A stretch of 64,000 nucleotides of DNA, from contig OZ316895.1 of the NCBI GenBank assembly GCA_973895155.1, positions 13,255,186 through 13,319,185 of the forward strand. Reading direction: 5' to 3'. The notes below the pieces were generated by a model. The model saw only the letters and a program-made list of their open reading frames with translations. It was not told where the DNA came from and did not search any database. The DNA comes from Marsupella aquatica. Taxonomy: Eukaryota > Plantae > Marchantiophyta. A program made the position numbers and the translations under genes. Positions within the stretch are counted from its first letter, which is position 1, and every line of letters starts with the position of its first letter. Below, one piece after another: positions 1-64,000 of this stretch.

Positions 1-1080
1 CTCATGCTGAGAACCAGGCTATTGGCGCGAGGACAAGATTGAGCAGATGATTGCCCGGCTACCCAAAGACAAATCTCCAGGGATCGATAGAGTGACTGTG
101 GAGGTGCTCGACAAGGGCTGGACCTATGTGAGACCGGCTTGTTGAGATGATCCAAGCTTACTGGCGGGATGGGAAGGCCACCTCTAGGCGGGCCTCTAGG
201 GCCTCGGCTGGTGTTATTAGACTCATTCCTAAAAACATGGAGATCATAGACCTCAACAACTGGAGATCCTTAACCATGCTCATTTTGACCGAAAAGCTTC
301 AGTAATTGCTTGCCAACAGGATCAAGAAGGAAGGTTGCGAGCAAGCTGGTCGACTCTCAATAAACCGGGTTCTTGGAGGGCAGAGACATTACAGACAACC
401 TGATGACATCTAAGCTCAGTCAGGAGCTTGCCACAGTCAACAAGCAACCGCTAATTTTCCCAAACTTCATTTGTGAAAGCATATGATAGGTGGAGCACTC
501 TTTCATAGGCAGTCATGAAAGCTATGGAATATCAAGAGACGGTCATCATGCTGGTGGAAGGAACTCAATCCAAAGTGCACATTAATGGTAAGTTCACCAA
601 GCCGATCCACCTGGATAGAGGGGTAAGACAGGTGTGCCCACTTTCTTCTATTCTCTTTACCTTGACAATGCAACCACTGATTGGCATTGCTCAAGGACAC
701 TCGAAGTGGAAGGGATGCAACTCCACAATGGAAGCCGGCTAGTGTCATCAGCTCTTTGCTGATGACACCGGCCTTTTCATTGCTGCTAATGAACAGGAGT
801 TTAAGAACGCAGGAGATACCATTCAGAAGTACGAACACATCTTCGGGCCCTTCTAAACATTCAGAAATCCAAAATTATTTTGCTTTTCTTGGAGGAAGGG
901 GTTTACCATCGGTGGCTACAAGAGGCAGGCTGCAGCATTGCTAAGGAAGGGGAGATCAACCGAGTACTTGGGCTGCCCTATTGGAGCCCTATTGGATACA
1001 GTCAGGCCACTTGTTTCTATGTAGGCAAAAATATGTCATTTTTTGCTCCACACTCCCCTTACAAAAACCCGATACATTTG
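1..1080 (+). mobile_element. Degenerate LINE (non-LTR retrotransposon) reverse transcriptase fragment
   Basis: L1-type RT motifs in order across broken frames: KSPGID (~71), GVIRLIPK, NWRSLTML, GFLEGRDITDNL, KAYDRVEH, VHINGKFTKPIHLDRGVRQ.CPLS..LF (ORF 515-742), QLFADDT (~748-768). Several stops and frameshifts; runs off the left edge. Confidence 0.85.
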
Positions 1081-1699
1081 GCCCTCATGTTTTACTCAGC
1101 AAAATGCAGCTGGGAAGGGGAAGGGGGGCCAAGGGGGGTGGCTGCGTGTTAAGGCTAGCCAATAGAGACTTGCAACATGGCAGCCGAAACCCATATACGA
1201 GTTAATACTGACCCTAATACAAAATGAGGTTGGGTTGATAATTAATTTTGATTGGGGGGCACATTAATAATATCGGGTAATTTAAGGGACATATTAGTAA
1301 AAAGTTGTAAAGGGCTATGGGTTATCTGTAGCTCTCATTATACACTAAAGAGATTCAATTTGAGTAGTAACTAGCCCCAACTACCTTTTTTTGAACATGA
1401 ATATTTTATAGTACAATAAATGTGTCACCAACTTATATTCCCTACTATTCACATTCTTAGGAAAGTTAATCATCATGTGTGTCATCATTTTAATAATCAT
1501 ACAGACATACCATTCTTTCCCTTCACCCCTTTATTGGGTTTTTTTGCCTTTGGCACCATGTCTCTCTGTTTGGTGCTCCTGCCTTTTTTGTTTGGCACTC
1601 CTGCCTTTTTGGCAGTGTGATATATTTCGTACATAACCTATCATTCTCCTTTCCATGTACATCCATTTTTTCTATGCAAATATGTTATAGTGAAGCCAT

Positions 1700-2150
1700 A
1701 GAGCACCCAGGTTTAACCTGACGGGCAAGTTTATGGCTTGCCGGGCACATAAAACCGTCAAAAGACGGTCCCAAAACGGCCAGTTTGATGTATATTCTTT
1801 GATATTCCCCTGTACTCCCCCGGTCCGCTGACTCCTGACCCGACCCGACTCCTGAACCGCCTGGGAACCCGCTCGGACCCAGCCTCCCGAACTGCTACCC
1901 GGCCTCCCGAACCGTTCCTGAACTCCTCCCCAACCTCCCGAACCCCTCCCCGACCCCTACCGAAATGCCTCCTCGGCCTCCCAAACCCATTCTAAACCCC
2001 CTAAACACCCGGCCTGGGCCAGCCCAGGTTGACCCTCACACCCGGACTGACCCCGAGATTGGGCGGCCGGGCGACCGGGTTTACGAATTTACGGTTTGAT
2101 GGGGAAAATTCCCCAGTTTGACGGGCAAGGTCAAACCGGGTAGGAGCACA
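1700..2150. repeat. C-rich short-repeat segment with weak terminal inverted similarity (possible MITE-like relic)
   Basis: Repeated CCTCCCGAACC-like units at 1835-1990. Left end acccaggtttaacct resembles the reverse complement of the right end (acccggtttgacct). tgacgggcaag occurs near both ends. Confidence 0.3.
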
Positions 2151-3308
2151 GTTTTTGAATGTAAATAAGAATCATGACAGAGAGCACAATGATCATTTAA
2201 GGTAAATACACGTGGTGGGCCATGGAATGGGCCATGGAATTATGGTTTAGAGTTTTCACTTTAGTAACCTATGCCCTAACTTTAACTTGTAGTTGACACT
2301 TTACAAATAAGATCTGCTTGAGCTCCACAAAAGGTAATAAATATTCCACTTTTATGGTGTGAGGACTAAGGAGATATGGAATGGAGCTTTTAGAGTAGCA
2401 CGTGTGTTTTAAGTGTACACTAAAGTTTGGGGTGGTAATAAAGGCCTCTGGGTAGCTTACTAGCTTCTAATGCTGGCAAACCTCACTAATTGCATTTACT
2501 GACCACTTTTCGTCAGGAAACACTTTAATGAAAGCCATGTAGATTGCTCTCAATTTTCGTTGTCATATCTTTCTCGTAAAGTCATTTGGGTCAGGACACT
2601 CTAAAAATAATGGCCTTGTGGATCAAGTCTGGTAGAACACAAATGACCCCTCAATTTGTGTCCTCTCGTTCGTGCAAAGTCCACCTATACTTATCACTAG
2701 GACATTTTCTTTTTTCCCCGTTGCTCAGTACCGCTTTATACAAAGAGTTAAAACATCAATACAAAATGACACGCCAGCCAAAGAAAGAATGTCCTTGGAC
2801 AGTCGCAATTAGAGTTCCACAAACGATCGTGGAACAATCTAGTTCCAGTAATCCAGTCAATGGAAATAGTAATAGCTGCACCTTTTGCAGCACTAACTGT
2901 TCCTCCTCGTCCTGTAAAGTGACAAGGTGGGAGCTATTCTTGCGTTGGCTGCCTGACAGCCAAGAATCGATACTCCAAAACCTTCAGGCCTGCCAAAAGC
3001 AAAGCCAAAAGCAAACCCCAGTCTGCCAAAAGCGAACCCCAGTCTGCCACTTCTAGGCTCTGCAAACAAAAAAACGGCCATTAAACATCGATGGCCCAAA
3101 TTGGGCTGTTGTCACTTCTAGAGTTCTAGGGGCTTCTAGGCTCCTCAAGCAAGATAACGGCCATTAAACATCGCTAGCCCAAATTGCACTTTTGTGGAAC
3201 AGATTCACATACATTGCATTTCATGTCCCTGTGGCTGATTTCGCCAGATCCTCGACGAGGGGATTTTACTTTCTTCAATCACTGCGAAGATTTTTCTCGT
3301 TGCATAAT

Positions 3309-4045
3309 TCATGGGGAAGAGAATTTGGAAAGAGAATGTAGAAGTCTTTACTCTAGAGAAGACAATGCTCAAATCTTGTATAGGAGATACTATTTGACAC
3401 TGATATATGGAAGAGATCTCGAAATCAATGCAAATAGCTTTTGGTTTATACATTTATGTATTTTATGTAAGATATGTTTTATGGGAGAGTGCATAAATCC
3501 CCTGCAACGATTGTTCTTTCCTATATTGTGCACTTTCATGGAAGAGAATGTCCATGTCATATGCAGTTTAACGGGCTCGGTAATTGCACATCAAAATATG
3601 ACATATACTATGTACGGCACCCCTGCATACCGTGATAATACTAGTTTTTTTCTTTCAATCAATGAATGCAGCCACATTTTGATGTGTGATTACCAGCCGG
3701 GCAGTTTAAGGGCATGTTGAGGTTTGTACTCTCCCTTTCATGGGGAAGAGAATTTAGAAAGAGAATGTAGAAGTCTTTACTCTAGAGAAGACAATGCTCA
3801 AATCTTGTACACTTCTGTAGTTTATGGAGGAGATACTTTTTGACACTGCCATATGGAAGAGATCTCGAAATCAATGCAAATAGCTTTTGGTTTATACATT
3901 TATGTATTTTATGGAAGATATGTTTTATGGGAGAGTGCCTAAATCCCCTGCAACGATTGTTCTTTTCTATATTTGTGCACTTTCATGGAAGAGAATGTCC
4001 ATGTCATATGCAGTTTAAGGTCATGTTGAGGTTTGTACTCCCCTT
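3309..4045. repeat. Local tandem duplication (~260-300 bp unit)
   Basis: 3309-3570 is nearly identical to 3737-4018 (ttcatggggaagagaattt...catgtcatatgcagtttaa). gcagtttaagg.catgttgaggtttgtactc occurs at 3701 and 4011. ORFs 3184 and 3840 share the same peptide. Confidence 0.9.
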
Positions 4046-5409
4046 GTCTCCCGGTAAAGAAAGGTAAATTGACAGATTTTGAGATTTGTACTCTAAGTGC
4101 CTCCTGGTAAAGAAAGTAAACTCCTGCATTGAGTTGGAAACATGGTACGATTATAGCTTATCGGAGTTACATTGTTTGGGAGCCTATTGAGGTTACTTTG
4201 TCTTATTGGGATTTTTACATGTATCTTTATTTCAATTTCAAGGTGCATCTTTTGTACAATTGGGACTTTGAATTTTTTTTGCCCCTAGTGTTTTAAATTT
4301 CCTTTTTCTAGATCATCTTTATAGGTCTATATTTCTTTTTTAATTTTGCCATCCCTTTGTTAGAATATGTCATGTTTATCATAATATAATATTAACCATT
4401 TATACACTAAGCATACCTCAACCCTAACCTATCTCTTTCCAAGAGTGTTAGAAGTGAAAAGCTTGTGAGAATCAAACATTTCAAGAGGATGGCAACCCCT
4501 CTCCATATAACTGATACTCAGATTGTTGTTTCCTAAGTTAGTAGTTTGAGTGATTTACATGTTATTAACTAAAGTCATTTTCAGAGGAACATGAAGGCCC
4601 TGTCACTTTTGTGAAAATGATTTATAATATTTTAGAAGCTAAATAGACGTGTAATATAAATCACACGTGGGGATCAAGTGGGACCAATTCTTATTAGGAC
4701 ATCAGTAGTGATGAGAGCGCACAAGTCAACCAAAACTAAATTTATTTAACTCTAAACTGCTTCATGACAAATCTTCTCAACTCTATATTAGAATCTTTTT
4801 TATTGGAACCACCACAAAAGTCTACTCTACTTTATTCTTGGGTATACTCATGGCTCTATTTAGCTTGAAGAAAATTGTTTTGCTTATTTATCTATATACA
4901 ATAGTACTAAAAGTTTCTTGATACCATTTGGAGAAGGTAGCTTAAAATCGGAGCAACCTTTCTATATGAACTTTGTGCTTGGTGGAGCAGGTAAGACTCG
5001 TGCCCAATGGGGGACACGTTGGTTCTTTTACTCGAAATTTTTATTTATGAGAAGTTACTTTAAATTGCTTTCAGACTGTCATGAGTAGTCGTTTACATTT
5101 TTCCTAGATGGTTAATTTTTTTCTAGCCAAAATGTTTACTGGTGAATTGGAGTTTTCCCGTGTGCTTATGTTAACAGAACGTACATTTCAAGAGCATTTC
5201 ACCCCATAGATTTTTTTTCAAACTGGTAGACTTATCCGTAAGTTCATTATTTTCTTATGTGTTGGCGCTTGTTCTGATTTTTTTGTTGTAAAATTTTCTG
5301 AAAAACAATTACGTTTGCATCCAGTTTAGGACTGAAACTTAATTTATTCCCTGTATCTCAAGATAGGCAGCACTTAGCATTTGACCCATCATTTTCTATC
5401 AAAATGGCT

Positions 5410-5538
5410 AGTCTGAAATTGAATATCCTCCCAAGACGGCTGCATATATTCCAGTCTGAAATTGAATATCCTTCCAAGATGGAAGCATATATTCCAGTCT
5501 GAAATTGAATATCCTCCCAAGACGGTCGCATATATTCC
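5410..5538. repeat. Three tandem 43-bp repeats
   Basis: agtctgaaattgaatatcct(c/t)ccaaga(c/t)gg..gcatatattcc at 5410, 5453 and 5496, with no spacers. Confidence 0.9.
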
Positions 5539-5569
5539 ATACATGATGCTTTTTAGAGGTGCACATTAT

Positions 5570-6162
5570 TACATTGTTCATCATAATTAATGTGACTAAC
5601 ACTACTAGTAAATTTATATTCAAAAACATATACCTGTGTTTTTGGGGGACATTGTTCATCATAATTAATGTGACTAACACTACTAGTAAATTTATATTCA
5701 AAAAGTTTTTGGGGGTGCACATTCATTGTAATTAGTGTCATTAACATTAATTAGAGAGTGCCTTTTTTTAGGGTTACTCATAAATTAGTGTTAGTTACAC
5801 TAATTTTATACTAACATTTCACGCACGTGGTATCATTAACATTAATTAAAGAGTGCCCTTTTTTAGGGTTACTCATAAATTAGTGTTAGTTACACTAATT
5901 TTATACTAACATTTCACGCACGTGAGTTACTATGGTTTTAAGAATAACAAAATAGAGAAAAAAAACTATTTTGAAAAATACACAACAATTAGTGTTATTT
6001 TGGATTCAATATTATTCATTTTTTTACAAGCAATTAAAAGTAAAGTGAAAAAAAAATTGTTTTGAAAAAGTTACTTGGACTCAAAATTATTATTGTCAAA
6101 ATTAGTGTTAATTTTTTACTAAAAACTAATTTTGCATAACACTAATTAAAATGAACATTGTA
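5570..6162. mobile_element. AT-rich MITE-like element with short TIRs and internal tandem duplications
   Basis: Left end tacattgttcat versus reverse complement of right end tacaatgttcat, TA-bounded. Internal duplications at 5571/5649 and ~5738/5833. Many aattagtgtta motifs. Related copy at 54178-54796. Confidence 0.6.
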
Positions 6163-7704
6163 GCATGGGCGTAACCAGCAGAAAGGCATTTCGATATACC
6201 CTACCTGTACTTGTAGCAAGGTTCGGCCAAATAATAGTTACCGTCCCGGCGATGGCGTGGACGGTTCGAAAGTTGTATAACAACTACTATCCGGTAAGAT
6301 TACGAGGCTACAAAACAATCAGTGAGGTACTAGAGGCCTGAAACAGTTGGCTAGAAGGCCCACATCGCAATAAGTCTCATACACGTGTACTCAGCATAGC
6401 CCGGCCGTTCCATCAGAAAATCAGTCCCACCGAAGATCTTTCGGTATCTTTCGATCTCCATGCAAATCATCACTGTGTCCAGAGTTTTAAGAATCCAAAA
6501 AGTACAAGTCGTTCGCACTCGGGAACCAATCCCTCCAAGTTTGAAAGTGTCTAGGGGTTTTGAGAATCCAAAGAGTGCTAGTAATTCGCACTCAGGAAGC
6601 AATCTGTCTAATAGAAAGTCCAAGTTTGAAAGTGTCTGAGAATTGCTTCAAACGCAACGCAGGTCACCAGCAACATAACACCGGACTCGGGAAAGTGATA
6701 ACCAGAGAGGGATGAAGTTTGACTATTTCGCACACGATCCTGTCACCTGAGAAATTGCGGATGGCAAAATCTGAGGATTGAGTTAGTCCATAAACTGTCC
6801 TTGGGCAGGAGCTTTCTTGCAGTATGAGGTTCCCGCACCACTACAAAGTCCCACGTGTTCGCTCGTGCTAGATGTTGACCTCAGTCATGAGCGTTGAATG
6901 CACAGTGTGACAGTATTGTCGTCGTCAAGACGTTCTGCCAAATGCATACATTCAAAGATGCCTGCGCGCATTCTTGTTCAGTGATTACTATTCAAAGGCA
7001 TTGCGAACAGCTCGGCGGATAGCTGACATCCATTGTCTTGAATTACTTTACAGTAGTCTACAGTTTACAGCTAGCACTGCTTCGGGGAGAGCTCTGCCGC
7101 TTCGCCCACGTCCCTAGTCCAGTGCCAGGTTTACTTCTGGAACCTGCATTTCGCGCCTCTTCCCGTTCAAACTTGATCGGAAGTGACGCAATTCTTGCTG
7201 TGTCGAGATTTATTGCTTAAAGATGGCAACGGATGTTTGACCATTATCTACCCACTCCACGACCCATTCGAGTGGGGACCGATTGGAGTGGGTTTTGGGT
7301 TTAGATGGAGATCTGGTTGGCCAGCTAATATGACAGCACCAAGTTTCACAGTACAGTACACTAAATAACAGCGTGCTTGAGAGTTTATGCCCTGGCATCA
7401 TGCAATCGGGAGAGTGAACCTCTACCAGTGCCATCGGACGAAAGAGTGAATGTCCTTCCGCAAGATTGAGACTACTCATTACCAGTGGCTTGCGAAGCTG
7501 TTTGTGATCAATTCTGTGATGAATTAGTATGTACAATTTCATTGTGCTGTTCCTCATGTTTTCCTAAACTAAAATCCGCTGGTGTCCAGTTCAACCTCGA
7601 AAAATCAACAGAAATTAATGTATGGCAACGGTGTACTGATCAACCTCGAAAAATATACAGAAATTACCGTATGGCAAAGTAGGTAAAGATTTCAGCTCCT
7701 CCGT

Positions 7705-9801
<2,097 letters not shown>

Positions 9802-11829
9802 TGCGACCTGAGGAGTAACAGCACACCAGAAACCCATGTCAGGACTTCACATCAAGAGCGTACAGAGGCAATTCAAATACCTACAAGGCAACGAGAGATC
9901 TCGTACAGCAGCTCCAAATGATTGTATGGAGTAAGATATCAACAGTTACAAAAGATGGAGCCACTACACGAACACCTTGCAAATTATGCACTGAACAACC
10001 GAAGGATTCCGACAACGGTACGCAGTGCGCGGAAGAGCGCCAAGCCTCAGGCAGGCGCCGCATTGCACCCACCATCAAGCAGATTGGGTACATTTCGAGG
10101 AGACAGAAAGCACCTCATGACACAGAATTTTCAAGGCATCGGATCTTCTCTCTCTAATCTCCTATCTGGACTGATCTCTGACGCCAAATCTAAGGCAGGT
10201 TCACACACAATATGAAGGACATCGAAGGGCTTCTCTTTGGGTAGTTTCTCAGGAAATGCACAATCTTAGCGATTCAGACAATGAGGCCAATATCGAGTAA
10301 TACAAACGAGGAGATTTCGTCGAAAATGTAAGGCAGAGCTGATCCTTGGATTGAAAACAAAGGATTCGCTCCACGACGATGAACGACAAGTCCTCGGAGA
10401 CGGATCCGTCGATCCAGTAAGGCCACTTTCAACTAATAGAGGGCATTCGTCAAGGAGGAACAGAAAAACTCTGCCACTTCGTCATGTTGCGTTGCAAAGG
10501 ACGACCACTTGCCCTCGGCGACCAGTCGATCGATCTGTTCAAGTGCCAAAGCTCATAGTACGAACTTACCATCGCGTCACTCCTCCAAGGGCTAGGACTC
10601 TGCCTCGATCGTCGACTGGAAGTCGCAACCTCCTCCCTTGCTCTCTCACAGTCCGAAAACGCCGTTCCGAGCCTTTGCCTTGATGTCTTGCGGACCAAGC
10701 GACTTTCTAAAACGACCACTTCTGGAGCTTCAGGCAAACTTTCCTCTATCACCCCCAACCCCTCCGTCTCGGATAGCACGTAGTTTTATGCTGGTTGGAA
10801 GACACTCCGTCTGTCTAACCCCGTCCCATCCCGCTCCTCGACCGATTTCGTTGTCCAATTCCTGCCGGATGGGCACCGAGCTTTTCCTTCCCAGACTTAG
10901 TGTTCCACGTGCCCCATCAGGCCATCACTTTTCCAGACGTGAAGGTTCCTTCTCTACACTGAAACCTATTATTATTGCTCCCCGATCCGGTGATCCCTAT
11001 CCCAGCGGAGGTGGCTTCCTCGTCTTCGCAGCATGGCTGCGTCAGTACCGTAGGCGAGAGCAGATGGTGGGCAATAAAGAATAGTAATGCCTCTGGTACC
11101 GTGGATGCGTGGGCAGGGCTAATATTCGTGATTCGGATGGCGCAGGCCCTTGCCAGGTCGCTTCCCTGGCCACATTTTTTTGGTATAGACATGATACGAG
11201 CCGTGCGTAACATGTGAAAACGGACGAGAACCACTCCTCCTCTCCCGCTGTGCCAGCCCAGTTTCTGTTAGAGATTCTGCAGTCGCACTGGTCACGACTA
11301 ACATGAGGACGCTCTCACGCTCGCTTGCTTTCGTTCGCTTCAGCCTTCATGGCTTCCTTCACATCGACAGCTGCCGCTGACGGCTCTGGTCTTCCTCGGA
11401 CCTCGGTAGCTTCCCACCACAGCTTATTCGGCGAGAAAATGATGCCGAACGGAATGACAGAGAGGGGTGCCGTCCGGACCTCGCTGTCGTCTCCGCGTCC
11501 CCTTCTCTCGACTGTGCCCTCACTGAGCGTGGTCGTTGCCGTGTGGTGCCGTGGACTCGGACGGCGTCATTGGCCTTCTTCGGCGCCGGACTGCCGCGCG
11601 GCCTCTCGTGGCCGGTGGGCTACCCCCACTACGACTGTGCTCCGCCTCTGTAGCCGCTGAGCTTTCGGAACGGACCGCCCACGGACCGTTAGTCGCTCAC
11701 TCCATTCCATTCTACGGACCGCCCCCGCCCCGGCGACTGCATCTGGGTTGAAGGCGTCTCTCCTTTTGGACCCGACTCCCTCGAGGCACCCAGTTGCTCG
11801 AGTGTTTGTCTCAGAGTGAACTGTCTCGA

Positions 11830-12520
11830 ATAAGTGCAAAGCAAGTGCAGGGTCTTGGGACTACGCCACAACAGAACTTATCCATAGACTGCCCTGTGTT
11901 ATAAATTGTGTCTAGTGCCGGCAAGTGCAGGCTCCTGGGACTACACCACAAGCCCGCACTTATCCATGGAATGAACTATGTTATAAAACTGTGTCTATGT
12001 TATAACCACAAACCTGCACTTATCCAATAGAAGGTACTATGTTTTAAATGCACGAGATATATGTGTTTCTCTTACAGTGAACTTTGTCTAAGTACGTTCC
12101 GGGACAACCGCACAAGCCTGCACTAAGCTATAAATACATGAGATATGGGCATGGTTTGCAGAGTCTAATAAGTGCATGGGAAGTCATTTATCCAATTAAG
12201 TGTTGTGTTGTCAGGTTACACACATTGGACTTCTCATACCCCAAGCCCTCATATAGCATGATTGGATAAGTGCATGAAATTACTTTAAGCAGTTGTTTGC
12301 TGCACTTATGAATAAGTGTTTCTCATGTCTTGCATTGCAGTAATTGATAAATGCATGTGTACACTTGTAGAGAAATGCACTTATGCATATGTCTTTTAGT
12401 TCCCACATATGGTTGTTTAGTGGGGATGGACCTGCACTTATGCAAACTGCATTTTTGGTGCATTTGAAAAGGAAATTGTTGAAATATTAGGGGACTCCAT
12501 GGATGGTCTGCACTTATCCA
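11830..12520. repeat. Array of TGCACTTAT/ATAAGTGCA motifs with ~80-bp degenerate tandem units
   Basis: About a dozen exact or near copies in both orientations. Units gcaagtgcagg..tgggactac.ccacaa...cttatccat at ~11841 and ~11920. Confidence 0.7.
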
Positions 12521-14989
12521 CGCTGAACTTAGACACGATTAACTGTAGTTAGGCTTTCATTGGGTGGGATGCACCCAGTATTTTGTGATCAACCTGCAGA
12601 CTTGACCATGACTCTTGCCAAATCATCTGTAGCCATGGCCATCCAGGTTTCAAGCAATAGCACAATCCACTCTGTGACATAGATTAACCTGAGTTGGCTC
12701 ATGTACCACTAGCCCCAACAAGCCAATTCTAACAGTCAAGAGGCAAGTGTTGGTGCACCTATGGCCTGGGCTTGACTTTATCATGGGCCGGTGGGGACTG
12801 AAGAAGGCATAAACATTAAAATCCCGCTAAAACTTGTCCCGGCCTGGCATCCCACGCAATTGGTGGGCACTCCAAATGAGTGAGTAGTGAGGTGAGTGAT
12901 TAGTTTAAGATTCTCTGGCACTGTGTACCTGGCCTCAATTCCCACACGAAACACTATTTGAGGGGGGATCAAGCGCTTGCATCACAAAGGCACTTTGACA
13001 TATTGTCCCATTTTCAATGGCAGGTGGACCATCCAAGCTGCAATGAAGCTGTTTCAGGACATTCCAAAGATATGGTGGAGGAGTTCCCTGCATGCTCATG
13101 CACACCAATATGGTGTGAGGAGAGTGAAAAGTGTCAGGACCGGAGAACATCTGGGCATAGTAGGGATTCAAATTTAACTTTTCATGGCCCAAATCCTTAA
13201 ATTCCTCACCGACCTGGGTATTTACAGGGCAACAGTAATGGGATTGCTCTAATTGTGAAGCTGGCAAAATTTTGAATCCGTGAGAATAGTGTTAGCAACT
13301 CACAGTTCTATGGGGCATGACCTACTCTGTACAGTGGAGTCATAGGTCATTAATAACAAAAAATTTGATATTTAGACTATGCTTGTGAATAGGGGCAGAG
13401 ACAGGGAGAGTCCTTCCTATGCACACGCACAGGTATTCAAGCTAGTTAAAAGTAAATAGCTATTCATTAAAACCTTCAGAAGTTTTTATCAAAGTAACTT
13501 GTCCTTCCCAAATTATGTGACTCCCCAGTGCAAAGTGCCTCATTTCTGGGCTTTTGCTGGAAAGAGATAACAGTAGCAATGATTCGCTTCAGAGTAATGC
13601 TCTACTTACACGTGATGCACTGTCACAAAGATAAGAGTACAGGGCATGGGGGAAATGGATGATTGGCAAGTTACTTATAATAAGGGCCTACAATAATTCT
13701 AGTTTTGAATAGCAAATCTTGGTCCACTATTCAAGTACCAAGGCTCTGGGGAGAAAACAGTACCATTTTTGGAAGTGAATTGCATGGTGAATTTGGCTTG
13801 ATATACAGAATACCTATAATCCAGAAGGTAGGACATCACTGAGTCAGCAGTTATTTTGTTGACTTCATGAAAGCAAGACTGAGGAAGGCATAAATTGAGG
13901 ACATGAAACATGCGTGGCTCACTGGGGATTTTCTCTGCTTAAATGATCGACACATACATTCACTCGTACCCACTCAACTACCCTAAATGCAGTTATAACC
14001 GAAAATTTTGCCCTCCACCTTTGACACAATCATCTTTTTAATGGAGCCTTCCTTTCAAGGGCACTTGTTTTTTTCAGGTACTTTTTCTAGTTTTCATAGG
14101 ATGATTGATTGAGAGCTGTCCTCCTGGATGTTCTCCATTCAGTGCCCTAGCAAAATGGGCACTGCCTGGCAAAAGCTAGTTTTTTGTGCATGTGCGAGCC
14201 CACCTAAGTACTTAGAATCATGGCAAAAATAAACTCATATGAGTGACTGATACCTGATATGAGGGCAATGGAGACATGGCAGGAATACTCTGGTAAGAAT
14301 GAACAGAATCCCCCCCCCCCACAACAACACGTTATGGTCAATTGGGTTCCGTGGATGGCAAAAGCTGTTTTGAGGGAAATCCAGCAATTTTCATATTTAA
14401 GCAGCAGAGTTTGCCATTCTTTCCGCAGACGCATGGAATTCTTTGAAAGCCAAGCAAATGCCAGAGGGTGACATACTGTGTTGCCTAGCAAGATTCTGTT
14501 GCTACACGAGTTAAGTGGATGCTCCAAAAGGGAAATAGGGGCACTCCACTAAAGGGTGGAGGTGTAGACCTATCCACAAAAGTTTGACTGTGTAAGTGCA
14601 AGTTTTACAAAAAGTTTGTAATAAAATCCTATCCGTAAACTTGCCTAACCATGCATGACGGGTGGGTCTTTCTTGACAATAAGTGGCAGGACATGACCAA
14701 AGCAAAACATGTGCATGAAAAACGTTTTTGGCAACTTGATAGATGTATAAAAGTGTTCCAACACAAGCACCAATACATACTAAGTCATGGGTTTACGTAA
14801 AGCTCTAGCACCCCCTAAACATAGGGTTGTACTAGTTGGATGGTTGCATGAGATTTCATTTCAGACTTTTGCATGGACCTGAACCTTTACTCCAGCAGCC
14901 AGGCCAGGCAAACGCAATGTCTCATGAGACTAAAAAGTACAGGAAAGGGTTTGATGGGGCCCCTCCAGGGACACAAACCCTGATAAGGC

Positions 14990-16160
14990 CCCTTCCATAC
15001 TCTTCGGACCCCCAGTCCCTGCAGCCCATGCACATTCCCTGTAACCAAGCCCCTTTAACCCATACTGAGTTCCTACAGCCCCGTTGTCCTTGCAATACTA
15101 TTTGTAAACGTTTTTCTCTAAAGTGGCTAATGTCACCTGGTACAATTCAAAAAGAAGATTCGAAGAAGTGCTATTTATATAAAGTTCTTAGATTAATATG
15201 TGACCATTAGATCTTCCTAGATTCACATATATATGTTGCAAGAATATGTTGAGGAGAGTAACAGATATCAAGGAGAGGCAAAGATGGCTAGGTGGGAAAA
15301 TAATTAAACCAAAAAAAAAACTGACTAATTTTAACCCAAAATGGCTATTACATTTTCAGTGGGGTTGCAGACTGGCAATTTCACAGCAGCTGATCCAAAA
15401 AAAATGGGGAAGGGCAACTTTGAGATGCCCTGTTGCAACATCTGCCGGGAAAATTAAATCATGGGGTTTGGGAAACCGCCCATGGGTTGACTCAACATCT
15501 GTAGGGCACCAACACGTTTGTGCAGACCAGTTTTCAGTGTGGACACCATTGTTATGACCATACAAGTTAGTGACAAAAGTTCCCATGACCCACGCCCTTG
15601 CCCAAGCCATAGCATTCTGGGTGCAGAAAGACACCGGGGAAGGGCTACTTGGAGATGTCCTAGTGCAACCCAAAAACTTCCTGAAAACCTCCTGCTTGCC
15701 TCTTGCCCTCCTTCTGCAGGACACAAGGAAGCCTCTAGGATGCCAAGACAATGCTGCAAAGTGGTCACCAGAAGAAGGAAAAGGAGTGTATTTTTAAGTG
15801 CAAATGAAAAAAAATTAAGTGCAAGATCTGCCAAATTCCACCCCACTAGAAAATACGAGCCACTGTTTGCAAAAACTAGCAAGTTTTTCTTTCACCCTCC
15901 CACCTAGCCACATACCCATTTGCCAGATCTAATGGTAGTAAATTAATCTAACAAGAATATACAAGAAATATTTTAAGAATCGTTACTTTGCCAGGTGACA
16001 TTGGCCCTATGGTAGAAAAGGAAAAACCTTCAAAAATAGGCTGGTAGGGAGACCAGGATTGTATCGTACCAGGCTGGTCGACCATGGAGCATTGCAGGGT
16101 CTGAAGGGACCGGGGTTACAGGGGATGTGCAAGGGCTACAAGAACCGGGGAAGGGGGAGT
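14990..16160. mobile_element. Foldback-type non-autonomous element with long (~350-400 bp) imperfect inverted arms
   Basis: Collinear nested inverted matches: gcagcccatgcacattccctgtaacc (~15021) with ggttacaggggatgtgcaagggctac (~16114); ggctaatgtcacctgg (~15125) with ccaggtgacattggcc (~15991); accattagatct (~15203) with agatctaatggt (~15925); tggctaggtggga (~15284) with tcccacctagcca (~15898). Confidence 0.7.
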
Positions 16161-16732
16161 CCTTTTCAAACGAAAAGGCCTCCTAAGGAGTTTTCTTCCT
16201 GGACGGGGCGCATCAAGTCTTTTTCTCGCTAAAAGTAGTATTCTGCCAACTGACAAAAAGCACCAAGTCAAGAGACAAGATCCGAAAGGCAAGACCCGAA
16301 ATAAAGGAGTGTCCTCCGTATTGCTTTAGTTCGTTTGCCATCGTAGGGGATCCTTTGGCTTTTTGTTCTTTTGGCGGTTTGTCCCTTATTTTCTGCACTT
16401 TATTTGGTCTCTTCCACTTTTGGTGTGTCTAATTATTTGGCTCTTTGATTTTTTGTTCTTTTGGACGTTTGTTCATTGTTTTCTCCCTGTTTTTTTTAGG
16501 TTTACACTTGCTTTTCTTTTTTCTGGTTAGGGGTTTGTTCTCTTTTGGAACCCTTTCTCTTTCCTTTCATTGTACTTTGTTTTTCTCTGATTTATAAATT
16601 GCGCTTTTGTACCTTTATTTAATAAGGGCGCATCAGAATTTATTGGGTCTCTCACTCTCTTTCCTTTAGGATCTTTCTCCAGTCTAGAGAAGTTTATTCT
16701 TTGCCAATCTGGTGTATATTGTATTAGCCTAA

Positions 16733-16775
16733 TGTGATGGACAAATGATAATCACCATATATAGAATGTGAAATG
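16733..16775 (-). repeat. Copia 3' LTR, distal part (split by the gypsy-like insertion)
   Basis: tgtgatggacaaatgataatcaccatatatagaatgtgaaatg matches 35559-35601 with 2 substitutions. Confidence 0.92.
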
Positions 16776-17088
16776 TGTCGTGCGCATACACATCGCTACA
16801 CAACATACATCGCTTGTCACATACATCCACACATAGTCACACTGCCACATCACAAATACAAGAGAATGGAATACAAGTGGAACTCATGTCCACACATGTC
16901 CAAAACCCACAATCGCCCCCCTAGCTGGGAGTAAGGTCCCCTTACTCTAGCTAGCCATGAGTTTTACAAGGTTGATATACACCTTTTAGGTGTGAAGATC
17001 AGGAGGCCGGGTGCAAGTGAGCCCCATCGATCACCTACCTGCAATCCATATCTGCCAAGAGAACACAAATGATAACTAGTCGACTTCA

Positions 17089-17227
17089 CCGACACTGAGG
17101 ACACAACCATGATCCACTAGGAATCACCTGCAATGGTGGTGTCAAACATGACATGTGCCATCCTCTAGAACACTTATCACAAATCAACATAGTAGCTGCT
17201 CCCTGAGCAGATCCACACAACATACAT
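17089..17227 (-). other. PHD finger at the integrase C-terminus
   Basis: C4HC3 pattern CMLC..MLICDKCSRGWHMSCLTPPLQVIPSGSWLCPQC, directly before the stop. Confidence 0.92.
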
Positions 17228-20200
17228 TTCAAGCCAGCATGAACATGTGCCAAGCTTGGATCTACTGTACCATCAATGTCGGGAAGGTGACATGGTGCAC
17301 AGTTATGCACATGATCCTTCCAAACCATACCATCGCGTCCCTCCAACATCAGGACACCAGAAGGCAACACTTCACGCACACGTAAGATTGTCCGGCCTGC
17401 GGTCACATCAAGTGTTGTGGGTGCTGTCTGCTGCAAATAAACATAATCACCAGGATGAAATCGTCGAATGCTTGCACGGTAACCTCCTCCACGAATAGTG
17501 GCATACCTCAAAGTATCACGATGTTGGGCAATGGCAAGGTTGTCAAAAGCCATGGGCATCACTCTCTGAAATACTCGTGCTCTCTTAGAACACACCTTGA
17601 CCCAAACATTAGGATCATCCAAGTTCACAACTGGTGCAGCATCACGACGAACAGCTGCTGGCAAATCTGGCTCTCTATCATAGAGCAAAAAGTAAGGTGA
17701 GAAGGATGCAAGTGATGCTTGCCGACTGAAACGGTAGCCCATAGCTAACCAAGGTAGTTGGAGATCCCAATCTCCCAGATGACCAACCTGCAAGCCATAC
17801 TTACGCAATCCTCTCTTCACAGTTTGCACAACTCTCTCAACTAATCCATCTACCTCAGGATGATCATGAGAGGTAGTACGATGATCAATCAGAGCTTGCT
17901 CACACAAACTCTCAAACTCTCCACGGAACTCAGTTCCCTGATCAGTCAACACCTCAGCTGGTGCTCCAAAATGACTGAGTACACGATCCAAAAATGTAGC
18001 AGCAACTCCTCCACTTGCTTTATCTGGCAACGCCACTAGCTCAATCCACTTGGAGAAGTGCTCCACCATGACCAAAACATACCGATTATGACGTTGGGTA
18101 AGAGGTAATGGACCAGCAAAATCCAAACTCCAACGATATCCCAAACCCATGATCGGCAACGGGTACAACTGGGGAGTGGGAGCATTAAATGATGCTCTCA
18201 CTCTATCACATACCACACACTTAGCTATCAACTGTTGGACATGAGTGTGCATACCACACCACCAATATTGTGTCTGCAGCAAGCTGTAAGTGCGCTTCAC
18301 ACCAAAGTGACCCAACTCCTCGTGTGCATGTCGCACCAAATGTACTCGTTGTGATGGTTTTGATACCACCAACACCCTACCATCATGCAGTACTCTCAAA
18401 AGATGGTTTCCCTCCCATCGAAACCTCTTGGCTCTCTGTAGAACCCTGTCACGATCTTTGGCATCAACACTATCAACAATAGAACCACTGCGCAGATATT
18501 CCAACACTCTCACATCATTGTGAATATCTTGCTGTCCAGAAGTTACCTCACCAACATCCACATCTGAAGACTCATCATCCACTCCATCCAATGAGGTAGA
18601 GTCCACAGATCCACTGTATGCTGGCACCCAACAAAGAAAGGCAGATGCATGCCATCCTGACACCATCTCCTTATCTGACTCATCATGCCATCTGGCTCCA
18701 GTTTCATCCTGCTGACTGGTACATGGATTGCGGCTTAATCCATCTGCATCCAAGTTCACTTTTCCAGGCCTATGCACCACCTGGAAATCATACTCCTGTA
18801 ACAACAATGCCCATCGTGCAAACTTCCCTGTAAGCTTGTCAGACTCCATTAACCACTTAAGAGGCTGATGATCAGTGATCAAGGTGAAGGGGTTACCAAA
18901 CAAGTAGCAACAAAAATGTGCAACAGCCCACACTGCTGCCAAACACTCTCCCTCATAAGAGCTATACTTAGCCTCTGTTGAATTGTTTGATCTATTGGCA
19001 TAAGCCACAACAAACTTATTCCCCTCATCATCCTTCTGAGTCAGCACTGCTCCAAGTCCTACTCCACTCCAATCAGTGTGTAGCTGAAATGGTCTGCCTG
19101 AAATGGATCTTCTCAAAATAGGGGATGATGCCAATCTTTGCTTCAACTCCTGAAAGGCATGCTCTTGGTCATCACCCCAAATCCATTCCTGATCCAACTT
19201 AGTGAGTATGGTCAAAGGTTTAGCAAGCTGGCTAAATCCTTTAACATACCTCCTGTAGTAGCTCGCCAATCCCAAGAATGCACGAACTCTACTCACATCA
19301 GTAGGACAAGGAATTTGTGTAATGGCCTCCACTTTAGTCTGTTGTACACCCAATCCCCCTGGGTATATAGTGTGGCCCAAATACTCAATCTGGTCTTGGA
19401 AGAACTTACACTTGCTAGGATGGAGCTTCAACCCATGTGCTCTCAATCTCTCCAACACAATCTGCAAGTGTTGCTGATGTTCTTCCATAGTAGAAGAATA
19501 GACCAAAATATCATCAATATAACATCTGACAAAATCCAAACCTGCAAGGATTTGATCCATGACTCTCTGGAACTCAGGTGGTGCATTCTTCTACCCAAAT
19601 GGTAAGAATAACCACTGATACAAACGATCTTTGCCATAACAATCAATCCCCCAGAATGTTGTCTTGGACTTGTCAACATGCCTAATTGGAAGCTGATGGT
19701 ACCCTGCCCTCAGATCCAATGAACTGAAAACCTTTGCATGCCCCACAGCATCAAAGATCTCCTCAGGTGTGGGCATGGCATATCTATCAGATTTTGTCTA
19801 GCGATTAATGGGTCTGTAATCACCACACATGCGCCTATCTATGTAATTGCCATGCACATCCTTCTTGGCTGACATCACTGTGGCAGATGCATACTCCCCA
19901 TATGAAATCTCCACCAATCCAGCCTCCAACAAATCTTGAGTTCTGCTTTGAATTAGAGCTCTCTCCATGTCACTATAACGGTATGGTCTATGAAAGATTG
20001 GCGCATCACTAGCCAATTCAATCTGAATACCAGGACCCTTTAATGTCCCCAAATCCTTCATGCTAAATGCAAAATAATTCCAGTAACTCTTCAGGAATCG
20101 ATGCATGCGATGTCTCTCCTCCCCTGTCAACTTAGGGCCAAGCTGTGGTTCCCAACTCTCCACCAAATCCCTAATATCTCTTTGTAGGGTAGAAGAGATA

Positions 20201-20404
20201 GTCGATGATTGCTATTTAGTAGTAGATTGAGCAGTCCCTTCTTGCTCAACAATGTGTCCAGCCTTGGCCAATCCTGCCATAGGTCTATGGACTATCTGCT
20301 CGTCCCCAGCTGTGGTCAGTACTGTCTCAATGGACCGCAAGCTCACCAAGTGACAATCAGTAATTCCAGCAGAGCGCATCTGCAACTGTTCAGCTACTCC
20401 CAAG

Positions 20405-21348
20405 CTGATAATCAAAGTCAAACAATTCAGATCCATTGCTTGACCAAGAACCTGGCGCTGCAAACCCTCTGACACAGAGGCAACTGCAGTGGTGCCAGTC
20501 AAAAATCCCATAGCACGCTCTCTCTCATCAGCAGTAGGTTCCACTAACTGCTGGAGAGCTGTGTCCCACACAAGTCCAGGGCCACCTACTCTGAATGCAT
20601 ATGAAGCAGAGTGGCTTACAAGAGTGGGTAATGCACAACGTGGGCGCCCAACTGCATTGACCATTGCCAATGGAGGTCTATCAGGTTGGGTCACACCCTG
20701 TGCACGACGCCCTAGATCCAAAATAGCATCCACCACTAAGGCGGGTGAGTATGGAATGCTATCAAATGCGCGCTTCAGCACCTCACATGGGATCAAATTA
20801 CTCCACCACAAGCGTGGATGATGTGCACGAGAACCCACACGTGCAGCATCCAATAACACAGCAGGTCCAATCCAAGACCTCACCTGGTGAACACTGGCAA
20901 CAATCCGACTACGATCATCACCTAACAATGGCACATTCTCCAAAATGTATGCTGGAGACTGTGTCTGATGTAGCTGGAGATGACACAGCACCCGTAACAT
21001 CTCCCAAAATAATGCAGAGCGTGGATCATGAAGTCCATGCCCAACGCCAGCTCTAGATTGGCCCTGACATGGCCAACCAGCAATCACCAAATCAATGGGG
21101 CCAACACGATGCAGATGATCCGCCCCCAACAATGAAATATCAGTAGGTAATGCATGCTGATAACCACGAACAGCATCCACTGGCAGCAACTGTGGATATC
21201 TATCCACCAACATAGCCACATGTTGCAATGAGACCCTCCGTGCTGTCTCATCTATCTCCACATACAAATAACGACGCACAGGAATTTCTGCCTGAATAAC
21301 AGCAGCCAATCCAGTGCTAATCCCACCAAAAAGATCCAACAAACAAAT
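20405..21348 (-). CDS. DNMT3-like C5-cytosine DNA methyltransferase domain within the gypsy polyprotein (in ORF 20212-21477)
   Basis: Motifs in canonical order: I LDLFGGISTG, II YVEID, IV GPIDLVIAGWPCQ, LFWEMLRVL, VI ILENV, VIII LLDAARVGSRAHHPRLWWSNL, IX ERERAMGF, X RQVLGQAMD. These parallel DNMT3 (LSLFDGIATG, GPFDLVIGGSPC, LFENV, IDAKEVSAAHRARYFWGNL, EMERVFGF, RQRLLGRSW). Confidence 0.9.
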
Positions 21349-24300
21349 ACCCTTCGGTGGATACTGCCAAGCAATAGGAGTGGTATCCAATGGTGAAAGA
21401 GTCACAGGTCCATCTGCAAGAGACTGTTCTGCTCCCGAATGTGATGTAAAAGCATGACGCCACGCATCATGTCCCAATCGTGCTGCTGCCTATGGCAAGG
21501 CCTCTGCAGTGCCCCACACTAGTGGCACAACACTACCAACAGGTAATCCTCGCATGATGTGTTCCTCATGAGACTCCTCCAATGGTGGAACATCTGCTGC
21601 ATGCGCATTACCCTCAATCAAATCATCAAGTCCAGCAATTAGACCATTGAATGCTGCCAAAGACAATGGTGTGGATTTAGGACCTCCTGGCACAGGTCCA
21701 CTAAATCTCACTGGCAATTTGCTCAATCGAGCATCTCCTGACTGCCAATCAGGTCTATATGACACTGATTCCTCCCAAAAATCAAGAATAAATCCCATGG
21801 GGTAGAGCACTGTACATCCCACCAACACATCATATGACTCTGTCTTAGTCAAAATAGCTCGTGCCTATATCTGTGAGCTATCTGTGGTATGACCTTCCTG
21901 AATCCTCAAATCAAGAGGTCTCCTGGTGATGTGCTGTGTAGGTGTAGGTCCCCCCAATGAAGTCTGAATGGGAAAGGGAAAATCCTCCAAATCCTCTAGA
22001 CGCAATCCCAATCCACGTATGGCAGAATTTCCCAACATCAAGGGTTGAGCACCAGTATCCAGTAACACCCTCTCTGGCTGGTATACTGTTCCAGAAGGCC
22101 CAACTAATCAGAAGATACCACTCCGATTATCCAATGATACAACATTAGGTTTAAACCTAGTCCTCTTGAATGCAGGGCGTGCTGGTAAATTCACCAACCT
22201 CGCTGCTGCTGCATGCCATGTCTCACTAGTAGCAGTAGGTGGCATGGTCTTCACTACTTCAACACTGCAAGCTGCTTCTGCATGGGAAGCAACCACTGGA
22301 GTGTCCTCATAGAGTGTAGCTGCCAATCTGAACACTTCTGCAGGACCAACTCCCAAGTTCAGCATGTCTGTCGCTGAAAATAATGGGGCGCGTACCATGG
22401 TAGTAGCCGCCCCTAGCAAGATACTTGTCATCCCTACTGCATCACTCCTTGATTCTGCCAACTTACCCATGCCAAGGTTTGTCCGAACCGGGTTCATATA
22501 GGTAGTCTGAACTGTCTCTGACAATGTAAAAGACTAAGGAAGCTTTGTCTACCGACGTGCATCCCCCCTCTATGGATCTAACTCCACTACTGCTCCTTGT
22601 GGCTCAAGAGCTTTGGCTGCTCCACATGTCAAAACTGCTGATGCATCAATATGTGCAGTGCCACACATGAATCCCATGGTGGCAAGGTCTCCATCAGCTC
22701 CATAAGATGTGGAAGGACCATGGGATGTGGAAGGTCCATAGGATGTAGATGCCCCATCACCAGAAGTAGGTCTCACCTGGGAACTAGCCATGGCAGCTAG
22801 CTGTTGCTCCAATTGAGCAATCTTAGCATCCTTTGGATCTATGGTTACAGCAGGGGCAGCGTCACCTCCCTGTCTCCCTGCATGTGGCATGCCACGACCA
22901 CGTCCACCACCTCTACCTCCTCCTCCTCTTCCCTGATCATGTGTACGGGATACTCCCCTCCGTAACTCAGGGTGGAGTGAGAAACACCTATCTTTGGTGT
23001 GGCCAGGAGCTCCACAATGATCACATTGTCGCTGATCAGGCGCTGATGCTCCCCCTGATCCTCTATGATCTGGGCAATATCTCTGTGCATGATCCCCACC
23101 ATAGGTCCAACATCCTGATTGATGTCCAGCATAAGAGGGCACAGGTCTCTGGCTGGTAGACTCTTGTGTAGTAGGCTTCTCCCTCTGGCTCTTCTGTGTA
23201 GTAGGCTGTGGTGTGGGTGTAGATGCAGCCTTTGGTGCTTCCTTGGCAAATTCGGAAGTCACCACCTTCTCATTCACCATATTGAGCTCAATGCGCTAAG
23301 AAAGTGTAAAAACAAATGCTAATGTAGGATCTGCATCCCTAAGCAGGGTGACATCTCTCACTCTGCATCGCAATTCTCTATCCAGGATTGCGTATCAAAA
23401 CTGGACTGCCTAAGCCTCTGTCACTCCCTTGGTGACAGTGATTAATCTGCGCATACGAGTGTATGCCTCACGTAGACTCTCTCCAGTCTTGCGCTAAAAC
23501 TCCTGGAGACCCTTCAACTTATCAGTTCTCACACCCTGATAGTTCTGCTTCAGTACCTCAAAGAATTCCACCACATGATTAAATGCTGGCGCAACTCCAG
23601 TCACTGTCACAATCACACCGGCAGGAGTAGCGGTGGATGCTGCTGGAGTGCTGCTGGTGGATGGTGTGCCACTCTGGCTAGTGCTGCTAGACGAAGCAAC
23701 AGTTGTGGCAATGTGTTGGGCAGCCACACTAGTGCCATAGGTGATGGACAAATAATTAGGCGACCAATGCTACCTCCATGCCTCAATCTCAACCAAATGA
23801 GCCTTCCAAAACTCATGGTAGTCATCCATGGGTGGCCCCTCCAAATGCTGAAATGATCCCTTCCATGCCATGAAAGGGGTAAACAACGTGGCGTTACGCA
23901 ATGTCTGCATATCGCACCACGTATCAAACTCCTAGATGAAATCATCCAGATCAATCGTGTCAACTGCACCAGAGTATCATCGTGGGCCCTTTGTAGCCCC
24001 GTACATCTCTTCCATATCCCACAACAAAGGTGCAATCGCCTGATGACAAGGAGAACTGCTCACAGAGTCCTCGTCAAAATCAGTGTCTGAAGCTATGCTG
24101 TTGACTGCTAAAAAAGTCGTTGGCCGAAACTGCGCCCCACTCCGAGTGAAACCGGTCCGTCGTCCATCGGGTAACCCAACAGCACCAGAAGAATCCGTGG
24201 TGACCAACCTAACCTAATCTATATGCTAACCCTAAGGGCAATCTGTCCCTATCAGCAACACAAGCACTCACCATGGTGTGTTGGGCATCACTCCAACATC

Positions 24301-25893
24301 ACCAGGAGAGAAATACGTAGCACAACTAGAATGTCCGATTGCAAACCCGGATCACTCCTATAGAATCAAGCGCCCACGCCAAACTAACATGGCGCATAAA
24401 CAGGAAGCATATGTGGAGAGGATCCAATCAACAAGAAGAGATCCACAATAACTCTCCACATCAATAGTGATCATACATCAATCAAACAATGTTCATAATG
24501 TTCAATGTGGGGCCTTCATAATAGGCCTCTCAATGTTCAATGTTGTAGCTAAGGATCCATGCACAATTGATTCAATCCATGCATCTAGATGGATTTAGAA
24601 GCATCAAAAACCTTAAGGGAGCTTATGATTTGCCCCAAAATGGCAATCTAAACAAACTAATATGTGTATAAAATGCCTAAGTGCTCATTCCATTAACATC
24701 AAAGTGGAAAGGAGTGTGTGTACACAAGAGCACTTAAGAACCACATAGTTAAGCGCGTGGGGAAGGAATAGCTTTGGGATGGGTGACCTCTCACTTGTAG
24801 TTATGCACCAAATTGACCGCTCCAAAATCAGCAGCTTACAACTACTCCTCACGTACCAGCAAGGGCTTGCTGGCCCGCCCGCTCCTGCTCCGCCCTCACG
24901 CCCCTCGTCCCGAGTAACCACGAGTTGCCTTGAAGCTTTCTTCACGAAAATGCAGTGTCGACTACGAGCGACCCTTCATGTCGTCGCTATGCGATCCGGT
25001 GATATCTATCCGTCATCCCTAGCTGACGGCTGCTTACGGATCAGAGGTCGGAAAAGTAGCAACTTTCGATGCTACTTCCTTCACAAAAATGCGGGTTTCA
25101 CACCACACACGTCGGATGTCAAAAACACAACATTCGGGATCTCTTCGTTCACATAACAGAGCGCGTGTGCAAGCGCCGGCTTGCAGCAAACAACCCCGAT
25201 GCAATCTCGCAACTTTGAGAGTCAAGTTCCTTCAGAAAATAGTCGATCAACACATTACAGGTTGCGGAGCGTATGGCGAGAGCAAACAGTTGCCAAGCTA
25301 ACAATTTCTTCTCAACTGTGGCTCGTAGAACTCCCGATCTGTCCTTTGATGATTCGATCAAACGGTAGCACAGATCAGATACAAACTTCTCAACATCGAC
25401 TATAGCAAATCAAAATACCGGCGATCAACTCCACAATCTGAGGTACCATGGATCACAACAACAGCTCCAATCGATTCGATCTACCACAAATCGTCAATGA
25501 TAAACTCAGACTCTGAGCTTCTGTCCGCACAACAGAGTTTGAAGCTCCTGATCTTTCAATATAATCTCCATACAATCGGCACAATGATCCCGGTCAACAA
25601 TACCCCATCGATCCCGCATCGATCCAATCACACACGTATATTAAGCCAATGCACCTTGCACTACTCAAGGAATCCACGTTACACAAGCGGAGCTCACGGC
25701 CACCATAGCCACTCAAGCTCCTCTCTCTCCAAGGCTCAACATTGAAAGATGACCTTTCAATGCCTCACAAGTGACAAGTACCCTCTCACACAAACCTGAC
25801 GGAACCTTATCGGCTCATATAGCACACATACCAAACATACGAATCTAGATAGTACGATACACTCTAACACTACCTAGAATGGTGTGACAAATG

Positions 25894-25954
25894 TCATGAT
25901 ACATATAGATGTGCCGGGTGACCGGTTGGTCCAGTCAACAGGTGGAGTCTAACA
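25894..25954 (-). repeat. Copia 3' LTR, proximal part, preceded on the minus strand by the PPT (25955-25962)
   Basis: tcatgatacatatagatgtgccgggtgaccggttggtccagtcaacaggtggagtctaaca matches 35602-35675 apart from 1 substitution and a 13-bp duplication. Adjacent ctccccct is AGGGGGAG on the minus strand. Confidence 0.92.
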
Positions 25955-26266
25955 CTCCCCCTTGTCTATATAGTGACAATTATGTAGACAACATAGACTA
26001 GGCCTATCATACCATGCTAATAGAGTATACATGATATGAGTACAAGCGAGGTAGACTGCCTCGTTAAAAAACCTTTATCAACTCTAGCTAAATAAAAACT
26101 TTACCGGTGTAGCAGAGAAAAAGTTTGAGTGCTAAAGGAAAAAGAGTGCAGCCTAACAATCCTCGTCGTAAGAAATGTCAATACTAAATAAAATCAGATG
26201 CTATAGTAAATCTAGCTTCAACATCTGTCTCAACAGTAAGTCGTCAGTATCATGTCAGCAGTAGTA

Positions 26267-27464
26267 TCAATCGCCATGTGGAGCAGCAGCCTCCACGGTC
26301 ATCATGCATCGCACGCTCCGCAGTCCAATCGCTTGGCAGTGTCGATGATGAACGGCCGGCGATAGTGATTTGGTGAAGAGATCCGCACAGTTGTCTGCAC
26401 TTGAAATTTGTAAAATGTTGATCTCTGTTCCATGTAACTCGTGGGTGTAGAAGAACTTTGGAGCTATGTGCTTCACGCGATCGCCTTTGATGAATCCTTT
26501 TGTGATCTGCTGTATACATGTTGCGTTATCCTCAAAGATATTAGTAGGCTTCGTTAGTGTTGGTAGGCCGCATTTAGTATTGATGTGATTTATAAAAGAT
26601 TGTAACCAAACGGCTTCGCGACTAGCTTCATGTACAGCTAAAATTTCAGAGTGATTCAATGAGGTTGCTGTTAGGGTCTGTTTCACACTTTTCCAAGAAA
26701 AGCGGTACCCCCTATAGTAAAAACATATTCGGTTTGGGATTTTGCGGTGTCAGTGTCGGAAAGGTATCCGGCGTCCGCATATCCTATGAGTTTGTGGTTT
26801 GCACCGAATGGGTAAAATAACCCGGTATTAGTGGTGCCACGCAGGTACCTAAATACGTGCTTAACTCCATTCTAGTGTTTGGCTGTGGGAGTTGCACTGT
26901 GCCTAGCTAGTAAGTTAACTACAAATATAATATCCGGTCGGGTCTGGTTCGCTAAGTACATTAATGCTCCTATCGCGGAAAGATACGGAGTTTCCGGTCC
27001 TAATAGTGGTTCGTGTTCTTCGCGCTTGCGAAAAACATCAGTATTGTTTTCTAATGAACGTACCATCATTGGAAACGTTAATGGGTGTGTTAAGTTCATA
27101 TTGAACTATTTTAGGATCTTTTCAGTTTGTGTTGTCTGATGGAGCATCATACTAGTAGGTAAGATCTCTAGTTGTAAGCCTAAGCTAAAGTTTGTATGGC
27201 CAAGGTCTTCCATCTCAAATGTTGTTTTGAGATGGGTAATAGTATCTTCTGTAATTTGGGGTGTCCCAAATATGTTAAGTCATCGACATAAATAGAAACG
27301 ATGACATATTCGTCATCCATATGTTTAATAAATAAACATGGAGTAATTACATCATGGGAAAAACTCATGGAAATCATCTCATTGGTGAATCTTTGATGCC
27401 ATACTCTGCCACTTTGTTTCAGGCCATATAATGCCTTCAACACGCGGATAGCTAGTCCGCGACG
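26267..27464 (-). pseudogene. Copia RT (C-terminal part) and RNase H, frameshifted
   Basis: GLAIRVLKALYGLKQSGRVW, IYVDDL, PYLSAIGALMYLANQTRPDI, ATSLNHSEILA, KHIAPKFFYTHEL. Confidence 0.9.
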
Positions 27465-30400
27465 AGTATGCCAATCACGAAACTTGACTACCTTAACACT
27501 TAGCTCCGGCGTCGCTGGCTCCAACGTCGAGCTCCCTTATGGTCCAGGCCCGGATAGGCCATCCGGGGAGGACTTAACATGGGGAGACTTGTGGGCAATG
27601 AGACGTGGCACTAGCGAGGCAAGGGGCCAAGCTGGGAACACACACTAAGGACTTGGACTAGCCTATGGCTGGTTGGGTCAAGGGGAAATGGGCCGGGCTC
27701 AAGGATGGCCGTCCAGACCTTTGGATGGACTTTGAGTTCTAAGGGCTTGGGAGTGAGCTCCTCTTGGGCCCAAGGCCAATGGATTTGACGCCATTGGCAA
27801 CGGACGCTTGGGGCGCAAGTTGTGGCCCGATCCGGGTTGGGCCGGTCGGGGGCCCCGAGCAGCGATCAGACCTGAGGGCCTAGACATGAGCACTTGGTCG
27901 GCCCGGTCACAACGGGCTAAGGCACTCCGCTTGCAAATGCCTATCAAGAAAGTTATGGGCGTTGCCAGTTGGTGGCGCTCCCATTATGCGCGATGGGATC
28001 CGGGTTGGGGGCCAAATGTTTAGGGACCAAAGCTGGTCCGGGGGTGGCAGGTCTCCAGAAGCATAGATGAGAGGAGTGGTGTCTCCCTGGGGGCTAAGGC
28101 CGAGCCAAAGTCGTGAGCCGCGGCGGTCGCGACACTAAGGGAAACCGCCAAACGGAAATGGCAATATCTTCCCAACAGGAAGTCCGTTGGAGGACTTCTT
28201 GGGTGAGTTGGAAATCTCTTGAGGAGGGCTACATCCTCCTGAGCTCAGCTGGGTCTGGGGGTGCCGTGGGTTCTCATGGTTTGCGGGTGTTAGCTCGCCC
28301 GCTTGCCAAATCCTGCCGAACAGCAGCCAAGCCGCGTTCAGTCTCCCAAGGGAGCTTGCATTGGGGAGGCAAGGCCAAGTAGGTGCGGAGGCTGAGTTCC
28401 AAGGGTGCTCGGCCCCTAGACCACCAGTGGGGCAAACCGGGAGCGGTTGCTAGAGTCGGGGCCGTTCTGGTCCCAACGTCCTGGGACAAGCTTTAGGACA
28501 AGCTACGCTACTTGGGCCATGAACATGTTCTGAGGTCAGGGCGGTTAGTTGGTGATGGATAGGTACGAGGGAGAACCCGGGCCGCGCCCAAGGAAGAAAC
28601 TGTTCTGGACGAACAGTGGGCATGGGTTTTGGTTCTGGCTTATGGCATCGGGAGGACCTATCATTGACCTATTTACCAAAGTCTATTGAGCTTGAGTTAG
28701 GATGCTAAACTTGGCGAGTTCTAGATGTAGTATCACACTAGGGACATACATAAACATTTAAGATCCAAAACTCGGTATTCGTTCCCATGGAAGAACATGT
28801 AAGGAATGATTTTCTATGATTTAGCACTTATGAATGAATAAGGTAACAAAAACACAAAGTTGAGCCTTTTACTATGGTTGCTCAGCAAGGCATAGTTTTA
28901 AATGTCTGCTTGACATTAAAAATAAAATTAATAAATGGAACCAATTAATAAAACACAATGAAAACCTTGAAGTATGGTGAGGGAGTTAGGAAATAACCAA
29001 GGTGACTCCTCAACATAACTTCATTTGATATGATTTAGGTGGTATATCCGCAAGAATATTTCTGGAAAGGATTACGGTACTAGAATGATTACTAAAATAC
29101 CGTCAACATGTCTCAACTTTTTCTTCCAAGGTATCGAGTGGAGACTAGTAATCAATCACTTCTGTATCCAATCGGTACTTTGTGTCATAAATAAGAGACA
29201 CCATCATAATCAAATTTGAAGCCATAAGTAATTGGTAAGTAACAATCTTTGCATCTCGTGCACAAGCAATGTCACGTCAAAAACTATGCATCAAGAACTA
29301 AGGAATATGTGAAACATCACCAACAAGTAATCTATTTCCACATACTCAAAAGATTTAACAATCACAATAATTTTACTTCAAGGGTCCAAACTTCTCATTC
29401 ATTTAGACTTGAAGGGGGAAGAATTTATTTATATTAAGTACTCATATGCAATGGAGTGCTCGTTACAAACGGAGGTAACAAAGTTGCAATCTTGCAACTG
29501 AGCGCTCATGCAATTTCTTCACACAAAAAGTGGCAAAAACTCTACTACATATAGGCTAGCAGAAACTAAAGGGGAAAATAGATAATTAAAGTACATGCCC
29601 TATCATATCTCAAGGATCATAGGCTAAAGTAAAAAGTATGAAAATATGCTATAAGAGTACTCAAGGTTCAGTAGAATGTTGCTGGAATGAAAAACTAACC
29701 AAAAGTTATCCCTAGTGTAAACTGGAGTAAAAGTGTTTTTGCACTTTTGTGGTAAAACTAATAAATAGTGAGTTTATCAGAATTTTAATTTCTAACATAA
29801 AAGTCAAAATGGGGTGAAACTTTCCTAGGTGGAAGATTTATATACATGCTTCATGCTGGAAAACTTTCAGACTTTTCTGAGGTGTCTAAGTGCCTTAATA
29901 AAATAGGTGAAAAGTGCTGTCGGATAAAAAATACATTGTTCCGGAAAATTTTTCAAGTGTCGGAAGCGCCGTTGCGCCTTTGCGCTTTGGAGCACTAGCG
30001 CCGTTGCGCCTTTGCACACTCACGCTTAAGCAAAACTAAAAATGCTATAACTTCTAAACGACATGTAAGTTTAAGCCGATACTTTCAGGGTATGGTCTAC
30101 TATGTAAGGGCTATCTCCTGAAAAAGTATGGGACTTTTCTAACTATGATAACTATTTAACAAAAATGATGGAGATTGACTAATCCTGACTCGAAGGATGG
30201 AGTAGGTCAATCCTCCTGAAGTAGTGCTGACTGGTCCGGTTGTTGAACACTTGTGCAAGTATTCTCTTGCATAGCTTCTTGAATTATATCCATGTCTTGA
30301 GCGTGATGCCGATAGAAAGGTAAAGACTTCCGCTGTCGTTCAAGATCCAGAACAGGAAGTAGTCTCCGGTGTAGCATGGCATTAGGTAAAGTGTTCAGTT

Positions 30401-30877
30401 GATCTAAATTGCTACAAAAGGTAACTATACTGCACCTTTGACTTAGAAAAAGTTCAAAATTTATATTTTTTTCTATCATTTCTAACTATGTACTATATTA
30501 CACTAGATCCGGAGGGGTTACTTACCGAGGTGCTTGGTTGCTTGTGCAGACAATGAGGACCGTTGAGTAGCGGTCCGTGTAGGTGAGCGAGTGCGACTTC
30601 GTATGGGAGGGGCCGCAGGTGGTGCTAGAGGCACTTGGATGCTTGCTCGAGGTATTCCGTGGAGGCGTTCGGGCACCAAGGGCACTTAGGCGCAAGTGTT
30701 GGGATTGGTGAGGGCGCTGGGTGGCGAGGTCCACCACTATGCCATACGGTTGACACAAGGGTGTCATTGTGATGAGTTACATGTGTAGATGACACATTAG
30801 GTATAACTTGAGGTGATTGGTTGATAATCTTATGTAAATATGGAATATGCGATGTAGCGCCTTGAGCTAGAGCTCAA
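27465..30877. mobile_element. Unclassified 3.4-kb non-coding insertion in the copia RT (possible large solo LTR or non-autonomous element)
   Basis: CGACG duplicated at 27460-27464 and 30878-30882. Excision restores the in-frame RT peptide PELEERRGLAIRVLKALYG. No recognisable ORF inside. Confidence 0.8.
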
Positions 30878-33800
30878 CGACGTTCCTCCAACTCAGGAGG
30901 TGATCGTATGTATAGACTGTAAGTGTCTAAAGTTCCATATAAATATGCAGTTGCAACGTCCAGTTGTCGCATCTTAAGTTTGTGGAAAATGGAAAATCTA
31001 ATAAGGTATTGGAATGTTGTGCTTCCATAACCGGTGAGTAAGTTTCATCGTAATGAATTCCCGGTTGTTGGGTAAATCCTTTCCCTACTTTGTAGCGTAC
31101 AACCAGGCCTTTATCATTTCTTTTGCGGACGAAGGTCCACTTGTAGCCAATGAGGTGTACGTGTCTCGGTGTTGGCTCAACTGGGCCAAAAGTGTGTCTG
31201 CTTAGTAGGGAATCTAGTTCTCCATTGATAGTTTTTTGCCATTTAGGCCAATCTGGTCTATTTTGGCATTCTAAGATGGAGATTGGTTCAGGTGTATCGT
31301 CATTGATATGAGTTGCCACCATTAGTGCAAAAGCATCATCTATTGAAGTAGTATTTCTATCCCACATCGCATCGGTGTGTGCATAGTGGATAGAGATCTC
31401 TTCATGAGTTGTAGAGTCAGTATGATCTACGTCAGGTGGAAGAGGGATAGATGAACCACGCCTTCTTGGTTGTTTATCTTTTGATCCCAATGGTACCACG
31501 TTTGGAATGAGGCTGGGATGTACTTGTTGGCTCAACTGATAATTCGATGCGAGCGGATGCTCTCCCAGCTGGAATGTGTGAGCGTGTAACTTGTGATGTA
31601 TCGACAAAAGTGTTGGGAAGTTCCTCCACAATCTTGTGGAATTGCAAAATTTGCTGAACTTCTTTCTCCCCCTGATTTGTTCTAAGGTCTTGCCAAAATG
31701 ACGAATGTCTCTCCCACTCCAAAGGTGGCAGTGGGTGTTTAGGGTTTATGAGTGGTGGATAAATATGCTCATCAAAATGGCAATCTAAAAATCTGGCTTT
31801 AAAAACGTCGCCTGTTGTAGGCTCCATATATCGGATTATGGACGGTGAGTCGAATCCGATGTATATCCCCAAGTGTCGTTGGGGTCCCATCGTGGTTTGT
31901 TTAGGTGGAGTAATGGGAACCATTACTTGACGTCCAAATGAACGAAGGTGGGATAGATCGGGTTTGATACCGTTAGCAATTTGGTATGGACTATAAGTAT
32001 TAAAAGGCGATGGGCGGTATTGAATTAATGCGTTAGCCTATAATATGGCATGTCCCCAAGCTTAGACGGGGAGTTTTGACTGCATTAGTAGTGGGCATGC
32101 AATTAGCTGAAGGCATTTAATGACAGCTTCAGCTAATCCATTATGGAAATGCACGTGGGGTACGGGATATTGTACATCAATACCTAGTGATGTACAAAAG
32201 TTGTCAAAGGTTTTGGATGTGAATTCCCCTGCATTGTCCACCCTTAGTGTCTTAATGGGGTGATCGGGAAATTGTGCCTTCACGCGCAAGATTTGCGCCA
32301 AGATGCGAGGCATAACCATGTTCCGCATCGAAAGCAGGGTCATATTTGACCATTTGGTTGATGCATCGATCAGTACCATAAAGTAGCGGAATGGTCCACT
32401 CGATGGGTTAATTGGCCCGCAAACATCCGCATGTATGATGTCCAAGAATTTTGGTATCTTGGTTGGTAATTTTGATGTCGTGGGCCTTGTTATTAGTTTG
32501 TCGCGTGAGCATTCAGTGCATGGAGTGCTAGCTAGAATGTGGCGTATGTTGGTTGGAATGCCTCGTGAATTCTTAATAATTTTGCTTAGCATGGATTGAC
32601 CGGGGTGGCCAAGGCGTGCATGCCAAAGCGTGGGCAATTCGCTTGGTTGTGCATTATTATGCAAACATTCAATTTGAGTTACGTAAAACCTGCATGGGTA
32701 CGAGAAAATAGTCTCTTTAATGATTTTTCCCATACGGGTATTTTCAACCAAATGGATCACTTCTTGGTCTTTTGTATCGCCTATCTGGACGTGGAGTCCA
32801 TTTGCTCGTATATCCCTAAAACTTAGGAATTGCGGGTTGCATTCGGGGCGAAGATAGCTGATTCTATCTGGATTTCTGTACCTAGCGAAAGTCTAATAGA
32901 AGCTGGGCTGAAGCCCTCTTCTATCTAGCTAGGACCATTGATAGTGGTCAGTGATCTACTTGAAGGTGTGATCTTGTGGAAAAGAGTTCTATCCCAAAGG
33001 ATAGTATGAGTAGTCGCACTATCAATAATGCATATGCTAGGGCTATTTAGGTCTGGGGTTGTGGAGCTACTCGCCACTAAATGTGCCTCGGGTTGCACAT
33101 GTGTGTCTAAAAAATCTTGAATAAGTCTCTGGATTCCATAAACGCCCCGTGGGTCTCACGGGGTGGTGCCCTAGAGGTTTGGCCATCCTTTAGAGACTGT
33201 TGGTATAGGTCTCTAAGATACTGTGGAATCCTATAGCTGCGGGCCAGATGGTTGGTCATGCCACATTTGTGGCATCTTGGTCGTTCTCGCTGTGGTCGAG
33301 ATTGAGGCCGATCGCTTCATCGGTTGTTATGGTATCTCCTTCCACCGCGTCCGCGTTCTCGGCCGCGTGTGAAGTTGTTGTGGGAACTCTGTTGTTGTGG
33401 GCGCCCATTTGGGCGACCTCTGAAGGCCCGTCTAAATGCGCCGCGCTACGGGCGTTGGTTGAAGAAACTCCCCCTGTTGAGGGTGTTTCTCCTATTACCA
33501 TTCTTGGCGCGCTTGGTACCCTGCCTTGATGTGGAGGGTCCAGCGTTGTCTATGTGATGGGTTTCTCTCTGTGGTCCTGGGGTTAGCGTGCCCGCAGGAC
33601 GTTTCCTAGAGTTAACTAAAAGGAGCTCTTGGTTCCTTTCTGTTACTAGGAGGTGGACGATGAGCTCTGAGTATTGTCCGAACTTCATGTTCCGGTACTG
33701 GGTTGATAGTACACATTCGAAGAGTGGAACGTGGACAAGGTTTTTTCTAGCAAGTCCTTGTTTGCGACTGGCTTGCCATAGAGTGCAAGGGTTGAGGTTA

Positions 33801-34194
33801 TTCTGAATAGCTCACTATTGTAGGTTGAGATGGATGTAAAGTCCTGGACCCGTAAGTTTAGCCATTCTTGGCGTGCTCTGGGTAGTTCGACCAATGTCTG
33901 GTGGTCGAATCGGGTCTTAAGCGCTATCCATAGCTCGCGAGGGGTGGAGAGGTGCATGTACTGTCTCTGCAAGAACCTATGGATATGGCGTCAAAAAAAT
34001 ACTAGGGCCTTTGATTCATTAGCCTTGGTTAACGGGTCTGGTTGGGGTTCGCCTGCTAGTATGGGTTGGGCTATCCCTATAGCTGGGAGAAGGGTTAAAT
34101 AGGTCAGGTTCTCCTTGAGGTTCATGGACCACTCGAGGTAATTGTTACCGTCGATTTCTAAAGCTAGGAAAGTCAATTTCTCCAGGTTGGCCAT
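30878..34194 (-). pseudogene. Copia gag-protease-integrase-RT (N-terminal part), frameshifted
   Basis: Fragments 33991-34194, 33685-33972, 33446-33688, 32062-32760, 31474-31923 and 30927-31631 carry Bianca-like peptides (LPRARQEWLNLRVQDF, GIYIGFDSPSIIRY, GYKWTFVRKRN). Confidence 0.9.
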
Positions 34195-35546
34195 CTAGGG
34201 TTACTATGGCACTAGTGTATTAAGCTTCTTTTGGATGGTAATTAGGGCTTATGTAGTAATAGCCATAGGTAATAGGAATTGAAGGAGCACATTTATGAGA
34301 GATTTAATGCGGGTTCTTAGTAAGTAGGTAGCAAATGGATGGCTAAGGTTATGCCTGAAAGTTGCAAGGCCTTTTGTGATTAGGGGTAAGCAAAAATGAC
34401 TTTTTAGGGTTTTGCACTTCTGGTTACGTTTCCTTTGTAAATGTATAACTACACATCATTCCATGTATTTTAGGATTCCTTTGTATTGGTGATGCAGTTA
34501 TCCAGTTGTGCACTTAGGGTTGCAGTTATGGTTAAGTGCGAGTCTTCCTTTGTTATTTCAAGTTCCTTTGGAAATAAGTTGCACTTAGAGATGGATTGGC
34601 GATTATGTCACTTAGCGTTGTCTGTCGGTTGCTTGTCTCGGTGTTTCCTCGATGAATGTGACTTCAATGTCATCAGCGATCACCTTGGGTTGTGCCACTT
34701 GCAATCACCTTGGGTACAGCTTTCTAATCACCTTGTCAATCTCTCTTTTTGAAATTCCTTCTTTGCTTTTCGATAGCCTCTCTGCTTACTAGCTTTCTTT
34801 GAGAGTAAATTTAAGGTAGATCGATGTTGTCCTCTTCTTCTGGTTGCTTTGCTGCTGCTATGTTATCCTTCAGGTAACATCGATCGTGCGCTGTCGCCGC
34901 AAGACCTTCTCTCCATCTTTACCCTATCGATTCTCGGCGCCTCTTTTCTGTTCACTTCTCTGATCTTCGAGTGTTATCATTTCTCTCTCGGTCTGTCCTT
35001 ATTGATTCGCGATGCTGCCTGCCTGCTTTTCTCAATTCCTCACTCAATCCTTGTTACTGTCCCGATTGTGGTCTGTCACAGGCTCTTCCATCTGGGCCTG
35101 TCCTTATGAGGTCGCGAAGTCCTTATGGATGCTTTTCGATTTGGCATTAGGCACCTTTGGAGTCCTTTCTTGATTGTTCTGCCTGAATTTGTTTTCCATT
35201 CTCATTGACCTCCTGCTTTACTGTTCGCTCTTCATAATTGCGCAGCGCAGGAGAATTGCTCTGTCTGGTGACTCAAACTTGATCGCCTTTGATCCTTAGT
35301 TATCGATTCTCCCTTTAAGTCTCTTCCTATCTCAATTCCTTGCTTGCCTCGTCAGTTCTGAATTTCTCTTCTTGTTTTCAGAACGGATCCCTATTCACTC
35401 CTTCTCTTCTCGATTCTGTTTGTGTCTTTTCAATTTTCCGAAATTGCTCTTGAGGTCCTTATGATCTCCTCGGCAAATCTATCCTTATCTCGAGGGATCA
35501 ATATGTTATAGCTGTTTTCTTCTCTCCGCTCCGCTGGTGAGACAAA

Positions 35547-35558
35547 GTGCTGATAACG
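35547..35558 (-). promoter_or_regulatory. Primer-binding site CGTTATCAGCAC (internal/half tRNA-iMet type)
   Basis: Immediately follows the 5' LTR on the minus strand and lacks the usual TGG start; matches the PBS type known for Bianca elements. Confidence 0.75.
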
Positions 35559-35675
35559 TGTGATGGAGAAATGATAATCACCATATATAGAATGTGGAAT
35601 GTCATGATACATATAGATGTGTCGGGTGACCGGTTGGTCCAGTCAACAGGTGGAGTCTACAGGTGGAGTCTAACA
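35559..35675 (-). repeat. Copia 5' LTR (117 bp including a 13-bp internal duplication)
   Basis: TG...CA, matches the split 3' LTR, followed by the TSD CCTAA. Confidence 0.93.
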
Positions 35676-38600
35676 CCTAAGAGTGGCTTTACAAGTTATC
35701 CAGGCCCATTGTCTCCTTTTCCATTTCTATGAGATTAAAGTTTTGCAGTATAATGAGTGCAAAGGGCGATTTGCTTTTACACAAACAGGGGGCCATCAAC
35801 TCTGGTGTACGTATCCTGCATGGCAAATAAGGGTCCAGGTAACTATTGATGTAGAGTGCTGTTTTAGTCTACTCTGTAAATTTAGTGTAATATGTGGTCC
35901 AAACATTTCCAAACTTTGGCTCACTCATTATAGATATCACACTGACACAACAAAAAGCGAAAAATGGGGAGACAAGATTTTGGTCCGGAATGTATCTTTA
36001 GAAAAAGATGTGGCCCCAGTTGCTTTGGTTTAAAAAGTCACAGGTGCACTATATGCCTTGTTATTTGTGTGTTTTTACTCTCATGTATTTTCAGAGGCGA
36101 AAGCTTAATTACTATGTAAACTAACTAAAATGGAGTAGGTGCAAGGAATCTGGGATCTAATGCTTTAGCTGTGCATGACGGTATTAGCAGAAGGGTGGGA
36201 ATCATATGTCATTTCTTACAAAATATTTAGAAGAGCTGGCCTATCTGCAGACAAGAAAAAACTTCAGTTTCATAATGTTTTAATGTTTTAATAGAAATTC
36301 TTAGAACTAGTATCAAGATGCAAAGAAAAAAATTAGGTCAAACTAGGAGACATGATCCCAATGGCAAGAAACCCCATAAAGGGAAAAAACACAAGGGAAA
36401 ATCTATTACAAGCACTTATGACTTGTGACACATTGAACCTGCTTGCATGGATTGGAACAGAACCCTTGCATGCAAAACCAGATCCCTTGCTTGAACACAC
36501 CTCACCTTGATAGTAATAGCATCCAATTAGTGTGTGTGAAATTAGTGTTACTAGGAATAAGAAGGGAATAGGGTTTTCTACAGTTATCCATGCATACTAG
36601 GGCCCCGACTAGGGCCAAAGGAATTTGTATGCCTATAGTGGGACATGCAGCTTCTTACTGCATGTGGACTGGCTTCACCTCAACTAGTGTCAAAAATAGT
36701 AAATGAGGTAAACAGTCAAGAAGCAAAAACCTTTATTTAGAAAGGCTTAGGGTTTTTAGGGCCCATCTCCCTGGGAACAAACCCCATTGTCACACCAAAG
36801 CTGAAAGCAGGGAAGTAAACAAAATGCTCTGTATAATGAAGTCGAAGGCATTTTAATCCAAATCCATCTTAGTCATGGCTAAGAAAGAAACGGCCCTGGT
36901 ATTGGATTGTAGAGCTAAAGGATAACTTGTTCAAAGTGCAATCCAGGATCATGATATGAAAGGGTGTGACTCTTCCCCAGCCAATCAGACCGAGTGCAAT
37001 ATTTAAAATGAATGAAAGTAGCAGACGGGCATCAAATTATGTCTGAGTCGGTCCTTGCTGCACTATGGAATATCATCATCATTGGTTTAAAAGGTAAGTT
37101 TCTATGGATCCCATGCAAGCTTAGGAATCATATCTGATCAAAAAATGATATCCCTAGCAAAATGTTCGAGATGAAAATCCCATCCAAGCTTAAACCACCA
37201 CTGGCCATAATAAAAGGAATAATGTCCAAAACTTCTCCCTTTTTCAGGCCCATTCCTCTCCTCTACCGTGAGGTTTTGCTCCTCAATTTAAAAAAAAAAT
37301 ACTAAAAATGGTGGAACCATGTTTTTGTCATGGCTAGTGGCTCTTTAAAGCTATGTGTGGTTTGGAACTCAAATAATATCTTTACTTTTACAAATGATTG
37401 CACTTTTGTATCTCAAAGGTTCCTAGGTCTATCCAAGCTGCAAAGTCAAATAATATGATACATTCGAGCATCAACTTCGGCTACAATGCAATGGGTGTTA
37501 CTTTATAATGACTTGCTAAGATTGAGCCATCATATTTGTCTTCACATGTTTGTCATTTCAACTACATTGAGTACACATATCAGAAAACTACAGTAGTGTA
37601 CCTCACCATCCCAATCACCCACCCTCAACCCAGGAGTCGACAAGACTTACCCCTCCTACCCCTCAACCCTTGTCACAATTTGTACTACTTGCCTACAAAA
37701 CCAAAGAGCCTGACTCCCTGGTCACCTGTAGTCTGAGCCAAGGCACTAGAATGACCCGCTGCACCCATCCCAACTCATCCCTCAAACCCGCAACTTCCCC
37801 CTTGAAGGCCAAACTCTCCCAGACTCCCACCAGGGTTGGCCACTACATTGTATGAGGAGAAAGCTCTCATTGCGTTGCAACTATTGTTGCTTATAGTTAG
37901 GGGTGGATAGGGAGCCAGGAGGGTTTCATTAAGGGTGTGAACGAGGAAGTTGGTACCAAGCAGGGATCGAAGGGACTTTGTTGGGATTGGATATCTTGTA
38001 AAACCAACTATCCAAACTTTTATTTGGCGCAATCATGATCCAAGAGCATTTGAATGCATATTCCTGTTTCAAAGCACCTACTTGTTTGCATGAAGTTGCC
38101 TTTTGCCACACTCAGTGTATCTTCCTCTCCCTTTTGGATGACACCCACATAAGTGGTCCACCTGATGAGGTTGCTCATGCTTTAGCCCTAATTTAAAAAA
38201 AGTGGTGTTTGGTTACAGGTTGAGCCTGTGAAGAGCCATAGATGGAATCATTTAGGGTTACCCTTAGATTTAGAGCTTCCACCCATGTTTGAATGTCCAA
38301 CACAAAGTCTTTGGATACTAGGTTCACTAATAAGTAATAATGTGTACTGCTTGTACATTTTACCACGTGCTCTAGAGGAGGAGTCTGCATTAAATCATTT
38401 GCTACATGAAAGGACTTAACCAGGCCCCTCTAGCATCTTGTGTACTTGATGGACCAAAAGATGGACTCAGGACTTGACCAGGCCCTTCAGACGGTAGGCC
38501 ATCGGATATTAAAAAAACATAGTGATTTTCGAGTAATTTCACAATAGTTGTTGTCAGGTCTGCCTCTACTACACAGGGCGCCACTACTTGACTCCGGGTC

Positions 38601-39858
38601 GAGCTCCGGGTGCCACAAAATCTTCAAAATGTTAATTTTTGACAAAACTCAATATTTTATTGGATGACTAAATGGATCCGGTTTGAGCTGAAAATGTTTG
38701 GTGTGATCTCTTAAGCTCAAGGTACCTACTGAAAAAAAGTTGGGACTTTTTGGATGTCTACTTTTTTTCTTCTTTTTCCCCCTTTTTCCCTTTTTTTGGA
38801 TGTCTACTAACACTCAATATTTTATTCTCAAAAATCTACAATTAGGAAATTTTCTTAAGTCCTTTGTTTTGCAAACGCATACTTTAGGCTCAATTTAAAA
38901 CCTGTTAACTTATTGGAGGAAGGTGTCTAGCCTAGATTGCAATTTGTAAAATAATGACATTTGAAGATACAGGATTGAGTGTTGGAGGTGTCCAAAACCT
39001 CCCAACATTTTTCAGTACACATCTGTAGAGGCGGACGGCCAACCATCCAAAGGGGCCTGGTCAAGTCCTTAGTACATTTTTGTGGTCCATCAAGTCCACG
39101 AGATGCTAGAGGGGTCTGGTTAAGTCCTTTCCTGTCATTTGCTAGATAAGTTAATTGATACTTAAACAACATCTGAGTGGGAAATGGATGTTACAACACT
39201 AGACATGGACCTCTGCATAATCCCAGTTGTCCCCTTTGCAATAAGGAATGTACAGGATGTGTGGCTCTCGTGGAGTTTTTAACAAAGCAAACTAAGGTCA
39301 CTTCTTGTACTAAAGATGGATTCCAGACTATTTTTGTTGAAAGGAAATTAATAAATGTGAATTCTCTTAAATTGAGTTTGGAAAGGTTTGGACCATTCCT
39401 CAATGTGGTCTACAATTTTAGACAAAACAAGTACCCCACATCAACCTTCACTTGGGCCCACTCCCTTAGATCAGTAACTACCACACTTGAGTGGGCCCAC
39501 AAGTTCTTGGCATCCCTATAATTGCACTTAAAAAAGCAGCACCCAAAGTAGAAGTAACAACCCACTCTCATATAAGAGAACAATCTGGTTGATTGTGGTA
39601 TGGAAAATCCATCTAACATGTGGCACATGCCACTTGCACAGTACACCACATGCTGTTGCATTTTTATTTGCAGTTACCAGAAATTGAAGTTCTTGTTGAG
39701 CTAACTCCAACTATTTTCACTCATGATAGGGTCCAGATTTGGTTCCAGAGAATAAAGAGCATATAATATTTTCCAACTTCTTGTAGACCACCCTAAAATA
39801 GACCCAAATTTTATCTGAGAGAATACAAAGCATAAAGTTGTCCTTAACTTTTTGCTAA

Positions 39859-39951
39859 CCACTCTAAAATAGACCAAAGTATTACCCAAGTTGGGGTCCT
39901 TAACTTCTTGCAAACCACTCTAAAATAGACCAAAGTATTACCCAAGTTGGG
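39859..39951. repeat. Short direct duplication (~38 bp)
   Basis: accactctaaaatagaccaaagtattacccaagttggg at ~39858 and ~39914. Confidence 0.85.
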
Positions 39952-40999
39952 AACAGAGACGTGTGCACGTTCTGTAGAGGTACGTCTCTTCTTGAATTAA
40001 GGAACTTCTCATGAGGTTACCTGGAGCTTAGTTTCTAAAGTTTTTTTCTTTTTGGCTAGGGTGGCTAATATCAACTTGTGCAAAGGAGAATACAGGAATA
40101 TTTCTCACCAAAATTTTATAGTTCAACTAGCTCAATACCTGTGCAATGTATGACAGATGTCGTTGCATAAAAGACAACATTGCATAATGTCAAGTAAAAC
40201 TAGCATTACTCATAGACAACATCCACCAAACATAAAATTGGTTGACACAGGAGAAACGTGCTTCACCTCTCCAGAGGTTACATCCACACCAGGCATCCAA
40301 GGAGCACACAAGAAAGCTTTACTGAACTCAATCTAAGCCCATCGACCATACCCAAATTTTCACATACTAAGCTCTTCCTTACTCCCAACTGGCTCAGTAA
40401 CAATGAGTCTTGCTAGTGTAAGTAATAGTTGCACATCTAAACGTAACCAAGCACCTGACTATGGCTCAACTAATTTTTACATAGTAACTTTAGACCTAAG
40501 AGTAAATGTCTAACACAAAATGGTTGTCATTGTGTAAAAGGTATTGTTGCAAAAAAGATGCAAGAAAGGAAACAGTGTCTTCGTGCAAAAGATGTCATAG
40601 AGAAAAAAGATGTTGCTATGTACAAGAAGTTTTTGCATAAAAGATTTTTGTTACAGAAAAATGTCATTCCAAAAAAGTGGTTGTCGCATGTAGAATTCAT
40701 TGTGTCAATGACATCATTGCATAAAAGACATTGTCGTGCAAAAGATGTACTTTAGTAAATAATAATTAGCATGGAAGAGATTACAATGTACCCCACAATG
40801 TACCTACTTTGACATTGTTACAAAAATGTTATCATTTTGATCATTGATGTTGTTGTTAATCTATTGTTGTTGGAATGGCTGAAGATTGAGCATGTGGATG
40901 CAAGATGGGTGACAGCAATCACCGCATTGCCATTTCCAAGCATGGTGATGCAATAGGAGGGAGTATTATTGTTTTTTTATTTTTTTAACTGTTGAAAGC

Positions 41000-41310
41000 A
41001 ATTCCCGAGAGCAGCGAGGGCTGTCCATTCCAAAAATTCAATCAAATGACTTTTATTCTTTTGTGATTGGTTAGATGAAAAGACTCATTCAAGAGACACG
41101 GCTGGTCATCTATGAATATAATTTCCATGTGAATACAGAGATACTTAGGGTTTGGTCAGAGATTATCAGAAAATCTCTATTTACAAGTTTCTCTTGCTTT
41201 TGATCCAACACAAGATAACACAAAAGCAGTAAAATGTCCATTTGCAAGATGTGAAACACTCCGAAATGAAAACATTTGATTCAATTGTTTTTTACTCCCT
41301 TCAAGAAAAA
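41000..41310 (+). repeat. Inverted partial copy of the helicase relic
   Basis: 41040-41165 matches the reverse complement of 42280-42410. 41210-41308 matches the reverse complement of 41783-41875. The shared peptide DVKHSEMK appears in opposite-strand ORFs. Confidence 0.85.
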
Positions 41311-41499
41311 GCCATCGGGATGAAATCAGGTCCAGATATGAATTCATCAACATGGTCCAATGCGATATATATGTTAATGTGCCATGCTCTCCGGGTTCCG
41401 ATAGATTTCAATGAAGCAAAATATCAAGCAAACCTTAATGGCAAAAGATTTATTTGTTGAGAAACACAAGACACAATTTTCAACAAACCACTTCCTTCT

Positions 41500-42440
41500 C
41501 CTTTACAACTCGTTGTCGATAATATTTTAATTGAAAAATACCAAAATGGCAATATTATTACCATGGCATGGCTATTGCTTTCCTTGACAATAAATATTCT
41601 GATGCGGGATAACGCGACAAACAATCTAGGCTATGCCTTTTCTATAACTCTCAATCCCAACAAACCACCAGATGACATAACAAATCATATCAAACTCTAA
41701 CATATCTCCCAGAATATGTACTCATGTATGTTCCAAATTCTAGAATGCTTTGTCTTTGTCCAGACCTACCACAAAAAGTTATTCTTGAAGGGAGTAAAAA
41801 AAGTTGATTCAAATGTTTCATTTCGGAGTGTTTCACATCTGGCCAATAGTTTCCTGCTTCTGTGTTATCTTGTCTTTTTTGCATAGTTAAAGTTCTAATC
41901 ACATTTATGGACATCCATAAGTTTCTTCCGAGATATGTGTCGCTTGGGTCGTATGACGTCTTGTTCATGTGTATTAATTTGTAACTCACCTGCAAACCAC
42001 ATATTCAAATCTTTAGCGTTTAGTGATTCTTCTGCCAGAGCTCTGTAGTACATTGGGTAATCTCCTGGTTTGATAATTGTTCATAGTCACCAAAAAAGAT
42101 CATGTTCATGCTGGTGAATGGTTTGTCTTTTTTTTTCTCTTTCTCCCAGAGCAATTGTGATTTGCTCTGCTATGTGTTTGATGTGACGGTATGCAAGGAA
42201 TGATAGCTTGTCTACAAAACCATACTCTAGATTTCCAACTCGTTGTGTTAAAACCTCAATAGCCTTTTGTGATGTATTAGGTCCTCTCTAACCAAACCCT
42301 AAATATATTTGTATTCACATGGAGATTATATTCATAGATGAACAATCGTGTTTCTTGAATAAACGTTTTCATCTCACCAATCACAAAAGAACAAAACTCA
42401 TTGGATTGACCAAAAGTGAAATTTTGGCTACTCTCGGGAA
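41500..42440 (-). pseudogene. Pif1-family helicase relic, probably Helitron-derived
   Basis: Motifs in order through frameshifts: YGFVDKLSFL (Walker-B IDEISM-like), KPFTSMNMIFFGDYEQL..PGDYPMY (PFGG..GDF.QLPPV-like), LWMSINVIRTLTMQKRQD (L....RQ.D), LFVALSRI (YVALSR). Confidence 0.65.
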
Positions 42441-44599
42441 TAGTTGAGCAGGTTGTCAAAACCTAGGTTTTGTATTGGAGGCACGTGGGTGGCCAAGATT
42501 ATGGTTCCGACATTGGTATGCCAAATATCTAAGGATGGCTAGCAGGGCAACTCCTGTTGTGGTTAAGTTGCCTTCAACACCTTGGGGGTCTCACTGTATG
42601 GAGGCCTCGCCCATCACCTGCAATGTTTGTAGACCTCACACCCCCTAAAATGTAAGAAAAAATTATTTTATAACCCCTACAAAGTTGGAATATTCTCAGA
42701 ATTTCAGAATTTTGATTAAAAAAGCCCTAATATTCTTATAATTCACAAAAAAGCCCTAATGTCTTTCTTAGAAAATTCTTAAGTTTTCACTTAGAACCAA
42801 AAAAAAACTCAATCCTTTGTTGCACTTGATATGCCATTTTTGTAGAAGTGAAACCTCCGAGTTCAACGCAGCTGGGAAACCCTATAATGGATTAACATTA
42901 ATCAAGATTCATTAAAGAGTACTATTGTTCAGAACTTGCTTTCTCCTTTCCTGAACAACAATGTTAGATGTAATTAATGTAGTAGTTGTCATAAGACTAA
43001 GCATTTTTTGGACATGATTTTACTTTTGTACTCAGAGTGATTCATCTTGCGTCATGCTATAGCAAGTCTTGGAGATTTTTCATTCTTACACATGTACACC
43101 CATTCCTAGAATTGCTGCTTGCTGTCCATTGCAGAACTCAATGTTAATCACCCTCGACACAAAAAGTTAGAAATATTTTTTCCCCTTTGTATTTCTTAGT
43201 TAGATTGACAACTTGTTGACTTACCATAAAACTATTCATCAACATCGGCCTTATCTTCGCAGCCACTACTAAATAAGTAATATATATTTAGAGTTTTCCG
43301 AATTCCCAAGAGCAGCAAGGGCGGACCACTTAGTAAACTCAGCTGTGGTCAAAGAAACATTCTATTCATTTGATGATTGATCTGTTAAGAGTCGCAACTC
43401 TTCACCTCTCCCGTTGAAGTAGATCTAGCAATTTTGGAATTGGGATTTGAATTAGAATTTTGAAAGGAGTCAAACTGTAATGCCATTGAAATGAGCTCCT
43501 GGTAGGAGTTGTGGCTTCACTAACAGTCACTCAAGTCACCCTTGTTGCGTTGTCCAATCCTCCATTACTTCCATCACCAATTCTCATCACCCAAGTTTCA
43601 TACCTCAGGCTAGGTATGGTTATCTCACGTGTGTAGCCCCAAGTGACATCATTTGTGGTCTTGTCCAGATTGAACTTTGTGCTTTAAAATCTACTTGGAT
43701 ATGTATCAATTGATTTCATGTATTCCTAAGCCAAAAAAACTCACTTCTAATCACATGGAGCAATACTCGTTGAAGGACACATGATAGAGAAAATACAATG
43801 CCAAAATTGTTTAATCAATCCCCAATTCCCAAAGATTTTACCTTTGGCAATATGTCGCCACATCATTGACCAAATTGATAACCATTACTAACTTTTCTCC
43901 CAATACAACTATTAATAACTGATTTCACTTAGTTTTAACAAAATGTTTGAATATTCATGTAACTTTTCCGCTATGACTTTCTTACTTGAATCTACAAGTT
44001 GTTTATCTGACTACTATAATACCCTATCCCAAAGTGGTGTGTGGTCCCTTTACCAAATCACTTTGGAGGGAACATTCCATGACCATTGGATTTATAACCT
44101 CTTTTATCCTAGCCTTTCATTAGTCAAAAAATAATCTCCCTAACCAAAGGCAAACAAGACAAAGTATTTTGGTGTGCACAAAGATTCTTTAAGAGGGGAA
44201 TGATGACATACCCTCTATGTGAGTGCAGTGTGTTGTCATTGGAATGGAGGCACTCGGGACACCATTATGAGGGGATAGAGACTAGGAGACATAGAGTTCA
44301 AAATAGGGAGGGGAATTAATGATGCACCCATGGGTGAACTGGTGAAGGGATGAATAGTATCATACCCTCCCATAAGTACAAGATAGGGGATGAGACACAG
44401 TGGAGCAAAGAAAGATGAAAATAAAGAAAATAATAATAAGGCAATAAGAGGGAAAAAGATGAGAAAAAGGGACACCCTTGCTTTAAGGGGAGGGGAGGGG
44501 GGTCCGGCAAGAAGGGAGAGGCAGCCCAAGAGAAACTGGAAGATGAGGCCATGAGGAAAGGTGATGTCACCTTCCACCTAGGGTTGTGTGAATATGCCT

Positions 44600-45290
44600 T
44601 CTTATATTGCCATCACCTATCTTTTGCGACAATAATTTTTTGACATGGACATCTATTACGCAATCACATCTTTCATGCAATGACGTCTTTTTTGCAATTT
44701 ACAAATATTGAGCATGACCACAACAACTGCATGGTTAGGATTACACGTAACAAATTTCAATAATTACATTGCAAAACCTATATTTTATTGCCTTGCCATC
44801 TTGCCATATTTTCTCACCTTGATATCTCTCGTTACAATATATTTTCTCCCCTCGACCTCTTTTGCAGTCCTCAACATCATTTTCTCTCCTTCACATTTTT
44901 TCTCACCTGAATATTTTATCTTTTTATCATCTCACCATCTTTTTCTCACCTTCACATCTTGCCATGTTTTTTTCATCATGACATCTTTATCTCATCACAA
45001 CATCTTTTGCCCCCCTCAACATCTTTTTCTCACATTAACAACTTTCCTCACCTTATCATCTTTTTTCTCCTTGACATCTTTTCTCTCCTCGACATCTTTT
45101 CTCATGTTGACTTCTTTTATCCCATCTCAACATCTTTTTCTCACCTTGACGTTTTTATCTGATCACAACATCTTTTTCTCTCCTGCACTTCTTTTCCTCA
45201 CCTTAACATCTTTTTTCACCTCGATTTTTTTTCCCTCATTTTGATATCTTTTTCACTTCAAGCTCTTTTCTTCACCTTGACATCTTTTGT
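44600..45290. repeat. Degenerate pyrimidine-rich satellite (gacatctttttctcacctt-like units)
   Basis: Many copies of catcttttt(t)ctcacctt; these explain the F/L/S/T-rich spurious ORFs. Confidence 0.75.
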
Positions 45291-46335
45291 GCAACCCACA
45301 AACATGGGGCTTGTTTACTTCTAAAATAGTACCTTTCTACTTCACAACCAATACTAATATTCTTATTTTTGAATTAAACTTAGTTTTGCATTCAATTATA
45401 TTTAGTTCATTTTGGGCTTGTAGACATTTGAGATAGGAGAGTGACTCGGTAGATCCCATGGTGCCAAAAACATAAGATTTTGATGAAGAGCCAAGAGCAA
45501 CTCATGCTTTTTTCTCATTCTGTAAGCAATTTCTTTTAGCTGGATAGTGTATTATGGTGTTTGATTCGAGACCATCAAACATTCCTAAATTCAAGGGTAA
45601 CCATCAAAATTTGGATAATGGGGTTGTGGCTGGGCCGTGCCCATCAAAGACAAAATACCTAGAGGGTCCTAATTTATGCAACAAAGGCCAAAACTTTAAG
45701 CGATGTGGAATCTACAGTAGGGAATTCTTGCCACTATAAAAGAAGACGGTAGTTACCATGGCATCTGCAAAGGTCACATTCACTTGCTAAGCATACCCTT
45801 CCCTGCATATGATTGCATTCGATTTTAGAATTAACTGTGGAACGAGATAAATTCACTAATAATGGTGAACCTCGAGAATTGTGAAGTGAATGAAACTTTT
45901 TGCTCAATCCTTTCAATGACTGAAGTATGTACAGTCATTGGCAAATCACCTGCTCCTACGTTACTGTGACATGAACTAATTATGTTCCAACACATACAGA
46001 CTGTCCGTCTCAACTCAACCCCATTGTGGGGGCACCTACTAAAATCCTAAGTTTCATGTCGAGGTTCACTTTCAGTCACTTCATGCGTTCGTATGGGATA
46101 TGGTGGAAGGCAGTAATTTTTACTTGCAAAACTCAGTGGGCTAGCGAACTTGCGTAAGCGATACAGAAGACTGACGTGAGTAACATATGAAAGTAATTCT
46201 GGGACAATTCAACCCATAGAAGAGTTCCTTGGGGTTTCTGAGCGAGACCCTCAACTTGTCTGTGACGATTTCGCTTAGACTTGGTTTCTAAGTGCTCTGG
46301 CGTTCTTATGGTTAAACTTTCTCAACGCGTGGGTA

Positions 46336-52666
<6,331 letters not shown>

Positions 52667-53229
52667 CTTGTTCTTCTGTTCCTCGGCACAATCCACACAA
52701 AGGCGCCTCAACAAACCAGAGCGAGAGAGGACATCGACGAGCAAAACCTGGCGAGAGCGCTGCTGCTTCTTCTCCGACCCTCTCTCGATTCGACTCAATC
52801 CGAAGAGCGTCGATGCGATACAATCGCAATTGAATTGACCGGTCGGTCAGCTCGAGTACCAACGCAGAGTGCTCCGCATCGAAGCCTGCCGACGACGATT
52901 GCAGCACAGTGCTCTGCCTCGACTGTATCGTTGATAAGTTCCTGTATTTCAGTCACTGGCTATCCGTATCTATAATTCTACATACCATATATAATCATTT
53001 AATGCGAGTAATTTGCTTGATTAGATTCCAGAATAAATAAATGGTGTTATTTCATAGTAGCCCTGAGTGATCCAGATCGTTGATTAACTTTGAATCAATG
53101 TACTCAAAATTTCAAGGTCCTATTAAATAAGGTAATTCATTTTGGGGTCTAATAAACAAATCACCCGACTTAATTCTGATTCTTCCTTTTGTATTTTAAC
53201 TGCCTTCTTGGATTGAAGAATAGTACCTT

Positions 53230-53338
53230 GTCAAAATTTGGATCCACCTCTTCAGGAATATTGTTAACCTATTCTTACTAATACCCCTGTCAAAATTTGG
53301 ATGACCTATTCAGCAATTTTGTTAACCTATTCTTACTA
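53230..53338. repeat. 58-bp tandem duplication upstream of PFP-beta
   Basis: tgtcaaaatttggat...ttgttaacctattcttacta occurs twice (~53230 and ~53288). Confidence 0.8.
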
Positions 53339-53372
53339 CCATCAGTAAATGTGAAAACATGCAGTAGTGCCC

Positions 53373-53505
53373 TTTTTTTCTTTTTTTCTTTTTAATTTTA
53401 AGGAGAAATTTATGAAACTCCACAGATATGGAATAGTTAGTCATAACACTTGAACCCAAGACCTATTACTCTTCACTCATATGAGCTACCACTCAGCCAT
53501 GTCTC
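53373..53505 (-). mobile_element. tRNA-derived SINE-like remnant
   Basis: Minus strand shows A-box-like TGGCTGAGTGGTAG, B-box-like GGTTCAAG about 30 nt later, then an A-rich tail (T-run at 53373-53393). No intact cloverleaf. Confidence 0.4.
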
Positions 53506-54177
53506 TTTGGGCTGCAATAGAGCCTCTTTAAAACAAGAAAACATGAATGTTTGTGAAACACAATAATGCATGTAAACTTTAAGAATATACTAAGCATCTT
53601 GTTGAAATCATTCGTCTACCTATTCTTTATTTTACAAATTAAAAATTTCAGAATAGTATCCAAAGCATCTTGGTGTAAATACTGAAGTATCACTGTATAC
53701 ATTATTTTTAAAGTAAAACTAGTAAAACAGCATAATAATATTCTAGCGTGCGTTATTCACTGAAATAAAAATATAAATAAAATTTCTACCGCTGATATTA
53801 AATTAATTAAATTTTCGCGCTTGAGAGGGAGTGCAATGTTCACATGGGCAAGGGTGAACAGTAACCGTGCTATACGGGCCTCTCGCGCCATACACTTCCG
53901 GATAGTGTAATATAGTAGTGCTTGAATACTGTATAATGGTACTCCGTACCAGAATAATTTACGGACAAAGCACCGAAAAGCACGGGAAAGATACGATATA
54001 ACTACAGTACATTTACTCACCAAGACTGCAACGTCAGCAGGAAGAACACAGCAAACAATCATGAATCATCAGCCAGATGATGTCACCTAGCGTGCGGTCA
54101 CGTTCGCAGAGAGGCTGCGTTTTTGTTTTCTGGAAGTGATATCTGTAATCCATTTATATATTGTTTCTTCTTGAGAT

Positions 54178-54796
54178 TACAGGGTGTTAATTAATGTGAC
54201 TAATATTAATTCGAGAACGGTCAATTTTTAGTGTCTCCTTGCAAATTAGTGTTAGTCACATTAATTTTGTGCTAACACTATTCACATTATTTCTGTGCAT
54301 GTGAACTAGTGTTAGTTTGCTCCCAAGAGTGAAAAGATAGAGGGGAAAAAATTATTCAGAAAAATTCACAATAATTACACAGTGTTAGTTTTGACTTAAG
54401 ATCATCCGCAAGGCAACTAGAGAAGGAGGAGACAAAAGCACACGAGCCCCTAATATTTCATATCAATGCAATAGAAATTAATCTAATATGATTTATGCCT
54501 CCGCATTCCATGATGAATATACAATTTAGCCACAAAATCATGGTCCCTTTGATGGAAGTGTACCTTACCTATTCCTCTACCACCTCCTCAAAATCAAAAA
54601 ATATTTGAATTTATGAACATCAAATTATTGCAATTAAACTCAAATTTTGGGAAATATGGTCCATGGTGGTGAAAGACCAACTTTGTGCGTCCATGGAAGC
54701 ATATTGTTCCTCAAAGTCACTTTTATATAGTGTTAGTAACAATTATTTTGTACTAACATAAATGATTGCATAACACTAATTATGGTGAACACTGTA
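54178..54796. mobile_element. Second copy of the MITE-like family seen at 5570-6162
   Basis: Right end tgcataacactaattatggtgaacactgta matches 6133-6162; its reverse complement matches 5570 onward at 21/24. Shares taattaatgtgactaa and aattagtgttagt motifs. Confidence 0.6.
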
Positions 54797-57333
54797 GATG
54801 AATTGAGTATTAACCCCCGATTGACTAGGGGTCTTATTTGCCTATGGCCGTATACTGCCTGAATTCATCACTCAATTAAGTGATAGACTGGAAGGATGCT
54901 TCACTTTTGCTAAGGATATCTTTACTAGTGTATTTATTTGGATAATTTCTGGATTTTTGTTAAATCTCAAATTTTCCAGCATGTTCTTTGATGTCCAATT
55001 AATTCTCTCACAAAGTTTGAGATTTTTCAGAGATCATATGCTCCATTTCTGATGAGTGCAAAAATGGTCAATATAATAAACTAACTGCCAACAGACATTT
55101 CACTTTTATGATTTAAGGATGCTTTTGAGTAGTTCACGCATGAGCACCTGCATGAGCAACAAGTTACCACTTTGGGAAGGGTGCTTTAATACTATGAGAG
55201 ATCCCCTGTCTAAGAAATTTGGGCATGGGGAGCGACTTACAACGGGATGAGCTAATTAAAACCTGATGCAAACAGACAGGAGCCTGTTTATAGCTCAAGT
55301 TTCAGTCAAAGCCATAAAAGATGCTACTAGAGTCTACCCTAGATGTTCTGTGCCAGTCCATCCAAGCTTTGGAAATCCATCTGAGCTTTACTTTCAGACT
55401 AATTAATGACCGTTAAATCTTCATATTACATTTGAAGATGAATGCCAAGAAAGATCCCAAGGCAAAAAATCCAATAATCGGGAAAATTGAGGAATAAAAC
55501 CAGGAAAATCAAAGAGCAAAAAAATAATCTCATAGGAGGGTTGCAACTACGGATTTGACTTTATACCCTAAACCAACCGCCTCAGCAGGATGAAGAATAG
55601 TGATTGTCTGAGGGCACTCTTGATCAACTGACACGCTCTGGCAAAAGAAGCCAGTGAGGATCAAAAGAAGGAGGCAAAGCCATTGCTCTACACAGAAAAA
55701 AATTGCACAGAGAGTTTAGGGTTGAGGGTTTAGGGTTTCAAAACCTTATTCCTCACTCCTGTGGCCACACCTAATGATATGGAATCCTTGTGGGGCCAAT
55801 GACTCTCCACAAACACAAGGGGGCTGGCCCAGGAAGCACTTGTGTGATCTGTATGGCATAATCATTGTAATGCCTTTCTACATGAACTTATTTGAAAAGC
55901 ATGTAGAAGTTGTGTTAGAATATCTAAATTTATGAAAACAACCAGCTGGTATAAAGCTATGTGAATGCCTATGGATTTATTGTGAAGTTTCAACGGTGAA
56001 CAGGGGGGAAATTGAAAGAGAAAATAACAAATACACCAAAATATCAGTGTACATCTAACTAAATGCTTACCATATTCTAGTTTTCTTCCCAGGTTCACAA
56101 AAGTACCCCTGGAATTGTCATTTGGGTAAGAATTTCAAAGATTATTCAACTATTATTTGGGTGAGAATTGTAAAGTGAATGCCTTGTCTATTGCAATCCT
56201 ATGTTGCTGAGGAGATGTGAGTATACAGGAACACCACTGGATTTCAACTCTAGGTGGGAGTTGCTGTAGACTCAGTCAGGTAAGCTCATTCTTTAGTCAT
56301 GGGTCTTAATTGACCGACCTAATCACTGACCATAGTTGATTTTCCTTGTCAATGCAATAAGTACTCAATTGGAGAACTTACTTTCCCATACCGCAGAGCT
56401 TGGTGGCACCATCGAACAAGGAAGAGAAAGTCATTTCTGCATGGTGTTTTGATTTATTTTTTAGCCATGCGGACTATGTTGGGAACTAAGAGATCTTTTC
56501 TACTTAGAAATCTTCCCTAGTACTTTGCCCTAGTTTTACTACACTTTGATTTGAGTGTGTCTACTGGACTCTCCACAACTGACCTTGTGTCTATGACAGG
56601 TTTTTTTTCTTCCAAACTTTGACACACACTATACAATAATTGAAATCCAGAAAAGCAATAGTCATCCATACTCTATTCACAAGAATCTCTTCAATCACAT
56701 TCTTTTAGGACCAAATGGCAATCTTGTTAAAAAACCAAACTAAACAATCTTGTTATTACCAATATTAAATTACTTTTCCTCCTCCTATAAAGGTCATCAC
56801 TCTTGCATGGTAAATCTCCTCCAATCTATTCATGATGAACCAATGCAACTTTGTTTTTTAAAGAAAAGATTCCATGAACTTTGAAGTAATCGCAAAGTTG
56901 GACTGGTGAACATTAATATAAAAGTGCCAACTCTGCATATTGCTTGTCTCAAAGTCAAGAGTACTCATCCTTGTCAAACTCTCAATTCAACATGTTTGGC
57001 CAAGTTGGCATATTAGTCCATGTGTAGACAACCTTGATACACAGTCTGGGAGACTGTTTTACATACAACCCCAATTTAAGGAAAACCGAACTTTGGAAAT
57101 TCCGAAAATCACTAAATATTATTATTTTAATAAAAAGGGGGCGACATGACGCGTGGCTGCGCGTGAAACCCTGAAAATGACTGCAACGTCACATTTTTAC
57201 CAATCCAACTTGACGGGACCAAGAGACATGCTCACGCGAATAATAATAATAGAGAAATAAATCTTTGAGATCCTTTATATATGATAACCAGTATATAAGG
57301 AGTTTACAAATAGTTTCTAGAACGACATACAAA

Positions 57334-58050
57334 TTAATCTGATCTCATGCCGACTATTATTTTGGAAGCGTCCAAAATTGGGCATCTGTTAAATTGCTCT
57401 ACTAGATATCTATCTCCATGCCTTTGAATCACAGGGTCTTCCCATATAGTATGATTATAATCATAATCTCTAAAAATAGATTTAACTGACCAATCTGGAT
57501 AATCTCTTCCATTGGCAATGACAAGCGGCTCACAAGAGTTTGCTAGCTTGCTAAGATACGGAATCAGCAAGCTAATCAAGAAACTGTCGTCGACCGACCC
57601 AAAATATTTGGGCGGAAATAATGATCCAACAACAGGATCTAAACAAGCATGAAATGCATCGGATTCGATAAGCATTATATTTTGCTGCAGATACGCCTTC
57701 GTATAAATTCCAATCTTCTCAAAACACTTCAAAAATATTCGCTTATTTGATGTCACCCCATCGCATAAGTAACAATGAGACTGATCCCAAATATACTTAA
57801 ATGAGGCCATTTCCATCGCAGTAAAAATAGATGCTAAAATCTGATCTAAAAGGTTCTTCCCAAGAGAGGACCAGATCCCTACATCAAAATTCTCAAAACA
57901 GAATCTCAAGAATTCGTGAAGATGAGGCCTTGGAAAAATGTATATATTCCCAATCCGAATTCCAATTGAGACCGCCATCAGTCGGGAATGCGATGCAGTG
58001 TAATAGAGTAGATGCTCCATGTCTAAAACTATGAGCCCATTTTCTCTGCT
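57334..58050 (-). CDS. FCP1/NIF-like domain, copy 3
   Basis: LIVLDMEHLL, FPRPHLHEFLRFCFENFDVGIWSS, YIWDQSHC, FLKCFEKI, NIMLIESD, DDSFLISLLIPYL. Confidence 0.8.
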   Translation of the reverse strand, partial: SRENGLIVLDMEHLLYYTASHSRLMAVSIGIRIGNIYIFPRPHLHEFLRFCFENFDVGIWSSLGKNLLDQILASIFTAMEMASFKYIWDQSHCYLCDGVTSNKRIFLKCFEKIGIYTKAYLQQNIMLIESDAFHACLDPVVGSLFPPKYFGSVDDSFLISLLIPYLSKLANSCEPLVIANGRDYPDWSVKSIFRDYDYNHTIWEDPVIQRHGDRYLVEQFNRCPILDASKIIVGMRSD

Positions 58051-58214
58051 GCAATGAATCTCTTGTAAAGAAACACAAGAAGATGCATGAGCCCGTATGG
58101 ATGTAGTCACGCGAATGGTCGCGTCACATATTACAGAGAAAACATCCTCTACACTCTGGCCATTGATAAGTGACGTCTGTTGAAGTGCTTGATAAGAACT
58201 TGATCCGCATGTCT

Positions 58215-58792
58215 CTACACGTACAGATGCTCCCATATATCCTCGTTTAGATCCCAATCTCGATATAGATTTCTAATCGACCAGATGGGATAATTGAACT
58301 TGTTAGCGAACGCAAGACAAAGCCCTGAATTTGATAGCTTTCGTAAATATGGAATGAGGTCATCCCTCAAAAAGACATCATCCAACGATCCTTGAAACGA
58401 CTTAGCGAACAATAATCCGCATACAGCTATCTGGCATGTATGGGAAGGACAAGCATCAATCTGGATTATATTCTCTGGTCGATAATCTTGAAACATATCA
58501 CGTAGTCTCTCGATAGATTTGAAGACAACAGTCTTATAATTTTTCTTTACATAACCAAGATTCCAGCAATGATCCCGCGTGAACACATATATCAACTGCG
58601 ACAGGTCGGTGCTCCACAACACTTCTGAAAGTATCTGATAAACCAGTTTATCGTCGAGAATAGACCAGACCATAGAGATCCGATACAAATTTCGGGTGTC
58701 GACTTGAGCTGAGGAGTATATTTTGAAACAGAGCATAGGAAGTTTTCCAGTCCTAAAACTAGAAGTTGACGCGACCTGCTCCACTTAGACAC
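58215..58792 (-). pseudogene. FCP1/NIF-like domain, copy 2 (frameshifted or internally deleted)
   Basis: LLVLGLENFL in one frame, then SMVWS, YVFTRDHC, FKSIERL, NIIQID, DDVFLRDDLIPYL in another. The stop falls in V*RHAD, where copy 3 has IQRHGD. Confidence 0.7.
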
Positions 58793-58917
58793 CTGTAAAT
58801 GAACAATTCGATTCTCATATTATGCAATTGCAAACAACCACGCGACCGGGCGCGTCACTCCCAAAAGTTCAATTTCAATCAATTTATAAATAATAATTGA
58901 TAATAAACAATAAACGT

Positions 58918-59688
58918 TTACTTATTGGACTTATCCCGGGCTTCTATAGCACGGTCTTTCTCGGCAGATAAGTATTTCATAAATTCGTCAAACTTTTCTA
59001 AATGGTCTTTATTCCCCTGATTACGAATGATCACGTTTCTCCTCCAAAGATTCGTCTTATCAATATAATCTTTCTCAAGATTTTCTTGAGAGAACGGTGG
59101 AATCCCATATCCACTAAGGAGCTCGCGGAATATCAACTTGTCAATTGACATGTCGCATAGATATGGATATAGTTTCTTTCTAAAAAATAGGTCATCATCA
59201 AGCCCAGAATATGCATTGGGATACAGCGATGAATAGAAGTCATTAAGGCTCATCTTATATGCAGCGTCATCGATAAGAATGACATTCTTGATGTTGTAAT
59301 CTTTAATATCGGCGGCAATGTTCGAGAGACATTTGACAAATAAAGGGATGTCATTATTATTCTTCCCAATAAGTCGAGTTGATTCTTGTCCCCATATAAA
59401 TTTAATACGTTTCAAAACTTTGGGTCGAAGTATCAGCCTTACACAAGATAGAATATTCCGTTTGAACATGCACGACCAGATCACAATGTCGTATAGATCT
59501 GCCACCTTCTCAAGAAATTCCATTAAATCAGGCCTTGGATAGATAACCTTGTGCATCTGTCTCACACCCCTTGACCGAATGGGTATCCCAGGGCTGATCT
59601 TCTCTGACCAGATAAGTACCCGATTTAGATCGAAAATTACAAGTCTCTTCTGAACCGGTGACTTATTTGCCGATGGATTAGGCGCCAT
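58918..59688 (-). CDS. FCP1/NIF-like HAD phosphatase domain, copy 1
   Basis: LVIFDLNRVL, YPRPDLMEFL, DIVIWS, FIWGQE, FVKCL, NVILIDDAAYK. Confidence 0.8.
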   Translation of the reverse strand: MAPNPSANKSPVQKRLVIFDLNRVLIWSEKISPGIPIRSRGVRQMHKVIYPRPDLMEFLEKVADLYDIVIWSCMFKRNILSCVRLILRPKVLKRIKFIWGQESTRLIGKNNNDIPLFVKCLSNIAADIKDYNIKNVILIDDAAYKMSLNDFYSSLYPNAYSGLDDDLFFRKKLYPYLCDMSIDKLIFRELLSGYGIPPFSQENLEKDYIDKTNLWRRNVIIRNQGNKDHLEKFDEFMKYLSAEKDRAIEARDKSNK

Positions 59689-59909
59689 CTGTACCTATGA
59701 TTTTTGTGCCGCAGGGTTTGGAGAACGTACTAGAACGGTCTGTTTGTTTCCCGCCTCCGGACGATCACCGGACTTCCGGACTGGTGCCTTCGATACTCGA
59801 TCAGGGGGTTTCGGGATAGGCTTCTGTAAAACATTAAGAAATGAAAATAAGTTTATAACGCGAACGGTCGCGTCACTACAAAGAGAGACACTGAAATGAA
59901 GTGTATTAC

Positions 59910-60700
59910 CTGTACAAGATGGTTGTTCAGTGCTGGAATTCTGCCGGAAATATCAATCATAGCAGCACGGATCCCGGTAACTAGGTTACTTGCGAACGTC
60001 GGCTTGCGGAAGTCCATGTCAAATAACGACAAGACTATCTCCCTACGGAATTTCTCAATTTGATCCGCGGCAAAATTAATTATGTTTCCTTGACACAAGC
60101 ACTTGGCGTATCTCAAGATAAACACACCACAATTGTGGCCGTCACTCTGGTGAGGAATATCATTCCGATATATCCGTTCCCAACCTGAGAGATCCAAGTT
60201 GACACCAGTTCTCCAGCCAATTTCATCGGCGTAGTACTTCCCAACAATATCTAGCACCCCAGGATTCTGTCGATTATGAACTAGAGAATCTAGGTACTCC
60301 AGCCGTTTCTCCTTCGGATACAAGACTACCAATGACCAATGTTCTTTCACAGCATTGTGTACTGGAAAGACCAGTTTGTCGTATTCACTGATTTTTAGCG
60401 GAAACTCCTTTGTCCAAGCCGCCCTCTCCTTGTCAAAAATGGTAGGATCCATGGAGAGAAGCTCAAAATGGTGTGTTTGGAAGAATTTAACAAGGTCTGA
60501 CTTTCCAACTCTATCGAGAATCAGTTCGAGAAAACTCAAATAAGCGTTAATTATATCATCGGTGAGCAACTCGCGCGGTCTCAAACACATCATATGTTTC
60601 CTCTTGATCGAGTGTTGTAAGAACTTGGTCAATAGCTCTTTCATATCCTTAGAAGGATCAAGGCATTGATCTATTCGACTAGCCAAATTTTCAAAAAACT
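59910..60700 (-). CDS. Ulp1/C48 SUMO-protease domain exon
   Basis: LTDDIINAYL, LVFPVH...EHWSLVV (His), YLDSL (Asp), PHQSDGHNCGVFI (oxyanion Gln, catalytic Cys); the triad is intact. Confidence 0.9.
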
Positions 60701-61729
60701 GCAAAAAACAGAGATTTTAGTACGCCTTCAAATAACGTACTGAGGTTGTAGCCTAAGGGTTGTAGCCTCAGAAAACAGAAACAATAACAGATCAATAATA
60801 AAATAATGACGTCTATAATAGAAACTTTAAGCTTATAGCTTGTGAATGACCTTTGGATTGGGTGGATCCGGCCTTTATCGCAGCTGATCTCTTGGGTGCC
60901 TCAATCGCAACAACATCCTTCAGCCCTCCTCGAGACCGCAGTGATCGCTCCACCGGACCAGTTTGCGAAGGTTGGAGCGATGAGGTGGGAAGACCTTCAA
61001 ATGGTTGTGGCATTTGATTCAAATATTCCACAATCTGGGAATCCAATTCCAAAATATCCGGTGCCACAATTTCTGCGCGAGTCACCTCTGCAATATATCG
61101 GGGTCGAGACCACGAACCCGGTCGCGTCAAGTCAGCTATTAGTCTCTTAACGACTTGAGCCGAGTCTGGTGCCAAAAACGTTCCCAGGTCTTGCACTCGA
61201 TTCTCGGAAAAGCGCACATTATTGATTATTGTCTCCATTCTGAATGCCGTGGCAGTCTTCTCCTCGGTAATCAAAAGACCCTTCCAATATTGCAAAGCAA
61301 GGACTGCCTGGACTCGGAGCTGCTCCGGTGAATATTTATTCCAATCATCCAACGAGACCGTACTTAAGGGTGGATCGTTAAATTCAAACTCCGGGCGAAG
61401 AAAATAGTCTAATATTTTCTTCTTAACTGCAACTGAGGGTGAAGAAGGCTTCTTCAAATTCAGCCTTATTTTTGGTAGACATTGTGCCTCAGGACTAAGC
61501 GAAAGATCCTTGGCCCTCTCGGCCTCCTTCCTCGCTGCCTCCAGTCTTGCGGTTTCTTCTCTCTCCAGTCTTGCCGAATCGACCTTTTCCGCCTCCAACT
61601 TCTCCGCCTCCACCCTCTCCGGTCTTGCGGTCTCGTCCGCCATCCTCTCGGCCAGCAGCCTCTCAGCCGCCACACTCTCCGCCTTGGCCCTATTTTCCTC
61701 TGTCACTAAAAGGACTCTCGCAGCCTCCG

Positions 61730-62310
61730 AGTTCTCGGCCTCCGCTTTCTCCGCTTGGGCTTTCTCAGCCTGGGCTTTCTCCGCCTCCGCTTTCTCTGCC
61801 CCCGCTTTCTCAGCCTCCGCTTTCTCAGCCTGGGCTTTCTCAGCCTCCGCTTTCTCCGCCTGGGCTTTCTCAGTCTGGGCTTTCTCAGCCTGGGCTTTCT
61901 CGGCATCTGCTTTCTCTGCTTGGGCTTTCTCGGCATCCGCTTTCTCCACCTGGGCTTTCTCAGCCTGGGCTTTCTCAGCCTCGGCTTTCTCCTTCTTCGC
62001 GGTAGTTGCTTTTCTAGCTGCTGCCTTTTTCTTCTTAACCTCCTTCTTTTGAAGCTCCTCTTGCCGGGCCGCCTCCTGCCGGGCCGCCTCCTTCTTTTGA
62101 AGCTCCTCTTTCCGGGCCGCCTCCTGCCGGGCCTCCTCTAGTCGGGCCGCCTCCTGCCTGGCCTCCTCCTGCCGGGCCGCCTCCTGCCGAGCCGCCTCCT
62201 GCCGGGCCTCCTCCTACCGGGCCTCCTCCTGCCGGGCCGCCTCCTCTCTGGCCTCCTCCTGCCGGGCCGCCTCCTCTTTGGCCTCCTCCTGCCGGGCAGC
62301 CTCCTCTCGG
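61730..62310 (-). repeat. Coding minisatellites: 15-bp (EKAQA/EKAEA) and 15-18-bp (EEAARQ/EEARQ) units
   Basis: gctttctcagcctgg-like units at 61735-61990 and gcctcctcctgccgggcc-like units at 62060-62305. Confidence 0.9.
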
Positions 62311-64000
62311 TCCACCTCATGTCGAGGCTCCTGTGTGGCCTCTTCATCAGAGTCCTCAGCGTCCTCGGAACCCTCCATCTCCTCGTCCTCTTCATCAGCG
62401 TTCTCAGCGTCCTTCATCTCCTCTCCGTCACTCTCTTCATCTCCTCTATTGTCGAAATCTCCGACGTGGTTCTGCGTATCGGTCATCCACTCTGGATCTT
62501 GGTCATTGACATCCCCATCCGCGTCACCTTCCGCGTCATCTTCCCCCTGACCATCCGCATCACCATTGCTCCCTGCATCCTCAACATTGAAGCCGCAGTT
62601 GACTTGATCTGAATAAAATCAGATCATTTGATAAGAATGACTCACGCGCATATTCGCGTGAAAAGAAATGTTATGAATGTCCACGCGCATGTTCGCGTGA
62701 CGCAATAAAAAGTAAGAGGTTTCAAAAGTAACTTACCTTGGATTGGCCCACTAGGGTACTCCGTTGGTCGAATGTACAATCGATTGGAATCTTCAGAGAG
62801 TGCATACTCTTGCAATAATTGATTGCAAATATTATCAGGGAAATGTTGTTCGTGGAGGACATCCAAAACATCAGCCCTGAGAGCAGTTACGGATGGATGG
62901 TACTTCATTAATTTATCTATACATTTTTCTATACTAGCCCATACTGGGTCAATCAATGACAACGTTGTATCAATTGTCGCCGTGGTGTGTTGCAAGAAAC
63001 AAGACAACTCCCTATGCGTTGCCACAGGGCAATAATATTTTACATTGGATCCAGCATCCTGTAAAAAAAGCCAAAATTAGTTCACAATATTAATTGAGAA
63101 TAAAATAATCTAAATAATCTTAAAATCGAAACCCCAAAATATAAATCTCAAAACTTACCATTAAGCACTGGATCAAGTTCGTTCCCTCACCGAAGCATAT
63201 AGCCCATTCCCCACATTGGACGAATTGACTAACAATACTTTCAAAGAATGGAAGTATCTTTTCTGGGGAAGGTGTCGTGAACTCGCCGCTCTCTTCAAAA
63301 TTGGCTATCTTCTCAATCTGATATTTGGAGACCAATTGGAACTCGAGGGCTTGTGGATCGCCCATTGTGCTAAAGGCCAAGCTGTGAAAAGCGTAGGTTA
63401 CAATAAGCTTCTTCTCCTTTGGCCGCTTCTGAATATAATGGCTATCGACATCAACGTAGTGTGTGTACTTCCCTAATTCCCGTTTGATTAAGTAAGACTC
63501 AACGGGAGAGGCTACAATAATAACCACATGTTGTGGTTTTGCCCATATCTCGCTAGTAGCACGAAATAACCCCTCATAGAATGAGCAATTTGGCGGACGC
63601 AAATCTCCCATTGATGAGGGATCAAAATAAATCAAGCTCGCAAGGTTCTTGTCTTCACGTATGATACAGTCTGCAAACCCAGCATTTTGTATATCCTGTA
63701 GGGATTGCAATTTCAGCCTCTCACCGACCGGCCGCACTAGTTGGTTTCCTTGACTATCAACTGATTTCTGTATTCCTTCAACCAACCTGTAGAATATAGG
63801 GTCGATCTCCTTCAACAAATTATCATTACTAATATTTACATTTAAGCACTTCTTCAGATAACCACTCAACGCATCTCTCAACTGCTTCAGCACCATCTTG
63901 TCGAGCTTAAAGCGATCAATCATTCCTTTGACCCGCAATTTCCGCGCTGAATCTGTCAGACTTTTTAGCTCCGTCCGGGTGGATGTTTCCCCATTGAGTT

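Follow-up and report, generated by a model that had tools for sequence, protein, structure and literature searches.

A decayed liverwort copy of a bryophyte Gypsy-type DNMT3 retrotransposon with a conserved stop codon of predicted leaky type

Introduction

The use that a retrotransposon could have for an enzyme of silencing has been a question since 2018, when the Gypsy-DNMT3 kind of element was published as KnitGypsy-Dnmt3 of Klebsormidium (PMC5890265). According to a 2019 review, DNA-methylase-encoding transposons are absent from land plants such as tracheophytes (PMC6338049). The window analysed here, a stretch of 64,000 nucleotides from the liverwort Marsupella aquatica, raises the question in a land plant: is its Gypsy-like element with a cytosine methyltransferase a one-off capture or a member of a family, and what could the enzyme do for it?

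Results

The element almost certainly belongs to a bryophyte family of Gypsy-type DNMT3 retrotransposons and is a dead copy in a liverwort. It occupies positions 16776-25889 of the window on the minus strand, as do all features below (9,114 bp, ends TGTC...GACA, form A-coding-PPT-B), so that the interval 17086..24207 given in the original prediction was too small. The ends were set by placing an interrupted Copia LTR beside the intact LTR of the same Copia element. The host Copia element (25894..35661) has its 3' LTR split by the insertion into two pieces (about 16735-16771 and 25890-25954), and its 5' LTR (35559-35661) differs from the 3' LTR at 3/101 positions. The 4-bp target-site duplication, CATT, lies at 25890..25893 on the 5' side and at 16772..16775 on the 3' side. 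Neither an ordinary LTR pair nor a further copy of the element is present within the window. The prediction had taken no account of this end structure: the two like LTRs that surround the coding region of a canonical Ty3/Gypsy element are lacking, and the purine tract, TG...CA ends, 4-5 bp duplication and DDE integrase of such an element are present. The family is high-copy, with 8,067 contigs in run X1 (contigs of four sequencing runs). A neighbouring HCT gene has 76% identity with Calypogeia fissa and 55% with Marchantia, which makes a leafy liverwort the most likely host.

As predicted, all domains lie in frame (Pfam), in the order Gag-protease-DNMT3-RT-RNaseH-integrase-PHD and in a single frame without frameshift. 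Repeat A and the leader (24016..25889; A is ~330 bp by analogy, its inner end not being fixed) precede them, and none of the five leader ORFs has a Pfam match. The Gag capsid region (23296..24015; 60-64% to proteins P0001-P0003) starts at a Met that aligns near the starts of Marchantia models and has seven decay stops. Gag of the relative L024 is capsid-like: the top 30 structure matches of its model are retroelement or retroviral capsids and their kin, with Z 9.9 for Copia and Z 9.3 for the PEG10 CTD (rmsd 2.4, 85 aligned), values that are not high given that the model is helical; with Foldseek there was no match at E<=0.001. Next come two zinc-knuckle-like motifs, the second a CCHC (22950..23100; found by sequence, with a zf-CCHC match in the relative P0045), and an aspartic protease with LLDTGA (21740..22100; Pfam E 7e-4, under the curated cut-off). 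Downstream of the DNMT are a reverse transcriptase with YIDD (19340..20050; Pfam RVT_1), an RNase H (18790..19179; Pfam RT_RNaseH 7e-34), the integrase zinc finger and DDE core (17863..18357; Pfam Integrase_H2C2, rve 1e-13) and, at the integrase end, a PHD finger (17089..17226; Pfam 2e-10). The PHD finger occupies the place after the integrase, and a Pfam search of the element gave no chromodomain at E<=0.01. The polypurine tract (16913..16924, from comparison with relatives) is directly 5' of repeat B (16776..16912), which ends in CACGACA and matches the B region in relatives at 67-75%.

The copy had rightly been called dead, as it has 16 in-frame stops. Two decay stops in the RT region are private to it (contigs of four runs; 40 of 486 differences listed). 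Decay accounts for 15 of the 16 stops; the remaining one, at 20212-20214, is a conserved family feature.

The DNMT3-like C5 cytosine methyltransferase (20398..21360; Pfam, phmmer, AlphaFold) matches the Pfam C5 DNA methylase at 1.8e-10. Motifs I, IV (GWPCQG, with the catalytic Cys codon at 21067-21069), VI (ENV), VIII, IX and X follow the unpermuted order, and the permuted motifs of plant DRM enzymes are not found. Additionally, phmmer ranked DNMT3A first (3e-10), above DNMT3B, M.HaeIII and DRM2 (8e-4), so that motif order and ranking agree with the proposed DNMT3 rather than DRM order. For the AlphaFold model (pLDDT 69.7, pTM 0.72), the top structural match was DNMT3A (E 1.3e-15), and all listed rows were DNMT3A/B/C. 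The His of motif VIII (20818-20820, by alignment to relatives) had been read as a change from Arg, and 103/106 aligned relatives indeed have Arg.

If the enzyme were a one-off capture, then relatives carrying it under selection are not expected. Relatives were found in Marchantia, Riccia, Calypogeia, Sphagnum and algae, with homologues in seven named bryophyte species, and the DNMT is under purifying selection, with dN/dS of 0.09-0.15 between lineages. The ratio is 0.20 for the pair L048/L067 and 0.47-0.76 among decayed siblings. Among the 108 and 120 matches listed (the latter being 120 of 414, most without a species name), no vascular plant is named and no protein is named as from K. nitens. 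Viral contigs gave only 30 weak matches (E 4e-12 or worse). The profile of the 50%-representative search included integrase columns; its proteins were used, and its counts are not taken as DNMT counts. In the literature searched, outside which most subscription papers lie, there was no report of bryophyte DNMT3 retrotransposons, nor of readthrough or circle integration in DNMT3 retrotransposons.

At the DNMT/RT junction, the window reads TAG CAA TCA (UAG-CAR-YYA; 20206..20214), a context that is conserved across related loci and forms a predicted readthrough site. A stop is present in 35 of the 36 loci with an aligned junction (TAG in 26, TAA in 9) and the sense codon CAG in none, these loci being three subfamilies that include duplicate copies and are not independent cases. 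CAR directly follows the junction stop in 34/35, and decay stops in 12/471. Direct tblastn puts the stop in the window's column in only 2/23 rows; because the linker is unalignable between subfamilies, homology of the stop rests on its position (51-58 codons before an RT anchor) and its context. The stop-bearing elements are one clade in the RT tree (SH-aLRT 99) and group more weakly in the DNMT tree (SH-aLRT 87). In L024 and L033, whose DNMT is 48% identical to that of the window, an open ORF2 of 1,047 codons comes right after the stop (TAG CAG TTA and TAG CAA TCA), and UAG-CAR-YYA with an in-frame downstream ORF is shared by the window, L024, L025 and L033. The closest protein, P0231 (80-86%), terminates at the same residue as the window stop. 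Similarly, 28/34 protease and DNMT proteins at >=46% identity end 62-185 aa past the DNMT; the other six, which run on, are spliced gene models. RNA folding past the stop is like that of shuffles at three of four junctions, with z -2.6 in L015. Frameshifting between DNMT and RT was rejected, as the two share a reading frame wherever the locus is undamaged.

TAG also predominates among the window's 15 other stops, as would be seen if the junction TAG had arisen by decay of a CAG hotspot, with the DNMT as a neutral passenger. The absence of CAG from the junctions, the presence of the stop in otherwise open elements and the low dN/dS between lineages refute this reading, which can be set aside. 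A real stop could also be combined with an ORF2 expressed from spliced RNA, an internal promoter or reinitiation, with the DNMT still on the Gag side. The junction is bridged by five gene models of Marchantia, Riccia and Sphagnum, and the largest subfamily (L001), which has CAR-YYC, permits reinitiation at an ATG two codons past the stop. There is also precedent in Tca2, where a reporter showed no readthrough of a gag-pol stop that looks similar (PMC2194720). However, those of the gene models that are readable skip differing stretches, the first Met of ORF2 in L024 is codon 117, inside RT, and ORF2 is in frame, with CAR kept after the stop in all subfamilies, all of which makes separate expression of ORF2 improbable. 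The stop is likely read through at low frequency to give RT-RNaseH-integrase-PHD, judging from its conserved context: UAG-CAR-YYA is the type I readthrough motif of tobamoviruses (PMC3542737), for which readthrough of 6-10% is reported in stable Arabidopsis lines (PMC2754532).

Because the conserved stop ends the Gag-protease-DNMT ORF, the particle would take up the DNMT together with Gag, at a higher level than RT. The prediction that it is packaged with RT and integrase thus stands as regards its place between protease and RT in the same frame, but in this clade the stop puts it on the Gag side. The family does not need DNMT at the level of Gag, since a stop at the junction is lacking from the sister clade (L042 and most of L044-L080, at about 40% identity), and the DNMT is placed after RNase H in 172/362 proteins. 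Its fixation at that level in one branch is consistent with work inside the particle, as far as sequence can suggest, and methylation of the cDNA in cis is, on balance, the role to be expected.

An action in trans or as a brake, with the DNMT methylating genomic copies or invading viral DNA, or serving as a non-catalytic DNA-binding scaffold, is unlikely. In favour of such roles, Gag-level expression gives a large excess of enzyme, and both ideas, trans and scaffold, have been raised before (PMC5890265, PMC6338049). The motif IV Pro is replaced by Glu or Ser in 46/103 relatives, and the Klebsormidium enzyme gave no methylation in yeast, a result that its authors call inconclusive (PMC5890265). 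Against them, the catalytic Cys is present in 100/103 relatives, and the Glu-Asn pair and the two Arg of motif VIII hardly vary. The DNMT is also always fused within the polyprotein, at two different positions, which fits a role within the particle. CpG depletion was rejected as a sign of self-methylation, as eight segments of other Gypsy elements in three loci are equally low (0.28 against 0.40). Codon 3-1 CpG is 0.11-0.25 in the element versus 0.67-1.09 in older Copia.

No tRNA primer site was seen, as TGG follows A in none of the nine loci shown. A self-priming match at A 162-183 was found in 21 of the 24 loci to which the test applies, belonging to two clades whose sequences are unrelated, and <=3/300 shuffles reach the observed level of pairing in 16/24 loci. 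Where relatives have this pair, the window has a 10-nt complement (25750-25741 / 25560-25551), one of four such 10-mers in 1,700 nt, so that the match in this copy is suggestive but not above chance. For the family, minus-strand priming by the RNA itself in place of a tRNA is likely from the patterns in relatives.

The ends have the layout A-coding-B-A-B or A-coding-B, with a palindromic internal junction and 4-bp duplications. The full form is seen in relatives such as L034, L043, L048 and L055, and the window copy is the reduced one; B-A(-B) occurs in 11 loci and a single B in eight and the window. An exact 4-bp duplication flanks 7/9 elements having both ends, the spacer of the B|A junction is 2 nt in 11/11, and the A'|B' joins are near-precise. 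In two clades, the purine tract abuts the start of B, and the primer-like site begins right where the 5' A ends. These positions predict linear cDNA ends at B-start and A-end, which are the points joined in A'|B'. Integration probably proceeds by the integrase opening a circularised cDNA, a route that appears obligatory for the element; foamy-virus integrase is known to cut palindromic circle junctions (PMC1180852).

One result counts against the circle: with two equal B|A junctions it should also yield A-B-A-coding-B, and none of the 27 loci that have a 5' A, of which about 24 are distinct, shows this mirror form. A scheme that explains A-coding-B-A-B without any mirror form has the RNA run from A to a terminal B, the internal B|A junction templating the rebuilding of both linear cDNA ends for usual integration. 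Models of PAT/TOC1-type elements resemble this scheme. It is nevertheless doubtful, since the purine tract and the primer-like site predict cDNA ends elsewhere, at B-start and A-end.

Discussion

Overall, a Gag-protease-DNMT3 ORF closed by a leaky stop, a methyltransferase-rich particle and likely methylation of the cDNA form a probable account of the family. The RNA would start inside repeat A, ~30 nt past a TATA box, and its 5' end, which pairs in relatives with sequence just after A, would prime the minus strand there. The plus strand would begin at the purine tract before B, giving a linear cDNA with an LTR of B+A. Its ends would then be joined, and the DDE integrase would open the resulting circle at CAYGACA-nn-TGTCATG, a palindrome within the LTR. 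The observed structure A-coding-B-A-B with its 4-bp duplication would be the product of this insertion, and A-coding-B, also observed, could come from a one-LTR circle or from later B-B recombination. The DNMT3 would mark CG sites of the cDNA before insertion, in the particle or on the circle, and the PHD finger would recognise histone marks at the site of insertion. A broader synthesis, offered tentatively, is of an ancient green-lineage integrase clade that is abundant in both liverworts and peat mosses, whose integration always passes through a circle opened at a genome-encoded palindrome, as in bacterial IS3 elements, and of which one branch loads DNMT3 at capsid stoichiometry through a plant-virus leaky stop, its copies arriving methylated.

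DNMT-bearing retrotransposons thus do occur in liverworts and mosses, including Marchantia polymorpha, whose genetics and methylome tools make the 2018 question directly testable. LTR finders will overlook such elements, and gene callers label their pieces host methyltransferases or splice over the stop, inflating bryophyte DNMT counts. If the circle route holds, nature offers here a retroviral-type integrase with circles as its normal substrate, a use that is debated in retroviruses.

Among known systems, KnitGypsy-Dnmt3 of Klebsormidium nitens, compared through its published description, shares the Gypsy domains PR-RT-RH-INT, an unpermuted Dnmt3-like domain, the DIRS-like repeat layout A-coding-B-A-B found in the window's relatives, and low Ka/Ks (under 0.2) (PMC5890265). 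Its host is an alga, whereas the host here is a land plant, and its DNMT and RT are in one ORF, as in the sister clade, whereas a conserved stop separates them here. The window element is a variant of that kind, not a strict member, given the junction stop. Added here are the conserved leaky-type stop, a putative self-priming signature without tRNA site, and split ends with a palindromic junction; readthrough, self-priming, the palindromic junction, 4-bp duplications and PHD are not described for KnitGypsy-Dnmt3 in the text consulted of PMC5890265. SymbioDIRS-Dnmt3 of Symbiodinium likewise has a Dnmt3 within a retroelement, and its enzyme methylates CG in yeast (PMC5890265).

Tcn1 and Tf1-Sushi chromoviruses, which are found in mosses, have a similar predicted self-priming without tRNA (here in relatives); the words PHD, Marchantia and Klebsormidium are absent from the main text of their survey (PMC6317226). 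The element is set apart from them by its domains and ends: it has PHD, DNMT3 and split ends, and no chromodomain. As in tobamovirus type I readthrough, an in-frame UAG with CAR-YYA would set a protein ratio (PMC3542737, PMC2754532). The stops of MuLV, Tca2 and SIRE1 are at gag/pol or pol/env (PMC2194720), whereas the stop here follows the protease and an accessory enzyme, not gag.

Split direct repeats recall PAT/Ngaro-type elements. Unlike DIRS, PAT and Ngaro, which have a tyrosine recombinase and no target duplication, the element has a DDE rve integrase and 4-bp duplications. At the circle junctions of IS3 and IS911, a DDE enzyme acts on inverted ends that abut across a short spacer. The cleavage of foamy-virus 2-LTR circles is of the same type (PMC1180852), but the palindrome of the present element lies within the LTR and is part of the genomic copy.

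Structure and boundaries of the element

A single frame on the minus strand encodes Gag, zinc knuckles, protease, C5 methyltransferase (DNMT), RT, RNase H, integrase, and a PHD finger, in agreement with the original prediction. The frame has 16 stops and no frameshift, and this copy is dead. The Gag label of the window copy rests on a structure model of a relative, locus L024, for which the top 30 structural matches are capsids, with modest Z. The insertion interrupts the 3' LTR of a Copia element, and comparison of this split LTR with the intact 5' LTR, in which the empty site is visible, places the element from 25889 to 16776 (minus strand; 9,114 bp). It starts with TGTC and ends with GACA, CATT is present on both flanks, and no LTR pair was found within it. 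The interrupted Copia (16735-35661, minus strand) has very short LTRs (about 102 bp, with 3 differences in 101), and a short duplicated start precedes its 5' LTR.

Elsewhere in the window, an intron-poor run of ORFs at 57337-63998 (minus strand) includes two NIF/FCP1-like phosphatases and another ORF that resembles them but drew no match, along with a Ulp1 (C48) protease and an extended Glu/Ala/Lys repeat; the run is possibly an endogenous viral region or a sizeable DNA transposon. An HCT-type BAHD acyltransferase that carries an extended insert rich in Asn, Gly, and His (7708-9846, minus strand) matches Calypogeia fissa at 76%, its best matches being several Calypogeia paralogues; on this match, the host most probably belongs to the leafy liverworts. 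Inverted-repeat pairs at 38404-39135, 41038-42409, and 15175-15964 resemble MITEs or small DNA transposons. An exon at about 47589-47960 (minus strand), which we take to resemble pyrophosphate-dependent phosphofructokinase, gave no Pfam match.

The methyltransferase is DNMT3-like and under selection

The predicted DNMT3-like, unpermuted enzyme was borne out: DNMT3A is the best match both by sequence among solved structures (3e-10, versus 8e-4 for DRM2) and by fold to the methyltransferase model (E 1.3e-15). The altered motif VIII (HHPR) was also correctly noted, as Arg occupies the position of the His in 103 of 106 aligned relatives. Motif IV reads ECQ or SCQ instead of PCQ, with the Cys retained, in loci L042 and L044-L080 and in 46 of 103 aligned proteins.

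Neutral evolution of the domain had been proposed as the mark of a one-off capture. By the NG86 method, its dN/dS is 0.12 for loci L024/L025 (dS 0.26), 0.09 for L048/L042, 0.20 for L048/L067, and 0.13-0.15 between the window and the L001 subfamily, where dS is near saturation; decayed siblings gave 0.47-0.76, with other domains raised too (0.33-0.98). Given the values of 0.09-0.20 outside the decayed siblings, the domain is old and selected rather than a local capture. We consider CG methylation of the cDNA ahead of its insertion to be the likeliest activity of the enzyme, with confidence little better than even. A related Symbiodinium enzyme methylates CG in yeast, and the Klebsormidium enzyme gave no methylation there, an inconclusive result (PMC5890265). 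CpG depletion was dropped as a sign of self-methylation after it failed a control comparison.

A stop between DNMT and RT is probably read through

The DNMT does share a frame with protease and RT, as predicted, but it does not form one ORF with RT, because a stop intervenes at 20212-20214 (minus strand). This junction stop reads TAG CAA TCA and, alone among the 16 stops of the window copy, has the CARYYA context, a type I readthrough motif (PMC3542737) for which readthrough is 6-10% in stable Arabidopsis lines and higher when assayed transiently (PMC2754532). Across the 36 loci with a junction alignable to one of three anchors, the codon is TAG (26), TAA (9), or TAC (1), and never CAG; CAR directly follows 34 of 35 junction stops versus 12 of 471 decay stops. 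The frame of L024 stays open over 1,369 codons upstream and 1,047 downstream of the stop, and L033, at 48% protein identity to the window, shares all nine bases with it. Of the 34 proteins that combine protease and DNMT at 46% identity or above, 28 terminate past the DNMT; all six that run on are spliced models.

We regard readthrough of the junction stop as probable. Counting against it, the linker is unalignable between subfamilies, the window's column holds a stop in 2 of 23 tblastn rows, and the 36 loci comprise three subfamilies and include duplicates. Furthermore, the biggest subfamily has CARYYC plus an ATG close by, the sister clade at 40% identity has no such stop, and the case of Tca2 indicates that a stop of this kind can fail to give readthrough (PMC2194720). 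Under any expression route considered, the DNMT terminates the Gag-protease ORF, and would therefore exceed RT. At one of four junctions tested, a strong stem-loop (L015 2686-2785, z -2.6) begins 10 nt after the stop; its subfamily is the one with the weaker CAR-YYC context.

Element ends suggest integration from circles

With A and B denoting terminal repeat units, relatives are built as A-coding-B-A-B (B-A in 11 loci) or finish in just one B (8 loci, plus the window). Duplications of 4 bp are exact at 7 of 9 elements having both ends and inexact at L021 (3 of 4 bases matching) and L047 (1 of 4), that of L016 being scored at its end site and not at a later match of the end pattern. A purine tract immediately precedes B, and the internal B|A junction is near-palindromic (CAYGACA-nn-TGTCATG), with a 2 nt spacer in 11 of 11 loci. 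TGG was sought directly after the 5' A of relatives and was absent. Instead, the bases after the 5' A show complementarity to A positions 162-183, some 30 nt downstream of TATAAA, in 21 of the 24 applicable loci; 29 loci were examined, and three 3' copies and two loci with other sequence after A were excluded. The site was first noticed post hoc; the complementarity occurs in two clades of unrelated sequence, and at most 3 of 300 shuffles equalled it in 16 of 24 loci. This is the self-priming pattern reported for Tf1/Sushi and Tcn1 (PMC6317226); in the window copy it is a 10-mer, not above chance.

Together, the element ends suggest integration from circles. The purine-tract and priming marks predict a linear cDNA of the ordinary kind (LTR = B+A), with both ends falling exactly at the A'|B' join between the 3' copies of the units. 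Joining of these ends and reopening at B|A would be the only way for the terminal B to reach the right end. The TG...CA ends, DDE integrase, and 4-bp duplication make the integrase the candidate opener. Palindromic circle junctions are used by IS3-family transposases. The A-coding-B form of the window could derive from one-LTR circles or B-B recombination. Foamy-virus integrase cuts palindromic circle junctions (PMC1180852). The mirror form, A-B-A-coding-B, was seen in 0 of 27 loci, so the circle model is missing some asymmetry, which is its weak point; a linear template-switch route is a rival that we consider less likely.

Distribution and known systems

Named homologues occur in Marchantia polymorpha (60-76% identity), M. 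paleacea, Riccia sorocarpa, Calypogeia fissa, Sphagnum fallax, S. troendelagicum, and S. tenellum, and in the algae Closterium and Haematococcus. From a metagenome scan, 80 of 313 related stretches were retained, and contigs of four runs show a high-copy family close to the window sequence; at the junction, the S. fallax model P0032 is nearly identical in sequence to the largest subfamily. The RT tree (33 selected rows) and the DNMT tree (50), computed in quick mode without an outgroup, both recovered a protease-DNMT-RT clade with the stop-bearing branch nested inside. Another architecture, RT-RNaseH-DNMT3-integrase-PHD, is found in 172 of 362 proteins (P0033-P0108 and many of P0349-P0482; Haematococcus is named) and separates from the first in the DNMT tree (SH-aLRT 98); thus, the DNMT shifted position in the polyprotein at least once. 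Proteins P0060 and P0229 are filed under bacterial MAG names and likely come from mis-binned plant or algal contigs. The family is real, selected, and widespread in bryophytes, and its value lies in a likely leaky stop tying DNMT3 to Gag and in ends suggesting circle integration, both testable in Marchantia.

A 2019 review places such elements outside land plants such as tracheophytes (PMC6338049), and the accessible text of 10.1101/363937 and 10.1101/2021.11.30.470311 makes no mention of bryophyte copies. The literature searched, which took in text of the 2018 paper, contained nothing on bryophyte copies of this kind, nor on their readthrough, self-priming, or integration by a circle route. 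That paper describes KnitGypsy-Dnmt3 of Klebsormidium nitens, which carries a Dnmt3 domain within its Pol, shows Ka/Ks below 0.2, and has a DIRS-like repeat layout (PMC5890265), and which was later cited as a streptophyte Gypsy-DNMT3 (PMC12344493; 10.64898/2026.05.21.726589). As far as it is described there, the window element works alike, but its DNMT and RT lie in separate ORFs, and it is therefore a variant of KnitGypsy-Dnmt3 rather than a strict member.
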